A stretch of 64,000 nucleotides of DNA, from positions 193,518-257,517 of the forward strand of contig DASPYU010000016.1 in NCBI GenBank assembly GCA_035636595.1. The letters are read 5' to 3'. The notes beneath the pieces were generated by a model, which worked only from the letters and a program-made list of their open reading frames with translations, did not search any database and was not told the DNA's origin. The position numbers and the translations under genes were made by a program. Shown here piece by piece: positions 1 to 64,000 of this stretch. The DNA is from Thermoplasmata archaeon (lineage in GTDB: Archaea > Thermoplasmatota > Thermoplasmata > RBG-16-68-12). How positions within the stretch are numbered: position 1 is the stretch's first letter; every line of letters begins with the position of its first letter.

Positions 1-521
1 TTCACCTCGATGCCGTTGACTCCGGCGGCAAATCCTTGGACGGACTCGCGGTACTCGAGAGACAGGAGATCAACAACGACCTTCGGACGCACCGCGCGGA
101 GGTACGCCGCGAGGATCAGCGGGAGTCCGTGATCGTGCCACCATCGGTTCAGTTTGCCGAATGGCGGCGTCTTCTCCGCCATGGAGAGTTTGTATCCGGG
201 AATCAGATCGCGCGATGCGACGAGGCCCCGCAGGGCGGACGCGATGACGACCTCGACGTTCGGCGCGCGGCCTTCCCACGCATCCCTCGGGATGCTGTGA
301 TACATGTTCCCATCGTACCGCTCGTAAGCCGGGAGGAGACCTTGTGTTGCAATCGACCCTGATGGACTCTGCGTCCGAACCTGCTCGCGGAGCGCCTCGA
401 GTTTCCCCCGAGCATCCGGCGGCAGGGCCTCTCCGATGGCATCCGTCCCGGCTTCCGGCGTGCCGCCCCTCAACTTCCGCGTGCTCTCTGGGGTAAGGAC
501 CACGATCTCGAATCGGGCCAT
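1..521 (-). CDS. YaaA/DUF328 (UPF0246) family protein, N-terminal part; continues beyond the window start
   Basis: Minus-strand frame with ATG at 521..519, absent from the ORF track because it runs off the window. Translation MARFEIVVLTPESTRKL...DLIPGYKLSMAEKTPPFGKLNRWWHDHGLPLI...VVDLLSLEYRESV parallels YaaA motifs (LISPAK-like start, PYRLEMG, INLASDEY). Confidence 0.5.
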   Translation of the reverse strand, partial: MARFEIVVLTPESTRKLRGGTPEAGTDAIGEALPPDARGKLEALREQVRTQSPSGSIATQGLLPAYERYDGNMYHSIPRDAWEGRAPNVEVVIASALRGLVASRDLIPGYKLSMAEKTPPFGKLNRWWHDHGLPLILAAYLRAVRPKVVVDLLSLEYRESVQGFAAGVNGIEV

Positions 522-644
522 GGCCGACGCATGATTCGTCGTCGCGGCTTAGCTCTTTGGCCGCTCGCTCTCCCGATTCACGCCGATTCTCCAATCCGGA
601 CCGGAATTCCCCTCCGGCCGCCGCCCGCAGGCCCGATGGCTCGA

Positions 645-1196
645 TCAGGAGGCCCGAGGGGTGGCGGGTCGCTTTGCGAGCCACCGCTCGACGACGTCCT
701 GGTGCCCGCGGGCATACTCAGTGGCGGCGAGGGCGCGGGGATCGTGCCACTGGAGCTGGGCGTACCACGGCGGGACCCGGAGCTCGAACGTCTTCGGCGG
801 CGCGGCGTCGATGAAGAACCAGATGTCATAGTGCATTTCGCCCGGCGCCTCCTTGGACGGATAGAAGTCGACCTCGCTCCGCGGCTCGGAGTAATGGGCG
901 CCGGGCATCCCCAACATCGTCTCTCCGATCCGCCGAGCGGCGTCGCGCGAGTCCTCGCCGAGCTTCAAGTGGCTCGCAGGAATCGTCCAGCCTTTCCCGT
1001 GGGTGCGGTATCGGCCCGGGTCGAGGCCGGCGAGCTCTTCCCACTTCGGATTGTCCGCGTACTTCCCGAGGAGGATCCGGTCGCCATTCGTGACGAACAG
1101 GAACGCGCAGACGCACAGGCCGCCGGGAGGCGGGCTCGTGAAGCCGGCGGGCGGCGCGCGTGTCGAAACCCAGAGGAACGGGCCACGGTCGCTCAT
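645..1196 (-). CDS. Nudix hydrolase-like protein (degenerate Nudix box)
   Basis: 183-aa ORF. Segment ASHLKLGEDSRDAARRIGETMLG resembles a Nudix box (GX5EX7REUXEEXGU). The opposite-strand 355-aa ORF is compositionally implausible (Arg/Gly/Pro-rich). Confidence 0.4.
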   Translation of the reverse strand: MSDRGPFLWVSTRAPPAGFTSPPPGGLCVCAFLFVTNGDRILLGKYADNPKWEELAGLDPGRYRTHGKGWTIPASHLKLGEDSRDAARRIGETMLGMPGAHYSEPRSEVDFYPSKEAPGEMHYDIWFFIDAAPPKTFELRVPPWYAQLQWHDPRALAATEYARGHQDVVERWLAKRPATPRAS

Positions 1197-1690
1197 GCAC
1201 TCCGGACCGCGATGCGAGGCAAAAGCTTTCGGTTCGTACGCCGGTGGGAAAGAACCGGAGGGTTTCTATCCTTCCTGCTCCGCCACCACGCGACGCTCAT
1301 CAACGGTGGAACGAACGCGTCACGATCTTGCTCGTGGTCCTTGCCATCGTCCTCGTGGTCGTCGCGGCGATTCTTGTGCCGCAGCCGCGCATCCGGCTCA
1401 CGGGCGTTCGATACCAAACGACCCCTTGTGATCTTGCGACAACGACCTTCGTGGCGACTGCGATCGTCACGCTCACGAACGAGGGCGCGGGGGACGGAGC
1501 GATCATCGTTCGCTTCTACGCAGATGGTCAGATGCGGGCGATGGGAAACTTCTTCGTACCGGGACATCGCACACTGGAGCGCGCTCTCGATGCCATGATC
1601 GGAGATTGTGCGTATCATCGGTACTCCGTCGACACGCTCATCCCGCCGAGCGAGGGATTTCACTCATCGGGGTCGGTGCTGGACCGGTGA
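1160..1690 (+). CDS. hypothetical membrane-anchored protein, start uncertain
   Basis: ORF with one strong TM helix (ILLVVLAIVLVVVAAILV) followed by a soluble domain. No ATG near the TM segment, so the true start is probably an internal TTG or GTG. The minus-strand overlapping ORF is Arg-rich junk. Confidence 0.3.
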   Translation: MSKPRGTGHGRSCTPDRDARQKLSVRTPVGKNRRVSILPAPPPRDAHQRWNERVTILLVVLAIVLVVVAAILVPQPRIRLTGVRYQTTPCDLATTTFVATAIVTLTNEGAGDGAIIVRFYADGQMRAMGNFFVPGHRTLERALDAMIGDCAYHRYSVDTLIPPSEGFHSSGSVLDR

Positions 1691-1760
1691 TTCGGTGAGA
1701 TGATGCGGCGGTTGAAGGCCCGCAAAGGACTAAGGCCCGCCCCCCATTGCCACGCAGTCC

Positions 1761-2744
1761 ATGAGCAGGAGTGATTCGAAGCGCAAGTTCAAGCGACTAT
1801 TTCTTGCGGCAGACTTGCACGGCTCGGAGATCGTCTTCCGCAAGTTCCTCGCCGCCGCGAAATTCTACGAGGCGGACGCCCTCCTCATCGGCGGCGACAT
1901 CACGGCGAAGGCGATCAGCCCGATCGTGCAGCAACGCGACGGGCGGTTCAGCACGCGCCTGGTGGGACAGTCCCGAGAGAATCTCAAGGAATCCGAAGTC
2001 GCCCCGATCCAGAAGGCGATCGCGGATTCGGGGCAGTATCCCGCCCGCCTCTCGGAAGAGGAATACGCCGCACTTCGCGCCGACCCGACGAAAGTCGATC
2101 GCTTGTTCACCGAACTCATGATCGACCAGATTCGGCGGTGGACGAACATGGCCGAGGAACACCTCGCGCGGCTCGGCATCCCTCTGTTCTGGATCGGCGG
2201 AAACGACGACAAGGAAGAAGCACTCGCGACGGTCGTCTCGACGCCGCACGTGCACTACGTCGACGAAACCGTCGCCCGATTCGACGAGGATCACGAGATC
2301 CTCGGGTTCGGGTGGACGAATCCGTCTCCGTGGAACACGCCTCGAGAGCTTCCGGAAGACCGGCTCGCGAAACGGCTGCGTCCCGTCCTGGACCGGGTGG
2401 AGGATCCGGCTCGCTGCATCTACCTGATCCACGCGCCGCCGTTCGGGACCGGGTTGGACATCGCCCCGAAACTCGACACCTCCACGGATCCGCCGAGGCC
2501 CGTGGTGCAAGGGGGCCAGCAGGTCCTCATCCCCGTGGGCAGCACGAGCTTCCGGGAGGCGATCCTCGAAAGGCAGCCGCTCCTCGGCCTCCACGGCCAC
2601 ATTCATGAGACAAAGAACGCGGCGAAGCTCAAGCGGACCCTCTGCGTGGACCCGGGATCCGAGTACAGCGCCGGGACGCTCCGGGGGGCGATTGTCAACC
2701 TCGAGCGAGACCGCGTCCTGAGCTACCAGTTCACGACGGGCTGA
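1761..2744 (+). CDS. calcineurin-like metallophosphoesterase
   Basis: 327 aa. LFLAADLHGS...LLIGGDITAK...WIGGNDD...IYLIHAPPFGTG...GLHGHIHE metallophosphatase motif series. Confidence 0.8.
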   Translation: MSRSDSKRKFKRLFLAADLHGSEIVFRKFLAAAKFYEADALLIGGDITAKAISPIVQQRDGRFSTRLVGQSRENLKESEVAPIQKAIADSGQYPARLSEEEYAALRADPTKVDRLFTELMIDQIRRWTNMAEEHLARLGIPLFWIGGNDDKEEALATVVSTPHVHYVDETVARFDEDHEILGFGWTNPSPWNTPRELPEDRLAKRLRPVLDRVEDPARCIYLIHAPPFGTGLDIAPKLDTSTDPPRPVVQGGQQVLIPVGSTSFREAILERQPLLGLHGHIHETKNAAKLKRTLCVDPGSEYSAGTLRGAIVNLERDRVLSYQFTTG

Positions 2745-2793
2745 GCAAGGCCTGCGCCGGCGATCCGACCCCGGACGAATTCCTTCGGCCGAC

Positions 2794-4473
2794 CTAGATC
2801 GGGGGCACTTCCTTGTAGGCCAGGTCGAGGTTGACCCCTATCCGCTTCAGGTACGCGCGACGAATGAAGTAGTACGCCACCCAGCCGAAGAAGATCAGCA
2901 CCACGATGTAGAGGAACAAGTTGCCGGAGTAGCCCAGGTTGCTCAGGTCCACGTTGACGAGGAACGGCACCGTCAGGAAGTAGTAGAGCATCAGGGCACT
3001 GAACACCGCAGCAATGACTCCGCAAATCGTGATCAGCGGAATCGGACCGACCTTGAACTTGGCGATCGGTGCGGTCGCGTAGACTTCTTTCCGGGTCCAC
3101 GGGAAGAGCGCGCCGCCGAGGGCGGTGCCCATATACATGACGGTCGCCACCGCCGTGACGGCCAGCGTATATGTCGTGTACCCGGGGACCAAGTTGTAGA
3201 CGTACGCAAAGACAAAGCCGCCGAGGATTAGGAAGATCACGTGCGCGTAGACCGGCGTGTGGGTCCTCGGGCTCACGTGGCTCAGGGCTTTCGGCAGCAC
3301 CCCGTCGATCGACATCGCAACGGCGACCCGGGTCCAGCCGACGATCACGTTGAACACCACCTGGATCGCATTCAGCGCGACGCCGATAATCATGAGGAAC
3401 AGGAGGATCGGGCTATCCGTGAGCATGATCGCCAGGGAGCTGAACCACGGCGGGATCGGAGGCTGGGGAAGTGCGGGCTGAAAGCTGAGGAACGCCGCAG
3501 CCCCGAGCCAGGTCTGGTCCACGGTCTGGACGATGACGAGGGCCAGCACCGCCATCATGATCATGCTGAAGACGCCGCCACCGAAGTTGATGAACATCTG
3601 GTTCTTCAGGCTCTGCGCTCCCTGGATTTCGCCCGCTTGCTCCTGGGCATACCCGACCCATCCAAGGCTCGTCAAGGCGACCGGGGTCACGAGGATCGTG
3701 CCGGCGATGGACAGCGTCCGGTCCGGGGTGAAGGCGTTAGCCGCGGCGTTCGTCATGATCGCCGCGTAGGCACCGGATCCTCCGCCCACCATGGCAGCCG
3801 CCCGGTCGTATCGGGCGATGAATTGAGCATTCGACGTGGTGAGGAACAGGATCACCATGAGGACGTAACTCAGCAGGAAGCCGTACCACATGATCCATTG
3901 GAGTTTGACAAACCACCGGAAGCTCTTGATGAGGACGAGGGCCGCGATCGTGGAGGAGACCATCGTGACGATCGTCGGGCCCCAGCCGACGAGGTACCAG
4001 GCGCCCCAGTCGATCAGGGATTGATTGTTCGTCATGATCCCGAGGCCCGTGAGCATCGGGTAGACGCCGAGGACGGACAGGAGCCAGCCGCCGAGTGCCT
4101 GCCACTGGAGGAAGAAGGTGATGATCATCGTCGCGACCGTCGCGAATCCCAGCCACGGCCGCAAGGTCCGACTTTGGAACACGTAATCGCCGCCGGTCCG
4201 CGGCATCGCGGAGGCGAGGCCCGCGTACACGACCGCCAAGAACGATGTGAAAAGCCCGCAGAGGAGGATCCCCGCCCAGATCGAGGCGCCGTTCTGGAAG
4301 GCGATCGTCGTGATGTACACCCAGGGGAAAATCACGCCGATGTTCAGCACGTTGTACGCGAACGCCGAGTACGGCGACATGACCCGGACGAGCCCGGACG
4401 CCCGTCGCGTGAACACCTGGACTTGTGCGGTCGCCTGCGCTCCCGGCCTGGCAAAAACGTCGACTTCGCCCAT
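2794..4473 (-). CDS. APC-superfamily amino acid/polyamine permease
   Basis: 559 aa, about 12 predicted TM helices, GGDYVF motif, ATG start. The overlapping plus-strand 420-aa ORF is an antisense artefact. Confidence 0.85.
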   Translation of the reverse strand: MGEVDVFARPGAQATAQVQVFTRRASGLVRVMSPYSAFAYNVLNIGVIFPWVYITTIAFQNGASIWAGILLCGLFTSFLAVVYAGLASAMPRTGGDYVFQSRTLRPWLGFATVATMIITFFLQWQALGGWLLSVLGVYPMLTGLGIMTNNQSLIDWGAWYLVGWGPTIVTMVSSTIAALVLIKSFRWFVKLQWIMWYGFLLSYVLMVILFLTTSNAQFIARYDRAAAMVGGGSGAYAAIMTNAAANAFTPDRTLSIAGTILVTPVALTSLGWVGYAQEQAGEIQGAQSLKNQMFINFGGGVFSMIMMAVLALVIVQTVDQTWLGAAAFLSFQPALPQPPIPPWFSSLAIMLTDSPILLFLMIIGVALNAIQVVFNVIVGWTRVAVAMSIDGVLPKALSHVSPRTHTPVYAHVIFLILGGFVFAYVYNLVPGYTTYTLAVTAVATVMYMGTALGGALFPWTRKEVYATAPIAKFKVGPIPLITICGVIAAVFSALMLYYFLTVPFLVNVDLSNLGYSGNLFLYIVVLIFFGWVAYYFIRRAYLKRIGVNLDLAYKEVPPI

Positions 4474-4671
4474 CGGCCTCGCCCCCGCTCCCGCCGCCAG
4501 TAACCGGTCGTCCGCTCATCAAGCTTTTGCAGTCCGCGACTCCGTTGGAACGGGACGCCCCGGGCACATCCTTATACGGACCTTCCCATTCGCGCGAACG
4601 CGCGTTGGCTGCGACGAGCCTCCCCGGTCCGCGTCGGGCTTGGAGGCCGCCCGCCTCACCCCCGTGCGACC

Positions 4672-5514
4672 ATGCCAAACGAACCGACCTTCGTGGCTCT
4701 CGGAGAGGAGGATTTCCTCCGCGCGGCGCGGTCGATCGTCGACGCGGCTCAGGCGCACGGGACGGCATTGCGGATCCTCGGATCCCTGGGGATCTACGCC
4801 CACTCGTTGCACGTGCCCGAATGCATCTCGTTCTTCCACCGCGTCGGGCGCGTCCGCGAGGGCACGCCCTTGTTCACGGACCTCGATCTGATGGGGTACG
4901 CGAGTCAAGGCCGCTCGATCAGCCGCGTGTTCGAAGGCCTCGGGTTCCGGCCAGACGAAATGATCAACGGCTTCTTCGGCGATCGGCGGCTCATATACTA
5001 CGAGGGCAAGAATCGGTTTCACGTCGACATCTTCCTCGACAAACTCGAATTCAGCCACGACGTCTTGTTCGGGAAGAAACCGGGGAATGGACGGCTCGAG
5101 CTCGACTCCCCCACGATTTCGCTCACGGACATGGTCCTCGAGAAGCTGCAGATCCACCAGATCGGCCGGAAGGATCTCGTGGACCTGATCGTGCTATTCC
5201 TCGGCCACGACGTGGAAAGCGCGCCGAACGGAGATCGGGAGGCGATCGATGGCGGACACATCGCAGGCCTCCTCGCGGACGACTGGGGGTTCTGGTACGA
5301 ATCGACGCAGAACCTTGCGAAGACGAGACAGCTGCTCCGCAATTTCGTCGCCGAAGGAAAGATCCCCGCGGAGTTCGCGAACCGAGTCGAAGGCCGGATC
5401 GGAAAACTCGAGAGCGGCGTCCAGTCCGTCCCCAAGGGGCGGCACTGGGAGAAGCGGGCCAAGGTCGGCACCGCGAAGCCGTGGTTCCGAGAGGTCGAGG
5501 AAATCGTCCGATAG
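4672..5514 (+). CDS. nucleotidyltransferase-fold (Pol-beta superfamily) protein, hypothetical
   Basis: ILGSLGIYAHS...TDLDLMGY matches the hG[GS]...DxD minimal nucleotidyltransferase signature. ATG start. Confidence 0.5.
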   Translation: MPNEPTFVALGEEDFLRAARSIVDAAQAHGTALRILGSLGIYAHSLHVPECISFFHRVGRVREGTPLFTDLDLMGYASQGRSISRVFEGLGFRPDEMINGFFGDRRLIYYEGKNRFHVDIFLDKLEFSHDVLFGKKPGNGRLELDSPTISLTDMVLEKLQIHQIGRKDLVDLIVLFLGHDVESAPNGDREAIDGGHIAGLLADDWGFWYESTQNLAKTRQLLRNFVAEGKIPAEFANRVEGRIGKLESGVQSVPKGRHWEKRAKVGTAKPWFREVEEIVR

Positions 5515-5523
5515 GATGCCCGG

Positions 5524-6063
5524 TCAGCGGTTCTCGTCGTACGCCCGCTGCAACCAACGCAGGACTTCCGAATCCACTTCGTCGCGCGCCTTGAGACCAA
5601 TCTGGACGTGCATCGTCTCTTGAATCTTTGAGGGTTGTAGCCGACCGCCCGGCTTTTGACCGTCGAGCCGGAGGCCCAGGTCGACGCGGTTCTTCGTCGT
5701 CGGCTGGATCCTCGCGAACGTCCTACGCGGCGAGACGAGCGACACGTAGGTCTTGCGCGCTTGGATCGTGACGTTGCCCAAGTCCGCGACCGCGTCGATG
5801 AGGGCGTCGAAGATGGGCCGGAGCTGCGGTCGGTCCGCGTACTGACCGTCCACGAGTTCGTCGGCGGACGCGAGAAGGAAGTCCGGATAACCGAAGCGTT
5901 CCATCACGAGGAGCGACTGCGCGTAGCCGGTCACGCCCTGTTTTGTCAGCCAGGTCCGGAGCTGGTCCTCGGTGTCGAACCGCTCCTTCTTGATGCGCCG
6001 ATACCACGCGGCGACCCCTTCTCCCGTACGTTCTTCGAGGAGTCTCGCGGACATGTCCTGCAT
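5524..6063 (-). CDS. DUF4287/DUF5655 domain protein
   Basis: N-terminus MQDMSARLLEERTGEGVAAWY is DUF4287-like. C-terminus TYVSLVSPRRTFARIQPTTKNRVDLGLRL is DUF5655-like. ORF track starts at GTG 6090. First ATG is at 6063. Confidence 0.65.
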   Translation of the reverse strand: MQDMSARLLEERTGEGVAAWYRRIKKERFDTEDQLRTWLTKQGVTGYAQSLLVMERFGYPDFLLASADELVDGQYADRPQLRPIFDALIDAVADLGNVTIQARKTYVSLVSPRRTFARIQPTTKNRVDLGLRLDGQKPGGRLQPSKIQETMHVQIGLKARDEVDSEVLRWLQRAYDENR

Positions 6064-6201
6064 GGCTTTCCAGTCCCAGGTTTCGGCCACTCGCCTCGCC
6101 GTCCACTGCGCGGACGCCCGATTGCTGTGGGCCGAGGAAAACCTTTCGCAGACCGCGACGGTCGCGCTACGAAGCCTCTGGAGCGAGGCGAGGCTGCAGG
6201 C

Positions 6202-6618
6202 TTACGCGTACCTTTTCTCAATCTCGGCGAAGAAGGCCTTGGCGAGCCGAACGAAGTCGGCTTCGCTCACGTGGACCTCGTCGCCCGGCTTCAGCTTCAG
6301 CACGGACTTGTCCGCCGGGAGCGTGAGTCCCGAGACGGCGGAGTTCGGCCACCCGGGGAGCCGGTCGATCTGGAGCTTGCCCTCGTTGAGCACGATCGAG
6401 TTGGATAGGATCCGGACCTCGTTCAGCGGGTTGCCGTCCTTGCCTTCGATGCCGGAGAGCCGGTGCACGAACATGTATTCGAGCTTCAGGACGAGGTTGT
6501 TGAAGAACGGGGTCTCCAGTCCCTTGGCGCCGGATTTCTTGAACGTACGTACGTCGGCGTCGATCTTCGTGCGGCATGCATCCACGTAAGCTCTCTCGTA
6601 GGTTTTCATTCCGAGCAT
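6202..6618 (-). CDS. hypothetical protein
   Basis: 138-aa ORF with ATG start and plausible composition. No recognisable domain. Confidence 0.4.
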   Translation of the reverse strand: MLGMKTYERAYVDACRTKIDADVRTFKKSGAKGLETPFFNNLVLKLEYMFVHRLSGIEGKDGNPLNEVRILSNSIVLNEGKLQIDRLPGWPNSAVSGLTLPADKSVLKLKPGDEVHVSEADFVRLAKAFFAEIEKRYA

Positions 6619-6619
6619 C

Positions 6620-7225
6620 TTATCGGTCCTCCTCGCGAGTTGGGTATTGTTCCTGAACCTTCGAGACGCGCTCCCGGAAGTCTTCGAATGGCAGCCCGGC
6701 CAGCTGGGCCTCTAGGCGGTCGAGGACGACGTGCGTCGCGGGCCTCGCGCCGAGCGCGCTCTGGCGCGTCAGCTTCCTGTGCGTCAGCGTCAGAAGAGTT
6801 TCCTGGCCCTCCGGCCGAAGCTCCCAGCGCACGATGGCATCCTCGCCGTTCGGCATTCTCCCCCAGGGTTGGACTTTCCATTCGTACTCGAAGACGCGGG
6901 GAGGCTCCCAGACCAGGATTCGCCCCGTCACGTGCAACTGACCGGGTCCGGTGTGGAAGTCGATCGATCCGCCAGTCCGGCCATCGATGACAGCCTTCGT
7001 CAGGTACCATCGCGCGAGGTGCTCCGGTTCCGTCAGCGCTTCCCATACCGCCTCGATCGGATGCGGGATGCGCCGTTCAAACCGGAGGGTCGCCTGGTCG
7101 CCTTCGAATGTGAGTGTGCCCCGTCGCGAGGTCGGGGATGTCGTCACTCGGTTCGTTGCTCCTTCGACTTCGCCCGGTGATTGCGGGAGGGGCATCTTTA
7201 ACACACCGCCGACTGCTCGCGTCAT
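6620..7225 (-). CDS. SRPBCC/AHSA1 (activator of Hsp90 ATPase-like) domain protein
   Basis: ATLRFERRIPHPIEAVWEALTEPEHLARWY is the AHSA1/SRPBCC signature. Start taken at internal ATG 7225 (MTRAVGG), which overlaps the ArsR stop as ATGA. The ORF track's longer 7327 start would overlap arsR by about 100 nt. Confidence 0.7.
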   Translation of the reverse strand: MTRAVGGVLKMPLPQSPGEVEGATNRVTTSPTSRRGTLTFEGDQATLRFERRIPHPIEAVWEALTEPEHLARWYLTKAVIDGRTGGSIDFHTGPGQLHVTGRILVWEPPRVFEYEWKVQPWGRMPNGEDAIVRWELRPEGQETLLTLTHRKLTRQSALGARPATHVVLDRLEAQLAGLPFEDFRERVSKVQEQYPTREEDR

Positions 7226-7566
7226 CGCTTCTTCCTCTTGGCCTTCTCTCCGACCGCCCGTGCGTCCAAGTACCGTCCGAGGGCGTCGAGCGCGTCGGGC
7301 CAGATTGCCTGGTACTTCGCGACCCACTCATACAGGTCGGCGAGGCCTTCGGGGTTCAGCGTGTAGATGCGTTGCTGAGCCTGGACCGCGACCTGGACCA
7401 GCTTCGCCTTCCGCAGGATCTTGAGGTGGCGCGAGACGCCGGGCTGCGTAAGGCGCGGGAACTCGGCGACGATGCGTCCTGCGTTGCGGGGACCCCGGGC
7501 GAGCAGGTCGAGGACGGCTCGCCGAGTCGGGTCCGCGATCGCCGAGAAGACATCGGTCCCCGTCAT
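7222..7566 (-). CDS. ArsR/SmtB family transcriptional regulator
   Basis: 114 aa. ADPTRRAVLDLLARGPRNAGRIVAEF...QPGVSRHLKILRKAKLV winged HTH. Classic ArsR-SRPBCC pair. Confidence 0.85.
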   Translation of the reverse strand: MTGTDVFSAIADPTRRAVLDLLARGPRNAGRIVAEFPRLTQPGVSRHLKILRKAKLVQVAVQAQQRIYTLNPEGLADLYEWVAKYQAIWPDALDALGRYLDARAVGEKAKRKKR

Positions 7567-7592
7567 CGGTCGCCCCCTGGAGGACCTGTGCC

Positions 7593-8003
7593 TCAGCCCT
7601 TTCGCGGCGGCGCGGGGCCCTGCTCGAGCAGAGTAAGGTGGTTGCCGTCCGGGTCCGTGAAGTACCCGGCGATGCCGTAGTTCGCCTCGACGGGCGCCGG
7701 GTCCTTGAACTTCACGCCGCGCGCCTTGAGGATCTCGAAATCCTTGCGGCAGTCGTTCGTCTTGAAGACCCAGTGGTTCCCTCCGCTGCCGGCCTCCGGC
7801 GGCGCGCGCGGATCCACCTTGTACGTACCTTGGAACAGGATGAATTCGAGGTCCTGCCCCTTGACCCCCACGGTGACCCAGCGTGGGTTGCCTGGCAATT
7901 GGTAGTCCGCACGCTTCTCCAGCCCGAGCACGTCCGTGTAGAACCGGAGGGCTTTCTCTTGGTCGCTCACGACAATCGGCACATGTGTCACTTTCTCGAT
8001 CAC
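7593..8003 (-). CDS. VOC/glyoxalase-bleomycin resistance family protein
   Basis: 136 aa. HVPIVVSDQEKALRFYTDVLG, VOC fold. GTG start. Confidence 0.75.
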   Translation of the reverse strand: MIEKVTHVPIVVSDQEKALRFYTDVLGLEKRADYQLPGNPRWVTVGVKGQDLEFILFQGTYKVDPRAPPEAGSGGNHWVFKTNDCRKDFEILKARGVKFKDPAPVEANYGIAGYFTDPDGNHLTLLEQGPAPPRKG

Positions 8004-8020
8004 GGTCCTGACCTCGAACA

Positions 8021-8028
8021 GTATATAA
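8021..8028 (-). promoter_or_regulatory. TATA-like box for the VOC gene (leaderless-type spacing)
   Basis: gtatataa in an AT-rich patch about 20 nt upstream of the GTG at 8003, on the minus strand. Confidence 0.3.
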
Positions 8029-8214
8029 CGAATTGGTTATTTAGCGCTTCGGTTATGTTTGGACCGACACCGCGCAGTTTACCGCAGCCTTCTGCGGACT
8101 CTCGCCTAGCGTCGGTCGAGGAAGCGAGTGGTTACCGGGGTGTCGGCACTCGGTGAACAAACTCAATAGGCGACGAGTCGTTGACCCACCGAGAACTCAC
8201 AGGGAGCCACCGAC

Positions 8215-8739
8215 ATGCCGCAAAAGACGAAGAGACCGCCACGCAAGACTGAGACCGCTTCGCAGGAGATCATCCCGTCCCTCTGGTTCGACCGCCAAGC
8301 CGAGGAGGCCGCGCGGTTCTACGTATCCCTGTTCCCGGACTCGCACGTCGACAAGGTCGTCAAAGCCCCCTCGGACTCCCCGAGCGGGAAACAGGGAGAC
8401 GTCCTCTCCGTCGACTTCACCCTGATGGGCCGGAAGTTCAGCGGCCTAAACGGCGGACCGTATTTCAAGTTCAACGAAGCCGTCTCATTCACCGTTCCGT
8501 GCGAGAGCCAGGCCGAGGTGGACCGATACTGGAAGGTTCTCTCGGCGGTACCCAAGGCCGAGCAATGCGGGTGGGTGAAGGACCGCTACGGTCTCTCGTG
8601 GCAGATCGTGCCAACGATGCTGTACGGGCTCCTCGCCGACCCGGACCGTAGGAAGGCCGGGCGCGTGATGGACGTGATGCTCAAAATGAAGAAGCTTGAC
8701 ATCAGGACACTGCAGCAAGCCTACGAGAACGCCAAGTGA
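8215..8739 (+). CDS. PhnB-like VOC-superfamily protein (3-demethylubiquinone-9 3-methyltransferase-like domain)
   Basis: 174 aa. IPSLWFDRQAEEAARFYVSLFPDS...WQIVP pattern. AGGGAG Shine-Dalgarno upstream. Confidence 0.7.
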   Translation: MPQKTKRPPRKTETASQEIIPSLWFDRQAEEAARFYVSLFPDSHVDKVVKAPSDSPSGKQGDVLSVDFTLMGRKFSGLNGGPYFKFNEAVSFTVPCESQAEVDRYWKVLSAVPKAEQCGWVKDRYGLSWQIVPTMLYGLLADPDRRKAGRVMDVMLKMKKLDIRTLQQAYENAK

Positions 8740-8753
8740 CGGGAGGCGACTCC

Positions 8754-9416
8754 ATGAGGAAACTTGTTGTCGGCGCCTTTCTGACGCTCGACGGGGTCAT
8801 GCAGGCCCCGGGCGGCCCGGATGAGGACCGTGAGGGCGGGTTCGCGCACGGCGGATGGTCGGTGAAGTATTGGGACGACATGATGGGCAAACTCATCGTT
8901 GAGCAGACACTGAGACCCGACGCGCTGTTGCTCGGCCGCAAGACGTACGAGATCTTTGCCTCGCACTGGCCACGGGTGACGGATCCGAAGGATCCCGTGG
9001 CTTCCAAGCTGAACAGCATGCGGAAGTACGTCGCCTCACGAACGCTTCGCAACTTGGATTGGCACAACGCCACCCTGTTGCGCGGCGATGCCGCGACCTC
9101 CGTCGCACGGCTCAAGCAGCAAGCCGGAGGCGAAATTCACGTGACGGGGAGCTCCAACCTGATCCAGACGTTGTTGAAGCACGACCTGGTCGACGAGTTC
9201 CGCTTGTGGGTCTTTCCGGTCATGGTGGGCCCGGGGAAACGGCTTTTCGGAGACGGGACCGTCCCTGGGGCTTTCCGGCTGGCGGACACCGCGACGTCGA
9301 GCACCGGCGTCGCCATCCACCGCTACGAACGGGCCGGAAAACTCGAGGTCGCTGAGTTCGCGGTGGACGAGCGTGGCCGCAGCGCGGCGCTCTGGGAGGA
9401 TAAGGCCGACAAGTAA
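8754..9416 (+). CDS. dihydrofolate reductase-like (RibD C-terminal domain) protein
   Basis: MRKLVVGAFLTLDGVMQAPGGPDED...LLLGRKTYEIFASHWP, YyaP/RibD_C family. ATG 8754 has GGGAGG 8 nt upstream. ORF track begins at GTG 8736. Confidence 0.8.
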   Translation: MRKLVVGAFLTLDGVMQAPGGPDEDREGGFAHGGWSVKYWDDMMGKLIVEQTLRPDALLLGRKTYEIFASHWPRVTDPKDPVASKLNSMRKYVASRTLRNLDWHNATLLRGDAATSVARLKQQAGGEIHVTGSSNLIQTLLKHDLVDEFRLWVFPVMVGPGKRLFGDGTVPGAFRLADTATSSTGVAIHRYERAGKLEVAEFAVDERGRSAALWEDKADK

Positions 9417-9473
9417 ATCCCCAGGCGGGAATCGAGTCCCAACCTGCTAGCCTCCCCTCGACATCGCGCGGCC

Positions 9474-10790
9474 TCAACCACCTGCGTCGATCCGCTGAAC
9501 TCGTCGCGAAAGCGCCCACATAACCGCGAGGCCAGCCGCGGCGATGAGGAGGCTGACCGCCAGAAGGGGACCGATGAACGGGAGGAGGCCCGCTGATACG
9601 ATGAGGGAAATCCACGGGAGCGCCCGGCGAGCCCCGCGCTCCTTCAGGAGCCGAATCCCGGCCACGGAGCCGATGACATACGTGAGGATCGCCGCTCCAC
9701 TCGCCATGAGGAAGGCGGAGACAAAGTCTACGCGGAGGAGGTAGAACGCTCCCAAACTGGCGAGGACCATGACGATCAGGAAATTGAGCGCGTGCCGAGG
9801 AGCGCCGGTCTTCGGGTCGATTCGCGCAAGGGACCGCGGAAAGACCCCGTCCCGGGCCGCGGCGAAATACACCCGCGCCATCCCCGCGGAATACGCATTA
9901 ACGGTGCCGAACGTGACGAAGACGGCGAGGAGGGCAACGACGGCCCCGGCGTAGGCTCCAAAGGCGTCCGACACCATCGCGGCAAAGGGCGTGGCGCCTC
10001 CGCCCACCCGATACGCCGCCGTGCCAACGGTCACGACCGCGACGCCAACGTACAGGACGCTGACCAGGACGACGCTGATGACCACGCTCCGATGGAAGTC
10101 CCGCTTCGGATCCTGAAACTCCTCGGCGACATTGGACGTGTTCTCGTATCCGAGGTACGACCAGACGATGAGGGCCGCGGCCGTTCCGATCGATGCGAGT
10201 CCGTTCGGGAGGAAGGGCGAGTAATTCGCCGGCGAAGTCCGCGGAGCCGACGCGACGACCGCGACCGCGAGGGCTGCGAGGATTGCAACCACGGTGGCGA
10301 TCTGAACACGCCCGCTGAAACGGATTCCAAGGTAGTTGACGACAAACGCGGCGAGCAGGATTCCGGCCGCCACGAGGAAGATGTCCTCGCGCGAGAGCGG
10401 ATAGACGTAGACGAGGTACGACGCGGCCGCCAGGGTCGCCGCGGGTGCCCCGATCGCGGCCCATGCCAGGAAGAGCCATGCGGTTGCGGCGCTCGCGCCT
10501 GCTCCGATTCCCTCTCGCGCGAACGCGTAGATCCCGCCGGACTCCGGCCTCCGGGCCGAGAGCTTCGCGAACGTGTAGGCGAACGGGTAGCTTGCAAGGG
10601 ACAGGAGGATCCACGAGACGATGGAGGCGGGCCCCGCGATTTGCGCGGCGAGCCCGGGGATGACGAAGATCCCGGATCCGAGGAGGGAACTCACATAGAG
10701 GGCGACGGCATGGCGGAGCGTGATGACCCGGTGGAGCGCTGGCTGCGGCGCAGGATGTCCCACGGCGCTCGATGCGTCCCGGTCCCGCGG
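9474..10790 (-). CDS. APC-family amino acid permease (start approximate)
   Basis: Multi-TM protein. The N-terminal region of the track ORF (to 10910) is non-membrane and Arg-rich. The conserved start of this family (ITLRHAVALYVSSLLGSGIF) maps near 10790 with no nearby ATG. Confidence 0.75.
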   Translation of the reverse strand, partial: PRDRDASSAVGHPAPQPALHRVITLRHAVALYVSSLLGSGIFVIPGLAAQIAGPASIVSWILLSLASYPFAYTFAKLSARRPESGGIYAFAREGIGAGASAATAWLFLAWAAIGAPAATLAAASYLVYVYPLSREDIFLVAAGILLAAFVVNYLGIRFSGRVQIATVVAILAALAVAVVASAPRTSPANYSPFLPNGLASIGTAAALIVWSYLGYENTSNVAEEFQDPKRDFHRSVVISVVLVSVLYVGVAVVTVGTAAYRVGGGATPFAAMVSDAFGAYAGAVVALLAVFVTFGTVNAYSAGMARVYFAAARDGVFPRSLARIDPKTGAPRHALNFLIVMVLASLGAFYLLRVDFVSAFLMASGAAILTYVIGSVAGIRLLKERGARRALPWISLIVSAGLLPFIGPLLAVSLLIAAAGLAVMWALSRRVQRIDAGG

Positions 10791-10930
10791 CAACGGGTTC
10801 CCCCTTTCACGTCGGCCATCGCCGGGCACGGGTCGCCGACACGACCGATAAACCCATAAGCCAATCGCAGCCACCGGATGGCCGGCCTGGGCTTCGAGTA
10901 CCAACGGCAAGAGGGCGCCGTCGGGCTAAG

Positions 10931-11002
10931 AGCCGCAGGGGGGAATTGAACCCCCGACCTGCGCCTTACCAAGGCGCCGCTCTACCCCTAAGCCACTGCG
11001 GC
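10931..11002 (-). tRNA. tRNA-Thr (anticodon GGU)
   Basis: Reverse complement folds as a cloverleaf: acceptor GCCGCAG/CTGCGGC, anticodon stem GCGCC/GGCGC with loop TTGGTAA, T-arm GTCGGGGGTTCAATTCCCCC. 72 nt. CCA not encoded. Confidence 0.85.
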
Positions 11003-11111
11003 AGCGGAGCGAGCCAAAGGGTCGAACTTACTTCAGGCTATCGGACTCCTCCGAGAAATCGGTCTCGCGGACCAATCATTAAGTAACGCACGGGACTTCG
11101 CATCGGTCGAG

Positions 11112-12992
11112 ATGAAGACCGGGCTGTCTTCCTTCGACATCCGTGCTCTTATTGCGGAGTGGCAAGGGTTGGTCGGAGGCCACATCGACAAGGTCTACCA
11201 AGCGGGAGACGAAGTGATCGTTCGCATCAACGTGAGCGGTGGCGGAAAAGTCGAATTGTTCTCCAAGTCGGGCCGCTGGCTCTGCCTCCACGAGGTCGAG
11301 AACAAACCGGAATCGCCCCCGCCTTTCGCGCAGGCCCTTCGCCGCATGCTCGACAACGCCCGCGTCCAAGCCGTCGAGCAAAAGGGCTTCGATCGCATTG
11401 TAATCTTCCGCCTCGAACGGGGGGCCGACGCCTTCGAGCTGGTAATCGAACTGTTCGGCAAAGGAAACATCGTGGTCGTGAAGTCCGGGACGGCAGCCGC
11501 GGCGCTCTTCCCGCAGACCTTCAAGGATCGCAGGGTCGAGGTCGGCGAGGCGTATGCATTCCCCGCCGCGGGAGTGGACCTGCTCGAACTCGATCGGGTA
11601 GGCTTTGCGAACGCGGTCCGCGATGCGAAAGGCCAGGTGGTCCGCGTCCTCGCCGGGGTCCTCAATCTCGGCGGCCCGTACGCGGAGGAGCTCTGTCTCC
11701 GCGCGAACCTGGACAAGGAGACGAGGGTGAAGGATCTCACGGATTCTCAGACGGACGCGCTCTACACGGCGCTGAACAACGTCGCCGTGGCGGTCGATGA
11801 GGAACGGAGATCGGCGGTCATCCTCCGGGACGGGAAGGCGATCGACGCGACTCCGATCGACCTCGTCCAACACAGCGGCCTCGAACGCCGCGAGTTCCCG
11901 ACGTTCAATGAGGCGGTCTCTCACTATCTGACGGTCGCGGAGCCCGAGGTGGCTGCCTCCGGGCGGGCCGACGCGAAATTCGAACGGCGTCTCGCCCAGC
12001 AGGAAGAATCCCTGCGAACCTTACGCGAGGAGGCGATGCGTCTGGAGGCCCAGGCGGTCTTCCTATACGGCCACTACCCGGTCTTCGACGAACTGCTGAA
12101 GGCGATCCGCGAAGGCCGGCCGCCTGCGGAACATGGGCAGATCAAGGCGATCGACCGGAAGGAGCGCACCGTCACCCTGTCGATTGGCGACTTCGATGCG
12201 ATCACCCTGGGCTACGAGCAGGACGTGACGGCGAACGCGCAAGCCCTGTACGATCGCCGCAAAGAGGCGCAGATCAAAGCGCAGCGGGTCGAGGAGTCGA
12301 TCGCCGCGAGTCGCGCGGAGATGGAGGCCGCGCGCGCGAAGGCGGTGAAGGTCGCGAAGCGGCCGAAGCCGAAGGCGACGAAAGCTCTCTGGTTCGAGGC
12401 CTATCGATGGACGCTCTCCTCCGAAGGCTTCCTGATCCTCGGGGGGCGCGACGCCCGGACGAATGACCAGCTCGTGAAGAAGCACCTGAAGGAAGGGGAC
12501 CGCTACGCCCACGCGGACGTCCACGGCGCGCCCTCCACCGTCATCAAGGACGGATCGAAGGCCGGTGAGCCGACGCTGCGCGAGGCGTGCGAGTTCGCGC
12601 TCGCCTACAGCAAGGCTTGGTCCGCCGGCCTCGCGGGCGGGAGCGCGTTCTGGGTCCTGCCGGAACAGGTGTCGAAGCAGGCGGAGTCCGGCGAGTTCCT
12701 CCCGCGCGGCGCGTTCGTGATCCGCGGCAAACGCAACTACGTCCACGATCTCCCGATTCGGCTCGCCGTTGGGGAAGTCGAGGTCGAGGGCCACCGCAAG
12801 ATCATGGGCGGTCCCCTTTCCGCCGTCGTCGCGCGTGCCTCCCGCCACGTCGTCGTGATGCCAGGAAAAGAGGACCGCGAGGCCATTGCCAAGAGACTGG
12901 CCGCTGCATTTGCTGTCCCGATCGAGGAAATCGGTCGCGTCCTGCCCCCTGGCGGCGTCACCATCTCGGAGCGGCGCGGCCTCGAGATCTAG
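11112..12992 (+). CDS. archaeal ribosome quality control protein aRqcH (NFACT/FbpA-DUF814 family, Rqc2/NEMF homologue)
   Basis: 626 aa. N-terminal NFACT-N (MKTGLSSFDIRALIAEWQGLVGGHIDKVYQ). C-terminal DUF814 (ILGGRDARTNDQLVKKHLKEGDRYAHADVHGAPSTVIK). Confidence 0.85.
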   Translation: MKTGLSSFDIRALIAEWQGLVGGHIDKVYQAGDEVIVRINVSGGGKVELFSKSGRWLCLHEVENKPESPPPFAQALRRMLDNARVQAVEQKGFDRIVIFRLERGADAFELVIELFGKGNIVVVKSGTAAAALFPQTFKDRRVEVGEAYAFPAAGVDLLELDRVGFANAVRDAKGQVVRVLAGVLNLGGPYAEELCLRANLDKETRVKDLTDSQTDALYTALNNVAVAVDEERRSAVILRDGKAIDATPIDLVQHSGLERREFPTFNEAVSHYLTVAEPEVAASGRADAKFERRLAQQEESLRTLREEAMRLEAQAVFLYGHYPVFDELLKAIREGRPPAEHGQIKAIDRKERTVTLSIGDFDAITLGYEQDVTANAQALYDRRKEAQIKAQRVEESIAASRAEMEAARAKAVKVAKRPKPKATKALWFEAYRWTLSSEGFLILGGRDARTNDQLVKKHLKEGDRYAHADVHGAPSTVIKDGSKAGEPTLREACEFALAYSKAWSAGLAGGSAFWVLPEQVSKQAESGEFLPRGAFVIRGKRNYVHDLPIRLAVGEVEVEGHRKIMGGPLSAVVARASRHVVVMPGKEDREAIAKRLAAAFAVPIEEIGRVLPPGGVTISERRGLEI

Positions 12993-13067
12993 CCGCGTCG
13001 GGCCGTCGCATCGGCAAGCCCTATACGGTCGACTGACATACCGCGCCAGCGGGTTTTGGAGGATCGC

Positions 13068-14366
13068 ATGACGCAAGCCGATGCCCTCGTCGTGTCTCTT
13101 CCCGAGGACGAGCGGCCGACGAAGTGGTACAACATCCAAGCGGACCTTCCGGAACCGCTCCCCCCGCCGAAGGATCCGGCGACGGGGCCCTCCCGTATCA
13201 AGGCGTTGCCGGAACTGCTCGTCGGCGAGTGCCTCCGCCAGGAGAACTCGACCTCCCGATGGATCGACATTCCTCCCGAGATCCAGGAGCTCTACGTTCA
13301 GGCGGGCCGGCCTCGCCCGCTGATCCGCGCCCGACGGCTCGAGAAGCGACTCGGCACGCCGGCGCGGCTCTACTACAAGACGGAGTTCTACAGCCCGACG
13401 GGCAGCCACAAGGTGAACACGGCGCTCGCGCAGGCGTGGTACGCGAAGCGGGAAGGATACGAGCGACTCACGACGGAAACCGGCGCGGGCCAGTGGGGGA
13501 CCGCGCTCGCGTACGCCGCGAGCCTCGTCGGCCTGAAGACGACGATCTACTGGGTGCGCGCGGTCCACGATTGGAAGGTCCAGCGTCGGCAGTTCATGCA
13601 TCTCTATGGGGCGACGGTGCACGCCTCGCCGAGTCCGGAGACCGCGGTGGGTCGCGGCCTCCTCGCGAAAGACCCGCACCATCCGGGTTCTCTCGGCATC
13701 GCGGTGTCGGAGGGGCTCGAAGATGCCCGCGGTGACGAGAAGGCGATCTACTGCCTCGGATCGGTCCTCAATCATGTGCTCCTGCATCAAACGGTCATCG
13801 GCCTGGAGACGCAGCGGCAGTTCGAGCACGTTGGCGAGTATCCCGACGTCATGGTCTCGAGCCTCGGTGGCGGCTCGAACTTCGGCGGCTTCACGTTGCC
13901 CTTCTTCGTGGATGCGTTCCACGGCAAAGAGATCCGATTCATCGCGGCGCAGAGCGCCGCGGCGCCGAACCTTCAGGGAGAATACCGCTACGACTTCGCG
14001 GACCACGCGGAGATGACGCCGCTCCTGAAGATGTACACGCTCGGCCACAAGACGGAGATGAAGCCGGTCAAAGGAGACGGCCTGCGGTACCATGGATGCT
14101 CGCCGATCCTCTCGCTGCTCCGCCACCGCGGGCTCATCGACACGATCGCCTACCCGAGCGACGAGAAGCACGTGTTCGAGCGCGCCCGCATGTTCGTGCA
14201 GGCGGAGGGGTTCCTGCCTGCGCCCGAGAGTGCGTACAGCATCGCATGCGCGATCGACGAGGCGCTGAAATGCAAGGAGTCCAGCGAGGCGAAGGTCATC
14301 GCGTTCAACGTGAGCGGTCACGGCTTCATGGACATGGAAGGCTACGCCGACGTCTTGGGCCTCTGA
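13068..14366 (+). CDS. trpB: TrpB2-type tryptophan synthase beta-like PLP enzyme
   Basis: KTEFYSPTGSHKVNTA (PLP lysine), GAGQWGTALA, GGGSNFGG. Length and insertions are typical of stand-alone TrpB2. ATG 13068 is preceded by GGAGG. Track start TTG 13056. The 752-aa antisense ORF is an artefact. Confidence 0.9.
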   Translation: MTQADALVVSLPEDERPTKWYNIQADLPEPLPPPKDPATGPSRIKALPELLVGECLRQENSTSRWIDIPPEIQELYVQAGRPRPLIRARRLEKRLGTPARLYYKTEFYSPTGSHKVNTALAQAWYAKREGYERLTTETGAGQWGTALAYAASLVGLKTTIYWVRAVHDWKVQRRQFMHLYGATVHASPSPETAVGRGLLAKDPHHPGSLGIAVSEGLEDARGDEKAIYCLGSVLNHVLLHQTVIGLETQRQFEHVGEYPDVMVSSLGGGSNFGGFTLPFFVDAFHGKEIRFIAAQSAAAPNLQGEYRYDFADHAEMTPLLKMYTLGHKTEMKPVKGDGLRYHGCSPILSLLRHRGLIDTIAYPSDEKHVFERARMFVQAEGFLPAPESAYSIACAIDEALKCKESSEAKVIAFNVSGHGFMDMEGYADVLGL

Positions 14367-14442
14367 AAGCGAGGGCTTCCCGCATCAAGTTCATATCCGA
14401 CCTCCGGGTCCTTGAGGACGCCCAGTGTGGGGAGTGGAGTCC

Positions 14443-15324
14443 ATGGGAGCGTACCTGAGGACCTTTGCCCTGTTCGTCCTGCTCACGGCGATCTTCGTCT
14501 TCTTCGGATGGGTCATCGGCTCGTTCTGGCTCGACAACCCGATCGGCGGCATCGTGACGTTCCTCGGGCTCGCGGCGGCGATGAACGCGATCGCGTACTT
14601 CGCCTCGGATCGGATCGTCCTCTGGTCCTATCACGCGAAGCTCGTGACGGAAGCGGAAGCGCCCGGCGTGTACCGCATCGTCCGTGAGGTCACCCAGCAG
14701 GCGAACCTCCCGATGCCCAAGGTCGCGATCATCCCGACGCAGACGCCGAACGCGATGGCGACGGGACGGAACCCGAAACACGCGGTCGTCGCGGTGACGG
14801 ACGGGATCCTCCATTTGCTGAGCGAGGACGAGCTGCGCGGCGTCTTGGCGCACGAGGTCTCCCACGTCCGGAACCGGGACATCCTCGTGATCTCGGTCGC
14901 GGCGACCCTCGCCGGCGCGATCTCGTTCATGGCCCGGATGTTCGGCTGGAACATGCTCTTCGGGGGCTCGCGGGACCGCAACGGGAACGCGGCCACGCTC
15001 ATCCTCGCCGTCGTGGGGATGGTCCTCGCGCCAATCGCAGCGCTCCTCGTACAGCTCGCAATCTCCCGCAGCCGCGAGTACAAGGCGGACTACAGCGGTG
15101 CGAAGACGATCGGCCAACCGCTCGCTCTCGCTTCGGCGCTCGAGAAGCTCGAGGTCGCGAACAAGCGCCGACCCTTGACGTTCGGGAGCCCGGCATCGCA
15201 GAGCCTGTTCATCGTGAACCCGTTCGCGGGCGGCGCCTTCGTGCGGATGTTCAGCACGCACCCGCCGATCCAGGAGCGGATTGCGCGGCTTCACGCCCTC
15301 GCACAGGGCGTGGACCGCTACTGA
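14443..15324 (+). CDS. htpX: HtpX-type M48 zinc metalloprotease
   Basis: Two N-terminal TM helices, HEVSHVRNRD (HExxH) and a downstream E-containing helix. ATG 14443 with SD-like GGAGTGGAG upstream. Confidence 0.9.
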   Translation: MGAYLRTFALFVLLTAIFVFFGWVIGSFWLDNPIGGIVTFLGLAAAMNAIAYFASDRIVLWSYHAKLVTEAEAPGVYRIVREVTQQANLPMPKVAIIPTQTPNAMATGRNPKHAVVAVTDGILHLLSEDELRGVLAHEVSHVRNRDILVISVAATLAGAISFMARMFGWNMLFGGSRDRNGNAATLILAVVGMVLAPIAALLVQLAISRSREYKADYSGAKTIGQPLALASALEKLEVANKRRPLTFGSPASQSLFIVNPFAGGAFVRMFSTHPPIQERIARLHALAQGVDRY

Positions 15325-15326
15325 AT

Positions 15327-15776
15327 TCAGCCGAACTCGTGCCCGACGTGGCGCCCATGCCGGGCGTCGAGGTCGCGGATCTGATCCCGCACGTCGACGT
15401 TCGGCTCAAGGACCTCGAACTCCTCGAGGTAGTTGCGATCTTTATAGAGGACCGTCGTGCGGCCGTCCTTCACCATCCGGATGACGAGGTTCAGGTCCCC
15501 ACCACCCTCCGGACCTTCGTACAGGGTGTAGAACCCGAGGAAGTGACCAATGATCTCCTCGAACCCGGAGTGCGGATAGTAGAACCGGAGCCGGACGCGG
15601 TCCCCGGGAAAGATGTCCATCTTGTCGAGGAGCTTGTCGTCGAGGACCCCGGCCTTCTTGAGGATGCGGCGTTCCTCCGTGATGTCGTCCTTCGTCTCCA
15701 CCATGCGCCGGGCGAGAGAGCCGCCGTTCCGCTTAAACCAGCGCCTCGTTCTCGCCGCGAGAGCCGCCACGGTCAC
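15327..15776 (-). CDS. hypothetical protein
   Basis: 149-aa ORF with plausible composition (LRFYYPHSGFEEIIGHFLGFYTLYEG). No recognisable domain. Confidence 0.4.
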   Translation of the reverse strand: MTVAALAARTRRWFKRNGGSLARRMVETKDDITEERRILKKAGVLDDKLLDKMDIFPGDRVRLRFYYPHSGFEEIIGHFLGFYTLYEGPEGGGDLNLVIRMVKDGRTTVLYKDRNYLEEFEVLEPNVDVRDQIRDLDARHGRHVGHEFG

Positions 15777-16326
15777 TCGACTCGGGGGAACTGCGAGTCT
15801 CGGCGATCCGCCTCCAACCAGCCCAGCGGCGCTCGATGGCGTAGTCCAGGGACCATCGGCTTGGGCCGAACGTGGCGTTGATGACCAGGAGCAAGAGGAA
15901 CACGAAGGCGTAGATGATCCCCGTCCCGATGTCCGTTGAACTGGGACCGTAGGGACCTCCGAACCCCTCGGGCACGGACCAAATCACGAGGCTCAGGAAG
16001 ATCCCACCCGTGTATGCGATCTTCCGCATGAATCCGAAGAGAAGGGCGAAGGCGAGGGACAGCTCCAGTAGGCCGATCGTCGTCGAGAAGAGACCGGGGT
16101 TCGCGCTCACGGTCTGGCTCCAGAAGGCGAACCACGGCTGAAGCCACCCGGGCTGGCCCTGGCCGGCGTCGGAGACCATCTGAGGCAGCGAGTCCGCGAC
16201 CCCGGGCTGGAATTTCAGAGCGCCGTCAATGGCCCAAACGAAACCGAAGACCACTCGGACCGCGGTCTTAAGGAACCCCATGTGCCGCACAAACCAGTTA
16301 TCCAAGGATGCCTGGAAGGAAGCCAT
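15733..16326 (-). CDS. DoxX-like integral membrane protein
   Basis: 197 aa, four hydrophobic segments. DoxX-like pattern (AIDGALKF...LLELSLAFALLFG). Confidence 0.55.
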   Translation of the reverse strand: MASFQASLDNWFVRHMGFLKTAVRVVFGFVWAIDGALKFQPGVADSLPQMVSDAGQGQPGWLQPWFAFWSQTVSANPGLFSTTIGLLELSLAFALLFGFMRKIAYTGGIFLSLVIWSVPEGFGGPYGPSSTDIGTGIIYAFVFLLLLVINATFGPSRWSLDYAIERRWAGWRRIAETRSSPESSDRGGSRGENEALV

Positions 16327-16440
16327 CGTAGCGCCTCGCGCGATCGACCGGTCGCCCGATACTTGAAGGACCGGTAGGTATCGACCGTACGGCCGAGAGG
16401 AGCGACCTCTCGCCGGGACGCGGAGGCCGCCCGGAACGGA

Positions 16441-17916
16441 TCAGGCGTCCATGTACCGGTAGAACTCGTACGGCGAGGGCCGGAGCGAGGTCTGCAGGTG
16501 CTCGTCGAGCTTCAGCTCCTCGTACTTCTCGAGCAGGTCCTGCGGGAACACGGACTTGAGGAACATGTAGTCCGTCTGCAGGTGCTCGATCGACTCCTTC
16601 AGGGAGCCGGGCAGCTCGCGGACACCGTACTCCTTGCGCTTGCTCGCGCTCAGGTGGTACAGGTCCTCGTCGACCGGATCGCCCGGATCGAGCTTCCGCT
16701 TGACGCCATCCAGGCCGGCGCACAGCATCGCTGCAAACGACAGGTACGGGTTGCACGCGGGGTCCGGCGTGCGGTACTCGATCCGCTTCGCCGCCTCAAT
16801 CCCTTGGTAATACATCGGGATGCGAATGTTCGCGCTCCGGTTCCGCTTGGACCAGGCGATGAACACGGGTGCCTCATAGCCCGGCACGAGCCGCCGGTAC
16901 GAGTTCGTCGTCGGGTTCGTGAAGGCGCACAGGCTGCGGGCGTGGTCCATCATGCCGCCGATGTAATAGCGGCAGGTCTGGCTGATCTCCGCGTACTCGT
17001 CCTCGGGGTCGTACATCATGTTCCTGCCTTTCGTCCAGAGGCTTTGGTGGACATGCATCCCGCTCGCGTTGTCGCCGAAGATCGGCTTTGGCATGAACGT
17101 CGCCATCATGCCCATCTTGTGGGCGACCATCTTCATGACGTAGCGGTACGTGACGACGTTGTCCGCCATCGGCACGAGTTCGTCGTAGCGCATGTCGATC
17201 TCGCACTGGCCGGCCGTCGCGACCTCGTGGTGGTGCGCATCGAGCGTCAGTCCGAAGTCGTCGATGAGGACGCGACACGCCTCGTTGCGGAAGTCTTGGA
17301 GGCTGTCGACCGGCGGCGCCGGGTAGTAGCCCTCCTTGAACCGGATCGGGAAATTCGTGCCGCTGCTCTGGCCCCACGGCGCCTCGCGCGAGACGATCTC
17401 GTAGCCCGCGCCGGCCCATGGGTTCCGCGCGGCGTCCGCGCTCGGGAGGAGACGAATCCCGTCGAACACGAAGAACTCGATCTCGGGACCCCAGTACGTG
17501 GTGTCGTAGCCTTGCTCGCCGGCGAACTGGGCGGCCTTCTGCGCCATGTACCGCGAATCGCGGGTGAAGCGCTCGTGGCTCCCGCCCTCGTACACGTCGA
17601 CGACGAACCGGGCGGTCTTGTGGGTGCCCTCGTACCACGGGAGGATCGCGAAACTGTTCGGGTCCGGGTTCATCACCATGTCCGACTCGTGGATCTCCTT
17701 GAAGCCCTTGATCGACGAGCCGTCGAGCTTGCCGACGCCCCTCTTGAACTCCTCCGGCCCGAGGGAGGTCGCGGGAATCGTGATGTGCTGCAGCGCGCCG
17801 AGCAGGTCCACGAACTGGAGGTCGATCCAGCGCACGCCTTCGCTCTCAATCCGTTTCAACACCGAAGCCACGGTCATCTTCGTCGTCTTCGCCGGAGTGC
17901 TCGAAGCGATTGCCAT
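16441..17916 (-). CDS. glnA: glutamine synthetase
   Basis: WIDLQFVDLLG, MCDTPWG-like core and adenylylation-loop region, about 490 aa. Track start is TTG 17922. First ATG is at 17916. An alternative start is MTVASV at 17877. Confidence 0.93.
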   Translation of the reverse strand: MAIASSTPAKTTKMTVASVLKRIESEGVRWIDLQFVDLLGALQHITIPATSLGPEEFKRGVGKLDGSSIKGFKEIHESDMVMNPDPNSFAILPWYEGTHKTARFVVDVYEGGSHERFTRDSRYMAQKAAQFAGEQGYDTTYWGPEIEFFVFDGIRLLPSADAARNPWAGAGYEIVSREAPWGQSSGTNFPIRFKEGYYPAPPVDSLQDFRNEACRVLIDDFGLTLDAHHHEVATAGQCEIDMRYDELVPMADNVVTYRYVMKMVAHKMGMMATFMPKPIFGDNASGMHVHQSLWTKGRNMMYDPEDEYAEISQTCRYYIGGMMDHARSLCAFTNPTTNSYRRLVPGYEAPVFIAWSKRNRSANIRIPMYYQGIEAAKRIEYRTPDPACNPYLSFAAMLCAGLDGVKRKLDPGDPVDEDLYHLSASKRKEYGVRELPGSLKESIEHLQTDYMFLKSVFPQDLLEKYEELKLDEHLQTSLRPSPYEFYRYMDA

Positions 17917-17928
17917 GCCCAACCCGCC

Positions 17929-17951
17929 CGAACGGACGCCGCGTCCGTTCG
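17929..17951. promoter_or_regulatory. 10-bp inverted repeat (CGAACGGACG-CCG-CGTCCGTTCG) between the glnA TATA box and start codon; candidate repressor operator
   Basis: Perfect palindrome seen directly. It lies about 26 nt downstream of the TATA box on the glnA strand, so it overlaps the predicted transcription start. Confidence 0.5.
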
Positions 17952-17976
17952 TCGTCTCTCGGCAGAAATGTGAACA

Positions 17977-17984
17977 TATATAAA
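17977..17984 (-). promoter_or_regulatory. archaeal TATA box (TTTATATA on minus strand) of the glnA promoter
   Basis: Consensus TTTATATA about 55–60 nt upstream of the glnA start codons, in the glnA/lrp divergent intergenic region. Confidence 0.55.
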
Positions 17985-18103
17985 CCGTTGGCTTCGCAAA
18001 TCGTACAGATGACCGGAATCCTCATATTCCACAGGACATTGTTCGGGAAACCCTGGGAGCGGGCCGCGCAATTCGAGCGTTCGACCGCCTCCGGACGGGA
18101 AGG

Positions 18104-18568
18104 ATGCCCATGGCCGCGCCTGCCGAACTCGACGACCTCGATGTGCGAATCCTCCGGCTGTTGAACGGCGACGCCCGCAAGTCGTTCCGCGAAATCTCGA
18201 AAGAGGTCGATGCGAGCATCAGCACGGTCTCCAGCCGGATCCGGAAGCTCGAGGAGGAAGGCGTGATCTCGGGCTACGCGCCGCTGCTCGCGGAGTCGAA
18301 GCTCGGCTACGATGTCCTCGCGGTCGTCGGCGTAAAGATCCACAAGGGCAAGCTCCTGGAGGTCCAGCGGCGGATCGCGAAGGACGAACGCGTCACGCAT
18401 GTGTACGACGTGACGGGGGAGTGGGACTCGATCGTCGTGGTCCGCCTTCGGACGACCCGCGAGCTCGATGCGTTCATCAAGCGACTCGGGTCGATGGAGT
18501 ACGTCGAGAACACCTACACGCAGGTCGTCCTAAACGTTGTCAAGGAGGAACGTCGGGTCCTCCTGTAA
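18104..18568 (+). CDS. lrp: Lrp/AsnC family transcriptional regulator
   Basis: LDDLDVRILRLLNGDARKSFREISKEVDASISTVSSRIRKLEEEGVI HTH plus a RAM domain. Divergent from glnA. GGAAGG SD upstream. Confidence 0.9.
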   Translation: MPMAAPAELDDLDVRILRLLNGDARKSFREISKEVDASISTVSSRIRKLEEEGVISGYAPLLAESKLGYDVLAVVGVKIHKGKLLEVQRRIAKDERVTHVYDVTGEWDSIVVVRLRTTRELDAFIKRLGSMEYVENTYTQVVLNVVKEERRVLL

Positions 18569-18638
18569 ACTACGAGGAATGCCTACACAACGTTTATGGC
18601 CGCACGCCCGGATATGTTCCAGGGGAGAGTGGAGGGGC

Positions 18639-19133
18639 ATGGCGGGCCTCCTGAATTTCGATCCGAACCGCGAGCTTGAGTTCAGCCCGGGACGCCCCTT
18701 GGAGTTCGATTCCCGCCGGCGCCTCGAGTTCGATGCGGGACGAGAGTTGGACTTCAACGAGGGTCGGGACCTCGGGTTCGGCCGCAGGGGCGTCGTGTTC
18801 CGCGGGTTCGTCTGCCCGATCTGCGGCGCCCTCGTGACGGAGGACGCGAAGCAGTGCAACGAGTGCGGCACCGTTTTCGACCGGGGCGCTCGAGCGGCGG
18901 CCCCGCCCGCCAAAGCCGCGCCGACTCCGCCCAAGACCGGGGGCCCGGCAGCTCCGACGCGCATCGCGGCGCCGCGGGAGGGCACCCAGTGCGCGTCTTG
19001 CGGTGCGAAGCTGAAGCGCGCGGACACGTTCTGTTGGAACTGCGGCAAGCGCGTGGCCGCGGCGACGGAGACGGTGAAGCTCCCGACGCAGAAAGTCCAG
19101 CCGGTCACCCGCGATTGGCGGGGGGAGAGGTGA
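18639..19133 (+). CDS. double zinc-ribbon protein with five tandem octapeptide (R-x-L-E/D-F) repeats
   Basis: From ATG 18639: MAGLLNFDPN, then RELEF-SPG-RPLEF-DSR-RRLEF-DAG-RELDF-NEG-RDLGF. Then CPICG...CNECG and CASCG...CWNCG zinc ribbons and a Pro/Ala-rich linker. The track ORF start 18537 overlaps lrp. Confidence 0.6.
   Translation: MAGLLNFDPNRELEFSPGRPLEFDSRRRLEFDAGRELDFNEGRDLGFGRRGVVFRGFVCPICGALVTEDAKQCNECGTVFDRGARAAAPPAKAAPTPPKTGGPAAPTRIAAPREGTQCASCGAKLKRADTFCWNCGKRVAAATETVKLPTQKVQPVTRDWRGER
18669..18779 (+). repeat. 5 x 24-bp in-frame tandem repeat encoding the R-x-L-E-F octapeptides
   Basis: Periodicity is visible in the translation and in the DNA (cgcgagcttgagttc / cgccccttggagttc / cgccggcgcctcgagttc ...). 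Confidence 0.6.
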
Positions 19134-19137
19134 GGCG

Positions 19138-19665
19138 ATGGCGATCTTCGGATTGAGCCTGTATACGTGGGTCATGATCGCGTTCCTCCTATTGCTCGTG
19201 CTCACGCTGATCCTCGGCGACATTGGAGGGCTGGACTTCGATCACGACATCGGCCTCGATGTCGACACGGGACTGAGCCCGCTGAGCCTGCCGATCATCG
19301 CGTCGTTCGGGACGGCGTTCGGGGGCTTCGGGACGATCCTCGAGGTGCTGGGCTTCGGAGAGCTACTCACGCCCCTCCTCGCGGCGGTCTTCGCAATCCT
19401 CGTCGCGGGCGGGATGTACGTCGTCATGCTGAACCTGTTTGTGAAGAGCCAGGCGGAGACGCGCGTGGACCTGGCCGCTCTGGTCGGCTACAAGGGCCAG
19501 GTCATGATCCCCGTGCGGCCCGGGCAGCCGGGGCAGATCGTCGTCGTGACGCCGGCGCGAGGGCGCACTTTGCTTCAGGCGATCGCCGAGGAGCCGATCG
19601 GCACGGATGAGCACGTCGTCGTCGATTCAATCGTAGGGAATTCGGTCAAAGTGCACAAGGTCTAG
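19138..19665 (+). CDS. NfeD-like membrane protein (flotillin partner, C-terminal OB-fold)
   Basis: 175 aa. N-terminal TM helices, C-terminal GYKGQVMIPVRPGQPGQIVVV...VVVDSIVGNSVKV beta-rich domain. 4 nt after the upstream gene and 11 nt before flotillin. Confidence 0.75.
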   Translation: MAIFGLSLYTWVMIAFLLLLVLTLILGDIGGLDFDHDIGLDVDTGLSPLSLPIIASFGTAFGGFGTILEVLGFGELLTPLLAAVFAILVAGGMYVVMLNLFVKSQAETRVDLAALVGYKGQVMIPVRPGQPGQIVVVTPARGRTLLQAIAEEPIGTDEHVVVDSIVGNSVKVHKV

Positions 19666-19676
19666 GAGGGAGAGCG

Positions 19677-21152
19677 ATGGCGGGAGAGGACATTATTGGA
19701 TTCGTCGTTCTGGCGATTGTGGGCGTCGTGTTCGGGACCGTCCTCGCGTATGCGAGCCGGTACAAGAAAGTCCCACCGAACATGGCGATGGTCATCTACG
19801 GACGGAAGCAGGGGGCGTCGGGAGGCCGCGGATACCAGGTCAAGTCCGGCGGCGCGAAGTTCATCGTCCCGATCTTCGAGTCGGTCGAGTGGCTCCGGCT
19901 CGACGTGCGGACGCTGGACCTCGTCGTCACGGACATCGTGACGGACGTCAAGCGATCCGGGGCCAAGATCAACATCAAGGCGGTGGCCCAGGTCAAGATC
20001 TCGTCCGACGAGGCGACCCTCGACACGGCAGCGGAGAACCTCCTCGGGAAGACGGAGCAGCAGATCGACGAGATCGCGCTGAAGACCCTCGAGGGCCACG
20101 TCCGTGGCGTGTGCGCCACCCTGACGGTCGAGGAGGTCAACTCGGACCGCGACGCGATCGCGTCGAAGATCCTCGGGATGGCGGGGAACGACCTCCGGAA
20201 CATGGGGATCGAGATCCGGTCGTTCGTGATCAAGGAGATCGAGGACGCGATGGGCTACCTGGACGCCCTCGGAGTCAAGCGGACGGAGGAGGTCAAGCGG
20301 GACGCGCGGATGGGCAAGGCGGGCGCGAACCGAGAGGCGACCATCGCGGAAGCCCAAGCGGCGCAAGAAGCGGAACGGGCGAACGCGAGCGCGGAAGCGA
20401 ACGTCGCCCAGTTCCACCGGGACCGAGACATCATCAAGCAACAGTCCGAGGCGACCGTCGAGTTCGAGCGCGCCAACAAAGAAATCGCGTTCCAGCTCCA
20501 GACGGCGAAGCGGCAACAGGAGCTGATCGTCGAGCAGCGGAAGATCGATATCCGGGCGAAGGAACAAGAGGTCCTCGTCCAGGAACAGGAGGTCCGCAGG
20601 CGGGAGCAGGAGCAGATGGCGGCCCAGGTCGTGCCATCGAGGATGCAGGCGGATGCGATGGCAGCCCTCGCGGACGGGGAGAAGCGGAAGCTCATCCTGA
20701 CCGCGGAAGGGGAGAAGGAACGGGCGATCCTCGTATCCGAAGGCGAGCGCGAACGGCTCTCGCGGACCGCCGCGGGGGAGGCGGAGCGGATCCGCCAGGA
20801 GGGCACCGCGGAGGCGGACATCATCCGGCTTAAGGGCGAAGCCGAGGCCTACGCGATCAAGGCGACCGGCCTCGCGACCGCCGAGGCCATGCGCGCGAAG
20901 GCGGAGGCCTGGGAGCAGTACGGCCGCGCGGCGATCACGCAGCTCATCGTCGAGAAGCTTCCGGAGATCGTGGCGAACGCCGCGAAGTCGCTCGAGACGA
21001 CCCAGAAGCTGATCATCATGGGCGAACGCGGACCCGCCCAGCTCGTCGGGAGCGTCGTGGACATCGCCGCGACGGCCCCGGCCCTGGTGAAAGCCCTGAC
21101 CGGAATGGACCTCTCCGAGCTCGCGGGGAAGCTCAAGGACATCTCGAAGTGA
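19677..21152 (+). CDS. flotillin / SPFH (band 7) domain protein
   Basis: 491 aa. N-terminal TM helix, SPFH domain, long Ala/Glu/Arg-rich coiled-coil repeats (EAERIRQEG...), flotillin C-terminus. GGAGGG SD. The 549-aa antisense ORF is an artefact. Confidence 0.9.
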   Translation: MAGEDIIGFVVLAIVGVVFGTVLAYASRYKKVPPNMAMVIYGRKQGASGGRGYQVKSGGAKFIVPIFESVEWLRLDVRTLDLVVTDIVTDVKRSGAKINIKAVAQVKISSDEATLDTAAENLLGKTEQQIDEIALKTLEGHVRGVCATLTVEEVNSDRDAIASKILGMAGNDLRNMGIEIRSFVIKEIEDAMGYLDALGVKRTEEVKRDARMGKAGANREATIAEAQAAQEAERANASAEANVAQFHRDRDIIKQQSEATVEFERANKEIAFQLQTAKRQQELIVEQRKIDIRAKEQEVLVQEQEVRRREQEQMAAQVVPSRMQADAMAALADGEKRKLILTAEGEKERAILVSEGERERLSRTAAGEAERIRQEGTAEADIIRLKGEAEAYAIKATGLATAEAMRAKAEAWEQYGRAAITQLIVEKLPEIVANAAKSLETTQKLIIMGERGPAQLVGSVVDIAATAPALVKALTGMDLSELAGKLKDISK

Positions 21153-21342
21153 GGGCGTGGTGAGCCCGCAGGCCGAGTGGTCGATCGGGAAGGATCCCGA
21201 CATCCTAATCGATATTTGGTCGACCTCGGCCTTGATCGAAGCGGTCCTCGAGGCCCTCCTCGAGGAACCGGAGAAGCTCGAGCTCGCGCTCCGAGCGCTG
21301 CGCCCCGCCAATCCGGCGTGAGTCGGAGAACCGGCCTTCGGC

Positions 21343-21582
21343 CTAGAGGTTCATCACGACGACGTCTTTCACGGCCCGCATGCCCTGGAACGGCAAGATG
21401 AGCCGACCCTCGGGGTCCGTCTTCATGCCTTTCGTCGGCACGTTCTCCGCCGGCAGCACGAGGACGTCGGACAGCTTCCCGCTCTTCGTGTTCACAATGA
21501 AGTTCTCGATCGTCCCCAGGATTTGACCGTCGTTCGTCATCACGGTCTTGCCCCGGAGCTCCGTGGCAAACTTCTTCATCCC
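21343..21582 (-). CDS. PRC-barrel domain protein
   Basis: 79 aa from ATG 21582: MKKFATELRGKTVMTNDGQILGTIENFIVNTKSGKLSDVLVLP...ILPFQGMRAVKDVVVMNL. The track's 279-aa upstream extension is Arg-rich junk. Confidence 0.7.
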   Translation of the reverse strand, partial: GMKKFATELRGKTVMTNDGQILGTIENFIVNTKSGKLSDVLVLPAENVPTKGMKTDPEGRLILPFQGMRAVKDVVVMNL

Positions 21583-21692
21583 ATCACCCGCATCGATGAG
21601 GCCCCGCCCCGGCACCGCCGCGACGGGATCCCATCCCTTGTCCGACAGACATCTGACGCGCGCTATAAGAAGATTCCGCCGCGATGGCCCAA

Positions 21693-22349
21693 TTACATGG
21701 AGGGCCGCTCGACCTGAGGCCGCGAGGGCGCCATCGCCCGCACGCTCTTCAGATACGGAATGCCCGCCCCGACGATCCCGAGGACGACGGAAGCCAGGAG
21801 GAGCCACCATCCCGCGCCCGCTCCCCATGACAGTTGCGTCGGGCCGGTGTTCGTGCTCCCCCAGAAGCCGCTGACCGTAAACGTGCCGAGGTCGGTCGTG
21901 GCGGCTCCGGGGATCGCGACGACCGGATAGAAAATCGCGAGCAGGCCCACGCCGACGACGAGCAGGCTGATCACGAGGAGCCCCAGCGTCGGCATGTTGC
22001 GTCCGATGGAGAAGGAGAACAGCGCGAACACGACGACGGCGAGGAGGATGAAGAGCGCGTCCAGGATGTAGGAGATGCCGAGGACACCGGCGACTGCGTC
22101 GAAACCACTCGAGGCGTACGGCACGATCGTGGTCCGTGTCCACGCGCCGCCCTGGTAGCGGTCCGAGGCCATCGTGGTCCACGAGAACGAGGTGACGTCC
22201 CGGACGTTGCCCGTGGCGTCACCGAGGGACCAGAAGGGCAGCGCGAGGGCGAGGAGAGCGAGGAGGACCGAAAAGCCGAGGGCAAGCCGCGAAGGGCCGA
22301 GACGCCACGCGCGGTCGACCCAGGTCCGCAATTCCGCAATCGGGTGCAT
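21693..22349 (-). CDS. hypothetical integral membrane protein
   Basis: 218 aa with about 5 TM helices and a Trp/Gly-rich tail. Confidence 0.5.
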   Translation of the reverse strand: MHPIAELRTWVDRAWRLGPSRLALGFSVLLALLALALPFWSLGDATGNVRDVTSFSWTTMASDRYQGGAWTRTTIVPYASSGFDAVAGVLGISYILDALFILLAVVVFALFSFSIGRNMPTLGLLVISLLVVGVGLLAIFYPVVAIPGAATTDLGTFTVSGFWGSTNTGPTQLSWGAGAGWWLLLASVVLGIVGAGIPYLKSVRAMAPSRPQVERPSM

Positions 22350-22404
22350 CGACCCCGCAAGATGAGGGGTGGATAAAAAGAGTCCGTCCTGATTTCGCGC
22401 CCGC

Positions 22405-24618
22405 TCAGCGGTACAGGACGCTCTCTTCGCGCTTCCGTTCGACGCCCTTCTTGAAGCGCTTGTCGAATTCCTCGTAGAACTTGATCGTGTCCGCGTCGAT
22501 GCTCGGACGGACGACCTTGATCGCCTCTTGGAAATGCGTCGTCGTCACGCGCTTCGCGTGCTTGCTCTCGCGGAGGGCGATCATCGCCGCCTCGCGGCAC
22601 AGCCCTTCGATGTCCGCGCCGGAGTAGCCGTCGAGATCGACCGCGAGCTCTTCCAGGTCGACGCCGTCGAGGGGCATCGTCCTCGTGTGGACCTTGAGAA
22701 TCGCGAGCCGCGCGTCCCTGTTCGGCGTGGGCACGAGCAGGATCCGGTCGAACCGGCCGGTGCGCAACATCGCGGGGTCGAGCCGGTCCGGCCGGTTCGT
22801 CGCGCCGATCACGACGACGCCTTCGAGGGACTCGAGTCCGTCCATCGACGTGAGCAGTTGGTTTACGACCCGCTCGCTCACGCCGCTGTCCGTGTCGAAC
22901 CCTCGGACGTGGGCGATCGCATCGAGCTCGTCGAGGAAGACGATGCACGGGGCGACCTGTTTCGCCTTCTTGAAGATCATCCGCACGGCCTTCTCCGACT
23001 CCCCGACCCATTTCGACATGACCTCGGGGCCCTTGATCGAGATGAAGTTCGCCTCGGACTCCGTCGCGACCGCCTTCGCGAGGAGCGTCTTGCCGCTTCC
23101 GGGCGGGCCGTACAACAGGATGCCGCGCGGCGGCCGGATGCCCATCCGTTTGAACGCATCCGGATCCTTCAAGGGCATCTCGACGGCCTCGCGCAGTTTC
23201 ATCTTGACGTCCTCGAGGCCACCGACGTCGGACCAGTTCACGCGGGGAACCTCGACGAGGACCTCGCGCATCGCGCTCGGCTCGACCTCTTTCAACGCCT
23301 GTTTGAAGTCGTCCGATAGGACGCGCATCTTCTCGAGCGTCTCGGCGGGGATCGGCTTGTCCAGATCGATATCCGGGAGGTACCGGCGGAGGGCCTTCAT
23401 CGCCGCCTCGCGTGCGAGCGCCGCCAGGTCGGCACCGACGAATCCGTGGCAGACGTCCGCGAGTTCGGAGAGGAGGTGATCGCGTTCGTCCTCGCCGCCC
23501 TCGATGGGCATGCCGCGCGTGTGAATCTGGAGGACCTCCTTGCGCCCCATGCGGTCCGGCACGCCGATTTCGATCTCGCGGTCGAACCGGCCGGGGCGAC
23601 GGAGCGCGGGGTCGATCGCCTCATCGCGGTTCGTCGCGCCGATGACGATGACCTGGCCGCGGCCCGAGAGGCCGTCCATCAGCGTCAGGAGTTGAGCGAC
23701 CACGCGCCGCTCGACTTCGCCCGTGACCTCCTCGCGCTTCGGGGCGATCGAGTCGAGTTCGTCGATGAACAGGACGCTCGGCGCGTTCTTCTGCGCCTCC
23801 TCGAACTTCTCCCGGAGACGCTCTTCACTTTGACCGTAGTACTTCGACATGATCTCCGGGCCCTGGATTGAATAGAAGTTCGCGCCCGCCTCGTTCGCGA
23901 CGGCCTTCGCGATCAGCGTCTTGCCGGTCCCCGGCGGTCCGTACAGCAGGACCCCTTTCGGCGGATCGATCCCGAGGCGCTCGAACAATTCCGCGTGCTT
24001 GAGCGGGAGCTCGATCATCTCGCGGACCTTCATCAGCTCCTCCTTCAGGCCGCCGATGTCCTCGTACGTCACCGTGGGCGTGAGGACCTCGCCCTCGCGG
24101 ACGGGCTCTTCTTTCATCTCGATGATCGTGTCGTCCTGAATCTGCACGATCCCCTTGGGAGCGGTACTGATGACCATGAACGGCAGGGCGCCACCCATGA
24201 GCGCGATGCCCGGCACGATGACCACGTCGCCCTTGTTGAGCGGTCGCTTGAGCAGCCCGCGTTTCACGAAGTTCTCGATTCCCTGACCGAACGAGATCTT
24301 GTGGCCTTCGCTGATGATCGGCGCAATCGTGATGCGCTCCGCGGGCAGGACCTCGGCCTTGCGAACTTCGACCTTGTCACCGAGGCTCACGCCGACGTTC
24401 CGGCGGACCAGACCGTCGATGCGGATGATGCTCTTGCCTTCGTCCTCCTGCATTACGCGGAACAACTTCGCCGCGGTGGACTTCTTGCCGATGATCTGGA
24501 TGATCTCGCCGACGTCGACGCCGAGCGCCACGCGGGTCTTCGTGTCCACTCGCGCACGTCCCAGACCCACGTCCGACTGGGGAGCTTCAGCGACCTTGAG
24601 CACGAGGCGCTCGGTCAC
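22405..24618 (-). CDS. cdc48: Cdc48/VAT-type AAA+ ATPase (two AAA domains plus N domain)
   Basis: 737 aa. Two Walker A ([16 protein letters not shown]), Walker B (DELDS, DELDA), second region of homology, double-psi N-domain. Confidence 0.95.
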
Positions 24619-24700
24619 ATCGCTTCGAACTCGCCCTTGTTATTTCAAGGTTGCCATCCGATAATCGAACCTCGGATTTCGGGACCGGGCAACGCCCGAA

Positions 24701-25618
24701 TCACGATGGCGTGCGTCGCTCGCGGACCTCGCTCGACTGATGCACGACGAGGTCCTTCGCCTCGACGACGTCGATGCGGCAGTGTGGGCCGATCCGGACT
24801 TCGTCGCCCTTCACGAGAGCCGCGGTCGTCGCCTCGAGTTCGATCTCCTCGCCCTCGATTCGCTCCGACGTCAGCTCGCCCCGCACGCGGAAGAACCCGC
24901 CGGTCGCCTTGACGCGAATCTCCTCGGCCTCGATCGTGGGGATCTTCGAGGTGCCGCCGAGATCGATGCTGACCTCCTCCGCCTTCAGGCCGCCGTCGAT
25001 CCGCACGGATCCGCTCGAGTGGAACTCCTCGACCTCGACCTTGCCGCGGACCTGCAGCGAACCGCTCGACGAGATCTCGTCGCCGAGGATATCCCCCTCG
25101 ACCTGGAGGGAACCGCTTGCCTCGATCTCATCCGCCTTGAGGCGGCCCGCGATTCGCGACGAGCCCGCGGATCGGAACTCGGACACGGTCACATCGCCTT
25201 CGAACGAGCACGAGCCTGCGACCCGTGCGACTTCCGCCTCGAGGGACCCCTGGACCTTCCCGCTGCCCGCAGCCTTGAAGTCGACCGTGCGGACCGGGTT
25301 GCCGGTCACGATCCCCGAGCCCGTGATCCGAATCTCCTCATCGCTCAGCTTGGCGCCGATGCCGGAAAACTCAACGGCGCGCATGGCCTCTCCGACGGCG
25401 CGGACGGCTTCCTCCGCGGCGTGGCCGGCGTCCTGTGTGGCCTGCGCCACCGCGGCGCCGATTGTCGAGCCGAGATCCGACATCGTCGGCGGCGGGGATT
25501 CCTCCGGTTCGTCGGGCTCCGACTCGTACCGGGCCTTGATCTCGAGATACGTCTTCTCGGAGATCTCACCGCGAGCCAGACGCTCCTCGAGCCGTCGCAG
25601 GATGTCCTTCCGCTTCAT
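24701..25618 (-). CDS. SHOCT-domain / bactofilin-like (polymer-forming cytoskeletal repeat) protein
   Basis: From ATG 25618: MKRKDILRRLEERLARGEISEKTYLEIKARYE (SHOCT-like). Then repeated G-S-x-xV/I beta-strand modules (ITGSGIVTG, AAGSGKVQG, SSGSLQVRG, SSGSVRIDG) typical of bactofilin/DUF4097-type solenoids. The track start 25774 adds 52 poorly conserved residues. Confidence 0.65.
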   Translation of the reverse strand: MKRKDILRRLEERLARGEISEKTYLEIKARYESEPDEPEESPPPTMSDLGSTIGAAVAQATQDAGHAAEEAVRAVGEAMRAVEFSGIGAKLSDEEIRITGSGIVTGNPVRTVDFKAAGSGKVQGSLEAEVARVAGSCSFEGDVTVSEFRSAGSSRIAGRLKADEIEASGSLQVEGDILGDEISSSGSLQVRGKVEVEEFHSSGSVRIDGGLKAEEVSIDLGGTSKIPTIEAEEIRVKATGGFFRVRGELTSERIEGEEIELEATTAALVKGDEVRIGPHCRIDVVEAKDLVVHQSSEVRERRTPS

Positions 25619-25950
25619 CGGCTCCACCAGAGAGTGTGGCTCGTCGCGAAATACGTTTGCGTTCCGACGGGCGAATCGAATCGGCTCTCGGCAATCGGGC
25701 CGAGCGATCCGGGCCGCACCGGCGGCTTCGTTCCGGGGCTGTGCATCGAGAGGCGTGCAAGCGAGTCGGTCCAACCCGCTTCCTTCGTGCCGAACATGCT
25801 GAGTTCATCGGCCGCGCGTTATTTATACAAACTTCGCGAATAAAAATGTTAACATCCGCCGCGGTCTCGACATCTTCTCCCTGGGAGGAGATGACGTCGG
25901 AGCCGGAGCGGAAGAACGTTGAAGTAGCCTGAAAGGACTCGCCCGCGGGG

Positions 25951-26364
25951 ATGGCGGAGCTCCTGGAGCTCATCCGGATTGCGGCCTCCGAGACGCGCCG
26001 CCAGATCCTGCGGTTGCTCCAGCAAGGGTTCGACCATCCGGAAGACCTCGCGAAGAAACTGAAGATGCGCCGTACGTCGGTTGACAAGCAACTCGCGGAG
26101 CTGTTCTCGTGGGGACTCGTCGACCGCGCGGCGGTGTTCCCGCCTGCCGGGCGTCCTCGCATCGTGTATCAAGTGACGCAGCGTGGGCGGGACCTCCTCG
26201 ACCTGCTTGAGCGGGTCGTGAAGGAATACACGGCCGGGTTCCGGACGGACTTTGAGCGGGAACTCGAGGCACTCGAGGCGAAGCTCGCGGCGGGAGAAAT
26301 CGCGGAAGAGATGTACTTCAAGCGCAGGAAGGAGCTCGAAGTACGGTACGACCTAGCGCTCTGA
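25951..26364 (+). CDS. winged-helix (ArsR-like) transcriptional regulator with C-terminal SHOCT-like helix
   Basis: ASETRRQILRLLQQGFDHPEDLAKKLKMRRTSVDKQLAELFSWGLV HTH. C-terminal GEIAEEMYFKRRKELE resembles a SHOCT motif. Divergent from the SHOCT-bactofilin gene. Confidence 0.65.
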   Translation: MAELLELIRIAASETRRQILRLLQQGFDHPEDLAKKLKMRRTSVDKQLAELFSWGLVDRAAVFPPAGRPRIVYQVTQRGRDLLDLLERVVKEYTAGFRTDFERELEALEAKLAAGEIAEEMYFKRRKELEVRYDLAL

Positions 26365-27111
26365 GCCGCGTTCCTTTCGACGCGCACGGGCGATCGCCTC
26401 GTCGAGGGACAACTCGCCGCGGGCGACCGCGTCGGCGAGTTCCGAGGAGATCGTCACGACGCCGCCGCTGTCGAGGCGCGATCGCCGTTGGATCTCTCGG
26501 ACCTCCCCCGGGGTGGGTCGGATTTCCACCGGAGGCACGACGCGCTGACCCGGCGTCCGTGCGATGTCGATCGCCGCATCGACGTCCGGTTGCGGGCTCC
26601 GATGCGTCGTGCCCGCCTCGTCGACGATCTCCACGCGGAGCCCGTCCCGCGCGAGCGCGTTCAGAATCCGGTTCCGGTTCGTCGGGTCGCCGTGACCCAC
26701 GCGCACCCGGACGTCCTTCGCAGGGAAGGTCCGCACCGCCTGGTGGATGTGGAACGCGACCGCTTCGGGGCTCGCGGCCACTCGCGTATCGATCACCTCC
26801 CCGTCACCGACGATCGCGATCCCCGGCTCCCGACCCGGGTCCACGCCGATTCGCAGCTCCCGCCACTCCGTCTTGCCCTTGAGCAGTTGGAGCGCCTTCG
26901 CGACGGACGCATCGATGTCGTCCACCGGGACGACGTGGGGGAAACGGACCTTCGGGGCTTCCGCGATCGACGTCAGAATCGCCCCGACGGACTCCGGGAT
27001 CCGTCGCGCGAAGGACAGGCTCGCGAACGGGACGTCGCGCGCCTTGAGGGCGGCCACGAGATCGTGGTACAGCCGGAAGTCTTCCGTCAGGATCCCGAGG
27101 ACTCTTCGCAT
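26353..27111 (-). CDS. RNase H-fold (YqgF/RuvC-like) domain protein with N-terminal alpha/beta domain, hypothetical
   Basis: 252 aa. IGVDPGREPGIAIVGDGEVID resembles the YqgF/RuvC resolvase N-terminal motif. Converges on and overlaps the HTH gene by 12 nt. Confidence 0.45.
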   Translation of the reverse strand: MRRVLGILTEDFRLYHDLVAALKARDVPFASLSFARRIPESVGAILTSIAEAPKVRFPHVVPVDDIDASVAKALQLLKGKTEWRELRIGVDPGREPGIAIVGDGEVIDTRVAASPEAVAFHIHQAVRTFPAKDVRVRVGHGDPTNRNRILNALARDGLRVEIVDEAGTTHRSPQPDVDAAIDIARTPGQRVVPPVEIRPTPGEVREIQRRSRLDSGGVVTISSELADAVARGELSLDEAIARARRKERGSER

Positions 27112-27395
27112 TCTGGGGTCGCGGAACCCGGCGCGGACGGATAATTCTTCCTCGGACGGTGCGTTTTCAGAAATGATTCACACATCTGATTTTCGAGTCG
27201 GAAGCGTGACATATCCAGCTTCCGCATCGTGTCAAGGGAGGAGATACATATCCTGCAGGATCAAGTCGCGCCGGAACTCGATGCGAAGGGCTTGCTACTC
27301 CGTGATGCACTGGCGATTCTCACCGTGGTCGGCGCCCTGGTCGCGTTCTACGGCATGATTAAACTCGTCTCGTTCCTGGCGGGAAGTCCTTCTCC

Positions 27396-28574
27396 CTAAG
27401 GCGCCCGGAACCGGTCGAACACGCCCCGATGGTTTCCGTCGCCCTCGCGTGACGGTCGAAGTTGTTCCAGCAGCCGCCGCTCCTCCGCCGTGAGTCGCGT
27501 CGGCGTGACGACGATCACCCGCACGAGTTCGTCCCCTTTTCCGCCGCCCTGGAACCGGGGCAGCCCCTTCCCGCGAAGGCGGAGCACGGTGTGGCTCTGG
27601 ACCCCCGCCGGGATGCGGAGCCGCGTCGTCCCGTCGAGGGTCGGCACCTCGACTTCCGCGCCCAGCGCCGCCTGGGCGAAGCTGATCGGAACGTCGAGGA
27701 GGAGGTCGTCGCCGTCGCGAGAGAATCGCTCGTGCGGGGCGATGTGGACGAGGACGTACAGGTCGCCGGGGGGTGCGCCGGCATCCCCCGCGAGCCCCCG
27801 CCCAGGGACACGCAGTTGGACGCCGTCCGGCACGCCCGGCGGGATCTCGACCGCGATCGTGCGGTCCTCCGTGATCCGGCCTTGGCCCCCGCAGCGGCGG
27901 CAAGGGGCCTTCGGCCATTGGCCGCGCCCGTTGCACTTCGGACACGTCGTGATCGTGATGAACTGGCTGTATCCGCGGCGCTGGGCGCTGCTCACCTGGC
28001 CCCGGCCGCCGCACGTCGGGCACGTGACGAGTTCCTCGCCCTCCGCCCCCGTACCCCGGCATGCCGGGCAGGTCATCGGATAGTGGACCGTGAGCTCCTT
28101 CCGGCCGCCCTTCGCGACCTCGTCGAGGGCGAGCTCCACCTCGACGCGGGTGTCGCGACCCGGCGCCGGCCCCCGGCGACGGCCGACCGCGGCGCTACCC
28201 CCGAAGAACTGCTCGAACAGGGAGCCGCCGAATCCGCCCGAGGCTCCGAAGATCGATTCGAAGAAGTCCCGGCCGAAAATGTCTTCGACGTCTGAGGCGT
28301 GCGTGAAGCGGGACCAGTCGAACCCTTGGCCGCCCCAGACCCGCTGCTTCAGGCCCTCCGCGCCGAGCTCGTCGTAGATCCGGCGCTTCTCGTCGTCCGC
28401 CAGGACCTCGTAGGCCTCGGAGACTTGCTTGAACTTCTCTTCCGCGGCTTTCGGATTCTCCCGGTTCAGGTCGGGATGGTATTTCTTCGCCATCTTGCGG
28501 TAGGCGCGCTTGATTTCGTCCTTCGACGCCCCTCGCGGGACGCCGAGGACCTCATAGTAGTCGGCGTCGGCCAT
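27396..28574 (-). CDS. dnaJ: molecular chaperone DnaJ
   Basis: J domain with HPD (KKYHPDLN), G/F-rich linker, four CxxCxGxG zinc-finger repeats. Confidence 0.95.
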
Positions 28575-28602
28575 AGCGCGCGCTTCCGCTCATGAAGACC
28601 GC

Positions 28603-30441
28603 TCACTTCTTGTCGACGTCCTCGAAGTCCGCGTCCACGACGCCCGGATCCGAGGAGCCGCCCGAGTCGCCCGAACCCGGCGGCGGCGCGGCGGGCTCGC
28701 CGCCCTTCCCGTACATCTCCGCGCCGATCTTTTGAGCCTCCTGGTTCAAGGCGTCGAACGCGGCGCGCAACTTCGAGATGTCGTCCGTCTGCAGGACCTG
28801 CTTCAGCGCCTCGACCTTCTCCGTGACGGAGGTGCGGGTCGCCTCGGAGATGTTCGCGGCGTGATCCTTGAGGAGCGTCTCCGTCGCGTAGACGAGCTGG
28901 TCCGCGTGGTTCCGGAGCTCGACGAGCTCCCGTCGCCGGCGGTCTTCCTCGCCGTGGCTCTCCGCGTCGCGAATCGCCTGATCGATTTTCGTCTGGTCCA
29001 TCCGCTGCGGCGCCATGATCGTGAGCTTCTCGGTCTTGCCCGTGGCCATGTCCTTCGCGCTCACGTTCAGGATGCCGTTCGCGTCGATGTCGAACGTGAC
29101 TTCGATCTTCGGCACCCCACGCGGGGCCGGAGGCATGCCGGTCAGGTAGAACTTGCCGAGGCTGACGTTGTCCCCCGCCATCGAGCGCTCCCCCTGGAGG
29201 ACGTGCACCTCCACGCTGGACTGACTGTCCGCTGCCGTGGTGAAGATTTCGCTCTTGCGTGTCGGGATCGTGGCGTTGCGCTCGATGAGCTTCGTGAAGA
29301 CGCCCCCGAGCGTCTCGACGCCGAGGCTGAGCGGGGTCACGTCGAGGAGGAGGATGTCCTTCACCTCGCCGCTGAGGACCGCGCCCTGGATCGCCGCGCC
29401 GAGCGCGACGCACTGCATCGGGTCCACGCCGCGCTCCGCCGGCCGCCCGAGGATCTTCTCGAACCGCTCGCGCACGACGGGCATGCGGGTCGGGCCCCCG
29501 ACGAGGATCACATGGTGGACGTCGGAGTACTGCCAGCCGGCGTCCTTGAACGCCTGGCGGATCGGGCCTTCGAGGCGTCCGAGGACCGGCTCGACGAGCT
29601 GCTGGAGCTTCGCGCGGGTCAGCTTCTTCTCGAGGTGAAGCGGCCCGCCGTCCTTCTGCGCGATGAACGGCAGGTTGATCGTCGTCTCGGCGGTCGAGGA
29701 CAGCTCGATCTTCGCCTTCTCCCCCGCATCGCGGAGGCGCTGCATCGCTTGGCGGTCCCCGGAGAGGTCCACGCCGTGGTCCTGTCGGAACTCCGTGACG
29801 AGCCACTGGATGAGGTTGTTGTCCATGTCCATACCGCCGAGCGCGGTGTCGCCTGACGTCGACGCGACCTCGAACACGCCGTCCCCCGTCTCCATCAGCG
29901 TGACGTCGAACGTCCCGCCGCCGAGGTCGAGGACGCAGATCTTGCCCTCGCCTTTCTTGTCCAGTCCGTAGGCGAGCGCCGCCGCAGTGGGCTCGTTGAC
30001 AAGCCGCAAGACCTCGAGGCCCGCGATCTTGCCGGCGTCCTTCGTCGCCTGCCGCTGGTTGTCGTTGAAGTACGCTGGGACCGTGATGACGACCTGGGAG
30101 ATCTTCGACCCTAGGAACGCCTCCGCGTCCGTCTTGATCTTGCGGAGGATCATCGCGGAGATCTCGGGCGGCGAGTAGTCCTTCCCGTCGATCCGGACTT
30201 TGTAGTCCGTCCCCATCTTCCGCTTAATCTGGATGATCGTCTTCTCGGGGTTGAGCACGGCCTGTCGCTTCGCCGGTTCCCCGACGAGGACCCCGTCCTT
30301 CGTGAAGGCGACGACGGACGGGAACATCTTCCCGCCGTACGCGCTGCCTTCCGCGCTCGGGATGATTTTCGGCGTTCCCCCTTCCATGTACGCGGCCTCG
30401 GAGTTCGTGGTCCCGAGGTCGATTCCGATGATCTTAGCCAT
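28603..30441 (-). CDS. dnaK: molecular chaperone DnaK (Hsp70)
   Basis: [22 protein letters not shown], full-length Hsp70. Start ATG 30441. The track begins 3 codons earlier at 30450. Confidence 0.97.
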
Positions 30442-30958
30442 CCGATTCACCTCCGTTATCGACGACGACGACCTGCGCAGGCCGCAGGATCCGGTCGTGG
30501 TAGCGGTAGCCTTTTCGCACGACCTCTTTCACGACGCCTTCTTTTGAATCTTTGTCCGGGACCTGCTGGACCGCGTCCATCAGGTACGGATCGAACGGGA
30601 CCCCGATTGCGAGGATCTCCTGCAGCCCGGCTTCGTTCAACGCCTTCGCGAGGTTGTCCCGGACCATCCGAACGCCATCGGCCGCCTTCCCCCCGAGCGC
30701 CGCCACCGCCGCGTCCATCTCGTCGAGGACCGGAAGAAGGCGGGCCAGGAGCGCCTCGTGCGCGAATCTCAAGAGGGTCTGCCCGTCCCGATCCGCGCGC
30801 TTGCGGTAGTTCTCAAACTCCGCCTGGAGGTACTTGAGCCGCGTCAGGAGTTCCTCGTTCTGGTGACGGACCTCGGCCAATCCGTCCGCCGGCGGTTCGT
30901 CGGAGGCCGTGTTCTCCTGGCTCTCCATCGTGGGCGTCTTCTCCGCCATCCTACTCAC
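30434..30958 (-). CDS. grpE: nucleotide exchange factor GrpE
   Basis: 174 aa. [15 protein letters not shown] GrpE signature. Overlaps dnaK by 8 nt. Confidence 0.9.
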
Positions 30959-31385
30959 CTTTCCGGACGCGCACCAGGTGCCCTCGCCGTCGCGGGAGCG
31001 TCACATCGAGCACGCCGTTCCGATAGGTCGCAGTGACCGCCTCCGGCTCGACGGGATGGGACAGCTCCACTTCCCGATGGAAGACGCGGCCGTCCGCGCC
31101 GAGCGCGTGGACCGTCAGCTGGGTGTGGGTCGTCGTGACCTCGATCGTTTCTCGGGACGCCCCGGGAAGTTCGAGGGTCACGTAGATCCGGGCCGGCGTC
31201 ACGACGACATCGGCGGTCCCCGGATGCACGCGGGATTCGTCCGCGACGGCGGACGGAGGCCCGAGGACCGGGACGCGAGTGGGTCCCACGGCCGGGAGGC
31301 TCCGGTGCCGGTCGAGCCGCCTCAGGAGGCGGTCGACGTCGGTCGGAGAGCGATCCTCCCCTTCGCCGGACGGATCCGAGACCAT
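30951..31385 (-). CDS. hsp20: small heat-shock protein (Hsp20/alpha-crystallin family)
   Basis: Alpha-crystallin domain (YVTLELPGASRETIEVT...ATYRNGVLDVTLPR). Overlaps grpE by 8 nt. Confidence 0.85.
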   Translation of the reverse strand: MVSDPSGEGEDRSPTDVDRLLRRLDRHRSLPAVGPTRVPVLGPPSAVADESRVHPGTADVVVTPARIYVTLELPGASRETIEVTTTHTQLTVHALGADGRVFHREVELSHPVEPEAVTATYRNGVLDVTLPRRRGHLVRVRKGE

Positions 31386-31417
31386 GGGGACCTCCGGGGC
31401 CCCCGGATTGGGGCCCC

Positions 31418-33070
31418 TCAGAAATCTTCGCCTTCGCCCCCGCCGTCGCCGCCTTCGCCGCCCTTGCCGGGGCCCTTGCCGCCGCCTTCGCCGGCCCTTG
31501 CCGCGATGACGTCGTCGATGCGGAGCACCATGACCGCCGCGTCCGTCGCCGAGGAGATCGCTTGGCTCCCGACCCGGATCGGCTCGATCACGTTCTCCTT
31601 CCTCATGTCGGAGACCTTGCCGCTGAAGACGTTGATTCCGGCATGCTTGTTGCCCTTCTTGTGCTCCTTCCGGAGCTCGATGAGGATGTCAATCGGGTCC
31701 AAGCCTGCGTTCTCCGCGAGGGTGCGAGGGATGACCTCGACCGCGTCTGCGAAGGCCTCGATGGCGATCTGCTCACGCCCGCCGACGCTCGAGGCGAAGT
31801 CCCGCAGTGTGAGGGCGATCTCTGTCGCGCTCGATCCACCGCCGGTGATGACCTTGCCGTCCTCGATCGCGACGGCCACGACGCTCGTCGCGTCCTCGAG
31901 GGACCGCTCGACCTCGTCCACGACGTGCTCGGTGCCTCCTCGGATCAGGATCGACATCGCCTTCGGATTCTTGCAGCCCGTGACGAAGGTCATCTCGTCC
32001 TCGCCGATCTTCTTCTCGTAGACCATCTTGGCGTAGCCGAGGTCGTCCTTCGAGAGCTCGTCGAGCTTCGTGACGACCTTGCCGCCAGTCGCCTTCGCGA
32101 GCTTCTCCATGTCCGACTTCTTGACTCGCCGTACCGCGTAGACTTCGGCCTTCGCGAGGTAGTGCTGTGCGAGGTCGTCGATGCCCTTCTGGCAGAAGAT
32201 GACCGTGGCACCGCTCTTCTTCACGGTGTCGACCATCCGCTTCAGCATCGACTCCTCTTCGTTCAGGAACGCCTGGAGCTGGGTCGGGTCCGTGATCTCG
32301 ATTTTCGCGTCGATCTCGGTCTTCTTGACCTCCAGGGCCGCGTCGACCAAGGCGATCTTCGCGTCCTTGACCTCGGACGGCATGCCGGGGTGCACGCGCT
32401 CCTTGTCGACGATGACGCCGTCGACGAGGGACGTGTCCGCAATCGAACCGCCCTGCTTCTTCACGACCTGGATGTTGTCGTCGTCCACGAAGTAGGAGTC
32501 GTCCGCGCGCTGCTCTGCGACGGTCGTGACGGCCTTCACAGAGATGTCCGCCAAGAGTTCCTTGTGGCCGCTGGACGACTTCGAGGACATCGCGGTCATC
32601 GCGACCTTCCTCAGGACGTCCGTGTCTTTGATCGAAATCTTCGTCGCAACCTTCTCGAGGACCTCGCGGGCCTTCTCCGCCGCCTGGCGGTACCCGGCGG
32701 CGATAACCGTCGGGTGGATGTTCTGCTCGATCAGATCTTCCGCCCTCTTGAGCAGTTCCCCCGCCAGGATGACGGCCGTCGTCGTGCCGTCGCCCGCTTC
32801 CTCGTCCTGGGTCTTCGCGACCTCGACGAGCATCTTCGCGGCGGGGTGCTCGATGTCGATCTCCTTGAGGATCGTCACGCCATCGTTCGTGATGACGACG
32901 TCCCCGAGGCTGTCGACGAGCATCTTGTCCATTCCCCGCGGGCCGAGCGTCGACCGCACGGCGTCCGCGACCGCTTTCGCGGCGGCGATGTTGTTGAATT
33001 GCGCTCCCTTGCCGCGATCGCGGCGCGTCCCTTCCTTCAAAACGAGTATCTGCGTTCCGGCTGGCATCAT
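31418..33070 (-). CDS. ths: thermosome subunit (group II chaperonin)
   Basis: From ATG 33070: [52 protein letters not shown]...[14 protein letters not shown]-terminal GGM-like tail. The track start 33208 adds 46 junk residues across the promoter. Confidence 0.95.
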
Positions 33071-33120
33071 GTAAATCTCTCCGAATACGGAATTCGGGAC
33101 TCTGCCTATGTTGGGACTTC

Positions 33121-33127
33121 TATATAA
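33121..33127 (-). promoter_or_regulatory. TATA box (TTATATA on minus strand) of the thermosome / heat-shock operon promoter
   Basis: cgcttatatagaag on the minus strand, about 50 nt upstream of the thermosome ATG. AT-rich island within GC-rich DNA. Confidence 0.5.
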
Positions 33128-33492
33128 GCGTAGCGATGGATGGTTTGGTCCCATTGTCGGGGGATGCTTAAGAATACGCCCTGATGCGTCCCGTAGCGGG
33201 TGATGCAAATGGACTCCAAGAATCCGGAAGGGAATCGCCCTGCCGTTCCAGGACGGATGGGGCGACCTGATCCGGTGGGCGACCTACTGGAGCGCCCGAC
33301 GAGGGATGGCGTCCATGTAGGGTGCGTGCTACTGGTGGATTCATGCCTCCCGAGCCGACTGAAAGTGCCGAGGGATGCCTCTGACCATGGAACAGGAGGG
33401 TATGGACGCGCCGGTAACTTGTCCATACTACTTGTCGATGTATTCTCAGTACAGTAAACTGTAGACAAAAAGCCTTAATACGCACGCAGAGC

Positions 33493-33858
33493 TTGCTGAG
33501 AGCATGCGTACCTGAGACTCTGGAACAAACGGAAGAGGCCTTTTGTAGCTCTTGGCATCATCCGTCCAGAAACCCAGGACGAGAACACGTTAATATCGCG
33601 CCGGGCGTCCGGGTCGCCGTGCGGAAGGTGGTTTTCCCCAAGGACTTCAAGAGCAAGGTCCACCCAACCCAGATCAAACAGGCGTGCGAAAAGATACCTC
33701 CACGGAAGAAAACTCAGCACCTGAATCGCGATGTGGTGCTGACCATGGAGATGGGTGGTCCTTTTCTCTTTCTGACGTTCCAATACCATGAACATGAAGA
33801 CGAGGAAGTACTGTACGTAAAGAACGCGAAATGGACGAAATCTAAGGGTAAACGATGA
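33493..33858 (+). CDS. hypothetical small protein (TTG start), candidate toxin partner of the downstream Panacea-domain gene
   Basis: 121-aa ORF in lower-GC DNA. No in-frame ATG near its 5' end. Its stop overlaps the next ATG by 4 nt (ATGA). No recognisable domain. Confidence 0.25.
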   Translation: MLRACVPETLEQTEEAFCSSWHHPSRNPGREHVNIAPGVRVAVRKVVFPKDFKSKVHPTQIKQACEKIPPRKKTQHLNRDVVLTMEMGGPFLFLTFQYHEHEDEEVLYVKNAKWTKSKGKR

Positions 33859-34526
33859 CCGAAAACGGAGAGTGTGAGCACGAGGGGCAGTGGATTCCAA
33901 CCACCGCGGAGTTCGAGACCGTCCGCTGGAATGGCGAACCCCTCCTTTTGCACGACGTTCCAGCCAAGTCATGCCCGCTTTGCAATGAGACCATTGTCGA
34001 CGCGGATGATGTGATCCGGGCAGAGCAGAGATGGATAGCCGGAGAGCTGGGGCTTACTCCTCGGGAGGCAAACATCCTCCTGATGTTGTATGCCCAGGGG
34101 CCTCGATTCACCGAGACCGGTTATGTGGAGGAGAAGTACCGCTTCAACAAGATGCTCTTTTCCGTCTGGAAAGAACTCGAGAAGGAAGGGTTGGGGCAAT
34201 CTTTCCTCCACGACAGCTTCCGGGCGGAGAGCCGAGGGCCCGTTCCCGACAATCTGGAAACGGATTCGAAGTCTCTGGAAAGTAAGGGCCTTACCAAGGT
34301 GCGATGGGGAGGGAAGGCGGCCAAGACGTCATTCCGGTGGGATCTCACCACTGAAGGGTGGAATCGGTCGAAGCAGCTTTACAACTTGACACCTCAGGCG
34401 ATGCGTGACGCTGTGTCGAAAGCAAAGGAAGAACTCTTCCTGCTAGACTCCACCCAGATGATGCACAAGATCCACGAACTCTACCCCGAGTACAAGAAAG
34501 CTTACCGGGAAAAGGACGAAGAATGA
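33855..34526 (+). CDS. YgiT/MqsA-type zinc-ribbon plus Panacea (DUF4065) domain protein, putative type II antitoxin
   Basis: N-terminus GECEHEG...KSCPLCNETIVDADDVIRAEQ parallels the MqsA Zn-binding domain (CxxC/H ... CxxC). Central NILLMLYAQGP...FRAESRGPVPDNL matches the DUF4065/Panacea core (KLxKLLYxAQG ... FxAWxYGPV). Confidence 0.55.
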   Translation: MTENGECEHEGQWIPTTAEFETVRWNGEPLLLHDVPAKSCPLCNETIVDADDVIRAEQRWIAGELGLTPREANILLMLYAQGPRFTETGYVEEKYRFNKMLFSVWKELEKEGLGQSFLHDSFRAESRGPVPDNLETDSKSLESKGLTKVRWGGKAAKTSFRWDLTTEGWNRSKQLYNLTPQAMRDAVSKAKEELFLLDSTQMMHKIHELYPEYKKAYREKDEE

Positions 34527-34672
34527 GGCATCCCCTTCCACCGGAGCCCTCGGCACACATGCCGGGGGTTTCCTTTTTCGCCAGCCTTTTCCCAAGCCCT
34601 GGCCGCTTCGACGGCGAGAGTGGCACCTGAGGGAATTTCGCTGATACCCGAGACTTAAGGCGGCGGATTGTT

Positions 34673-34855
34673 ATGTCCGGGTCATTGGATACCCCACCCG
34701 CAACGCTGATCGGAGCCTTGATCGGGTTCGTCGGCGGACTCATCTATGGAGCCATGACCGGCCAGTGGATCACTGGCCTAATTGGCGGGACCATTATCGG
34801 AGCCATCGTCGGGGCTGTCGTTGACGCGATAGGCAAGCAGGTCGGAGGGGCCTGA
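34673..34855 (+). CDS. glycine-zipper micro-membrane protein (GlsB/YeaQ/YmgE-like)
   Basis: 60 aa. LIGALIGFVGGLIYGAMTGQWITGLIGGTIIGAIVGAVVDAIG with serial GxxxG/A motifs. ATG with AAGGCGG 8 nt upstream. Confidence 0.4.
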   Translation: MSGSLDTPPATLIGALIGFVGGLIYGAMTGQWITGLIGGTIIGAIVGAVVDAIGKQVGGA

Positions 34856-35125
34856 CCCCCCGACGGAAGGCCCTCACACGCCCGTCCGGGGCCAACAACG
34901 TCGCAACGGAACCCCACGTGGGCGTGCGCACAATCGCACACGGGGCGGCACTACGGCAGCCCAGTTTTCTTTCCGGATCGATCCTGACGACACGGGGCCC
35001 TTTATGAACCTCGACCCGAGGAGTTGACGAGACTCTCAGGCACTCTGACGCTCAAGCTCCTAGGCTCGAGAATCTTGTGCCTGGAAGGCCGCATGAGTGA
35101 TGGGCTCGGGACTGTAAGATGGAGG

Positions 35126-35530
35126 CTATTCATCCGGTGGCAACTCGATTTCCCATGTGCAGATCTCGACCAGAGTCTTCCTTATCCGGGTGTAGCTGGG
35201 TCCCGTGACGAGACTATGGGCCGGATTGGCCGTCTCCGGCGCATGCCGGACATTCAACTCACGGTCCCACATCTGGCCCGCGGTCGTCTTGACTACTCCA
35301 GCTCGTATCTCCGGTTTCGTCGAGCGTTCGAGAGTCCTCCGTGGCGTTGAGTATCTACTCCAGTCAAACGAGATGCCTTCGTCTATGTCACGCTCCTTCC
35401 CAAAGGCGCCAGGTTGAAGCTTGTGTTCGGGCCCCTTGGTGAAGTCGTCCGGCACCCATCTGAAGAAACAGTCCGCGGGATTCTTTATTTCCTGAGGCTG
35501 AGGAGGACCCTCTGCTAGCTCGTTAGCCAA
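35126..35530 (-). CDS. hypothetical protein (island ORF C) with HEPN-like Rx5H motif
   Basis: 134-aa ORF starting at TTG 16 nt before ORF B's stop. Same frame as ORF A. Contains RELNVRH and GISFDWSRYSTP. Confidence 0.3.
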   Translation of the reverse strand: MANELAEGPPQPQEIKNPADCFFRWVPDDFTKGPEHKLQPGAFGKERDIDEGISFDWSRYSTPRRTLERSTKPEIRAGVVKTTAGQMWDRELNVRHAPETANPAHSLVTGPSYTRIRKTLVEICTWEIELPPDE

Positions 35531-36069
35531 CTCACAAGACCTCGGTTCGGCTGGGTTGGATCGACGAGAGTACCATCGAATCTACCTCTGTCCTTACCGT
35601 CGCCTGCGAACTCCACTGGAAGTTTGGGGTCGGCCGGAATGTTGACAAGCAGGTTCAGATTTGGAAGATCCCAGAAAATGTCAATGCTCCCTTGCGGCCC
35701 CGGTCCGATCTCAGGCAGGGGCATGGGTTCGACGTTAAGACGTAGGTATTCCTGCCATTGGAGCCTCACGAACGCGATTGCCCTGTCCAGGGTGTCCTTG
35801 GAATAGCGAGGCGACCCCCGCCCGTCGAAGTTGTCCTTGAGGCCTAGGAGCCATTTGGCATCATCGATGATCCCGGCAAGCTTGTCGGACACAGCTGCGA
35901 ACTCGAGCTGCACCCCGTCCCGGTGCCGCTCCACGAGTTGTTCCAGCAGCGGCCGCGGCCTGACCGTATGCTGCGGCGGCCAAAGGTTGCGGGACTGAAA
36001 GTGCTGACGGTCCATGCAGGGCCACATCGGAATAGTCTTGCCATTAGAGTTCGAGAACGTTGATACCAC
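35515..36069 (-). CDS. hypothetical protein (island ORF B); possibly the out-of-frame middle segment of a disrupted larger gene
   Basis: 184-aa ORF that begins at GTG inside ORF A's last 26 nt. First ATG is 14 codons in. Its frame differs from A and C, which share a frame. Confidence 0.3.
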   Translation of the reverse strand: MVSTFSNSNGKTIPMWPCMDRQHFQSRNLWPPQHTVRPRPLLEQLVERHRDGVQLEFAAVSDKLAGIIDDAKWLLGLKDNFDGRGSPRYSKDTLDRAIAFVRLQWQEYLRLNVEPMPLPEIGPGPQGSIDIFWDLPNLNLLVNIPADPKLPVEFAGDGKDRGRFDGTLVDPTQPNRGLVSWLTS

Positions 36070-36724
36070 CTTCTCGCGCTGATGCCGTGAGACTTGCCTC
36101 CTTGTGAGTCGCCCTATCGAGCAACTTCTTCAGTTCCACGATGTCAGTACTGTCGAGAGCCACGAAGAAGTCCTTTGTCGTTTCCTCTCCATTCTCATGG
36201 AAGGTAATTTTCGCTTGATGCACGACGACAGCTGCCAACGGTCCCTTGTCCACATCTCTGCCAAATACTGGTCGTAGATCGGTCAGGATTCTCGCTGTGC
36301 AGAATACGTGATTCTGCTCGGACCGGACCTGGCTGGCTTTCGCGCTTACCCCAAGTGTGTCATCGAGTGAGAGGACTTGCGTAAGGTACGTCTTGAATTC
36401 GTTCCAGTTCACATCCTTCGTCGGCAGTTCGGGGTCTTTGGAGGCCTGAATTGTGTCGCATACATCCGCCGCAAACTTTTCCGTTGGATCCCCAGCGATA
36501 TCCATGGACTCATAGAGTCCAGCCAAAAGCCGGAATAGGCCATCCGCATCCGCTTTGGAAGCACCGGCCTTTTTTACCCACGCAGTAACGAAGCTGCGAC
36601 CGAGGAGGCTAGGCTTTGCTTCCTTCAGCACATCAAAGAGTTCCCTACGCTCCTTCTGAGAGAACCGAAGGAGCTGCGCGAGCACACGCTTCTGTTGTTC
36701 GGGAATTCCGAGACCGTCGGGCAT
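36044..36724 (-). CDS. hypothetical protein (island ORF A)
   Basis: About 226 aa from ATG 36724 (MPDGLGIPEQQKRVLAQLL...). Lower-GC codon usage. No recognisable domain. Its stop is overlapped by ORF B. Confidence 0.4.
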   Translation of the reverse strand: MPDGLGIPEQQKRVLAQLLRFSQKERRELFDVLKEAKPSLLGRSFVTAWVKKAGASKADADGLFRLLAGLYESMDIAGDPTEKFAADVCDTIQASKDPELPTKDVNWNEFKTYLTQVLSLDDTLGVSAKASQVRSEQNHVFCTARILTDLRPVFGRDVDKGPLAAVVVHQAKITFHENGEETTKDFFVALDSTDIVELKKLLDRATHKEASLTASAREGGINVLEL

Positions 36725-37017
36725 CGCGATCACGCCACGGCGGCTCTGATAGATTTGTTGTTCGCACGTACAAGAATGAATCTAGTGGTGACCAGAGAGC
36801 TGTCCCCTTCCCGGACGCAGGCGTCGTCCTTCCCCAGCAAGGACCCTTCCGAATCGACTATTGGATTTAAGGGTTTTGCCAAGGGGCGTCAAACCTTGCC
36901 GCTGGACGACCATGCACCTTAAGTTAACAAAACCCGCGCACCAGGTTTGACATTAGGAATCAGTCCTAAAGCGGCCACACCCGTCGCAATCCTTTGGTTT
37001 TGGAGTGGCAGATGGGC

Positions 37018-37464
37018 TCAGCTACCTGGAACGTACCATGACTGAACGTTCGTGAAACCCCACCGGACGAGCACGCTCTGCGCGACAGCGTAGCAACTTT
37101 CCGGCACGAGCAGCATGACCTTCGCTCCAGAGCTAACGTAGTCTCGTAACTGGCCGCGCGTGTGATCGTTGTCCAAATCCGCGCACGTCTTCACTTCGCC
37201 CATGACCCAAGCATTCCCCGGACCCAGCGCGGTGAGATCGGGAATCGATCCGCCGGCAGTTTGTCGTGGTTTGTTTGGAATCTCGGGCAAGGCGGCTGAG
37301 ATTTGAGTATATCCCCTTCCGCGTAGGGTTTCGACCCATCCGCGAAGCATACGGTCGTGTTGTTCCTGATCCGTCGAAAAAACCATGAGAAATCCGGCCT
37401 CGACTATCTCAGAGGGTCTGAGGCACATACTTAACTCTTTTCGGCGTTCGTTCCGATTGTTCAT
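37018..37464 (-). CDS. Hjc-type Holliday-junction-resolvase-like PD-(D/E)xK nuclease
   Basis: HDRMLRGWVETLRGRGY...IPDLTALGPGNAWVMGEVKTC...RGQLRDYVSSGAKVMLLVPE aligns with the Hjc pattern (ERELxKxLxxxGF...DLVA...IEVK...GRLIEF...VLAVKF). ATG 37464. Track start is TTG 37476. GC about 56%, versus about 67% for flanking genes. Confidence 0.45.
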   Translation of the reverse strand: MNNRNERRKELSMCLRPSEIVEAGFLMVFSTDQEQHDRMLRGWVETLRGRGYTQISAALPEIPNKPRQTAGGSIPDLTALGPGNAWVMGEVKTCADLDNDHTRGQLRDYVSSGAKVMLLVPESCYAVAQSVLVRWGFTNVQSWYVPGS

Positions 37465-37593
37465 CCGGATAACCAATCACCCAGTCAGTCCCCCGCGAGG
37501 GGACAGCTGGTCCATCCCCCGTTGATGAGACAACCTGATGGATTACCGCGCATGTGGAAAATCGGCGCCGTCCTCTCGCACGCGGTACCATAA

Positions 37594-37601
37594 TTCTATA
37601 T
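37594..37601 (+). promoter_or_regulatory. TATA box upstream of the IMPase-NADK operon
   Basis: ttctatat 24 nt upstream of GTG 37625. Leaderless-type spacing. Confidence 0.4.
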
Positions 37602-37624
37602 CAGGTAAGGCGGTAAGTTGGCCC

Positions 37625-38392
37625 GTGAAGGGACTTCTCCTCGAGCTCGCGGATGCCGTCCAGCACGCCGTCGACTCGTTCGCCGGGAATCCCGCCGAGG
37701 TGATCGGCCGCGGCGCGGATGGCGCACCGAGCACCCGCATCGACCGAATCGCGGAGGAAGCGGTCCTCCGCGTCCTAGATTACGAGGGGGCGGCGCTCAA
37801 CGTACTGAGCGAAGAGGCGGGATACGTCGATCGCGGCGGCGAAGCCACCCTCGTCCTCGATCCCATCGATGGGACCCATAACGCCCTGCGTGGAGTCCCG
37901 GCGTACTCCGTCTCCCTCGCGATCGGCCACGAACATCTGGCCGAAATCCAGGAGGCCCTCGTCCGGGACCTGGTGTCCGGCGCCACCTACTACGCCGCGA
38001 AGGGCGGCGGCGCCCTCCTCAACGGCCATCCAATCCATGTCCATGCGTACGATCCGAAGGACGTGTTGTTCAGCGTCTACCTCGGAACGAACGCGGCCCC
38101 GGACGCAACGCGGGTCGCGGGCCTCGCCCGGCGGGTTCGCGCTCTCGGGGCGGCATCCCTCGACATGTGCCTCGTGGCCCGCGGGGCCGCAGACCTGTAC
38201 TACATGCACAGCGCGACCGTCGACGCGAAATTGCGCGCCGTCGACATCGCCGGCGGGACGCTCATCGTGCGGGAAGCGGGGGGCCAGGTGCTCGACCTCG
38301 ACGGACGGGATCTCGATTTGCCGCTCACGACCGCGGCCCGCACCGACCTGGTCGCGGTCGGCGACCGACGAGCCTGGGAGGTCATCCGATGA
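37625..38392 (+). CDS. inositol monophosphatase / fructose-1,6-bisphosphatase family protein
   Basis: From GTG 37625: VKGLLLELADAVQ...DRIAEEAV...LVLDPIDGTHNA...WDxAAG-like. IMPase motifs DPIDGT and the C-terminal metal site. The track's 37538 start adds 29 unlikely residues. Confidence 0.8.
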   Translation: MKGLLLELADAVQHAVDSFAGNPAEVIGRGADGAPSTRIDRIAEEAVLRVLDYEGAALNVLSEEAGYVDRGGEATLVLDPIDGTHNALRGVPAYSVSLAIGHEHLAEIQEALVRDLVSGATYYAAKGGGALLNGHPIHVHAYDPKDVLFSVYLGTNAAPDATRVAGLARRVRALGAASLDMCLVARGAADLYYMHSATVDAKLRAVDIAGGTLIVREAGGQVLDLDGRDLDLPLTTAARTDLVAVGDRRAWEVIR

Positions 38393-39195
38393 AGTTCGGG
38401 ATCACGGCGAATCCCCACATCCCGACCGCCTACGACGCCGCGAAGGCGATCGTCGCGCGGCTCGAGCTCGCACACGAAGTCCTCCTCGAGTCGGACTTGG
38501 CCCTCGCCTTGAATCGCAAGGGGATGCCACTGGCCCACATGCGCGTCGATGTCGTCCTGGCAATCGGCGGGGACGGCACGATCCTCCGCGCGCTGCAACT
38601 CTCCGATGTGAAGGTCCTCGGAATCAACTCGGGCTCCCTCGGATTCCTGGCGGAGGTCTACTCGAACGAGGCCGACGCGTACCTGGAGCGCGTCGCAAAA
38701 GGCGACTTCCGGGTGGAGGAACGAATGCGCCTGAAGGTCACCGTGGACGGCGAGCGGATGTTCGACTGCACCAACGAGGCCGTCGTGCACACGGCGCAGA
38801 TCGCGAAGATCCGCCATTTCGAAATCCGCGTCGACAGCGAGGTCGTAGAGCGGGTCCGCGCCGACGGGATCATCGTCGCGACCCCGACCGGCTCGACGTC
38901 GTATTCGATGTCCGCCGGAGGGCCGATCGTCGACCCGCGGGTCGACGCGATCATCGCGACCGCCATTGCGCCGTTCAAGCCCGCGTCCCGGCCCCACGTA
39001 TTCCCCGCGAACGCGGGAGTCCACGTGCGCCTCGTGAAGCCGAAGGAGTGCCTCCTCGTCATGGACGGCCAGCATGAGTCGACCCTGAAAGGAACCGAAG
39101 ATGTCGTCCTCACCGCATCGGATCGACGCGCGAAGCTCATCCGCTTCCGCGACGACTTCTACCGGCGAATCGAGGAGAAGCTGTCCCGCCAGTGA
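38389..39195 (+). CDS. nadK: NAD kinase
   Basis: From ATG 38389: MKFGITANPH...GGDGTILRA (GGDG motif)...NEAVV...DGIIVATPTGSTSYSMSAGGPIV. Overlaps the IMPase stop by 4 nt. Confidence 0.92.
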   Translation: MKFGITANPHIPTAYDAAKAIVARLELAHEVLLESDLALALNRKGMPLAHMRVDVVLAIGGDGTILRALQLSDVKVLGINSGSLGFLAEVYSNEADAYLERVAKGDFRVEERMRLKVTVDGERMFDCTNEAVVHTAQIAKIRHFEIRVDSEVVERVRADGIIVATPTGSTSYSMSAGGPIVDPRVDAIIATAIAPFKPASRPHVFPANAGVHVRLVKPKECLLVMDGQHESTLKGTEDVVLTASDRRAKLIRFRDDFYRRIEEKLSRQ

Positions 39196-39204
39196 GGTGC
39201 TCCA

Positions 39205-39579
39205 TTGAAGCGCGTGCAATCGATCGCCCGCAAGACCCTCCGCATGATCCTCGAGGCGTCGCGCGACATGTATCCGCGCGAGTTCGGGGCGATCCTCCGC
39301 GCGGAGGAAGGCGTCATCACGGAGCTCATCCTCGTCCCCGGGACCGTGAGCGGGAAGCGGCATGCAATCTTCCAGCTCCACACGCTTCCGGCGGATTTCT
39401 CGGTCGTCGGCACGGTCCACTCCCACCCGAGTGGCGTGCCGGAGCCCTCCGACGAGGACCGCGCGCTGTTCAACAAGTTCGGCGGCGTCCACATCATCGC
39501 GGGCTACCCGTACAACGAGAGCACCTGGGCCGCATGGACGAACAAGGGCGAGCCCGTGACCCTCAAGGTCGTCCCGTGA
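39205..39579 (+). CDS. JAMM/MPN+ metalloprotease
   Basis: 124 aa. Glu in the N-terminal helix plus HSHPSGVPEPSDED (HxHx7Sx2D JAMM motif). Confidence 0.8.
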   Translation: MKRVQSIARKTLRMILEASRDMYPREFGAILRAEEGVITELILVPGTVSGKRHAIFQLHTLPADFSVVGTVHSHPSGVPEPSDEDRALFNKFGGVHIIAGYPYNESTWAAWTNKGEPVTLKVVP

Positions 39580-40720
39580 CCTCGGGCGCTTTCGCGACGG
39601 ATCGATAGAGCGCTTCGATCTGATCCGTCACGCGCTCGATGCTGAACGAGCTCACGACCTTCTCCCGCCCGCGTTCGCCCATCGTCCGCCGCGCCGCGGG
39701 ATCCGCGAGGAGCCAACGGATCTTTTCCGCGAGGTCCTGCGGGTTGACGGGATCCGCGAGGAGACCTTCCTTCCCGTTGTCAATCACCTCCCGCACGCCC
39801 GGGATGTCGGCGACGACGACCGGTTTGGCCGTCGCCATCGCCTCGAGCGCGACGATCCCGAACGCTTCGAGCCGCGAGACGCTCGGCAGGACGAACACGT
39901 CGCACGCGGCGTACACGCGAGGCAACCCTGCCTCCGAGACGCGGCCGATGAAACGAGTCCGGTGCGCGACGCCGAACGACGTCGCGAGGCGCTTCATCGC
40001 GGGGAGGGCGGACCCGTCCCCGGCAATCAGGAAGAGCGCATCCGGGACGTACTGGGCGGCCTCGATGAAATGCTCGATGCCTTTGTGCGGCACGATCCGA
40101 CCGACGAGGAGGACGATCGGATCACCGGGAGGGAAGTTCAGCTTATCCCGGACGGGCGTCGGGTCGACGCCCGGATTGAAGCGATGATGGTCCACTGCGT
40201 TCGGGATTACCGCAGGATTGTGCCGCCACACGGCCCGGCTCGTCGCGGCGTACGTCTTCGTCGTCACCACGACTTTCGTGGCCTGGCGAAGCATCGAGGC
40301 GCCGAGGCTCCTCCGGTAAAGCGATTCGGCGAGCGTGCCGAACGGAGAGGGCAGCTGGACGTCGCAGTGATAGGTGACGACCGATGGGGTCCCGCGGGAG
40401 GCGGCGACGGACGTGGCGTAGTGCGCGGCGCCAGGAGGAGGGAAGTGTCCGTGGAGGATATCGACATCGAGGCCCCGCAGCACGGCGCGCATCTTCGGCA
40501 TGATCGGGGTACGCATCAGGATCGTCCGGGGTGCTACGCGAACAACGCGGAATCCGTCGAGCGGCTCCTCGGCCGCCAGGGACGCGTCCTGTCGGGACGT
40601 GACGACCGTGACCTCGTGGCCCCGTATCGCGAGCTCGCGGGAGAGGGAGCGCACGTGGCTCTCGACGCCGCCGAGATGGGGGTAGAACCAAGGGGTGACC
40701 TGGGCGATCCGCACGCCCAC
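39563..40720 (-). CDS. GT4-family glycosyltransferase
   Basis: 385 aa. GGVESHVRSLSRELAIRGHEVTVVT N-terminus and EAFGIVALEAMATAKPVV C-terminal GT-B motif. Confidence 0.85.
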   Translation of the reverse strand: MGVRIAQVTPWFYPHLGGVESHVRSLSRELAIRGHEVTVVTSRQDASLAAEEPLDGFRVVRVAPRTILMRTPIMPKMRAVLRGLDVDILHGHFPPPGAAHYATSVAASRGTPSVVTYHCDVQLPSPFGTLAESLYRRSLGASMLRQATKVVVTTKTYAATSRAVWRHNPAVIPNAVDHHRFNPGVDPTPVRDKLNFPPGDPIVLLVGRIVPHKGIEHFIEAAQYVPDALFLIAGDGSALPAMKRLATSFGVAHRTRFIGRVSEAGLPRVYAACDVFVLPSVSRLEAFGIVALEAMATAKPVVVADIPGVREVIDNGKEGLLADPVNPQDLAEKIRWLLADPAARRTMGERGREKVVSSFSIERVTDQIEALYRSVAKAPEVTGRP

Positions 40721-40723
40721 ACC

Positions 40724-41950
40724 TCAGAAGATCCGGCTTCGGGGCGCGATGTTGCCGCGAGCGTGGGCGCCGGGTCCAATGAACGATTCCTCGCCGACGA
40801 TTGTGCCCGCGTCGATCGACGCGTTGATGCCGACCTTCACATCGTCTCCCATGATAACGCCGAGCTTGCGCAGTCCCGTGTCGACCTCGACGCCACGGAA
40901 CACGACCTTGATCGGCGCCTCGTCGAGGCGGAGGTTCGCGACCTTCGTGCCAGCGCCGAGGTTGCAGCGCTCGCCGAGGATGCTGTCGCCCACGTAGTTC
41001 TGGTGCGGGACGTGTGCGGAGGCCATGAGGATCGAATTCTTCACTTCGCACGCGCTGCCGACCTTCGCGTTCGGGCCGATGGCCGTCGATGGCCGGACGT
41101 AGCAGTTCGGCCCGATCTCGGCCCCGGCGCCGATGATCGTCGGCCCCTCGATGTAGGCGCCCTTGCGGACGCGGGCGTCTTCCTCGATGGAGACCTCGCC
41201 GATCACGGTCGCCCCGGCATCGACCTCGCCATGGTCCGCGCCTTTCAGTCGCGATAGGAGGGCTGCATTCGCGCGGAGCAGGTCCCAAGGTCTCCCGACG
41301 TCGATCCAGTCCCCAGGAATCCGGAAGCCGTAGACCTCCTGGGTCGCCATGAGCGTCCGAATCGTGTCCGTGATCTCGTACTCCCCGCGGGGCGACTTCG
41401 GCGTCTTGTCGATCAACGGGAAGATGTCCTTGTCGAAGACGTAGATTCCCGCATTGATTAGGTTCGATTTCGGCTGGCGAGGCTTCTCCTCCAGGCCCAC
41501 GACGGTTCCGTCGTTCACCTCGACGACCCCGAAGGACCGGGGATCCGGGACTTCCGCGAGGGCCATCACCACCCCGCGGACCTTACGGTGGTGCGCGATG
41601 ATCTCCCCGAACGCGTCACCCGAGACGACCACGTCCCCGTTCACGCTCAAGAACGGACCGTCGACATGGGACCGCATCCGGCCGATGGCATGGGCGGTGC
41701 CGAGTCGTTCGGTCTGCTCCTCGTATTCGATCGAGAGGCCCAGTGCCTCGCCGTCGCCGAAGCTCTCGCGGATCCGATGGCCCTGCCACCCGATCAGGAT
41801 TGCGGCCTCGGAGATCCCCGCGGAGCGCAATGCCTCCAGCGTGTGCCGCAGAAACGGCTTGCCGGCCACCGGTAGAAGGGGCTTGGGAAGATTGGCCGTG
41901 AGGGGACGCATCCGAGTTCCCTCGCCGGCCGCGAGAACGACGGCTTTCAT
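40724..41950 (-). CDS. bifunctional sugar-1-phosphate nucleotidyltransferase / acetyltransferase (GlmU-like: NTP-transferase plus left-handed beta-helix)
   Basis: From ATG 41950: MKAVVLAAGEGTRMRPLT (G-x-G-T-R motif), then hexapeptide repeats (IGPNCYV...IGPNAKVG...). The track start 42073 overlaps the upstream gene. Confidence 0.85.
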   Translation of the reverse strand: MKAVVLAAGEGTRMRPLTANLPKPLLPVAGKPFLRHTLEALRSAGISEAAILIGWQGHRIRESFGDGEALGLSIEYEEQTERLGTAHAIGRMRSHVDGPFLSVNGDVVVSGDAFGEIIAHHRKVRGVVMALAEVPDPRSFGVVEVNDGTVVGLEEKPRQPKSNLINAGIYVFDKDIFPLIDKTPKSPRGEYEITDTIRTLMATQEVYGFRIPGDWIDVGRPWDLLRANAALLSRLKGADHGEVDAGATVIGEVSIEEDARVRKGAYIEGPTIIGAGAEIGPNCYVRPSTAIGPNAKVGSACEVKNSILMASAHVPHQNYVGDSILGERCNLGAGTKVANLRLDEAPIKVVFRGVEVDTGLRKLGVIMGDDVKVGINASIDAGTIVGEESFIGPGAHARGNIAPRSRIF

Positions 41951-43302
41951 GCGGCGGCGCCTTTCGCGCTCGATAGGACCGTGGAATATATCTCCTTTGT
42001 TCTGGCCTCTTCCCGCGACTCCGCCACGATGCGAATTTTCGGTTCCGTCCCGGAGAAACGCACGAGCGCCCATCCGTCATCGAACTGCAAACGCCAGCCG
42101 TCGATCGTCTCGATCTCTGAGACGATGGCGCGCAGCGCGACGTCGAGGCGCTGCTGAATTGCGGCGCGCTTTGATCCATCGTATGCGATCGCGCCGCGGA
42201 CGACGGGATAGCGAGGGATCTCTCGCACGAGTGCCGCGAGCGGATGCTCGGCCACGATCGAGACGAGGCGCGCGGCGGCGTACACTCCGTCCGGGCAGTA
42301 CGTGGCCTTGGGGAAGATCCAAGTGCCCGAGGGCTCGCCGCCGAATTCCGCGCCGCGACGTTTGAGCTCCGCCGCGACGTAGACGTCGCCGACGCGTGTG
42401 CGCCACACCTTCGCCTTCGGCAGGAGGTCCTCGAGGACCATCGACGCATCGACCGGCACGACGAGGCCGTGCCGCACCTCGCGCTTCGCGAACAGGGCGA
42501 GCAACGCGTCTCCGCCCACGAAGCGGCCTTCGTGATCCACCGCCACCATCCGATCCCCGTCTCCGTCGTGGGCGATCCCGAGGTCCGCCTTTACCGCACG
42601 GACCGTCGACATTAGCGCCTCCAGATTCTCCTCCGTCGGCTCCGGGTTGCGTCCTGGGAAATGGCCGTCCGCTTGGGCGTTGATTGCGATTACTTCACAG
42701 CCCATCTGTCGAAGGAGGAACGGCGTGATCGTCGCGGTTGCACCGCAACCGCAATCCACGACGACACGAAGCTTGACGCGACCGACGTCATGCAAGATCG
42801 CGCGGACATGACCCTCGACAAGGTCGTGCCGGGCCGAGACCGTTCCGACGTGATCCCACGCCGCCGCGCGGAACCGGCCCGCCTCGAGCGCGTCTTCGAT
42901 TTCCTTCTGCTGGCCCTCGTCGAACGCCATCCCATCGGGATTCCAGAGCTTGATGCCGTTGTCGGGCGCAGGGTTGTGGGAAGCCGTGATCATCGCGCCG
43001 CACGCATATTCGTGGGCGCCACGAGCAAGCGTCGGCGTCGAGACGAGGCCCGCATCGACCGCGTTCGACCCAGCCGCGAGGACGCCGGCCATGAGGGCGT
43101 GGGACAACATCGGGCCCGTGAGCCGCGGATCCCGGCCGACGACCGTATCTCCATAGGATTCGCCCAATGCCATCCCGACATGCAAGGCGAGGTCGGGTGT
43201 CACATCCACGTTGCCGCGGCCTCGAATGCCCGACGACCCGAAGCGAGTCACCGGTCGAGATACGACGCGCGCGATAGAAAGCCTTCGTGAGCGAGAACGC
43301 AC
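41947..43302 (-). CDS. phosphoglucosamine/phosphomannomutase family protein (GlmM-like)
   Basis: FGSSGIRG, TASHNP active-site serine loop, GDGDR metal loop. The start is probably a few codons inside the track ORF. The stop overlaps the GlmU-like start (ATGA). Confidence 0.85.
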   Translation of the reverse strand: MRSRSRRLSIARVVSRPVTRFGSSGIRGRGNVDVTPDLALHVGMALGESYGDTVVGRDPRLTGPMLSHALMAGVLAAGSNAVDAGLVSTPTLARGAHEYACGAMITASHNPAPDNGIKLWNPDGMAFDEGQQKEIEDALEAGRFRAAAWDHVGTVSARHDLVEGHVRAILHDVGRVKLRVVVDCGCGATATITPFLLRQMGCEVIAINAQADGHFPGRNPEPTEENLEALMSTVRAVKADLGIAHDGDGDRMVAVDHEGRFVGGDALLALFAKREVRHGLVVPVDASMVLEDLLPKAKVWRTRVGDVYVAAELKRRGAEFGGEPSGTWIFPKATYCPDGVYAAARLVSIVAEHPLAALVREIPRYPVVRGAIAYDGSKRAAIQQRLDVALRAIVSEIETIDGWRLQFDDGWALVRFSGTEPKIRIVAESREEARTKEIYSTVLSSAKGAAA

Positions 43303-43382
43303 AACCCTGAAAGAAGCATTATATATCGACGCTCGAATCCGCGAACGCGCGATCCGTCGGGACCGGCGCCAGGAGGGATCGG

Positions 43383-43604
43383 ATGGTCATGGAGCCCGTA
43401 ACGGTCGAGGACGCGATCGAGAAGGCGAAGAAGAAAGGTCTCCGGCCGGGGCGGGTTAGGGGCACGGACGGGATTCAGTTCACCAAAGGCCGGAACAACC
43501 GGATTGAAGTGATCAGCTGGGACGACTTCCGTAACACCCTCGCCGAACGGCAGCTCGAGGTGTACGAGTCCAGCGGCTTCATGAAGATCATGAAGAAACG
43601 CTGA
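43383..43604 (+). CDS. hypothetical small protein
   Basis: 73-aa ORF (MVMEPVTVEDAIEKAKKKGLRPG...). No domain recognised. Confidence 0.35.
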   Translation: MVMEPVTVEDAIEKAKKKGLRPGRVRGTDGIQFTKGRNNRIEVISWDDFRNTLAERQLEVYESSGFMKIMKKR

Positions 43605-43618
43605 CGCTCCTTGGACTC

Positions 43619-44113
43619 TCAGCGGGATCCGACTTTCTGGCCGCAGTACGGGCAAACCTTCCAGTCCGGCAAGAGCGCCGCGCCGCAATTCTTGCATGCA
43701 ATCGGTGCCATCGAGGGCGCGCGGCGAGCCTTGGTCTCCGCCGTCCCGAGAGACTGCCAGAATGCGAGCATGAGATTCTGTGCGTCCGTTTCGTATTCGG
43801 TATAGGAAATGGCGCCGCCGAGCACCGCGACGGGCAGCAGGAAGACCGCCGTCACGGCCCCGGCAATGAGGCCCTCGTCCGTGATCGAGGCGCCGAACGA
43901 AAGGTCGACATTACAGCCACCATCGGTATCGTCGAGGATCAAGTCGAACTCACGGCGGAGCCCGATTTGAGAATAGTGCGATGCGCCATGGATCCGGTAC
44001 GGCCCCGTCTTGGTGAGTGCAAACCCCTGACGGGTCCACCAACCCCACGCCTTCGGCCAGAAATCCTCGCGTCGCGCGCCCGGGAAGGATCGGACCTCGC
44101 GCTTCTCGAACAC
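43619..44113 (-). CDS. hypothetical membrane protein with C-terminal zinc ribbon
   Basis: 164 aa. One TM helix (AGAVTAVFLLPVAVLGGAI) and a C-terminal CKNCGA...CPYCGQ motif. Confidence 0.45.
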   Translation of the reverse strand: MFEKREVRSFPGARREDFWPKAWGWWTRQGFALTKTGPYRIHGASHYSQIGLRREFDLILDDTDGGCNVDLSFGASITDEGLIAGAVTAVFLLPVAVLGGAISYTEYETDAQNLMLAFWQSLGTAETKARRAPSMAPIACKNCGAALLPDWKVCPYCGQKVGSR

Positions 44114-44210
44114 GCCTCAACGAACTCGCAGATGCGCTTAGGGTTTTCGACGGCAGGCCAACCCACCGCAAGATTATTACGAGCCCACGAATTCGCTGCG
44201 GAGCACGCGT

Positions 44211-44295
44211 GCGTGGGTTGCCAAGCTTGGTCAAAGGCGCAGGACTCAGGATCCTGTCTCGTAGGGGTTCGCAGGTTCAAATCCTGCCCCACGCA
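44211..44295 (+). tRNA. tRNA-Leu (anticodon CAG), type II with long variable arm
   Basis: GCGTGGG acceptor, anticodon stem CAGGA/TCCTG with loop CTCAGGA, 14-nt variable arm, T-arm GCAGGTTCAAATCCTGC, 3' CCCACGC plus A. 85 nt. CCA not encoded. Confidence 0.9.
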
Positions 44296-44655
44296 TCCTA
44301 CCTCTCGTCCGGCCTCGTGGTTTCGCTGCGTCCAGAAAGCGACATTAGGTGGACCCTAGCCAAACGTAAGAAACGCGCCTGAATCGACTCCGACGGACCG
44401 GTTTGTACCGACCCTATTTGAAGGAGACCGGGCGACATATAAGTAGCGAGACAGACAAACGTCCGACGTGGGGTCTACGTCCGAGCTAGATTTCCGTAAG
44501 ACTCCACATTTCATATTGCAACCGCAGACTATGCACGAAACTTTTTCATAGTTCCCGGGGCATTTCAAGACCCGCCAAGTGAACGGGATTTCGGGGCGAC
44601 CGGATCCCGGACGCCGGTCAGTGGACCGGCCTCATTTTCACTTGGAGGTGATCGA

Positions 44656-46110
44656 TTGCCGTCCCAGAAGTTCAGCCGGAAGTATCTCACGCGACACAAA
44701 CGGAGCGCCCAGCTCTGGCGCCGCGCGAGCAAGCTCACCCCGGGCGGCGTCGAGAGCAACATCCGGTACTTCAAACCGCATCCGTTCCTCGCGGACTACG
44801 GCGATGGCGGCTACATCTACGACGTCGACGGCAACAAGATCCTCGACTTCATGATGGGCTTCGGCGGGCTGCTCCTCGGGCACAACAACCGCGACATCGC
44901 CCTCGAGGTGATCAAACAGCTCGAATCCGGTTCGATGCTCGGCGTCACGAGCGAGCTCTTCGTCGACTACCTCGAGACGGTCCAGAAGGCCGTCCCGTCG
45001 ATGAAGAAAATCCGCCTGACGAACAGTGGCACGGAGGCGACGATGCACGCCCTCCGGACCGCCCGCGCATATACGGGCCGCGAGAAGATCGCGAAGGCCG
45101 AAGGCGCGTACCACGGCGCCCACGACTACGTCCTGCAGAGCCTCGACATGGACGCGCGGACCGCGCGGCGGATGAACGGCTACAAGCCGGTCCCATATGG
45201 CCGCGGCATCCCGAAGGCGGTCTCCGACACGGTCGTCATCTATCCGTACAACGACATCGAAGGCACCGCCGAAGTCCTCGAGAAGAACGAGGACGAGGTC
45301 GCCGCCCTCATCATCGAGCCGGTGCTGTGCGGACCCGGCGTCATCGTCCCGAAGGGAAACTACCTGACACGGTTGCGGCAGCTCACGCGAAAGAAGCGGG
45401 TCGTCCTCATCTTCGACGAAGTCCTGACCGGGTTCCGCCTCGCCTACGGCGGCGCGCAGGAATACTACGACGTCCGGCCGGACTTGACGACCTTCGGAAA
45501 GATCGCCGGCGGCGGCTTCCAGCTCGCGGGATTCGGCGGCGAGGCGCAGATCATGGACGTCCTCGAGCCGGGCCGCGGGTGGCGGTACGCGACGTTCCAT
45601 GCGGGCACCTACAACGGCCATCCGATCAGTGTGGCCGCCGGACTGAAGGGCCTGCAGATCCTGGGCGAGCACCCGGAGTATTACGATCACGTCAACAGCC
45701 TCGGCCGCCAGCTCTTCACCGGACTCCAGGACCTCGCGGACGACCGACGCCTCCCCGCATGGGTCGAGTACGTCGGGTCGATCGGGAACGTCTACTTCAC
45801 GACAAAAGACGAGATCCGGAACTTCCGGGACACCCTGAGCGCGAACACGCGGCGCTGGTGGAACTGGTTCATCCACTGCCTTGGGAACAACGTCCTGTTC
45901 GGCATTCCGCAAACGGGCGAGCGGGCATTCCTCTGCACGGAGCACACGGAGGAAGACATCGAGTGGGCGCTCGAGGTCGCGGACAACGCGTTCGCCGCGA
46001 TCGCCAAGGAAGCGAAACGCCATCGCGAGAAGGCCCCATCCGTCCAAATGCAAGCCGTCGGCGAGCAAGCCGCGCTGTATGGAGAGGCGCAACCGCCCCC
46101 GAGCGTGTGA
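44656..46110 (+). CDS. class III aminotransferase (glutamate-1-semialdehyde 2,1-aminomutase-like)
   Basis: 484 aa. GFGGLLLGH, TNSGTEA, IFDEVLTGFR, TFGKIAGGG (PLP lysine) motifs. The 484-aa antisense ORF is an artefact. Confidence 0.85.
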   Translation: MPSQKFSRKYLTRHKRSAQLWRRASKLTPGGVESNIRYFKPHPFLADYGDGGYIYDVDGNKILDFMMGFGGLLLGHNNRDIALEVIKQLESGSMLGVTSELFVDYLETVQKAVPSMKKIRLTNSGTEATMHALRTARAYTGREKIAKAEGAYHGAHDYVLQSLDMDARTARRMNGYKPVPYGRGIPKAVSDTVVIYPYNDIEGTAEVLEKNEDEVAALIIEPVLCGPGVIVPKGNYLTRLRQLTRKKRVVLIFDEVLTGFRLAYGGAQEYYDVRPDLTTFGKIAGGGFQLAGFGGEAQIMDVLEPGRGWRYATFHAGTYNGHPISVAAGLKGLQILGEHPEYYDHVNSLGRQLFTGLQDLADDRRLPAWVEYVGSIGNVYFTTKDEIRNFRDTLSANTRRWWNWFIHCLGNNVLFGIPQTGERAFLCTEHTEEDIEWALEVADNAFAAIAKEAKRHREKAPSVQMQAVGEQAALYGEAQPPPSV

Positions 46111-46125
46111 GCGTCGAACCGGGCC

Positions 46126-47307
46126 TCACTTGAGCGTTCGGGTCTCCTCCGCGAATTCCGTGACCCGAATCCCACGGTCTCGGCTCGCGAGTTCTTTGAA
46201 GTACGGCAACGGATCGAACGCAATCTCCGGAGGCATGACGCCGCGTTCTTTGATCAACCCCTTCACGGCCCATTGCGCGGCGATCGACGGCGGCACGCCC
46301 GTGTCGACGACTCCCCCGCCGACGTTCCATCGCTTGTGCGGCCACGTGACCGCCTCGTAGCGCAACGTCACGGGATGGCCATCTTTCTCCCCGATCAGGA
46401 CGCAGCGCTGGATGTCGACATCGAGTTCCGGCTCCTTGGGCTTCGGCAGGTTGTCGATCGCGGTCGACGTCACGTCGTATGGACGGACCCGGATGCCTTC
46501 CACCGCCACCTCATCTCGATTCGCGAGGCCGAGTCGGACCAGGGTGGCAACGGTCTCCCGGAACGCGGCCGGGAAGGCGACGATGAAATCCATTTCCTGG
46601 ATTCCCTTGCCGATCGTCTCGGGCATTGTCGCGAGTTCCGAGTGGATCGTGTAGTAGCCTTCGACGACGCCGACGGGTGGGATGAACTCGGAGCGCTCGA
46701 GTCCGGAAAGCGCGGGGACGAACTGGATCTTCCCCTTGCGCAGGATCGGGGCGTCCATCGAGAACTCGTCGAGGATCGTGCGGATCGCATACGGGGGCAC
46801 GAACAGCCCGGGCTCGCCGCCGGAGACGACGGCGCCGCTGCTCCGCAGGAGGACCTTGTGGACGCGGTCGAGCTTGCTCGCCCCGTACATGCCGAGGACG
46901 TTCATCGTGCCGGGCGTCGATCCGATCCCGAGGACGCAGGCGACGCCGGCATCTTTCGCGCGCTTGTCGAGCTTCCGTTGGCGGAGTGTCTGGTGGTACA
47001 AGCCGCCGAGGTCGCAGTAGTGAATCCCGGCCTGGATCGCCGCTTCCGTGATCGGGACGTTCAGGTCGTACCACGCGCTGTTGATGACGCAGTCCCAGTT
47101 CCGGAACTCCCGGACGAGGGCGCCGGAATCCCTCGCGTCGATCGGCACGCCGACCGCGCGGTCGTCCTTCTGCGCCTTCGCCGCGGCCTTCGCCTTCTGC
47201 GCGTCGCGGCCCGCGATTCCGACGCGCTCGACACCCGGGCTGGACAGCAGGTCGGGGACGGTCGACTGGGCCATCGCGCCGTATCCGCCGAGGATGATAA
47301 TCTTCAC
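46126..47307 (-). CDS. saccharopine dehydrogenase-like NAD(P)-binding oxidoreductase
   Basis: MKIIILGGYGAMAQ Rossmann start plus saccharopine DH C-terminal domain. Confidence 0.8.
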   Translation of the reverse strand: MKIIILGGYGAMAQSTVPDLLSSPGVERVGIAGRDAQKAKAAAKAQKDDRAVGVPIDARDSGALVREFRNWDCVINSAWYDLNVPITEAAIQAGIHYCDLGGLYHQTLRQRKLDKRAKDAGVACVLGIGSTPGTMNVLGMYGASKLDRVHKVLLRSSGAVVSGGEPGLFVPPYAIRTILDEFSMDAPILRKGKIQFVPALSGLERSEFIPPVGVVEGYYTIHSELATMPETIGKGIQEMDFIVAFPAAFRETVATLVRLGLANRDEVAVEGIRVRPYDVTSTAIDNLPKPKEPELDVDIQRCVLIGEKDGHPVTLRYEAVTWPHKRWNVGGGVVDTGVPPSIAAQWAVKGLIKERGVMPPEIAFDPLPYFKELASRDRGIRVTEFAEETRTLK

Positions 47308-47340
47308 GAAACGGCCCCGATTCGCGGGAAGCCGCGGAGC

Positions 47341-48777
47341 TCATTTACCCTTTTCGAGCGATCCTTCGGCGTCGCCGATCGAAAGGGTCGCGAGGACCGC
47401 CGATCCGGACAGGATGAGGCCGACGCTGAGACCGAACGCGATTCCGTACCCCAGCCACTCCGCGGTGAAGCCGCCGGCGAGCGGCCCGAGGATCGATCCG
47501 AACCCTTGCACCGCGTTGTACGCGCCGAACGCCTGGGCCCGGCCTTTGACGGGTGCCAGGTGGGACACGAGCGTCGAACCCGCGACGTTGATGACGGCCC
47601 AGCACAAACCCACCCCGGAGTGGAGGACGAAGATGATCGCAAGCAAGCCGATCGCCGGCATCGGCACGAACCCCACCGCGAAGAAGGCGCCGAAGAGGGC
47701 GGACCGTCCGACGACCGCATAGAGCTGCATGGACGCGCCTTTGCGCGAGGAGATTCGTCTCCCGACGTAGGGGTACGCGGCGATCGACATCGCCTGGCTC
47801 CCGATGTACACGGCGAAGACTTCCGGACTCGAGAGCCCGTACGCTTGGGTGAGAAAAATCGGGAAGAAGCTGTAGAATGCGGTGAAGCCGCCGAAGAAGA
47901 GGAAGACGCATATCAGGTACGCACGCAGCGAAGGAGGCAGCCGCGTCTCGGGAGGCCTCGGCGTCCTCAGGTCGAAATAGTGGAGGACCCGCATCGGAAG
48001 ATAGTGTCCCCGTTCGACGCGGGGACGTGCGTACGTGCCCTCGACCTGGCTGCGGACCACCCGCTCCGTCGGCTCGTGGGTCCAGAGGAACGCGAGGAGG
48101 ACGGAGACGGCGCCGAATCCCGAGCCAATCAGGAACAACGTGCGCATCGCCGCCAGACCGGGACCGGCGACCGCGGGGCCGGACGCGAGCCAGACGACCC
48201 CGAGTCCCAAGCCCCCGACCCAGCCCACCGCACCGATGCGACTGACGAACGCGAGCCGCGACGGCCATTCCTCCCGGGCGGAGGTCTCCATGATCAGGAC
48301 GGTGCCCACGGGACCGCTCGCCGCGCCGAGGAAGCCGATGAGCAGATTCACCAGATAGAACTCGGAGAGCGTGCGGCTGGCCGCCATGAGGACGAAGCAG
48401 ATCGTGTTCCCTAGGAACCCGATCAAGAGGAAGGCCTTCCGTCGACCCAGGCGGTCGGAGAGGGAACCCCACAGCATGAACGCCGGGACCGACGCGATGC
48501 TCGTCGCGGCCGCGATGATGCCCACGTCCGACAGGCTCCCCCCGAGTCCGTACGCGAAGAGCGGAATCAAGGCGGAGGTCGCACCGCCGGCGATGCCTTG
48601 CGGGAGATACGAGTAGAACCAGTGAGAACCGTTCGCCCGCTCCAAATCCCATCCCTCGGCTCGAGCGAGGCGGTCGCACCCGTTCGCGAGTATAAGGGCT
48701 TTATGTCGAGCACAGCGGGGTTCGAACTCGAGCCGCGTTTCGCACGTACCGCGTTCTCCGGAAGCCGTCCCAGACAA
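47341..48777 (-). CDS. MFS transporter (start probably internal)
   Basis: 12 TM segments, DRLGRRK MFS motif. The first about 45 residues of the track ORF are non-membrane and probably not translated. Confidence 0.8.
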   Translation of the reverse strand: MSGTASGERGTCETRLEFEPRCARHKALILANGCDRLARAEGWDLERANGSHWFYSYLPQGIAGGATSALIPLFAYGLGGSLSDVGIIAAATSIASVPAFMLWGSLSDRLGRRKAFLLIGFLGNTICFVLMAASRTLSEFYLVNLLIGFLGAASGPVGTVLIMETSAREEWPSRLAFVSRIGAVGWVGGLGLGVVWLASGPAVAGPGLAAMRTLFLIGSGFGAVSVLLAFLWTHEPTERVVRSQVEGTYARPRVERGHYLPMRVLHYFDLRTPRPPETRLPPSLRAYLICVFLFFGGFTAFYSFFPIFLTQAYGLSSPEVFAVYIGSQAMSIAAYPYVGRRISSRKGASMQLYAVVGRSALFGAFFAVGFVPMPAIGLLAIIFVLHSGVGLCWAVINVAGSTLVSHLAPVKGRAQAFGAYNAVQGFGSILGPLAGGFTAEWLGYGIAFGLSVGLILSGSAVLATLSIGDAEGSLEKGK

Positions 48778-49860
48778 GCTTTATCGACGGGGGCGCTTGA
48801 CCCGCGTGTGGGACGACTCCACACGAATGTCGCGTTCGCTGCGGGAGCCGTCGCCGCGGTGTTCGTTTCGATTGCGATCCTCGGCGCGTACTTGGCCTCG
48901 GCGCCGTCCGAATCCGTCCTGCGGCTCGGCTATCTGCCGAACGTGACGCATGCCCAAGCCCTCTACGGCGTCTCGACCGGCGCGTACCAAACCGCCCTGG
49001 GAACTCCGTTCGCGGTCGACGCGCGGGCGTTCAACGCCGGCGGAACGGCGATGTCGGCGCTCCTGTCGAACCGCGCAGACCTCGTGTTCGTGGGTCCGTC
49101 TCCGACGCTCAACAGCCTGGCCATCGTCGGTCCGGACGTCATTCGGATTATCGCGGGCGGTGCGAGCGGAGGGGCTCTCTTCGTCATCCAATCCACGCTC
49201 AATCTGACCACGAGCGCGGACTACTCGGGGAAGAAGTTCGCGACGCCGCAGTTGGGAAACACGCAGGACCTTGCCCTGAAGCACTTCCTCCTCACGGAGG
49301 GACACCACACCGTGGATCAGGGTGGCGACGTCCAAGTGGTCAACGCCGCGAATCCGAACATCCTGACGCTCTTCCAGACTCGCCAGATCGATGGGGCTTG
49401 GGTCCCGGAACCGTGGGCCAGCCGGCTCGTCCTCGAAGCCGGCGGGAAAGTATTCTTAGACGAGAGAACCCTCTGGCCGAATGGACGCTTCGTGACGACG
49501 CAACTCGTGACGACGAAACGCTATCTTGACGTCCCCGCGCATCGGAACCTCATCAAGCGGTTTTTGGAGGCCCAGGTGAACCTGACGCTCCACCTCCAGA
49601 ACGCGACCGCCACCGACCGGGGCATCATCAACGACGCGATCGCGAATGCGACCGCGAGCCGCCTCGCCAACGGGACGATCGCGGCGGCGTTCACGAACAT
49701 GAACCTCACGTACGACCCGATCGAATCGTCGCTCGCCACGTACCTTACGTGGGCACAGGAGCTCGGACTTCTCCCGGCGGGCGTGAACACAACAGGCCTC
49801 TACGACCTGAGCCTTCTCAACGAAGTCCTCGCGAGCAAGGGATTGCCTCCGGTGACTTGA
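48703..49860 (+). CDS. ABC transporter substrate-binding protein, NitT/TauT (sulfonate/nitrate/taurine) family
   Basis: N-terminal signal/TM anchor, then SsuA/TauA-like LGYLPNVTHAQALYGVSTG core. ATG 48703. Confidence 0.8.
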   Translation: MSSTAGFELEPRFARTAFSGSRPRQALSTGALDPRVGRLHTNVAFAAGAVAAVFVSIAILGAYLASAPSESVLRLGYLPNVTHAQALYGVSTGAYQTALGTPFAVDARAFNAGGTAMSALLSNRADLVFVGPSPTLNSLAIVGPDVIRIIAGGASGGALFVIQSTLNLTTSADYSGKKFATPQLGNTQDLALKHFLLTEGHHTVDQGGDVQVVNAANPNILTLFQTRQIDGAWVPEPWASRLVLEAGGKVFLDERTLWPNGRFVTTQLVTTKRYLDVPAHRNLIKRFLEAQVNLTLHLQNATATDRGIINDAIANATASRLANGTIAAAFTNMNLTYDPIESSLATYLTWAQELGLLPAGVNTTGLYDLSLLNEVLASKGLPPVT

Positions 49861-49861
49861 G

Positions 49862-50641
49862 ATGAAAGGCGCCACATTGAAGGTGGTCTCCCTAGGGAAG
49901 ACGTTCAACGGGAAGACGGGGACTATCGCGGCGCTTCGGGACATTAACCTCGAGACGCTGCAGGGGGAGTTCATCGCGATCGTGGGCCCGTCGGGGTGCG
50001 GGAAGTCCACCCTGTTGAACATCGTCGCGGGCCTAGAGGAACCGACGACCGGCTGGGTGGAGATGGACGGAGCGCGCGTCAAAGGGCCGGGCGCGGACCG
50101 CGTCGTCGTGTTCCAGGAGGCCGCGCTGTTCCCGTGGCTCGACGTCCAGGGGAACGTGCAGTTCGGACTGAGGGTCGCGGGCGTGCCTCGGAACGAGCGT
50201 CAAGCCCGCGTCGCCGAGTTCCTCAAGATGGTCCAGCTCGAGAACTTCGCTCGAGCGCGCATCCACGAGCTGTCCGGAGGGATGAAGAACCGGGTCGGGT
50301 TGGCGCGCGCGCTCGTCCTTCGACCGAGGGTCCTCCTGATGGACGAACCGTTCGCCGCCTTGGACGTCCAGATCCGCGAGGAGATGCAGACGGTCGTCCA
50401 GGACCTTTGGCAGAGGAATCTGACGACCACCCTCTTCGTCACGCACGACGTCCGCGAGGCCGCCGTCCTCGGCGATCGGATCGTCGTCCTTTCGCACCGG
50501 CCCGGGACGGTGAGTGCGATCCTCAAGAACGAAGCCCCCCGACCGAGGACGCCGAACGATCCCGCGGTCCTCGAAATCGTCCAGCGCACCAACGAAATCA
50601 TGAAGGCGGAGGTCCAATGGGCGAATCAGAATCCGCTGTAG
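49862..50641 (+). CDS. ABC transporter ATP-binding protein (SsuB/TauB-like)
   Basis: Walker A GPSGCGKST, signature LSGGMKNRV, Walker B LLMDEPFAALD, H-loop THD. Confidence 0.92.
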   Translation: MKGATLKVVSLGKTFNGKTGTIAALRDINLETLQGEFIAIVGPSGCGKSTLLNIVAGLEEPTTGWVEMDGARVKGPGADRVVVFQEAALFPWLDVQGNVQFGLRVAGVPRNERQARVAEFLKMVQLENFARARIHELSGGMKNRVGLARALVLRPRVLLMDEPFAALDVQIREEMQTVVQDLWQRNLTTTLFVTHDVREAAVLGDRIVVLSHRPGTVSAILKNEAPRPRTPNDPAVLEIVQRTNEIMKAEVQWANQNPL

Positions 50642-51450
50642 CCACGGTGGCCGCGAGGGCGGCGGAGCGACGGGCGACCTCGCGCGATTTCGTCCATCTC
50701 ATCCCGATGGTCCTCGTCGCCGTCGGCTTCGTTGCAATCTGGGAGATCATCGTCCGGTTGCAAGTGTGGCCGCGCTACCTCTTCCCGGGGCCGACGGACG
50801 TGGTCGCCGCCTTCGTCGACCTCTGGAATCGAGCCGCGCTCACCCGCTCCATCCTCGCCACGCTGTCTCGTCTCGCCGTTGGATTCCTCCTGTCCCTGGT
50901 CCTGGGAGCCATCCTCGCCTTCCTGATGGTCCACTTCACGACGTTCGGAAAAGGGATCCAGCCCTATGTGCTGGGCCTGCAGACGTTCCCGTCCATCGCC
51001 TGGGTCCCCCTCAGTCTCGTCTGGTTCGGTTTCTCGGAAGCCGCGCTCCTGTTCGTCACGATCATCGGGTCCCTGTTCGCGGTCACCGTATCGTTCGCGG
51101 ACGCCCTGCGGACGGTGCCGCCAATCTATCTCAAGGCGGCCCGGAACATGGGATCCGACGGGATGGACCTCATCTTGCGCGTGACCGTCCCGGCGACGTT
51201 GCCGCACCTGATCTCGTCCGCGAAGGTCGGATGGTCGTTCGCGTGGCGGTCCCTCGTCGGCGCGGAGGTGATTTTCGCGACGGTGGGCCTGGGCTTCCTC
51301 GTCGAGCAGGGGAGCGAAGGCCCGAACATCGCCCAAGTCATCGCTGTCATGTTCGTGATCCTGGCCCTGGGTGTCGTGGTGGACCGCCTGGTCTTCTCCC
51401 GGACCCAAGAGTGGGTCAGCCGTCGGCGCGGTCTGCTCGCGACGCGATGA
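50617..51450 (+). CDS. ABC transporter permease (SsuC/TauC-like)
   Basis: From ATG 50617: 6 TM helices and an EAA-like loop (AARNMGSDGMDLILRVTVPATLP). The track merges it into a 484-aa frame starting at 49996. Only the part from 50617 is credible. Confidence 0.85.
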   Translation: MGESESAVATVAARAAERRATSRDFVHLIPMVLVAVGFVAIWEIIVRLQVWPRYLFPGPTDVVAAFVDLWNRAALTRSILATLSRLAVGFLLSLVLGAILAFLMVHFTTFGKGIQPYVLGLQTFPSIAWVPLSLVWFGFSEAALLFVTIIGSLFAVTVSFADALRTVPPIYLKAARNMGSDGMDLILRVTVPATLPHLISSAKVGWSFAWRSLVGAEVIFATVGLGFLVEQGSEGPNIAQVIAVMFVILALGVVVDRLVFSRTQEWVSRRRGLLATR

Positions 51451-51498
51451 ATACGTTAGCAAGGTCCGCGATGCAAATATCTGGGTCCGGGTTCGACG

Positions 51499-52308
51499 TC
51501 AGAGCAGGTCGAGGACGAGCTTCGCTGCCGCAATGAACAGGACGAGGATGAAGATGAGAGCGACCGGTCGCGTCCGAAGAGCGCGGAGGCCCCAGCGCGA
51601 ACCGACGTACGCCCCGACGAATACGACCGGGAAGAATAGCGGGATGAGGATGAAGTCCGACGGCCACACGAGTCCACCCGGGCGCAAGGCGAGATCCACC
51701 ACGTAGGTCGCGAAGCCCACGGCCGCCGTCGGGATGATCAGGAGAGACGACGTCCCGATCGCCTTTCGCGTGCGCCGGCCGAGGCCGTACACCATGAGCG
51801 GCACGTTCAGCAAGCCGCCGCCGATGCCCATGCTCCCGGAGAGGAATCCGGAACCGACCGTGGCGGCGGTGACGCTCGTCTTCCGCCGCGGTGTCATCTT
51901 CGATTCGTCGTCCTCGTCGACGTCCCTCGCGTTCTTGATCCAATCCCAGAGCATGTACGCGCCGAAGATCAGGATGACCGCGCTGAAGAACGCCTTGAAC
52001 GCCCGATCGTCCACGAGGAAGAGCAGCGTGAAGAGCGTCCCGAAGACCGCGCCGACGAGAGCGCCCGCGACGAGCGTGCCGCCGAGTCGGAAGTCGACGA
52101 GCCCTTTGCGGCGGTGGTTGATGACCGACGACGCCGCCGTTGCGATCGTAAACGTGAGGGAGATCGGCACCGCCACGTCGCTCCTCGTCACCCCGGTCGA
52201 CAGGAGAATCGGCACGAACAGCAGCCCACCACCGAGCCCGAGGTTCGCGTAGATGAACGCGACCGCGAAGATGAGGACGGCTTGGACGACCAGGAGAAAC
52301 GCGTCCAC
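51499..52308 (-). CDS. TauE/SafE family sulfite/sulfonate exporter
   Basis: 269 aa. Two 4-TM repeats with GLGGGLLFVPIL and GIGGGLLNVPLM signatures. Confidence 0.85.
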   Translation of the reverse strand: MDAFLLVVQAVLIFAVAFIYANLGLGGGLLFVPILLSTGVTRSDVAVPISLTFTIATAASSVINHRRKGLVDFRLGGTLVAGALVGAVFGTLFTLLFLVDDRAFKAFFSAVILIFGAYMLWDWIKNARDVDEDDESKMTPRRKTSVTAATVGSGFLSGSMGIGGGLLNVPLMVYGLGRRTRKAIGTSSLLIIPTAAVGFATYVVDLALRPGGLVWPSDFILIPLFFPVVFVGAYVGSRWGLRALRTRPVALIFILVLFIAAAKLVLDLL

Positions 52309-52372
52309 GCCGCGCGAAGGCCAGGGCCGTATTAATGCCTAACGCGGTTATCGGACCGGCGGCCGGAGCGAC

Positions 52373-53233
52373 ATGGTCCTGCTCGTTCGGTTCGGGGAGC
52401 TCGCGCTGAAGAGTCGATTCGTGCGGCGTCAGCTCCGCGATCGTCTCGTCGCGAATATCCAGGACCTGTTCGCCGCGGAAGGCGTTGAGTGCATCACGGA
52501 AGCCGACGAGGCGCGGGTCTACGTCCACGTCGATGATGTTTCCGGGGCCCGGGGGATCCTGGCCCGCGTGTTCGGCGTCGTGTCCGTGAGTCCGGCGATC
52601 GAGACGAAGGCGACCGTGGAGTCCCTCCGGGAGGGCGTCCTCGGGGAAGCGGCGCGGGCCCTCGGATCGGGGAAGACGTTCGCGCTCCGGACCCGGCGCG
52701 TCGGCACGCATCCATTCACGAGCCAAGACCTCGCGAAGATCCTCGGGGACGATGTCCGGCGCGCGACCCCGGACGCGCGTGTCAACTTGAACAAACCCGA
52801 CGTCGAGATTCACATCGAGGTGCGCCAGAACCGCGGCTTCGTTTTCCGGGAGATGTGGCCGGGCCCGGGGGGCTTGCCGCTCGGAAGCCAAGGACGAGCC
52901 CTCGCGCTCGTGACGGACGAGGCAGGGCTGGTTGCCGCCTGGATGGGGATGAAGCGCGGGTGTCGTGTGACGATCGCGGCGCCCGAGGATGGCGCGCTCG
53001 TCGGGCCACTCCGTCGTTGGGACGTCCGATTGAAAGTCTTGGACCTGCCCACCGCGGACGGGCTCGTAGACCTCGTCAAGATCGCACGAGCGGACGCGGT
53101 CTTCCTCGGCACCCGTTGGCCCGCCTTCGAGTCGGACCACCGTCCGCTCCTCCCCGTCCCGGTCTTCGAGCCCGTAATCGGGCTCACGCCCGACGAGATC
53201 GGCGGTCTCGCGACGCGGATTCGAGCGGCGTAA
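52373..53233 (+). CDS. ThiI-like THUMP-domain protein with degenerate PP-loop
   Basis: N-terminus MVLLVRFGELALKSRFVRRQLRDRL and THUMP region match ThiI. The position of the PP-loop SGGxDS reads LVTDEAGL, so it is probably not an adenylating enzyme. Shorter than canonical ThiI. Confidence 0.6.
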   Translation: MVLLVRFGELALKSRFVRRQLRDRLVANIQDLFAAEGVECITEADEARVYVHVDDVSGARGILARVFGVVSVSPAIETKATVESLREGVLGEAARALGSGKTFALRTRRVGTHPFTSQDLAKILGDDVRRATPDARVNLNKPDVEIHIEVRQNRGFVFREMWPGPGGLPLGSQGRALALVTDEAGLVAAWMGMKRGCRVTIAAPEDGALVGPLRRWDVRLKVLDLPTADGLVDLVKIARADAVFLGTRWPAFESDHRPLLPVPVFEPVIGLTPDEIGGLATRIRAA

Positions 53234-53896
53234 TCACTTGCCCTTGCGCTCGTGCCGCGAGATGCTGGGCCGCACCTTCTCGGCGCCTTTCCCTTTGTAC
53301 AAGAGGCCGCGTCCCTTCTTCCCCGCGGACGTGAGGCCGCGGAACGCGCGGCCGCGGTTCGCCGGATTGCAGATCCAGTTGATCTTCGGATCCGCTTGGA
53401 TCGCGGGGTGCTGCGGGTCTACGAGGATGACTTCAAAATACTTATGGCCGCCGTCCTCGCCGACCCAGTAGGAGTTGAGGACCTCCAGGTTCGGGTATCG
53501 CTTCGCGGTGCGCTCTTCCGCAATCCGCTGGATGGACTTCGCCATCGTGATCTTCACGAGGCCGCGTCGCTTCGGATGGCGACCGCCCATCGGCCTCGGG
53601 CGACGCCGGCCGCCGCGGCGGACCCGTGCCCGCACAACGACGTAACCCTGCTTCGCCCGGTAGCCAAGCTCCCGCGCGCGGTCGATCCGCGTCGGCCGCT
53701 CGATCCTCACGAACGCGTTCCCGCGCCGCCACTCGACGAGCCGTCCAAAATGCGTTTCCTTGACGACTCCGCTCCGCGGGTTCTTCCATGCCTGCTTCAC
53801 GAAGGCGTACAGGTTCCGCGGCCGCGGCGGGGCTTTCTTCCCCTCCTCGCCCGCGATCGTGAGCTCCGGTCCCGGAGCGTTTGTCTCGTCGGCCAT
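53234..53896 (-). CDS. rpl15e: 50S ribosomal protein L15e (start likely internal)
   Basis: [13 protein letters not shown]...[19 protein letters not shown]...[15 protein letters not shown] matches L15e. About 27 extra N-terminal residues in the track ORF suggest a downstream non-ATG start. Confidence 0.88.
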
Positions 53897-53984
53897 GGCC
53901 TAACCCCCTGGATTTACGGATTCGCCCGAAGGTACATCTCCCGACCAGGGACGCTGAAAGCGCCGTGCCAAAGAGAGGATGGTA

Positions 53985-54401
53985 TTAAAGGGCTTCCCTT
54001 CGACGGATCCTCCGCCGGCCGTTTCCAGCGGGCATGCGAGCGCCGTGGACGTACGATTGAACGATGAGGCGCGCCGCCGATTCGACCTGGCCCATCGACC
54101 GCACGTCGAAACGTGAACGGAACCAACCCCACCCTTGCGTCTTTGGAGCGCGACGGGCGAGGCCGGCCGAATCCCGCAGGTCGCGCGGGCCGGGCAGGAT
54201 GAACACCTCGACCCGACCGCGCAGAGGTCGGATCTCCGCGAACACCCGATCCCGTTTCGTGCTCCGCCATGCGATCCAGTAGCGGCTCACCCGCTCGTCG
54301 AGGCGGTCCCGTCGCCGGGCCGTCTCGACCCGCACCCGGTGCCGCAGCGCCTCGACAATCTCCCGCGACGCATCACTCGTCCGATCGATGGCCGTCTCCA
54401 T
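53985..54401 (-). CDS. DUF5655-like domain protein
   Basis: From ATG 54401: METAIDRTSDASREIVEALRHRVRVE...RYWIAWRSTKRDRVFAEIRPLRGRVEVFI. This parallels the C-terminal half of the 5524..6063 protein. The track's 250-aa ORF extends upstream across the methyltransferase stop. Confidence 0.5.
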   Translation of the reverse strand: METAIDRTSDASREIVEALRHRVRVETARRRDRLDERVSRYWIAWRSTKRDRVFAEIRPLRGRVEVFILPGPRDLRDSAGLARRAPKTQGWGWFRSRFDVRSMGQVESAARLIVQSYVHGARMPAGNGRRRIRRREAL

Positions 54402-54403
54402 GT

Positions 54404-55153
54404 CTACCCTCCCGAAGCCCCAACGGGTTTTCGCACGATGAGGAGGAACTTGAAACCGCGGAGGAAGAAGTTGAACCGCCGGGCCCGGTGCTCCCACATC
54501 GGGGTCGCGGAGCGGTCGTTGTGCCGTACGAGGACGATCGTGTCGACGAGATCGAACGCGCCTTCGAGGCGGGCAAGCAGGCGCATCCCGACGGGCGTGT
54601 ACGTCCCGGCGCGGTACTCGTCCGCGACGATCCACGCAAGGACGCCCCGAGGGCGGAGGACACGCCGCGCCTCGGAGGCCACGCGCGACATCTCGTCGAA
54701 GAACCTCGGATCCCGACACGAGATCCTTCCGAGGCAACGCGGATCCGCGCTGTAGGCGATGTTGTCCGAATACGGCGAGTCGATCACGACGAGCGCGGCC
54801 GAGTCGTCGGTGAGAGGCAGGGCGCGGGCGTCGGCCCGGAGGATTTCCGAACGCCGTGGCGCGAGGTCAAACGAGACCGCCCGTCGACCGAGCGCGTTCG
54901 CGACGTCGCCAATTGTCCCGGAGCCGGACATCGGGTCCACGACGATTTCCCCGGGCCGGGTGTATCGGCGGACCAGGTTCTCCGCACATCGCGCGGGCGT
55001 GACTCCATTGAAGGAGGCGTCGCCCGCCTTCGGGTGGCCCGCGGATTGCGTTGGGAAGTCCCAGCACGTAGAGGCTTCGAGATCCGTCATCCCGAGCATG
55101 GCCCACGCCTCGGGGGGAAAGGCCGGGCGCGAGGACAGAGAGGCGAGGGCCAC
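54404..55153 (-). CDS. Trm11/COG1041-type SAM-dependent methyltransferase (N2-G RNA or N6/N4 DNA methylase-like)
   Basis: Motif I VVDPMSGSGTI followed about 45 residues later by motif IV VIDSPYS ((D/S)PPY-like). This order and spacing are typical of Trm11/RlmL-type methyltransferases. Confidence 0.65.
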   Translation of the reverse strand: MALASLSSRPAFPPEAWAMLGMTDLEASTCWDFPTQSAGHPKAGDASFNGVTPARCAENLVRRYTRPGEIVVDPMSGSGTIGDVANALGRRAVSFDLAPRRSEILRADARALPLTDDSAALVVIDSPYSDNIAYSADPRCLGRISCRDPRFFDEMSRVASEARRVLRPRGVLAWIVADEYRAGTYTPVGMRLLARLEGAFDLVDTIVLVRHNDRSATPMWEHRARRFNFFLRGFKFLLIVRKPVGASGG

Positions 55154-55224
55154 GATCTGGGTCTAGATCGGGATTGCATATGAACGACCCCTCCAGGGGG
55201 AGATGTGTGAAACTGAAAATCTGC

Positions 55225-56175
55225 CTAGCGGCCCGCGAATGTGCGAGCGCGCCGACGGACTGCCGGCGCGCTCGGATACGGATGCCGACGATCCTCCAGG
55301 TGCAGGGCGGCGGCGGCGTTCGCGAAGCGCAACGCTTCGGCAATCTCCGATTTGTACGCCCGCGCGAAGACGTACGCGGCGTTGAATACGTCCCCGCACC
55401 CGGTCGGGTTGTCAATCGGGACCGGGAACGCCGCAGCGCTCACTCGGTCGGATCGGGTGACGGCGGTCGCACCCCGGTCCGCCTGATGCACGACGACTTC
55501 CTGGGGCCCCCGGGAACACAGGTGCGCCGCGGCCTCGAGCGGATCGGTTCGACCCGCGACCGCGCACACCTCCGCCTCGTTGCCGAAGAACGTCGTCACG
55601 TTGCGCAAGCACGTGCGGACGGCCTCGAGTCGTTCGTCGGGCCAACCGCGAGGATCCGTTGACACATCGAGCGACGTCGCCAGCCCGGAGCGCCGAGCGC
55701 GGCCGAGGAGGAGCGAAGTCGGTTTGCCGATCAGCGACTCGGTCCACCAGAATCCGGATCGGTGGAGATGGTCCGCACCGCGGAAGAGGCCTGCGGGCAC
55801 GTCCCGGAGGCGGAGGCTCGCGTTCGCCCCGAGCGCCGTGATGAGGGCTCGTCCTCCGGCCGCCCATGTGAGGGCCATCGTCGCCCCGGTGGGAAGGCGC
55901 GGATCGATGCGCAACACGGCGCGCACTCCGTGGTGTCGATACGCCTTCCGGAGGATTTCGCCGTTCGGATCGGCCCCGATTGCCCCGACGAATGCGGTGC
56001 CCGCGCCGAGGCTCGCGATCGCGAGCGCGAAGTTCGTCGCGTTCCCGCCCGGCATCGCGTCGAGGGCGCGCACGTGACCCTGGAAGTCCGCGTGAGGGAT
56101 CGGCGGCAGCGGCGGCGTGACCAGGTCGACGATCGCATCGCCGACCGCGACGACGCGCGGCTGCCTCTGCGCCAT
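55225..56175 (-). CDS. PfkB-family carbohydrate/nucleoside kinase
   Basis: 316 aa. N-terminal GG motif (MPGGNATNFA), C-terminal DTTGAGD-like PTGCGDVFNAAYV anion hole. Confidence 0.85.
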   Translation of the reverse strand: MAQRQPRVVAVGDAIVDLVTPPLPPIPHADFQGHVRALDAMPGGNATNFALAIASLGAGTAFVGAIGADPNGEILRKAYRHHGVRAVLRIDPRLPTGATMALTWAAGGRALITALGANASLRLRDVPAGLFRGADHLHRSGFWWTESLIGKPTSLLLGRARRSGLATSLDVSTDPRGWPDERLEAVRTCLRNVTTFFGNEAEVCAVAGRTDPLEAAAHLCSRGPQEVVVHQADRGATAVTRSDRVSAAAFPVPIDNPTGCGDVFNAAYVFARAYKSEIAEALRFANAAAALHLEDRRHPYPSAPAVRRRARTFAGR

Positions 56176-56176
56176 C

Positions 56177-56335
56177 TCATCCCTTCCAGAGGCCCTGCCG
56201 CTTCAGCTCCTCGACGACGACCTTGTAGTCCGCGGGCCGCGCGCAACGCGGGCAGAAGAGACTCCCATGGGCGTCCCGGACCGGGTCCGGCCCCTCCCAT
56301 CCGCAGAATCGACAGGTGGCGTCCGTGAGTGCCAT
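56177..56335 (-). CDS. small zinc-ribbon protein (52 aa), not in the ORF track
   Basis: Minus-strand ATG at 56335. MALTDATCRFCGWEGPDPVRDAHGSLFCPRCARPADYKVVVEELKRQGLWKG. CxxC...CxxC. Its TGA overlaps the PfkB ATG (ATGA). It starts 8 nt after the PolB stop. Confidence 0.35.
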   Translation of the reverse strand: MALTDATCRFCGWEGPDPVRDAHGSLFCPRCARPADYKVVVEELKRQGLWKG

Positions 56336-56342
56336 CGCGACC

Positions 56343-58793
56343 TCAGAAGAAGTCTTCGAGCGTCAGCTTCTTCTCGACCTTGCGGGTCCGCTCGACGCCG
56401 GGAGCCTCGCCGAAGTCTTCGCTGAACAACGACTTCTGCTGTGCCGGCTGCGTGCCCGTGAACAGGGCCTTCTCGTCCCATCCGTAGACTTCCGTCACGT
56501 AGGCGAGGGTTTGGGCAATCCGCCGACCGTAGTACTCCCAGTCCGGCGCCTTCTCGAACTTGCGTCCGGAGAGGTAGGGCTCGACCTCCATCGGGGACTT
56601 CTTGTGGTCCGTGACGATCCAGGAGACCTTCATCCCGGGCATGAACTCCTCGCCCATCTCCTCGAGCTTCCGCGCCGCAATGACGTTGCTCATGGAGTCC
56701 GGGTTGACGTACTGGTTCTCCTCCTTGACGGTGCGCGAGATCACGATCATCTCGATCGGATTCTTCTCCACGTCCGGAAGCGGCGGATGGCCCGATCGGA
56801 CCTCCGCGACGATCCGCTTCGCGAGATCGATCGCGCCCTCCGGATCGTTGTCGAGGACCTTGTCGAACACGGCGAGCTGCGCCTCGCTCTGCAGCTCGAA
56901 CGCGTCCGTGCGGCGGATCTCGTAGCCGCGGACGACGAGGTCACCTTCGTTAGGCCACGCGACCTTGCCCGCGTACCGCTTCTTGCGTCCGTGGCTGAAG
57001 AGCGAGCGGTAGACCTTGTCGACCTCCATGCTGATCCGCCCGCGGGAGAACCGCTCCGCGGTCTTCCGCGCGAATTCCAGGGAAGGCTCGAGCCCCGGGG
57101 TCGGCGACTGGAAGAAGACGGAGTCCGTGTCGGCGTAGACGACCTTCACGCCTTCCGCCTCGAGTTCGCCGATGATCCCTTTGATCCGCTCCCGCGCGAA
57201 CGCGGTGATGGACGCGCCGACCTTCGGGTCGTTGAAGCGGTAGAACGAGGACGCGAGGACGCCGTAGAACGCGTTCATGAGGACCTTGATCGCGGCCTGG
57301 AGCCCGTCGTAGAACTCCTTCATCTGCGGGTCCTTCGCATCCCGCATCTTCACCCGCACCTCCTGGCGGTCCTTCATCAGGTTCGCGAGGATCACGGGGA
57401 GGAGCCCTTTCTTCACCTCCGCGGAGAGGAACTTGGCGCCCGTCGGGCTCTCGATCGTCCCGCTCGACGAGACGGTCGTGAAGCAGATGTTGTTCTCGAT
57501 GATGAGGGACGGATACATCGCCCGGAAGTCCAGGGAGATCACCCACTCGTACAGCCCGGGCTGCAGGCTGTGCACGTAGCCGCCTTCGATTTGCTCGACG
57601 CGACCGCCGCGCATCTTCATCATCGGCACCGCGACGCCCGCGCGGTCCGCGGCGCGGATCAGGATCGAGTCGATCAGGTTCGACGTGCGGCCGTGGAGCA
57701 CATCCTCCAGGGGGAGCTTGCTCACCGCCGCCAAGTCGAGCGTCTTCTCGATGCGCCGCACGCGCTCGAGGATCCTCAGGGAAAGCTCCGCGTCCTGGAT
57801 GCAGTACCGGATGACCTTGTCCTTGTCCCGCTCCCATTCCTCATCGATCTTCCCGCGTTCGAGCTCGTGCTTCCCTTCCCCGAGGAGCTGCTTCGCGACG
57901 TAGTCGAGCGTCTCCTGCTTCAGGTGCAGGGTCAGGCGCTCCGCCTTCACCGCCCACCAGACGTCCGTGAGGATCCGTCCGTCGATGCGCCAAAAGCGCT
58001 CGCCCATGTGGAAGAAGTCCGAGAAGTCGCGGGCGAGCTGTAGGTTGTGAATCCCGTTCTGCTTAGCCCGCTCGATGAGCACGGGCAGGTCGTATCCGTC
58101 GATGTTGTACCCGGAGATGATGTCCGGGTCCAAATCTTGGATGAGTTTCACGAACCGCTCGACGATCTCCCGCTCCTTGCCCGTGAGGATACGTGTCTTG
58201 ATCTCGTCGCCTTCGCGATACGCGACGCCGATGCAGAAGATGTGGCCGTCGTGGATGCTGTTCTCGATGTCGAAGCTCAGGATGCGCAACGCGGGCGGGA
58301 ACGGGTCGCAGTGCTCGAATCGCTCGGCGACCACGAAGAGGTCTGTCGTGTACCGGCCTGCGGCCTTCGCTTCCGTCCCGTGGACGCGGACGGCGGCCCC
58401 GAGGTCCATGTCGTAGATGAACCGGTGCTGGAACGGGATGTCCGCCTCGAACGGTGTCGATCCGAACCGGCGGGCCTTCTCCCGGTATTCGGGCGTCTTC
58501 CAGGGTTGACGGAGGACCACGCGGGCGCACGGGGTTGGCCGTCCCTCGACCTCGAGGGTGACGTCTTCGAAGGCCTGGACCTGCTTGTCCCGCGCGAACG
58601 CGCCGCGAAGCGCTTGCGGCGGAGATACGACGAAGAAGTACGGCTTGAATCCGGAGAACTCGACCGCGATGCTCTTGCCTTCCCGGGTGCGGCCGAAGAT
58701 CTGGATCACCGGCACCTGGGGCTCCTCGGGCCCGCTGGGCGGCTCGCGTCGGTACGATGCCGTGAGGATCCGAACATCCCAGAATTCGCTCAT
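56343..58793 (-). CDS. polB: family B DNA polymerase
   Basis: 816 aa. Exo motifs (FDIEN, YNIDGYDLPVL, YCIQDAEL). Pol motifs SLYPSII-like (AMYPSLII), KVLMNAFYG, YADTDS. Confidence 0.95.
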   Translation of the reverse strand: MSEFWDVRILTASYRREPPSGPEEPQVPVIQIFGRTREGKSIAVEFSGFKPYFFVVSPPQALRGAFARDKQVQAFEDVTLEVEGRPTPCARVVLRQPWKTPEYREKARRFGSTPFEADIPFQHRFIYDMDLGAAVRVHGTEAKAAGRYTTDLFVVAERFEHCDPFPPALRILSFDIENSIHDGHIFCIGVAYREGDEIKTRILTGKEREIVERFVKLIQDLDPDIISGYNIDGYDLPVLIERAKQNGIHNLQLARDFSDFFHMGERFWRIDGRILTDVWWAVKAERLTLHLKQETLDYVAKQLLGEGKHELERGKIDEEWERDKDKVIRYCIQDAELSLRILERVRRIEKTLDLAAVSKLPLEDVLHGRTSNLIDSILIRAADRAGVAVPMMKMRGGRVEQIEGGYVHSLQPGLYEWVISLDFRAMYPSLIIENNICFTTVSSSGTIESPTGAKFLSAEVKKGLLPVILANLMKDRQEVRVKMRDAKDPQMKEFYDGLQAAIKVLMNAFYGVLASSFYRFNDPKVGASITAFARERIKGIIGELEAEGVKVVYADTDSVFFQSPTPGLEPSLEFARKTAERFSRGRISMEVDKVYRSLFSHGRKKRYAGKVAWPNEGDLVVRGYEIRRTDAFELQSEAQLAVFDKVLDNDPEGAIDLAKRIVAEVRSGHPPLPDVEKNPIEMIVISRTVKEENQYVNPDSMSNVIAARKLEEMGEEFMPGMKVSWIVTDHKKSPMEVEPYLSGRKFEKAPDWEYYGRRIAQTLAYVTEVYGWDEKALFTGTQPAQQKSLFSEDFGEAPGVERTRKVEKKLTLEDFF

Positions 58794-60007
58794 GCCTTCG
58801 CCACGATCTTGATGACGTCCCCATCCTGGACCGGGTGGTCCCGGCCCACCACCATCTTCGTGCGTGCGTTGATGGCGCGGATGAAGTGGTTACCCAAGTC
58901 GGTGTGGACCTTAAAGGCTACGTCGGCCGCGGTGGAACCGCGCGGCACGAGGAAGGCGTCCGGGAGGACGTTGCCGGCTTTGTCGGTCCAATGATGCTCG
59001 TCCTCGACCGGATAGACGACGATCAAGTCGAGCAACTTGAACACGGCCTCCTCGATGCACGCTTGGACGCCCGTGGAGCCGCGCGTCCGGAGGAATGCCT
59101 GGATCATCTCGAGGCCTTTCGTTTGTGCGGGAGAAAGTTTCTCTAGGTTCAGCACGCGGAACGAGGAAGCGCCGGGTTCGTAGACGATCAGACCCGCGCC
59201 TGCCGCGCGCCGCAGAGCGAGTTCGTACTCCGCCGATGTGGGGATCACGTGGTAGTCCTCCACCTTGCGGAGGCGATCCATGGCCTCCTGCGAGACGAGA
59301 TCCGCTTTGTTCGCCGCAAGGACTGTCGGCTTGCCTCGGCGCAGAATCTTCCGAGCGATTCGTAGGAGGTCGTCCGGTGTCCAACGCGCGATCTTCGGAT
59401 CCAGAGGGACTTCGCGCAACGCGAGATGGATCTTCGTCTCGGTCAATCCGAGGCCGGTAAGCCGGGTCAGGAGGAGTTTCTCGGGAGGCACCTCCTCAAG
59501 GTCCGCATGCCGCGCCTCCTTCTCCCAATTCCTGGATAGGATTCCGGCGACCCAGTGAGCGAGCTCGTCCTCGAGGAACCGCACGTCGTTGAGCGGATCG
59601 TGGCTCCCGGGAGGTACGGGGTTGCCCTCGAAGTCCGTCCCCCCGGTCACATCAATGACGTGGACAAAGGCACTCGCCTGCCGTAGGTCGTCGAGGAACT
59701 TGTTTCCCAGGCCCCGGCCTTCGTGGGCCTTGGGGACGAGACCGGCGACATCGAGCAGCTCCACGGGAATCAGTCGCGTGCCGTCCTGGCAGGGCGCGTT
59801 GTTCGGTTTGCAGACGTGGCCGATTTCCTTGTGGGGGCACGGCTTGCGAACGTAGGCGACGCCCCGGTTCGCTTCGATCGTCGTGAAGGGATAGTTCGCG
59901 ATCTGCACGGGCGCCAGCGTGGCAGCCGCGAAGAACGTCGACTTGCCGACGTTCGGCTTCCCTACGACCCCCAACTCCACGGCGCAAAGAACGTGATTCC
60001 GCCACAA
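58790..60007 (-). CDS. Obg-like/YchF-type GTPase with C-terminal TGS domain
   Basis: G1 GKPNVGKST, G3 DVAG, G4 NKAD, C-terminal TGS (VVGRDHPVQDGDVIKIV). Overlaps polB by 4 nt. Confidence 0.85.
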   Translation of the reverse strand: MWRNHVLCAVELGVVGKPNVGKSTFFAAATLAPVQIANYPFTTIEANRGVAYVRKPCPHKEIGHVCKPNNAPCQDGTRLIPVELLDVAGLVPKAHEGRGLGNKFLDDLRQASAFVHVIDVTGGTDFEGNPVPPGSHDPLNDVRFLEDELAHWVAGILSRNWEKEARHADLEEVPPEKLLLTRLTGLGLTETKIHLALREVPLDPKIARWTPDDLLRIARKILRRGKPTVLAANKADLVSQEAMDRLRKVEDYHVIPTSAEYELALRRAAGAGLIVYEPGASSFRVLNLEKLSPAQTKGLEMIQAFLRTRGSTGVQACIEEAVFKLLDLIVVYPVEDEHHWTDKAGNVLPDAFLVPRGSTAADVAFKVHTDLGNHFIRAINARTKMVVGRDHPVQDGDVIKIVAKA

Positions 60008-60065
60008 GTACCTTTAGCGCCAAGAGCCCAAGGCAGGCGCAGCGTGAATTTCCTGATGTATTCGC

Positions 60066-63000
60066 TTACTTGCGGCGCGTCCGGCGTCTACGCGAGAGAA
60101 GGAGGACGAGTACTCCCGTCGTGAAAGCGGGGGCCATCAAGTCGCTAAATTCAGGGACACTTACTGTGATCGAGCTGTCCTGAGACGCACCGCTCCCATC
60201 GTATTTGAGATCAATCGATGGACCTGAGACGTATTCGACCCGAAGCCGGATTCTTTGGTTCGCGGTAATCGAGACGGTACCGCTTGAACAACTAAAGAGT
60301 TGGTCATCGCCTCCGGTGGTATTCGTGTTCGTCCAACAGACCAGGCTGGGTGAACTCCCGTTCTGATTGGTGACAGCAAACGTCACGTTCAGGATGGTTC
60401 CGCTTGATGTCGAGAGATCCAGCTGTCCGGCCCAGCTCCCAGCGGCGATCGTCTCATCGGCCGATGCCGGATCCGTGAAGAAACAAGCCGTCGTGTTTCC
60501 ACTCGACAACGTAATGGATGCCCCACCGCCGCCTCGCGTCGTGTTGAGACCCTTGACGAACACACAGTCGCCCGAAACAATCTGGGGGTCCGAATCGCGC
60601 AGGTAAAACGTTGAGTCGCCGAATCCGAACGCTTGCGGTGAACTCACGGCGCGCGGGCCTGGCGCGAACTGGGAAGAAGGCGCCAGCGAAGGGGCTCCAA
60701 TCCCTGTCGTCCAATCCACACTGGAAGACCAATCGGTTGCCTCGAAAACCATTCGAGTCGTGTTCGTAACCGGCCCGACCGCTACTGATCCCTCAATCTC
60801 AAAATCAGTCTTCGCAAGCGCATTGGCTGGGAGGGCAACTTTCGTCCAGGTTCCGGTCCACATGTACAGAGCTCTACTCGTGATTCGTCCGCTCAGCCCA
60901 CGGATCTCGAACATGTGGTCCGCGTAGATCCCAGCGATCGGAACGCCTGTCGGGTCCGACGCATTCAAATCGATGTAGACACGCAGAATATCCTCGCCGG
61001 TCTGCCGCGGCAGCGGGAGAGGACGGCCGGACGCGTTTCCCCCTTGACCGCGTGGCGAGGGAACGATGCGTTCCGGCACCGCGCCCCCGAGCATCTCACC
61101 CGCGACCGCGACGTGGAAGAATGCCGTGGATGGGTCCACCGCTGCGCCGTACCGGACGATGTTCACGTCCGAATTGGTCACCGGAATCGAGTCCGAATCG
61201 GGAACATCTCGACCGACCCAATCGCTGAAGAGTCCGTCAATCCGGACGGCAGACGGTGGCGAGACGACGTAAGCACGAATCGGGCCGCCGCCGTGAACGA
61301 ACACCGGTTTCGTGCCGCTCGCGCCGAGGACATCGACTTGGATGGCATCGCCGGGCAAAAATCCCGGGGCCGAGACGGACGCCGTGATGGTGGCGTTCGG
61401 CTGGCCCTGGGTCAAGGTTACGGATTCCGCCGAGAGGGAGACAACCACGCCGGGCGTGGCGTTAAGCTGAATCGAGGACACATCCCATGTGAATGAGGAT
61501 GGCGTCCCGAGCGCCCGCGCGCGAATCGTGAAGAGAGGGGTGGGGCCAGCGCCTACGGTCGATGTCAACGGCGAGACGAGGAGGAGGACCGCTCCGCCAT
61601 CCGGGGACAATTGCGCGAGACTACGACTCGAATCGCCGCGGAAGTCATCCGCATAGACGAGAATGCGGAACGCCGTAGGATCGAACCCGTTGAAATCGTA
61701 CGTAGACACTCGGGCCTCGACGCCCGTCGCCGAGGCCGCGGACTGAACAGACCCGCCCGGTTGACGCTGGCTCCAGTTCACCTCGGCATTGGCGGGGAAC
61801 GTGTACAGCCGGGCGCCTGCGACGGTAAAGTTCGCGCCAAACACACTGACGACCGCGTCCGCCCCGATTCCCTCGAACGACAGACCGGTGGACGCGTTCC
61901 CGTCCGCGTCGATCAGGAAATACACTCCATCGTATCCCGTGCTATCCCCGAAGGTACCGCCCAGGGTCGTCGCGTAAAGATAGAGCGAATTCTGATCGAG
62001 CAGGGATGCGTATTGGCCGATTGAGACGAACGGATTCGAGGCCTGGGTCGCGGCATTGAGCTTCGGCACCGCGTCCCAATCGCTGAACGAGCCGTCGATC
62101 GCGATCGGCGCCGTGGGTCCGGAGACCGGGATGAAGAGCAATGCGAAGATCACGATGGCGACGAGCGACCCGGACGCGATCGCCGCATAGCGCACGCGCC
62201 GGGAGGGCCCCACCAACCGGACCGCGCTTCTCCCCGACCGGACGAACTGAGTGCCATTCACGATCCCGTTGATGCGACCTTGCGCGCCGACGAGACCGTT
62301 CACGCGCCCTTGGGCAGTCACGAGACCGTTCACCCGACCGGCGGGTTGGACGAGTCCGTTGACGCGACCCGTGCCGTTCACGAGTCCGTTCACGCGGCCC
62401 ATGCCGTTGACGAGACCGTTCACCTTGCCGGCGGTTCCTCGGCCTTCCCGCTTCGGGCGCATCCCGCTGACGAGGCCGCGGCTGCCGCGCATCCAACCGG
62501 AGAGGAATCCGACGGACGTGGCAAGGGGAGAGGGCGGCGTGGCCACGGCCTTCTCGCCTTCGGGCTTCTTCGCCTCCGGCACGATCTTCTCGTCCGGTCG
62601 CATCGACTCTTCGAGCTCTTCGATCAGCCAGTCGAGCACAGCCGCCTTCGTGCGCTCGAGTTCCTCGGTCGATAGGGACTCCTCGAGCTCGCCGACGAGA
62701 AGGTCGTCCACGAGATTGTCGAGTTCCGGGGCCTGTGTACTCGGGCGGACCTCGCGTGGCGCGGGCGCCCCCTCTGGCGCAGGGACCGAGGCGCCGCACG
62801 ACGGGCAGCGCTCCGCGCCCTCCGGGAGAGGCCGGCCGCACTCGGTGCATGCGGGGCCGGCTCGGGTGATCAGGTCGTCGAGCTCGGCGATCTCCTGATC
62901 CCAGGCCACGTCGTCGAGGAGCGAGCTCGCAGTCGTGCGGAGTTTCTCGGACCACTCCGGCTTGCGCGCATGCTTCGCATGGATTCGCAGGAGCGCGACC

Positions 63001-63863
63001 TTGAACTTCCGCTGGTCCGGCGCTTTTGATGCGGCGCGTTCGAGACTTTCAACGGCCTGGTCCGTCCGTCCGAAGGAGTCCAGTAGAAGGCCGCGCGCAT
63101 AGAGGAGGTCGGCGTCATCGGGCTTCTGAGCCAACCGGTTATCGTAGAAGGCGACCAGCCCCGCAATGCCCTCGTCGAGGAAGGCCCGCCGGATCGCCTC
63201 GTCCATCTCCTCCTCGTCGAAGGAGGCGCCGCACTCGGGACATGAGGGCGCGTATGCGGACGTGAGACACCCGCAGAGGGGACACTCGTACTCGTCCTGC
63301 GCGACACTCTCCTTCGTCCGTTGCGGAGGGGCGTAGTTCAGCAAGCTGAACGACGCGAAGATCTTCCGCGCCGCGAGCGGGCCGACCTCCGGGATCCTCG
63401 CGAGGTCCGATTCCTTCACCCGGGCGAGCTTCCAGAGCGCGTTGTAGCCGCGATCGACCAGTGCTTGGGCGCGGGACGGATCCAAACCGAATGCTCGCAG
63501 TGTCGCGAGCATCGCCGCGGTGTCGACCTCGCCTCGGAGCTTTCGCTTCCGCCGGCCTTCGAGGACCGGGGCCGCCGCCACGGCCGGAGGCAGGGGTTGA
63601 TGGGTCGCGGGCTCGGCGGGCGATTCTTCGGACTCCCGTGGTGCGGTAGGTGGCGATCCGGGAGCCGGAAACCTCGAGTGACACTGATCGCAGATGACCT
63701 GCCACGGACTGAACGTCCCGCACTCCGGGCACGCGACGGCCCAGTCGAGCTGGCGCGCGTTGTGGAGGATCGACGCGGCGCCGCACGACTCGCAGAGGAC
63801 GATTGGGAAGAGCTTTCCGCCGCAAGAGCTGCACGAGGGAAAGTCCTCGACCTGGGGACTCAC
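60066..63863 (-). CDS. large single-pass membrane protein: cytoplasmic multi-zinc-ribbon/HhH region, GRVNGLV decapeptide repeats, TM helix, N-glycosylation-rich ectodomain, C-terminal PEF-type TM anchor
   Basis: 1265 aa. Four CxxC...CxxC pairs at residues 11–65, 194–211 and 339–356. HhH-like ATLRAFGLDPSRAQALVDRGY...IPEVGPLAARKI. 6 x GRVNGLVxxx. TM AAIASGSLVAIVIFALLFIPVSG. About 680-aa ectodomain with more than 20 NxS/T sequons. C-terminus VPEFSDLMAPAFTTGVLVLLLSRRRRTRRK. Confidence 0.7.
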   Translation of the reverse strand: MSPQVEDFPSCSSCGGKLFPIVLCESCGAASILHNARQLDWAVACPECGTFSPWQVICDQCHSRFPAPGSPPTAPRESEESPAEPATHQPLPPAVAAAPVLEGRRKRKLRGEVDTAAMLATLRAFGLDPSRAQALVDRGYNALWKLARVKESDLARIPEVGPLAARKIFASFSLLNYAPPQRTKESVAQDEYECPLCGCLTSAYAPSCPECGASFDEEEMDEAIRRAFLDEGIAGLVAFYDNRLAQKPDDADLLYARGLLLDSFGRTDQAVESLERAASKAPDQRKFKVALLRIHAKHARKPEWSEKLRTTASSLLDDVAWDQEIAELDDLITRAGPACTECGRPLPEGAERCPSCGASVPAPEGAPAPREVRPSTQAPELDNLVDDLLVGELEESLSTEELERTKAAVLDWLIEELEESMRPDEKIVPEAKKPEGEKAVATPPSPLATSVGFLSGWMRGSRGLVSGMRPKREGRGTAGKVNGLVNGMGRVNGLVNGTGRVNGLVQPAGRVNGLVTAQGRVNGLVGAQGRINGIVNGTQFVRSGRSAVRLVGPSRRVRYAAIASGSLVAIVIFALLFIPVSGPTAPIAIDGSFSDWDAVPKLNAATQASNPFVSIGQYASLLDQNSLYLYATTLGGTFGDSTGYDGVYFLIDADGNASTGLSFEGIGADAVVSVFGANFTVAGARLYTFPANAEVNWSQRQPGGSVQSAASATGVEARVSTYDFNGFDPTAFRILVYADDFRGDSSRSLAQLSPDGGAVLLLVSPLTSTVGAGPTPLFTIRARALGTPSSFTWDVSSIQLNATPGVVVSLSAESVTLTQGQPNATITASVSAPGFLPGDAIQVDVLGASGTKPVFVHGGGPIRAYVVSPPSAVRIDGLFSDWVGRDVPDSDSIPVTNSDVNIVRYGAAVDPSTAFFHVAVAGEMLGGAVPERIVPSPRGQGGNASGRPLPLPRQTGEDILRVYIDLNASDPTGVPIAGIYADHMFEIRGLSGRITSRALYMWTGTWTKVALPANALAKTDFEIEGSVAVGPVTNTTRMVFEATDWSSSVDWTTGIGAPSLAPSSQFAPGPRAVSSPQAFGFGDSTFYLRDSDPQIVSGDCVFVKGLNTTRGGGGASITLSSGNTTACFFTDPASADETIAAGSWAGQLDLSTSSGTILNVTFAVTNQNGSSPSLVCWTNTNTTGGDDQLFSCSSGTVSITANQRIRLRVEYVSGPSIDLKYDGSGASQDSSITVSVPEFSDLMAPAFTTGVLVLLLSRRRRTRRK
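62250..62429 (-). repeat. 6 x 30-bp in-frame tandem repeat (GRVNGLVxxx) inside the large membrane protein
   Basis: DNA repeats gacgagaccgttcacgcg... and the antisense reading PFTRP x7 are visible directly. Confidence 0.7.
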
Positions 63864-64000
63864 CCGAGTAGCCTCCTACGGCGGGCCGGCGCGAGGCGGA
63901 AGCGGGGGGAAGAGGGTGGCCTCTCGCTGCAGCGGAATCGTGCGACCATCACGCGTCGCCTGCGCGCTTACCTTTTATAGAGCGTTATGGACTTTCGCCC

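Follow-up and report, generated by a model that had tools for sequence, protein, structure and literature searches.

An archaeal NfeD–flotillin gene unit headed by an octapeptide-repeat zinc-ribbon protein and followed by a conserved 54-residue protein

The window analysed here is a 64,000-nucleotide stretch of contig DASPYU010000016.1 from a Thermoplasmata archaeon, and an open reading frame check places four tightly packed, co-directional genes at positions 18639–21321 of its forward strand. Gene 1 (18639–19133, ATG start) encodes a double zinc-ribbon protein of 164 amino acids with octad repeats, gene 2 (19138–19665) a short NfeD of 175 amino acids, gene 3 (19677–21152) a flotillin of 491 amino acids and gene 4 (21157–21321, GTG start) a small protein of 54 amino acids, with gaps of 4, 11 and 4 nucleotides between successive genes. 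The earlier note had described co-directional genes 4 and 11 nucleotides apart, and all four open reading frames were found where it had placed them. Its distance of 5 nucleotides between the flotillin and the 54-codon reading frame includes the first base of the start codon, so that the position of the frame stands while the gap itself is 4 nucleotides. A scan of the region against Rfam returned no RNA family.

Upstream of gene 1, a BRE/TATA-like motif, CCTACACAACGTTTATGG (18582–18599, forward strand, with TTTAT at 18593–18597), lies downstream of the stop codon of the preceding Lrp/AsnC gene and about 44 nucleotides 5' of the gene 1 ATG. The motif is near-identical across about 40 syntenic loci, and in a distant clade with unrelated upstream genes CATAACGCTTATAT is found at an equal distance from the zinc-ribbon gene; we read it as a putative archaeal promoter. 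A purine-rich, Shine-Dalgarno-like stretch, GGGGAGAGTGGAGGGG (18622–18637, forward strand), directly precedes the start codon, and its GGAGTGGAGGG is kept across loci; promoter-like motif and Shine-Dalgarno sequence are conserved 5' of the zinc-ribbon gene in both clades. Given that the N-termini of homologues agree with it and that the conserved promoter motif would fall inside the longer frame, ATG 18639 rather than the upstream TTG 18537 is supported as the probable start of gene 1. The Shine-Dalgarno sequence of the NfeD gene is located within the 3' end of gene 1, and GGAGGGAG occurs 5 nucleotides ahead of the flotillin ATG. The arrangement of 18639–21321 is best explained as one transcription unit with its own promoter.

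The gene 1 product has neither a transmembrane segment nor a signal peptide, is without domains further to its ribbons, and is predicted to be cytoplasmic. After a conserved LLNF (amino acids 4–7), five octapeptides follow each other at amino acids 8–47 (18660–18779, forward strand) in the order DPNRELEF, SPGRPLEF, DSRRRLEF, DAGRELDF and NEGRDLGF, each of the form x3-R-x-L-x-F. The earlier note had reported five R-x-L-E-F repeats; the count of five stands, and the pattern is better given as F-x3-R-x-L-x-F with a period of 8. A lead-in of G-x-R-G-V-V-F-R-G-[YF]-V then runs into zinc ribbon 1 (C59, C62, C73 and C76; lead-in and ribbon at 18780–18866), and zinc ribbon 2 (C118, C121, C132 and C135; 18990–19043) comes after a variable, Pro/Ala-rich linker at amino acids 82–115, followed by a conserved C-terminal tail, E-x-V-K-L-P-x2-K-x3-V-T-R-x-W-R (19068–19130), all on the forward strand. 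The two CxxC...CxxC ribbons match the generic models DZR (PF12773, 40 bits, cut-off 27.3) and Zn_ribbon_3 (PF13248, matched twice) above threshold. Those models describe 20–25-residue ribbons only, and the N-terminal array of 50 residues and the C-terminal tail lie outside them; no Pfam or NCBIfam match begins before amino acid 47, leaving the octad array (amino acids 1–55) uncovered by any model, and the tail is likewise uncovered by models of the two collections.

In the AlphaFold2 model, most of the protein is extended or disordered and the zinc ribbons are confidently predicted. The first ribbon with its lead-in region reaches a pLDDT of 86–91, and the octad array (pLDDT 70–79) is extended, with neither regular secondary structure nor a globular fold, a modelled shape that would be expected of a segment folding on a partner. 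A Foldseek search against the PDB matched only zinc-ribbon pieces of 24–35 residues (E at or above 0.075). Because the octad array has no structural precedent, any binding mode proposed for it is a guess. Octad array and zinc ribbon together constitute an uncharacterised protein domain, and the gene 1 family is previously undescribed.

Full-length homologues of the gene 1 product number 147 at E ≤ 1e-3 and, where named, all come from Thermoplasmata-type metagenome-assembled genomes (MAGs). Their source names include "predicted nucleic acid-binding Zn ribbon protein" and "RPABC4/Spt4", which are generic automatic labels. A profile of the N-terminal module alone, searched against a 90%-clustered database, found 4 proteins, on short contigs. 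Across 119 sequences, R11, F31 and F39 of the octads are invariant and F7, F15, R19, R27, R35, R43 and F47 are each at least 90% conserved, while F54, R55 and the four cysteines of ribbon 1 (C59, C62, C73 and C76) are also invariant; the eight ribbon cysteines as a whole are invariant or nearly so. The period-8 conservation of octad Phe and Arg holds down to about 26–30% overall identity, and octad number is fixed at five, with four in a few lineages. The octad array and the first ribbon are the best-conserved part of the protein, and the second ribbon and tail vary greatly. The linker between the ribbons differs widely among relatives in length and composition. V146, L148, P149, R158 and W160 of the tail are invariant in alignment A1, and the C-terminus of distant members contains one or two [VI]-[ST]-W-[DE]-E-[YF] motifs. 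Tandem Repeats Finder detected no DNA-level tandem repeat in the octad region, indicating that the periodicity is kept at the protein level, and a recent origin of the octads by slippage was rejected on the same result. The repeats evidently stand under strict purifying selection and do not vary in the manner of low-complexity sequence, the behaviour that would have spoken against the earlier note. Reading the stretch DLGFGRRG as a Cdc48-binding SHP box, with a CDC48 gene nearby, was rejected since the sequence fails to fit that motif and the distant contexts lack CDC48.

The partner genes are identified with different degrees of firmness. On weaker sequence evidence, gene 2 is assigned as a short NfeD of the YuaF/YqiJ type (NfeD2). 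Three hydrophobic segments are visible in its sequence, together with an Asp-rich loop (amino acids 28–46) and a C-terminal beta domain (amino acids 114–174). The match of the window protein to PF01957, the model of the C-terminal OB-like domain with which NfeD binds its partner, falls below the cut-off (E = 0.18, 12.5 bits against 29.1), its alignment spanning positions 3–57 of the 57 in the model. All 10 aligned orthologues hit this model at E ≤ 1 (best 1.6e-6), several gene 2 orthologues come with precomputed PF25842 (NfeD_TM) hits, and a gene 2 profile searched against the PDB returned only 2k5h (E = 0.095). Neither the length nor the acidity of the Asp-rich loop was related to octad number (r about −0.2). 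The third gene, claimed by the earlier note to be a flotillin/SPFH protein, bears this identity out: Band_7 (PF01145) matches amino acids 31–227 at E = 9.1e-19 (68.6 bits, cut-off 23.6), and the Flot domain (PF15975) at amino acids 378–455 is marginal (28.2 bits against a cut-off of 27). The protein has an N-terminal hydrophobic anchor, the SPFH domain, a Glu/Ala-rich coiled coil, whose Glu/Ala-rich stretch can be read from the translation, and the Flot C-terminal domain. Its best NCBIfam match, which spans the full length, is FloT (NF058507, 284.6 bits, cut-off 700). By these matches gene 3 is classed as a flotillin of the SPFH2 type (FloT, YqiK type), and as a relative of the same architecture rather than an equivalog of B. 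subtilis FloT.

Neighbourhoods were compared across relatives with a pattern scan that used a narrow alignment, a 30-sequence alignment being too divergent for this, and distant members were reached one by one through exact look-up. NfeD lies downstream of the zinc-ribbon gene at 56 of the 58 distinct loci with at least 500 nucleotides of downstream sequence; of the two loci lacking an NfeD call, one (L082) is a counting artefact and the other (L070) a disrupted contig end. A flotillin follows at all 45 of the pattern-found loci that have 1500 nucleotides or more downstream, and the order of NfeD immediately 5' of its SPFH partner, 11 nucleotides apart in the window, is kept in all of these. 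Between the zinc-ribbon stop and the NfeD start there are mostly 1–7 nucleotides or an overlap. Distant members (26–36% identity, loci of 38–68% GC) keep the order zinc ribbon–NfeD–flotillin in 8 of 8 cases among unrelated flanks, and 10 loci outside the Lrp/GlnA/PRC/CDC48 synteny still have the trio. Thus the zinc-ribbon gene, which the earlier note thought might prove unconserved beside NfeD and flotillin, stands directly 5' of both in every relative with enough sequence, including lineages in which all other neighbours differ. Genes 1–3 are inherited as a unit, at near-zero spacing, across deep divergence and changing neighbourhoods.

Gene 4 accompanies genes 1–3 in part of the family and is missing from several distant lineages. 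Its reading frame is open and conserved in every locus found by tblastn (23 besides the window), with the consensus VEWSxGKDPDLxxEIWSTAALxEAVLxALLExPExL, and 216 stand-alone homologues of the 54-residue protein were identified. Pairwise divergence by codon position among 21 gene 4 frames (0.32/0.28/0.49) is typical of coding sequence, indicating that the frame is coding. A copy also follows the flotillin at L094, a distant relative of 41% GC with an unrelated context (HMM E = 2.3e-7). We considered whether gene 4 is conserved merely by abutting a convergent PRC-barrel gene. This was rejected because gene 4 remains part of the unit on the flotillin strand where relatives carry an inserted gene, and because it follows the flotillin at L094 though the PRC gene is absent there. 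The frame that the earlier note had proposed as a small component after the flotillin is, judged by these sequences, a real and conserved small protein.

Abbreviated NfeD2–SPFH2 operons are reported to be widespread in bacteria and archaea (PMC2636767; PMC11237479). As in yuaF–floT(yuaG)(–yuaI) of B. subtilis and yqiJ–yqiK of E. coli, a gene for a short, three-transmembrane NfeD in the window directly precedes that of a flotillin with a transmembrane anchor, SPFH domain, Glu/Ala coiled coil and Flot domain. By contrast, those operons have no zinc-ribbon/repeat gene at the head and no 54-residue protein gene at the end, and the only third gene described in NfeD2–SPFH2 operons is yuaI, a B. subtilis-specific acetyltransferase (PMC2636767; PMC11237479). 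SPFH proteins assemble into rings and domes (PMC12624060). In S. aureus, the cytosolic OB-like domain of NfeD binds the flotillin coiled coil and stabilises its oligomers, which hold unfolded client proteins at the membrane (PMC11222466). By analogy, a complex of this NfeD–FloA type is likely the working core of the window system, although the S. aureus complex has two components, with a longer NfeD, a flotillin of the FloA (SPFH5-like) type and no additional soluble subunit known (PMC11222466).

In B. subtilis, an SPFH protein depends on a zinc-ribbon protein to localise to the membrane (PMC8581546). In the pspA–ydjGHI operon of this species, the two-zinc-ribbon protein YdjG and the membrane protein YdjH are encoded just 5' of the SPFH protein YdjI, and both are needed to localise YdjI to the membrane (PMC8581546; PMC11237479), an arrangement that sets a precedent for zinc-ribbon partners of SPFH scaffolds. 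The likeness of YdjG to the window protein is nevertheless one of generic zinc-ribbon similarity only: YdjG lacks octad repeats, and it is membrane-anchored and has an NTF2-like domain (PMC11237479), neither of which the window protein possesses. YdjH is a TPM-domain protein whereas the zinc-ribbon neighbour in the window is NfeD, YdjI is soluble with a zinc ribbon of its own, and ydjGHI is built around PspA, which the window operon lacks.

Gene order, coupling and domain anatomy argue for a scaffold or cargo-adaptor role, and on balance we lean towards a four-part archaeal flotillin scaffold system in which the zinc-ribbon protein would serve the NfeD–flotillin oligomer as a dedicated subunit or adaptor in the cytoplasm. 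The parts of the system would be the soluble zinc-ribbon protein with five N-terminal octads, the short three-transmembrane NfeD, the flotillin and a helical 54-residue protein. In an extended octad array, the conserved Arg, Leu and Phe of every repeat may all point to one side, and the array would thereby make multivalent contacts with a recurring surface of the assembly, which could be the cytoplasmic loop or OB domain of NfeD or adjacent flotillin protomers. Flexible Pro-rich linkers would then let both zinc ribbons and the Trp motif at the C-terminus extend into the cytoplasm, where they would hold or recruit a client or another partner. In a more specific and rather doubtful form of this proposal, the array would act as a molecular staple or ruler, each octad binding the same site on successive protomers of a ring-shaped NfeD–flotillin assembly, so that one zinc-ribbon protein clamps five neighbouring subunits and sets or stabilises the curvature or size of the cage, with the ribbons and Trp tail recruiting clients and the 54-residue protein a further cage component. 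An extended octad spans about 26 Å, which would match the subunit spacing of published SPFH rings. If this proposal is true, it would place the zinc-ribbon protein in a new class of accessory subunits of SPFH cages.

Zinc ribbons are generic modules that can bind nucleic acids too, raising the possibility that the protein is instead a regulator whose ribbons, bound to nucleic acid, control how the operon is transcribed or translated while the repeats sense the state of the membrane complex. Its gene is the first in the operon, and annotations of small archaeal zinc-ribbon proteins frequently mention nucleic-acid binding. We find such a role unlikely: those names are generic labels, no HTH or other known DNA-binding domain occurs among the Pfam and NCBIfam matches of the protein, conservation is concentrated in the repeats and first ribbon, and translational coupling to NfeD points to matched output of complex partners. 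That the S. aureus flotillin–NfeD assembly holds unfolded clients (PMC11222466), and that most of the zinc-ribbon protein is predicted to be extended or disordered, would also suit a client or cargo which the assembly holds, sequesters or concentrates at the membrane. However, it is hard to rationalise a dedicated cargo that has no recognisable activity of its own, enzymatic or other, and the Arg/Phe periodicity resembles a docking device rather than a payload, making this explanation, too, improbable.

Lipid-binding segments usually accept Lys in place of Arg and Trp, Tyr or Leu in place of Phe, and their repeat number varies. The essentially invariant octad Arg and Phe and the fixed repeat number therefore make it quite improbable that the array itself binds lipid, with Arg contacting phosphate head groups and Leu and Phe inserting in the interface so that a peripheral membrane protein marks or shapes the flotillin microdomain, even though the extended AlphaFold2 conformation, with R, L and F on one face of the strand and variable, polar residues on the other, would suit such binding. 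Finally, the adjacency could be inherited synteny without a functional link. In the largest clade adjacency carries little weight, since conservation extends to the entire neighbourhood GlnA-Lrp-...-PRC-membrane protein-CDC48, but the trio persists in at least 8 unrelated flanking contexts, in loci of 38–68% GC, and this explanation is already strongly disfavoured, with hardly any probability left to it.

To our knowledge, the function of prokaryotic flotillin–NfeD assemblies and the control of their size and clients are still debated, and we know of almost nothing on them in archaea. A soluble partner that is strictly inherited together with the scaffold genes and bears a simple periodic docking motif, along with a conserved micro-protein, provides two concrete experimental handles with which to ask what an archaeal flotillin scaffold recruits. 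In addition, the domain formed by octad array and zinc ribbon could receive a family model, which could annotate archaeal metagenome proteins that are labelled "hypothetical" or mislabelled as RNA polymerase subunits.

The four co-directional open reading frames begin with the ATG-initiated gene of a zinc-ribbon protein (ZnR; 18639-19133, +, 164 aa), followed by an NfeD-type gene (19138-19665, +, 175 aa), a flotillin-type gene (19677-21152, +, 491 aa) and a small GTG-initiated ORF (21157-21321, +, 54 aa), with intergenic gaps of 4, 11 and 4 nt, in that order. These coordinates bear out the first two gaps reported in the earlier note and its placing of a trailing 54-codon ORF, although this ORF starts 4 nt, not 5 nt, after the flotillin stop. 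A purine-rich SD-like sequence precedes every start, being GGAGGGG for the ZnR gene and GGAGGGAG for the flotillin gene, while that of the NfeD gene, GGGGGGAGAGGTGAGG, covers the final codons and stop of the ZnR gene. Across loci, a CCTACACAACGTTTAT motif about 44 nt before the ZnR start is kept together with an upstream SD sequence, GGAGTGGAGGG, and CATAACGCTTATAT occupies the same place in a non-syntenic clade although the upstream genes are unrelated. We infer that the conserved motif represents the operon's own archaeal BRE/TATA promoter, which would make the ZnR gene the first cistron and leave the upstream Lrp/AsnC regulator gene (18104-18568, +) outside the unit.

A divergent glutamine synthetase gene also lies upstream of the operon, and convergent genes for a PRC-barrel protein, a membrane protein and a CDC48 ATPase lie downstream, within a window of about 65% GC. 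In the main clade the operon sits inside a conserved block (window 16441-18568 and 21343-24618) that reads glutamine synthetase (−), Lrp/AsnC (+), operon, PRC-barrel protein (−), 218-aa membrane protein (−) and CDC48 (−), and a bactofilin-like gene comes after its CDC48 end in relatives. A link of the flotillin unit to CDC48 or the PRC protein is unsupported because distant contexts carry neither gene. The small ORF and the PRC-barrel gene are 21 nt apart (21322-21342), with a short GGCC-TTC-GGCC inverted repeat in between; in several relatives they overlap by 4 nt. Elsewhere in the window, positions 32000-38000 have a GC of 0.57-0.59, lower than the 0.65 or so of the remainder; this stretch starts at a thermosome (Cpn60/TCP-1) gene (31418-33208, −), contains several 180-230-aa ORFs without a Pfam match and no rRNA or other Rfam family, and may be a foreign island; the sole Rfam matches in the window are two tRNA genes (10931-11002, − and 44211-44295, +).

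The third gene encodes a flotillin: it matches Band_7 (E=9e-19) and Flot (28.2 bits, cut-off 27), and FloT, its best NCBIfam match, spans the full length but scores 284.6 bits, well short of the equivalog cut-off of 700. The second gene encodes three hydrophobic segments, a loop of alternating Asp and hydrophobic residues after the first of them, and a C-terminal beta domain. PF01957 matches it only with E=0.18, yet the alignment covers the model completely, ten of ten aligned orthologues match (best 1.6e-6), and several orthologues have precomputed NfeD_TM matches. Given this evidence and its place directly upstream of the flotillin gene, we accept it as a putative short NfeD of the YuaF/YqiJ type. 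The loop (window 19219-19275, aa 28-46) contains DFDHDIGLDVD and has grown in distant relatives (L030, L079, L092 and L093 among the collected loci) to runs such as DMDMDMDFDVDVDVD or His-rich GGHDVDF repeats; this Asp/His-rich expansion suggests metal or cation binding, and loop length does not track the number of eight-residue repeats (octads) in ZnR.

ZnR carries two zinc ribbons (DZR, 40 bits; Zn_ribbon_3 twice) preceded by five octads, DPNRELEF, SPGRPLEF, DSRRRLEF, DAGRELDF and NEGRDLGF, which no Pfam or NCBIfam model touches and in which TRF found no DNA-level repeat. We found 147 full-length homologues, about 155-240 aa long, which belong to Thermoplasmata, 'Euryarchaeota' or Methanomassiliicoccales MAGs where a name is given. 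For the family as a whole, record titles, our only source of taxonomy, name Thermoplasmata, Thermoplasmatota, Methanomassiliicoccales and 'Methanobacteriota' MAGs, with one labelled Methanomicrobiales; the most distant loci are metagenome contigs. In an alignment of 24 sequences, F7, R11, F15, R19, F31, R35, F39, R43 and F47 are invariant, as are all eight Cys, the lead-in to the first ribbon (G-x-R-G-V-V-F-R-G) and, at the C-terminus, V-x-L-P...R-x-W. When 1.84 billion representatives were searched exhaustively with a profile, 4,339 matched at E<=1e-3, of which 29 reached E<=1e-30; many are generic multi-zinc-ribbon proteins, and about 50 clusters among the best 150 match from the N-terminus and bear the octad array. 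Eleven of the most divergent members (35-53% mutual identity over the octads and first ribbon) keep exactly five in-register octads followed by F-G-x2-G-x2-F-R-x3-C-x2-C; two subclades have four octads. Across 119 sequences, R11, F31, F39, F54, R55 and four Cys show no variation, so the repeats do not vary as simple low-complexity sequence, which was part of the case that the earlier note had set against its own reading. Past the first ribbon, members diverge strongly, with linkers of 30 to >100 residues and one to three further ribbons, and most end in a Trp-containing motif. One 307-aa homologue (P0121, L097:263-1186) has the octad array and zinc-ribbon module twice in tandem. AlphaFold2 with the 119 sequences modelled the ribbons confidently (pLDDT 86-91) and the octad array at pLDDT 70-79 without regular secondary structure (pTM 0.29), and Foldseek against the PDB retrieved only zinc-ribbon or RanBP2-type pieces of 24-35 residues (E>=0.075). 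ZnR represents a real, conserved and undescribed family.

Adjacency of the three genes could reflect mere synteny, and conservation of the whole neighbourhood in the largest clade is by itself weak proof of a link. Loci were gathered by exact look-up of homologues and by two pattern scans, one covering a single genome for each GTDB species (29 loci) and the other covering JGI metagenomes (57 loci), and neighbours were surveyed by tblastn in 74 distinct loci. In this survey, NfeD comes next in 56 of the 58 loci with at least 500 nt downstream, the two exceptions being an artefact of the overlap criterion (L082) and a rearranged contig end (L070), and flotillin is present in all 45 loci with at least 1500 nt. 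By projection, 1-7 nt separate ZnR from NfeD in the majority of loci. Ten loci without main-clade synteny keep the trio, overlapping or with gaps of a few nt. Eight very divergent members checked singly (P0192, P0274, P0279, P0277, P0241, P0121, P0214 and P0174) lie in loci of 38 to 68% GC with all-different neighbours; an NfeD-type gene follows ZnR in all eight, and wherever the contig reaches far enough the flotillin is 58-69% identical to the window's. Some distant operons also hold a further SPFH (Band_7) gene, short at 182-225 aa (L092:5068-5616; L098:4248-4904, one of the eight divergent loci; L099:2299-2976), just upstream of the ZnR gene or between ZnR and NfeD, and in L031 (8644-10234) a second NfeD–stomatin pair directly follows the flotillin.

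The 54-aa ORF, suspected earlier to be a small component, is open from start to stop not just in the window but in 23 related loci, and a codon alignment of 21 of these ORFs gives pairwise divergences of 0.32, 0.28 and 0.49 at positions 1, 2 and 3, a pattern that marks this frame as coding. Searching with a profile yielded 216 stand-alone homologues of 50-66 aa, one of them 100% identical to the window's (a hypothetical protein on a 528-kb contig of a Thermoplasmata MAG); no Pfam family matched. The start lies 4 nt past the flotillin stop in most loci. In five loci of close relatives, an extra gene intervenes (L007:8724-9368 and L004:8614-9174; also L005, L012 and L022) and the ORF follows it by a few nt; with an N-terminal zinc ribbon, Pro-rich linker, one TM segment and ~110-aa beta domain, and no Pfam match, the product of this extra gene is a second zinc-ribbon protein that the operon has recruited, this one anchored in the membrane. 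The ORF's HMM has no match behind flotillin in several distant clades. In L094, a 41%-GC contig that lacks a PRC gene and has other neighbours, the HMM does match (E=2.3e-7) 4 nt past the flotillin, and the ORF is therefore part of the flotillin unit, common in it but dispensable.

Conserved NfeD and SPFH gene pairs are known (PMC2636767), SPFH proteins are known to assemble into rings and domes (PMC12624060), and in S. aureus the cytosolic OB-like domain of NfeD binds the flotillin coiled coil, stabilising oligomers that hold client proteins (PMC11222466). Lys/Arg residues directly after the flotillin anchor and the third NfeD segment indicate, by the positive-inside pattern, that the bulk of both proteins is probably cytoplasmic, and ZnR, which lacks both a signal peptide and a TM segment, must be so as well. 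Less probable readings are that ZnR is a regulator, a cargo or a lipid-binding peripheral protein, and mere synteny is the least likely of all. Its strict co-inheritance, first-cistron position and coupling to NfeD argue for a dedicated physical partner, and we lean slightly towards a subunit or adaptor of the NfeD–flotillin complex; any particular docking site is considerably more doubtful. In an extended strand, the conserved R, L and F of each octad fall on the same face, the opposite one being variable and mostly acidic or polar, with turn-formers between octads. This one-faced pattern and the fixed repeat number suggest that the array could dock multivalently on a repeating surface of the assembly, with the variable linkers, extra ribbons and Trp tail resembling a tethered recruiting end.

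The nearest functional precedent for a zinc-ribbon partner of an SPFH protein is B. subtilis pspA-ydjGHI, where the SPFH protein YdjI depends for its membrane localisation on YdjH and on YdjG, a membrane protein with two zinc ribbons (PMC8581546); however, the system differs from this operon in every component, only ribbons and the SPFH domain being common to both (PMC11237479). Abbreviated flotillin and YqiJ/YuaF operons have been noted across bacteria and archaea (PMC11237479, PMC2636767), and in our literature search no paper described a repeat-bearing zinc-ribbon protein or a 54-aa protein in NfeD–flotillin operons. Taken together, the operon of this archaeal group appears from its sequences to combine the well-known two-gene NfeD2–SPFH2 scaffold, which forms its core, with two new subunits, of which the 54-aa protein is frequently linked and ZnR, which bears an undescribed domain, is universally linked.

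Follow-up and report, generated by a model that had tools for sequence, protein, structure and literature searches.

The DNA analysed here (the window) is a 64-kb stretch from an uncultured Thermoplasmata archaeon, in which a low-GC islet occupies the gap between the divergent promoters of the thermosome heat-shock cluster and the IMPase/NADK operon (Table 1). Recognisable housekeeping domains end at the thermosome gene (31418-33070, minus strand) and restart at IMPase (37625-38392, plus strand), confirming the gap described in the initial annotation. The drop in GC that it reported over about 4.3 kb also held on computation. Positions 33190-37500 are 56.6% GC compared with 65.2% in the rest of the window, and form the lowest-GC 4.3-kb segment of the 64 kb (mean 0.646, sd 0.022). 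The tetranucleotide distance of positions 33001-37000 from the whole window (z = 5.0) was the sole outlier, and the GC3 of the islet ORFs was 0.60-0.70, compared with 0.83-0.92 for the Hsp20, thermosome, IMPase, NADK, JAB and GT4 genes.

The islet contains seven ORFs (i79, i223, i60, i134, i184, i229 and i152), rather than the six short ORFs first counted. The TTG/GTG starts originally assigned to them stood for i79 (GTG) and i134 (TTG), which appear to be the only ORFs with non-ATG starts. ATG starts were found for i223 and i60. For i229 and i184, the internal ATGs at 36724 and 36027 are the most likely starts, in agreement with public gene calls, and i152 offers two in-frame ATGs, at 37464 and 37428. 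The left edge of the islet, at about 33205, is where similarity to the thermosome promoter of the nearest relative (L004) ends, and the right edge lies somewhere from 37476 to about 37590. A 24-nt block at 33106-33129 is identical in L004 and the promoter palindrome is kept there too, with no similarity past this palindrome on the islet side.

Table 1. Features of the islet and its left boundary, in window coordinates.
Feature	Position	Strand	Description
Thermosome promoter region	33106..33203	-	TATA-box block and upstream palindrome CCCG-CTA-CGGG; left boundary marker, outside the islet
Low-GC accessory islet	33205..37590	.	About 4.4 kb, between the divergent thermosome and IMPase/NADK promoters; delimited by composition and the end of L004 similarity
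i79	33619..33858	+	Small basic protein, 79 aa, pI 9.8; candidate toxin partner of i223; stop overlaps i223 start (ATGA)
i223	33855..34526	+	Candidate antitoxin (PanA-like); MqsA/YgiT-type zinc-ribbon N-terminus, then Panacea (DUF4065)-like/DarG-CTD-like domain with winged helix
Terminator-like hairpin and T-run	34543..34582	+	Just 3' of i223 stop; 13-pair stem, then CTTTTTCGCC; consensus match only
i60	34673..34855	+	60-aa glycine-zipper-like peptide, two hydrophobic segments; sub-threshold Gly-zipper scores
i134	35126..35530	-	Third cassette gene; candidate enzymatic effector or toxin; overlaps i184 3' end by 16 nt
i184	35515..36027	-	Second cassette gene; acidic family, fold unmatched; candidate neutraliser or adaptor; longest ORF to 36069
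i229	36044..36724	-	First cassette gene; prokaryotic COMMD-like, helical HN domain and COMM domain; PDB 9q6a match
i152	37018..37464	-	Orphan ORF with PD...E-V-K...Q-L-R-D-Y motif; 148 aa from ATG 37464, 136 aa from 37428

The initial annotation had proposed a Panacea-domain antitoxin, and analysis of i223 upheld this as a candidate. The GPV signature of the Panacea domain (PMC8832971) is invariant in the i223 family, and the best fold match of i223 is the C-terminal domain of DarG, a toxin-binding domain to which DUF4065 is reported to be homologous (PMC13621843). SocA_Panacea was matched by 4 of 16 family members (best E = 3e-4), with the i223 of the window itself below the Pfam threshold, and the Cys/His ligands of the zinc ribbon are retained in close relatives only. 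A small i79-homologous ORF lies directly upstream of the i223 homologue in four other loci (L087, L092, L094 and L181), and the two islet proteins form an acidic/basic pair (i223 pI 5.2, i79 pI 9.8). i79 had no Pfam or PDB match, and no toxin fold was detected. Homologues of i223 were found in Methanoperedens, in a 33% GC archaeon and in a toxin-antitoxin-rich cluster (MazE-PIN, nucleotidyltransferase, RelA_SpoT). Those in this cluster, next to a tyrosine integrase or on an IMG/VR contig were in every case preceded by such a small ORF. The glycine-zipper peptide fared less well, as i60 scored 21.7 bits with Gly-zipper_OmpA (cut-off 27) and 17 bits with Gly-zipper_Omp (cut-off 25). Its gene contains an internal 25-nt repeat, and a homologue with 53% identity, apparently truncated, lies 3' of the i223 homologue in L087-90. 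i60 may be a membrane-active partner of this pair or an independent small gene.

Panacea (DUF4065) domains define the PanA-PanT toxin-antitoxin pairs, for which a Panacea-type alternative antitoxin to MqsR has been predicted (Kurata et al., PNAS 2022, PMC8832971). The islet pair shares with these the GPV motif, the DarG-CTD fold match and tight coupling to a small partner gene, with diverse partner families in both cases; membrane-disrupting PanT toxins are common, and the islet has a small membrane-type peptide nearby in i60. Unlike PanA-PanT, i223 falls under the SocA_Panacea threshold and has an MqsA-like zinc-ribbon N-terminus, and i79 matched none of the known toxin families.

Of most interest in the islet is the COMMD-like cassette headed by i229. 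i229, the largest islet ORF, encodes 226 aa from the ATG at 36724 (longest ORF to 36733). Profile A2 matched PDB 9q6a_A ('COMMD-like protein MBK5214510') over positions 3-218 of 227 with E = 1.5e-32, and the single i229 sequence matched it with E = 2.8e-12. By this homology, i229 is a prokaryotic relative of COMMD (Commander), a eukaryotic protein family. No Pfam family, the eukaryotic COMM domain included, was matched by i229 at E <= 1, consistent with the remark that prokaryotic COMMD-like proteins go undetected when searches start from eukaryotic sequences (Liu, Collins, Healy et al., Nat Commun 2026, PMC13392464; PDB 9q6a/9q6c/9q6d). That report gives no function and no conserved partner for these proteins, does not contain the words 'operon', 'toxin' or 'defence', and does not mention Thermoplasmata; its sole note on gene neighbourhood is a T6SS-like association in Myxococcota. 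i229 conforms to its account in aligning over nearly its full length to the solved Flavobacteriaceae protein, with no other domain. It departs from that account in that the COMMD-like gene here lies in a foreign islet, as leader of a strictly conserved cassette of three genes whose partner pair comes in two alternative forms. This cassette is undescribed in the COMMD-like literature examined, PMC13392464 included. The initial annotation had missed the COMMD-like gene and its cassette.

In all 35 non-redundant metagenome loci where the sequence extends 1.3 kb or more downstream of the COMMD-like gene, this gene led a three-gene cassette. Twenty of these were type A, with i184 (HMM E = 1e-37 to 1e-51) and i134 (1e-33 to 1e-46) colinear downstream; 14 were type B, with an unrelated pair (B2 and DUF7689); and one was divergent. 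The type B partners mostly, though not exclusively, track one COMMD clade. Neither i184 nor i134 had a Pfam or PDB match. i184 carries the motifs WDGEGS, GSIDLHW, LLVNIP and FYGDD. The i134 family has seven invariant columns (S54, W57, Y60, P73, H96, P98 and H105). Among 1.84 billion proteins it has 161 cluster representatives (at 50% identity), of which nearly all are stand-alone proteins of 105-150 aa. The predicted i134 structure was unusable (pLDDT 38.6). The i184 family is acidic (pI 4.8) and the i134 family mostly basic (pI 9.0), whereas the i134 of the window is itself acidic (pI 5.5) and is without two family-common residues (RVH to RWVP, VEH to VRH). The overlap of the two genes, together with a fusion of i184 to an i134 domain in one protein (P0122, possibly a frameshift artefact), suggests that they are linked.

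In the closest cassettes, L182 and L099, the three proteins are respectively about 80, 77 and 71% (tblastx) and 66, 51 and 44% (tblastn) identical to those of the islet. Both loci are 56-58% GC, similar to the islet, and each has a 71%-identical DDE transposase nearby, at 2.6-4.2 kb. Beyond the cassette they share no match with the islet at E <= 1e-6, and L099 has a weak i223-like ORF (24% identity, E = 1e-4). Other homologous cassettes lie in bacterial contexts (MurJ, PTS-HPr, CBASS), one of them (L095) inside a defence island, adjoining CBASS.

The third part of the islet is i152, to which the initial annotation gave a PD-(D/E)xK nuclease identity. The motif was read by eye from the translation, and the assignment found no backing in searches of Pfam, NCBIfam, PHROGs, PADLOC, PDB, plasmids or IMG/VR, none of which gave a match. 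The 90%-identity cluster of i152 has only four members, and the NCBI annotation covers a 61-aa fragment only.

The initial annotation saw no integrase, tRNA target or clear repeats, and this proved correct. No integrase was found in the islet, the nearest tRNAs are 10.9 and 44.2 kb off, and direct or inverted repeats at the boundaries were not above shuffled sequence (score 9, matched in 22% of shuffles). The synteny comparison that it proposed placed the islet at a synteny break. In the nearest species representative, whose thermosome is 90% identical, shared synteny stops at the thermosome promoter and islet genes adjoining the thermosome are absent; of the 80 thermosome loci compared, not one had IMPase/NADK or islet genes upstream of the thermosome. 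As no empty-site allele was found, acquisition is argued from composition and context rather than observed. All other contigs with these exact islet proteins keep the same arrangement. The islet modules recur in unrelated contexts in Bacteria and Archaea, some adjoining transposases, an integrase, toxin-antitoxin genes or a CBASS operon.

Taken together, we favour a recently acquired mosaic islet of about 4.4 kb that combines at least three modules, each mobile on its own, namely a toxin-antitoxin-like operon, a COMMD-led three-gene cassette and an orphan, possibly nuclease-like ORF (i152), with a probability of roughly 0.6. In the first module, i79 would be the toxin and i223 a PanA-type antitoxin whose Panacea/DarG-CTD-like domain would bind it directly; the zinc ribbon and winged helix of i223 may repress its own promoter, and i60 is a possible accessory. 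In the second, i229 is predicted, from its homology with the solved bacterial protein, to assemble into a ring (homo-octameric or decameric), and the acidic i184 and the small, probably enzymatic i134 most likely bind each other. We propose, as a working model, that the cassette is a tripartite conflict module: the ring would serve an effector-neutraliser pair as scaffold or chaperone, and an unrelated pair (type B) can take the place of this pair. The original proposal of horizontally acquired defence or addiction cargo was partly supported, namely as to foreign composition, synteny break, recurring modules and the Panacea candidate; as to defence, no islet ORF matched a PADLOC model, and any such role is presumptive.

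The islet resembles defence and toxin-antitoxin hotspot islands in carrying unrelated small modules of atypical composition side by side between conserved operons, and homologues of these modules are found at other loci next to CBASS, PIN-MazE, integrases and transposases. Unlike such islands, it is very small and has neither a PADLOC-catalogued component nor a remaining mobility gene. Toxin-antitoxin-chaperone (TAC) systems are tripartite and include a SecB-like chaperone. By analogy only, the cassette resembles these in its three small, co-directional, overlapping genes, in the apparent combination of a homo-oligomeric accessory protein with an exchangeable two-gene pair, and in its mobile, patchy distribution. 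It differs in showing no sequence or fold kinship and in having the oligomeric component first rather than last, and a chaperone requirement of i184 is unsupported by evidence.

A possible but less likely reading is that the COMMD-like cassette is a small mobile cellular machine and not a conflict system, with a ring and two client or regulatory proteins acting, for example, in membrane or nucleic-acid metabolism. Across 28 loci, cassette neighbours were mostly housekeeping genes (including SAM synthetase, AdoHcy hydrolase and methyltransferases), no recurrent defence family was found, and most strong defence matches came from the single CBASS locus L095. These observations fit such a machine, as do the lack of PADLOC matches, the absence of the COMMD-like gene from sequenced plasmids and phages, and a literature that offers only the T6SS-like association. 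However, the cassette is a compact, self-contained unit of overlapping genes whose surroundings vary greatly, and one conserved lead gene is combined with two unrelated partner pairs. The acidic/basic pairing of the partner families, the transposases near the closest relatives, the locus within a defence island and the toxin-antitoxin-like pair adjoining the islet cassette also argue for a conflict role. The constant lead position of the COMMD-like gene is a testable clue to the function of COMMD-like proteins.

It is improbable that the seven ORFs arrived jointly as a single virus or plasmid that has since decayed, and the provirus remnant of the initial annotation was not borne out. A tyrosine integrase abuts the i223 homologue in L091-93, the i223 family had one match in IMG/VR, and L099 combines a cassette with its weak i223-like ORF, all of which would suit such an element. 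However, the large ORFs of that IMG/VR contig had no Pfam match at E <= 0.01, and no viral capsid, terminase, portal or replication gene was found in the islet. PHROGs gave no convincing match, the best (E = 0.0055) being between low-complexity i60 and function-unknown families. The COMMD-like gene was not found in IMG/VR, i152 was likewise absent there, i223 was not found in sequenced phages, and sequenced plasmids yielded none of i223, i134 and i152. The L182 cassette also lies among entirely different neighbours. Equally hard to sustain is a native, fast-evolving, weakly expressed stretch of ordinary lineage-specific hypotheticals, its low GC reflecting relaxed selection, since the missing mobility signatures and empty site and the constant arrangement among contigs with these exact proteins are set against a GC3 more than 20 points under all flanking genes, the tetranucleotide outlier, absence of the genes beside the nearest relative's thermosome, i223 homologues in Methanoperedens and the 33% GC archaeon, and cassettes in bacterial contexts and beside transposases, in a patchy distribution across domains.

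The interval at 33190-37500 of this uncultured Thermoplasmata archaeon, which the initial annotation had called a lower-GC accessory islet, has 56.6% GC, compared with 65.2% in the other 59.7 kb of the window; no other 4.3-kb stretch has a lower value (mean 64.6%, sd 2.2%). The drop is genuine, and no compositional anomaly in the window is stronger. Tetranucleotide distance to the whole window reached its maximum at 33001-37000 (z = 5.0) and was z <= 0.6 everywhere except in windows overlapping the islet, while GC3 was 0.60-0.70 in the seven islet ORFs versus 0.83-0.92 in six flanking genes. Every one of the islet genes carried by NCBI (VEO20_05475-05500) is annotated as 'hypothetical protein'.

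The flanking genes, thermosome on the minus strand and IMPase-NADK-JAB on the plus strand, diverge from the islet, which therefore fills the gap between two divergent promoters. Thermosome, Hsp20, GrpE, DnaK and DnaJ form a single co-directional cluster, and an archaeal chaperonin is thus joined here to a bacterial-type DnaK operon. In the nearest GTDB species representative (L004), whose thermosome is 90% identical, the thermosome promoter (33106-33203 on the minus strand of the window, about 8150-8320 in L004) is conserved: the 24-nt TATA-box block is identical, and a palindrome ~70 nt further upstream, which may be a heat-shock regulator site, is also kept (CCCGCCACGGG in L004). Alignment of the two upstream regions showed no similarity past the palindrome, which places the left edge of the islet near 33190, where the initial annotation began it. 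Similarity to the window by tblastx stops at 33097, and L004 has unrelated genes beyond its thermosome promoter. Across 80 thermosome loci of GTDB species representatives, neither IMPase/NADK nor islet genes were present upstream of the thermosome, and NADK was found in only one locus, about 8 kb downstream. Together with the unrelated genes in L004, this shows that the islet site is a synteny break. No empty-site allele was demonstrable among these loci, since thermosome-IMPase/NADK adjacency occurred in 0/80. Exact-protein look-ups for the islet proteins returned matches from the same population only.

Coordinates of the islet, its flanks and other features of the window
Feature	Coordinates	Strand	Description
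Thermosome-Hsp20-GrpE-DnaK-DnaJ	about 25400-33070	-	co-directional cluster
Thermosome	31418-33070	-	left flank; head of the cluster
TATA-box block	33106-33129		thermosome promoter
Palindrome CCCG-CTA-CGGG	about 33190-33203		candidate regulator site
Islet	33205-37590		low-GC stretch
ORF-free stretch	33205-33618		no convincing ORF or Rfam match
i79	33619-33858	+	pI 9.8; stop overlaps i223 start
i223	33855-34526	+	candidate Panacea-like antitoxin
ORF-free stretch	34856-35125		no convincing ORF or Rfam match
ORF-free stretch	36734-37017		no convincing ORF or Rfam match
IMPase-NADK-JAB	from 37625	+	right flank
tRNA-Leu(CAG)	44210-44298		
Surface-type protein	60066-63863	-	1265 aa

The initial annotation missed a cassette headed by a COMMD-like protein, i229. 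A profile built from i229 and 17 relatives (A2) matched the PDB entry 9q6a_A at E = 1.5e-32, aligning positions 3-218 of 227 with residues 21-235 of 240, and i229 alone matched at E = 2.8e-12. The family also has a conserved C-terminal block, RILTDLRPVF...H.lKI...FFVALD..D...L..RA..KE. The matched structure is the 'COMMD-like protein MBK5214510', a crystallised Flavobacteriaceae member of a prokaryotic family whose proteins are homologous to the COMMD subunits of eukaryotic Commander and form homo-octameric or decameric rings (PMC13392464). On this profile evidence i229 is almost certainly a COMMD-like protein, and its homology to a solved ring-forming protein suggests that it would also form a ring. 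None of the 18 family members matched any Pfam family at E <= 1, the eukaryotic COMM domain included, which accords with the report that prokaryotic and eukaryotic COMMD proteins share <20% identity and are too divergent for sequence-based detection (PMC13392464). Sub-threshold matches to Effector-associated domain 1 (EAD1) were seen in the HN region of 4/18 A2 members (best E = 0.0066), and to TacA1 in the N-terminal region of two of the 18. These would be intriguing in the light of the conflict hypothesis considered below, and we set them aside as too weak.

Downstream of i229 in the window, and on the same strand, come i184 and i134. These two genes share 16 nt, whereas between i229 and i184 there is either an overlap of up to 26 nt or a gap of <= 16 nt. 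The same colinear trio was already present in the first contexts retrieved. We scanned JGI metagenome contigs with the i229-family alignment, found 314 relatives and kept 80 loci, of which 47 had at least 1.3 kb of downstream sequence; collapsing sequences >95% identical left 35. Two arrangements accounted for all but one of these. In type A (20/35), the COMMD-like gene is followed by an i184-family and then an i134-family gene (HMM E = 1e-33 to 1e-51). In type B (14/35; L123, L126, L133, L137, L142, L155, L156, L159, L162, L165, L169, L175, L178 and L180), it is followed by B2, a protein of ~150-195 aa with a 'WFWAL' motif and no Pfam match, and then by a member of Pfam DUF7689. The Pfam DUF7689 model was matched by 14/14 members of the third-gene family (best E = 2.8e-39), and B2 went undetected in the L159 lineage only. 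The remaining locus (L164) is divergent, with two ORFs of similar size and a marginal i184 match. Every examinable COMMD-like gene of the i229 subfamily, which is a large one, therefore leads a three-gene cassette. Type-B cassettes fell mostly into one clade of a neighbour-joining tree, with two apparent exceptions, and hhalign detected no relation between the type-A and type-B partners. This constancy of gene order strongly supports the view that i229, i184 and i134 very probably act as one unit.

The third genes of both types may encode enzymes, as suggested by their residue patterns. The i134 family has 161 cluster representatives (50% identity) among 1.84 billion proteins, nearly all of them stand-alone proteins of 105-150 aa, with invariant S, W, Y, H, P and H positions. 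DUF7689, of which we found no mention in the literature searched, has a conserved N-C-x-A-W-A motif and an invariant His/Asp/His, residues that look like those of a Cys-His hydrolase. Median pI is acidic for the i184 family (4.8) and basic for the i134 family (9.0); the i134 of the window is an exception, being acidic. Profiles of i184, i134 and DUF7689 gave only chance-level matches to PDB sequences, as did i184 and i134 family members to Pfam, and AF2 prediction from the single i134 sequence was unsuccessful (pLDDT 38.6). One metagenomic protein of 370 aa (P0122) combines an i184-type and an i134-type domain; it may be a genuine fusion or a one-base frameshift artefact, the latter conceivable because the two genes are normally in different frames, with a 16-nt overlap.

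Cassettes lie in very diverse surroundings: the 148 ORFs neighbouring them at 28 loci were mostly housekeeping genes, with no family present more than three times. Most of the strong PADLOC matches among them came from a single bacterial type-A locus (L095, 1-16681), where the cassette is flanked by a complete CBASS operon (TRIP13, HORMA, cyclase, SAVED) with an M78 peptidase at one end and by an AAA_15/21 ATPase pair at the other. Cassettes are located in recognisable defence islands only sometimes. The closest non-identical cassettes, with ~80/77/71% identity by tblastx (L182) and 66/51/44% by tblastn (L099), shared nothing else with the islet at E <= 1e-6 except a weak i223-like ORF in L099. 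Both loci have an islet-like GC content of 56-58% and carry a DDE transposase (rve_3/IS240-type, 573/574 aa) 2.6-4.2 kb downstream (L099 7207-8928, L182 4644-6368). The two transposases are 71% identical to each other, and there is none in the window. No COMMD-like family match was found in sequenced plasmids, phages or IMG/VR. The cassette looks like a self-contained and horizontally mobile module without a fixed pathway, one that passes between Bacteria and Archaea.

We consider the cassette a putative conflict module comprising scaffold, neutraliser and effector, and assign this a probability of about 0.35, on the grounds that its partners are exchangeable, that it is mobile, that the partner families differ in charge and that defence or toxin-antitoxin genes occasionally lie nearby. 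Its main rival is that the cassette encodes a non-conflict cellular complex that is incidentally mobile; the mostly housekeeping neighbours would suit this explanation, and the exchange of partners around a constant first gene would suit it less well. A wider form of the conflict-module reading, which we regard as doubtful, is that prokaryotic COMMD-like rings are the constant core of an undescribed mobile three-gene conflict system, in which the ring would serve as scaffold or chaperone for an exchangeable neutraliser-effector pair (i184 and i134 in type A, B2 and DUF7689 in type B). The T6SS-like (effector-delivery) neighbourhood that COMMD-like genes are reported to have in Myxococcota (PMC13392464) would agree with such a system as well. 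If the system exists, the eukaryotic Commander COMMD ring would descend by exaptation from a prokaryotic module for handling toxins, instead of from a proto-trafficking machine, and the cassette is in this way relevant to the origin of that ring.

[quoted passage not shown] A second paper, on Asgard homologues, likewise states the function as unknown, names no partner and gives no gene context. There is nothing unusual in a small foreign islet that holds a toxin-antitoxin-like pair, and the COMMD-like family is already published; these two papers do not describe the strictly conserved cassette, the two pairs of partners, the movement of the cassette across domains or its occurrence in Thermoplasmata. 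The i184/i134 and B2/DUF7689 pairs are the first concrete candidate partners for COMMD-like proteins, and scaffold, neutraliser and effector make a testable hypothesis.

The islet also holds i223, which had been proposed as a Panacea-domain antitoxin. By itself i223 had no Pfam (E <= 1), PADLOC or PHROG match and did not reach the SocA_Panacea gathering threshold. Among 16 family members, SocA_Panacea was matched by four, below threshold (best E = 3.1e-4), MqsA_antitoxin weakly by five, and an HxlR winged helix by six. However, the proposal is upheld in part by the motif R-G128-P129-V130-P131 ('RGPVP'), in which G128, P129 and P131 are invariant in 16 family sequences at identities down to 36%, and by a fold match to the C-terminal toxin-binding domain of DarG. 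The GPV signature of Panacea antitoxins is critical for neutralisation (PMC8832971), and this DarG domain is the only solved Panacea homologue (PMC13621843). i223 also matched the YgiT/MqsA zinc-finger model TIGR03831 marginally (20.5 bits; cut-off 20.2) and MqsA 3gn5 by Foldseek (E = 0.02), with the C-x-H...C-x-x-C zinc ligands kept only in closer relatives. The family is small, at 18 clusters, and archaeal where named (Thermoplasmata, Methanoperedens).

A small ORF similar to i79 lies directly upstream of the i223 homologue in L087, L092, L094 and L181, which with the window makes five independent contexts. i79 is most likely the partner, a putative toxin, of i223. It matched no known toxin, and its profile against PDB sequences and family scans against Pfam stayed at chance level. 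Homologues of i223 occur in a cluster with MazE-PIN, nucleotidyltransferase, RelA_SpoT and HerA-NurA genes, directly beside a tyrosine integrase, and on one IMG/VR contig, which are the contexts of mobile or addiction genes. In archaeal contigs of 33% GC (L091-L093, about 3000-9900), the homologue and its small upstream ORF abut the integrase, in what appears to be the border of an integrated element that went in behind a ribosomal-protein cluster. We favour, as the somewhat more probable mechanism for i79-i223, a PanAT-like type II system in which the antitoxin would directly sequester the toxin through its Panacea-like domain. The islet adds an archaeal Panacea-like putative antitoxin with a putative MqsA-type zinc ribbon, together with an uncharacterised partner family.

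Two further calls of the initial annotation are weaker. The glycine-zipper peptide, i60, has visible GxxxG-type repeats but falls below both Pfam gathering thresholds (PF13436/PF13488; 21.7 bits versus 27 and 17 bits versus 25). A hairpin with a T-run separates it from i223, and a copy that looks truncated follows an i223 homologue in one other lineage, so that i60 may be a further member of the i79-i223 module. In i152, the translation has P82-D83, E104-V-K106 and Q119-L-R-D-Y at spacings typical of PD-(D/E)xK nucleases, but profile libraries, PDB and every collection searched gave no support, leaving the nuclease call as a motif-level lead. The 90%-identity cluster of i152 has four members, and NCBI annotation covers a 61-aa fragment only.

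On the best-supported reading, the islet is a mosaic of independent modules, selfish or conflict-related, that was acquired recently and occupies a divergent promoter gap, in which an insertion would disrupt no operon. The proposal of horizontally acquired addiction or defence cargo stands as far as foreign composition and mobile-type contexts go; PADLOC-DB 2.0 models, by contrast, gave no match at E <= 1 for six islet ORFs (all but i79). A native, fast-evolving region fits the data poorly, given the tetranucleotide and GC3 values. A single decayed provirus, also suggested initially, fits poorly too: PHROG matches were marginal and all to function-unknown families, and the islet has no viral hallmark gene. 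As had been noted at the outset, its ORFs include no integrase or recombinase, and no tRNA lies within 6.7 kb (nearest at window positions 10.9 and 44.2 kb). Repeats are present at the edges, at chance level: one inverted pair of 19 nt (33148/37513) and one direct pair of 18 nt (33104/37621) were no better than in shuffled sequence and were rejected as att sites or terminal inverted repeats. Searches of sequenced plasmids (i223, i134 and i152), phages (i223) and IMG/VR (i223 and i152) gave no match save the one IMG/VR contig for i223. The islet illustrates that small, putatively selfish modules can gather in a divergent promoter gap without a surviving mobility gene.

About 1 kb of the islet is free of convincing ORFs and could hold promoters, decayed genes or small RNAs; an Rfam scan of the islet gave no match, and promoter and terminator scans stayed at chance level, the hairpin after i223 excepted. 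A second GC dip at 60-61 kb (57%) was rejected as an island, being the Ser/Thr/Gly-rich C-terminal part of the 1265-aa surface-type protein at 60066-63863, which has N-terminal zinc-ribbon-like Cys pairs. A mild dip at 44001-45000 (59.9%) coincides with tRNA-Leu(CAG).

Follow-up and report, generated by a model that had tools for sequence, protein, structure and literature searches.

We describe a two-gene locus in a Thermoplasmata archaeon genome that probably (at roughly 60%) constitutes a type II toxin–antitoxin (TA)-like module combining features of the MqsRA and PanAT systems. The locus lies within a window of 64,000 nucleotides, the whole stretch of DNA that we analyzed. A small basic protein, the putative toxin, is encoded immediately ahead of an acidic 223-aa protein, the putative antitoxin (33855..34526, + strand). 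The initial annotation had proposed a TA module around the larger gene, with one candidate toxin on either side. Several type II hallmarks support the proposal: a basic small protein next to an acidic large one, residence in a low-GC island, and relatives found in TA, restriction, integrase, or viral contexts. One part that does not stand is the downstream partner, a glycine-zipper peptide.

Layout and conservation of the locus

Three open reading frames (ORFs) on the + strand make up the region: 33493..33858 (121 aa, TTG start), 33855..34526 (223 aa, ATG start), and 34673..34855 (60 aa). Re-reading the sequence confirmed these coordinates and starts as annotated, together with the ATGA overlap, in which the upstream stop shares nucleotides with the ATG of the 223-aa gene, and the 146 nt between that gene and the 60-aa ORF. 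The motifs NILLMLYAQGP and FRAESRGPVPDNL, which had been quoted for the 223-aa protein, are both present in it.

The upstream gene is shorter than its reading frame. It had been taken as a 121-aa ORF with a TTG start; the frame is indeed open and overlapping, but that length does not hold. We rejected the TTG version: nothing in the related loci corresponds to its first 42 codons, window positions 33517-33626 are missing from L011, a locus of 85% identity, and gene callers assign 79 aa to relatives at 72–94% identity. The conserved part of the ORF therefore begins at GTG 33619 (33619..33858, + strand, 79 aa) or at GTG 33628 (76 aa).

Candidate expression signals bracket the pair. An upstream block carrying a TATA-like CCTTAATA (33440..33516, + strand) shares 80% identity with positions 820-896 of L011 over 77 nt, while the flanking non-coding DNA outside the block is unrelated between the two loci. 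The comparison marks this block as a candidate promoter or operator of the pair. A TATA-like box, TTAATAT (33589..33595, + strand), was also read from the sequence ~27 nt upstream of GTG 33619, a spacing that would fit a leaderless archaeal transcript; the box falls within the 110-nt stretch missing from L011. Seventeen nucleotides past the stop of the 223-aa gene is a terminator-like hairpin with a 13-bp stem followed by CTTTTT (34543..34582, + strand), also picked up as inverted repeat I1, which likely marks the 3' end of a two-gene unit. A sigma-70 promoter scan was uninformative in this archaeal setting. An Rfam search of 33000-37600 returned no match at E≤1, and the predicted RNA fold of 34527-34960 was not unusual (z = −1.25).

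The pair sits in a 4.3-kb low-GC island of the window. This island was probably acquired horizontally by the Thermoplasmata genome; no convincing direct repeats were found at its flanks.

Neighborhood comparison bears out the suggested pairing of the 223-aa gene with the ORF immediately upstream. Directly ahead of the large gene there is a homologue of the small ORF in each of the 11 distinct loci of the window’s type (HMM E 1e-6 to 1e-36), namely the window itself, L011, L034, L035, L012/13, L014, L015, L004-6, L007, L001-3, and L032. Across these loci, identity of the large protein falls to 38%, and the two genes overlap or stand within ~40 nt of each other. In eighteen more loci, most of them metagenomic and two of them in Promethearchaeota MAGs, an unalignable small ORF of a second type occupies the same position. 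A small ORF is found upstream in every related locus that has a full-length large gene and sufficient upstream sequence. The only locus without one is L033, where the large gene is N-terminally truncated; L001-3 carry a truncated small gene.

The surroundings of several of these loci include defense and mobility functions. L001 is surrounded by MazE-PIN, nucleotidyltransferase, and RelA_SpoT genes, and a tyrosine integrase adjoins L004. An Eco57I-type restriction gene adjoins L033, a DUF262-like gene adjoins L034, and L032 is an IMG/VR viral contig.

Domains of the putative antitoxin

The 223-aa protein has a 100% identical counterpart in a Thermoplasmata MAG, and 278 representatives make up its family at E≤1e-3. 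Searches of Pfam (E≤1), PADLOC, and PHROGs returned nothing for it, and NCBIfam returned only the YgiT finger. Its AF2 model (pLDDT 87.7) and its relatives divide it into three parts.

Residues 1-48 (33855..33998, + strand) resemble the zinc ribbon of MqsA/YgiT. The presence of such a ribbon, claimed in the initial annotation, is upheld by a narrow margin: the NCBIfam model TIGR03831 (YgiT_finger) matches residues 21-51 with 20.5 bits (E 4.4e-4), where its cutoff is 20.2. C7-x-H9 and C40-P-L-C43 supply the ligands. In the model, two long strands (14-23 and 29-39) lead into the CPLC knuckle, and Foldseek places MqsA (3gn5_A) at rank 12 (E 0.017). PF15731 is matched weakly by three family members, the window protein not being among them. 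Below about 47% identity, relatives no longer keep the zinc ligands, and none of the four survives in most of the family.

The central part (approximately residues 66-178; 34050..34388, + strand) is a Panacea-like winged-helix core resembling the C-terminal domain of DarG, and contains the motifs RFNKMLF..W, RGPVP, and LESKGL. It had been assigned to DUF4065, for which the Pfam model is PF13274 (gathering score 25.7 bits). The window protein itself has no match to this model even at E≤1; the assignment is instead carried by its relatives and by its predicted fold. Of 46 full-length relatives, 15 match PF13274 (SocA_Panacea) at E≤1 (best 2.9e-6), more than match any other Pfam family; PadR has seven. 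Most of these matches fall under the gathering score. PF13274 is also the commonest family among distant profile matches (18/54), and the L010 homologue covers model positions 2-109 of 113 with 21.3 bits (E 5.3e-4). On the structural side, two methods, one of them Foldseek (E 2.3e-4, with TM 0.51 on the target), rank the DarG C-terminal domain (7yk3_D) first. PMC13621843 describes DUF4065 proteins as homologues of this domain. The core also resembles the DNA-binding winged helices of MarR and PadR proteins, which are the sole sequence-level PDB matches of the large protein. To our knowledge, the toxin-binding C-terminal domain of DarG (7YK3) is the only Panacea relative with a solved structure. 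We find that the Panacea assignment holds indirectly and at superfamily level, through relatives and fold similarity to DarG.

The protein ends in C-terminal helices and an acidic tail (residues 181-223; 34395..34523, + strand) with the conserved motif H..YPEYKK.Y.E.D.E. H207, P211, and K191 vary little or not at all, and the YPEY ending recurs in distant relatives of ~150 aa.

The putative toxin

The small protein (~9 kDa) has a pI of 9.8, compared with 5.2 for its large partner. The initial annotation had called it unrecognizable, and at the level of sequence this is correct: we found no match in Pfam, NCBIfam, PADLOC, PHROG, or PDB, and profile searches of PDB and Pfam gave chance-level hits only. 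Alignment by hhalign to E. coli RelE and MqsR likewise gave probabilities below 1%. Its AF2 model (pLDDT 81), however, has a beta-alpha-beta-beta-beta order resembling RelE, ParE, and BrnT, and the fold neighbors of the model are overwhelmingly toxins.

This RelE-like fold must be taken as provisional for the window’s type, because the alignment behind the model mixes the two small-protein types, which neither HMM nor hhalign links. With a separate HMM for each type, the best cross-match in a database of 2375 ORFs had an E of 0.036, and hhalign gave a probability of 0.4%, so homology between the types is not shown. The small-protein alignments contain no invariant column and single out no catalytic residues. 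In the same alignments, nearly all members keep a basic residue where the last strand ends.

Relationship to known systems and competing explanations

The locus shares features with PanAT systems, which are defined by a Panacea/DUF4065 (PF13274) antitoxin (Kurata et al. 2022; PMC8832971). Relatives of the large protein match PF13274, the pair is bicistronic with a small putative toxin, and members of the family occur in archaea as well as on mobile or viral DNA. As in some Panacea pairs, the putative toxin gene precedes its partner, and its product would, judging from the model, be a RelE-superfamily member in a broad sense. There are also clear differences. The window protein fails to register against PF13274, it has the additional conserved tail, and no PanT or other toxin family described so far resembles the small protein in sequence. 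Furthermore, the N-terminal extension here is an MqsA/YgiT-type zinc ribbon, whereas the widespread extensions described for Panacea proteins are helix-turn-helix and PAD1 only, with no mention of zinc (PMC8832971).

The resemblance to MqsRA (E. coli YgiU/YgiT; 3GN5, 3HI2) lies in gene order and in the ribbon. In both systems, the toxin gene precedes the antitoxin gene, and the antitoxin begins with a four-ligand zinc ribbon, recognized here by TIGR03831. The second and third ligands are separated by 31 residues in the 223-aa protein (H9 to C40), and MqsA has the same spacing (C6 to C37). The ribbon of MqsA binds the toxin MqsR directly, as the PDB title of 3hi2 also states. Beyond the ribbon, the two diverge: MqsA ends in a DNA-binding XRE helix-turn-helix rather than in a Panacea-like winged helix, and the MqsA family profile TIGR03830 gives 12.4 bits, well under its cutoff of 61.8. 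One ligand here is a histidine, and most of the family has no ligands at all. MqsR itself has 98 aa, compared with 79 aa for the small protein, and the two share no sequence similarity.

Similarity to RelE, ParE, and BrnT (7VD7, 3U97, 9G12, 8C24) rests on the predicted beta-alpha-beta-beta-beta core. Like those toxins, the small protein is small, basic, and encoded beside an acidic partner, with a basic residue ending its last strand. It differs from RelE and ParE in having no Pfam or NCBIfam match, no invariant candidate catalytic residues, and a single helix in its model, where RelE and ParE usually have two.

Together, these comparisons suggest how the pair might operate. The small protein would be the growth-inhibiting component, most likely a nuclease directed at RNA or the ribosome or, less probably, an enzyme poison like ParE. 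The gene downstream would be translationally coupled to it and encode the acidic antitoxin, with its MqsA-like ribbon (C-x-H...C-x2-C), a winged helix of the Panacea/DarG C-terminal type, and a helical acidic tail. Domains of the Panacea/DarG C-terminal class neutralize many toxins through direct binding. The antitoxin is predicted to keep its toxin inactive by binding it directly, and the winged helix may in addition repress the promoter of its own operon.

Other explanations of the locus are less probable. The large protein could be a MarR/PadR-type regulator with an added zinc ribbon, and the small one a harmless co-regulator or nucleic-acid-binding partner. This reading would account for the MarR and PadR proteins found by sequence in PDB, for the small protein having no conserved catalytic residues, and for the lack of a PADLOC match. 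We nevertheless regard it as unlikely. The domain that both structural methods rank first binds a toxin, PF13274 outnumbers PadR among family matches, and the small protein’s fold neighbors, as far as its model can be relied upon, are toxins. The large protein also departs from ordinary MarR and PadR regulators in its ribbon, in its strict coupling to a small upstream gene, and in a long insertion with RFNKMLF..W and RGPVP that is typical of Panacea-like proteins. Finally, the surroundings are of TA, restriction, integrase, or viral kind, and decayed copies such as the broken small gene of L001-3 and the truncated, partnerless large gene of L033 are expected of addiction-type modules. Two further roles seem quite improbable. 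One makes the large protein a type VI proteolytic adaptor that hands the small protein to a protease instead of sequestering it, as does SocA, which has a domain of the same class (PMC8832971); the other makes the small protein a non-toxic, degenerate relic of the RelE fold. The conserved and exposed acidic tail could serve an adaptor as a recognition tag, and the small protein's lack of conserved catalytic residues would suit a relic. An adaptor role fits poorly with the MqsA-type ribbon, which in MqsA itself binds the toxin directly (title of 3hi2). The tested PanA proteins, moreover, are reported to fit direct, type II neutralization best (PMC8832971). A relic, for its part, would not be expected to be kept as strictly over such deep divergence as the small gene has been.

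The 60-aa glycine-zipper ORF (34673..34855, + strand) is very improbable as a component of the module. It had been put forward as a membrane-depolarizing toxin neutralized by the 223-aa protein, and could act alone or as a third component. Its glycine-zipper matches in Pfam are sub-threshold (Gly-zipper_OmpA, 21.7 bits vs 27), and a related sequence does occur 76 nt downstream of the large gene in L001-3, an otherwise non-syntenic Thermoplasmata locus. That sole other copy is broken, by indels that disrupt the frame and by an in-frame stop after ~34 codons, whereas the large gene beside it is intact; its BLAST statistics are identical in three independent assemblies. No copy of the ORF follows the large gene in the two closest loci, L011 (85% identity) and L034 (76%), nor in L035, L012, L004, L007, L032, or any second-type locus. 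In the window, the 13-bp hairpin and its T-run stand between the ORF and the pair. We therefore rejected it as a partner, given the terminator-like hairpin and the lack of conserved co-occurrence with the antitoxin gene.

The preferred TA reading carries consequences for the diversity of these systems, although the novelty of the pairing is more modest than initially claimed. The fusion of a ribbon to a Panacea-like core would be a new feature. The pairing itself is less new, because the small-protein model resembles RelE, ParE, and BrnT; MqsR-like toxins are the commonest recognized Panacea partners, and ParE is likewise a reported partner (PMC8832971). With the promiscuity of Panacea antitoxins and their RelE-superfamily partners already known, the conceptual gain is limited. 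If functional, the pair would add a family of several hundred representatives, show that a Panacea-type neutralizer can be combined with the toxin-binding ribbon of MqsA, and make a minimal 76-79-aa RelE-fold protein available for study. Both proteins largely escape Pfam, NCBIfam, PADLOC, and PHROGs, the YgiT finger of the large one being the exception.

Archaeal TA systems are far less charted than bacterial ones. A broader and more doubtful proposal, which we offer tentatively, is that the locus represents an undescribed archaeal TA superfamily spanning Thermoplasmata, Methanoperedens, Promethearchaeota (Asgard), and at least one viral contig. In this proposal, a ribbon–Panacea antitoxin would form an evolutionary bridge between MqsRA and PanAT, and would face a new, minimal toxin family of the RelE fold or, in its longer versions, two toxins including a HicA-like one. 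In L010, L017, L021, and L029 (one Promethearchaeota MAG included), the antitoxin is extended at its C-terminus and a HicA-like gene comes next. The antitoxin may therefore be a hub that neutralizes two unrelated toxins.

A candidate TA module in a low-GC island

The large gene (33855..34526, + strand, 223 aa) and the small gene directly upstream of it are best read as a type II toxin-antitoxin (TA) module in which the toxin gene comes first and whose functional steps we infer throughout. We put the probability that this is a real TA pair at roughly 0.6. It is an archaeal, unannotated module in which MqsA-type and Panacea-type parts form a chimera, accompanied by a minimal putative toxin of predicted RelE fold. 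The initial annotation had proposed a Panacea-domain TA module whose antitoxin carries an MqsA-like zinc ribbon; its observation is partly confirmed and its interpretation partly supported. An ORF listing and a reading of the sequence recover its three ORFs exactly: an upstream ORF of 121 aa with a TTG start (33493..33858, +), the large gene, whose ATG and the stop of the upstream ORF overlap in ATGA, and a 60-aa glycine-zipper ORF (34673..34855, +) 146 nt beyond the large gene.

The acidic large protein would act as the antitoxin, neutralising the small basic protein of predicted RelE fold, the putative toxin, through direct binding. The zinc-ribbon domain of MqsA is the part that holds MqsR, as in the title of entry 3hi2. 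For Panacea domains, neutralisation through complex formation has been reported (PMC8832971). Thus, the toxin could be contacted by the zinc ribbon, by the Panacea domain, or by both. The winged helix might have a further role in autoregulation.

The module lies within a low-GC island of ~4.3 kb (33200-37500; G+C 54-60% versus 65-68% in the flanks), a signature of horizontal acquisition. Neither direct repeats nor a tRNA were found at its borders; the nearest tRNA-Leu is at 44210. Immediately upstream, a thermosome gene occupies the opposite strand, so the archaeal origin is correct. The mechanical call for this ORF (31418-33208, -) has a TTG start and ~46 extra residues before [14 protein letters not shown], and the true start is probably the internal Met there. 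On the other flank, the ORFs, judged by eye from their sequences, look like housekeeping genes (inositol-monophosphatase-like and NAD-kinase-like). The island also holds four minus-strand ORFs (35126-37476; 229, 184, 134 and 152 aa), the first three overlapping by 26 and 16 nt in an operon-like arrangement. These have no match in Pfam, NCBIfam, PADLOC or PHROGs and no counterpart in related loci; they could represent a further unannotated cassette of mobile or defence type.

Domain assignment of the 223-aa protein

At superfamily level, we assign the N-terminus of the large protein to the zinc ribbons of MqsA/YgiT type. The NCBIfam model TIGR03831 (YgiT_finger) matches residues 21-51 with 20.5 bits (E 4.4e-4), barely over its curated cutoff of 20.2, which confirms the ribbon named in the initial annotation by a narrow margin. 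The full MqsA family model TIGR03830 gives only 12.4 bits against a cutoff of 61.8. The putative zinc ligands, C7-x-H9 and C40-P-L-C43, are retained in the closest relatives. They vary in relatives at ~47-53% identity (CxC, or H-x-x-C with CxxC) and are gone from more distant members, where the two-strand N-domain is still present.

The core belongs, as a divergent member, to the Panacea/DarG-C-terminal branch of the winged-helix domains; this too is a superfamily-level placement, not formal PF13274 membership. No Pfam family matches the 223-aa protein at E<=1, and therefore the HMMER comparison with PF13274 (DUF4065) that was to support the Panacea claim fails for this sequence. There is nothing in PADLOC or PHROGs either. 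A Thermoplasmata archaeon MAG encodes a hypothetical protein with 100% identity to it. The proposed ribbon-Panacea fusion holds marginally for the ribbon and, for the core, at superfamily level through relatives and predicted structure. PF13274 is the commonest family among full-length members, matched by 15 of 46 at E<=1 (best 2.9e-6) against 7 for PadR; three of the 46 weakly match MqsA_antitoxin. The homologue at locus L010 covers PF13274 model positions 2-109 of 113 (E 5.3e-4). Distant profile matches, mostly ~150 aa, match PF13274 in 18 of 54 cases (best 8.3e-9), the others matching DUF4364 or PadR. DUF4065 proteins are stated to be homologous to the DarG C-terminal domain (PMC13621843, 2026).

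The AF2 model (pLDDT 87.7, pTM 0.83) comprises two long N-terminal strands, the CPLC knuckle, a helix, the winged-helix core and three C-terminal helices. Foldseek places MqsA (3gn5_A) at rank 12 (E 0.017).

A word-indexed search with the protein returned 18 proteins; with a 17-sequence profile, the cluster representatives number 278 at E<=1e-3, of them 43 at E<=1e-30. Conservation is strong in the core (KYRFNKMLF..W, RGPVP, LE.KGL, LT..G) and extends to the C-terminus (H..YPEYKK.Y.E.D.E). In some distant relatives (P0097, P0123, P0138 and P0162), the winged-helix and YPEY-tail region forms the C-terminal end of a longer protein, with a uracil-DNA-glycosylase domain besides in P0097. Type I restriction specificity (Methylase_S) domains are present in three of the 54 distant matches, probably the three ~575-aa proteins.

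The partner gene

We collected the DNA around relatives from genome, metagenome and viral contigs and from look-ups of individual proteins. Wherever the large gene is full-length and sufficient upstream sequence is available, a small ORF precedes it on the same strand and overlaps it or stops within ~40 nt of it. The expected conservation of the gene neighbourhood was found for this upstream ORF. It was one of the two candidates first put forward, but its length of 121 aa and TTG start are rejected. The first 42 codons have no counterpart in any related locus, gene callers predict a length of 79 aa for relatives, and L011, the locus with an 85% identical large protein, lacks window positions 33517-33626 and shows a stop codon a short way upstream. 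The gene therefore begins at GTG 33619 or at GTG 33628, the latter aligning with the GTG of L011, and encodes 79 or 76 aa, respectively. A conserved 77-nt block with a TATA-like element lies upstream of the operon. The 110-nt stretch missing from L011 lies between this block and the small gene, and includes a separate TATA-like element, TTAATAT, 27 nt ahead of GTG 33619.

The glycine-zipper peptide, the other toxin candidate originally put forward, is not a conserved partner. A 13-bp hairpin followed by CTTTTT (34543-34582) begins 17 nt past the large-gene stop, and neither the closest homologues nor most other loci have a counterpart of the peptide downstream. The sole exception is the grouped locus L001-3, where a block at the same relative position is 78% identical over 223 nt, with identical BLAST statistics from three independent assemblies. 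Indels of 1, 1, 1, 1 and 4 nt break its frame, and an in-frame stop comes after ~34 codons. This similarity (window 34694-34915, L001 5730-5942) continues ~60 nt past the stop codon in an otherwise non-syntenic locus. As DNA, the block is better conserved than the adjoining gene pair (43% protein identity). The region has no Rfam match and an ordinary predicted fold energy.

The two proteins differ in charge: the small one has a pI of 9.8 (basic), the large one a pI of 5.2 (acidic). The claim of an unrecognisable toxin holds for sequence, as the small protein matches no family or solved structure in Pfam, NCBIfam or PDB, but probably not for the predicted fold, which resembles the RelE type. 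The AF2 model (pLDDT 81.4) has the order beta-alpha-beta-beta-beta. Entries tabulated for it, with their values, are the toxin of a Salmonella TA complex (7vd7_A, 6.6), BrnT (3u97_A, 5.9), RelE (9g12_B, 5.1), PrpT (7ycs_A, 5.1), HigB2 (5mje_A, 5.0), ParE1 (8c24_B, 4.7), MqsR (3hi2_D, 4.4) and YoeB (2a6q_E, 4.2). The underlying alignment consists mostly of second-type sequences; thus, the RelE-type fold is provisional for the window type.

There are two small-protein types. The window type (HMM E 1e-6 to 1e-36) occurs at 11 distinct loci (window, L011, L034, L035, L012/13, L014, L015, L004-6, L007, L001-3 and L032), whose carriers include Thermoplasmata, Methanoperedens and one IMG/VR contig. 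The second type (85-100 aa) occupies the same position at 18 loci, including two Promethearchaeota MAGs and a MAG labelled Patescibacteria. Homology between the types was not detected (best cross-HMM match E 0.036 among 2375 ORFs; hhalign probability 0.4%). Features common to both are a hydrophobic pattern, an acidic turn ahead of the final strand, and a tail that is basic. Second-type modules in MAGs labelled 'Patescibacteria group bacterium' (L009 and P0179), in a family otherwise archaeal, point to either lateral transfer or mis-binning.

Known systems and variation among relatives

The module would work like both PanAT and MqsRA, and is formally a member of neither: the window protein falls outside PF13274 for the former and TIGR03830 for the latter. 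The PanA/PanT-type pairing is less new than first suggested, as MqsR-like toxins are already reported as the commonest recognised Panacea partners (PMC8832971). In that paper, the only widespread N-terminal extensions are helix-turn-helix and PAD1, and the word zinc is absent from the main text. A full-text literature search combining Panacea, MqsA and zinc returned only one general review. According to the Panacea paper, an earlier book chapter (Kaldalu et al. 2013) had pointed to DUF4065 as an alternative MqsR antitoxin; a ribbon-DUF4065 fusion may already be noted in that chapter.

Related loci differ in their surroundings. L001-3 is surrounded by MazE-PIN, nucleotidyltransferase and RelA_SpoT genes, L004-6 adjoins a tyrosine integrase, and L033 an Eco57I-type restriction-modification gene. 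The ORF after L034 is read as DUF262-like, from motifs only. The pair also occurs on a 17.9-kb IMG/VR viral contig (L032, 2733-5596), where a 533-aa ORF follows it.

Decay is seen in some copies. In L001 (4751-4924), and also in L002 and L003, an early stop cuts the small gene to 57 aa, compared with 75-80 aa in the close relatives P0191 and P0192; the large gene is intact. In L033 (3001-3468), the large protein is 155 aa long and lacks the zinc-ribbon N-domain; no small ORF precedes it, and the copy has probably decayed.

Other copies are extended. At L010 (3950-5259), L017, L021 and L029, a Promethearchaeota MAG among them, the large protein has ~100 extra C-terminal aa. A third gene (99-103 aa) overlaps the large gene by 4 nt in the first three and lies close behind in L029. 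That of L010 weakly matches HicA_toxin (E 6.3e-4; 20.2 bits versus a cutoff of 27), and the antitoxin of this three-gene version may serve two toxins. At L024 (1026-1982), the C-terminal extension is DUF5678 (24.6 bits versus a cutoff of 23.2).
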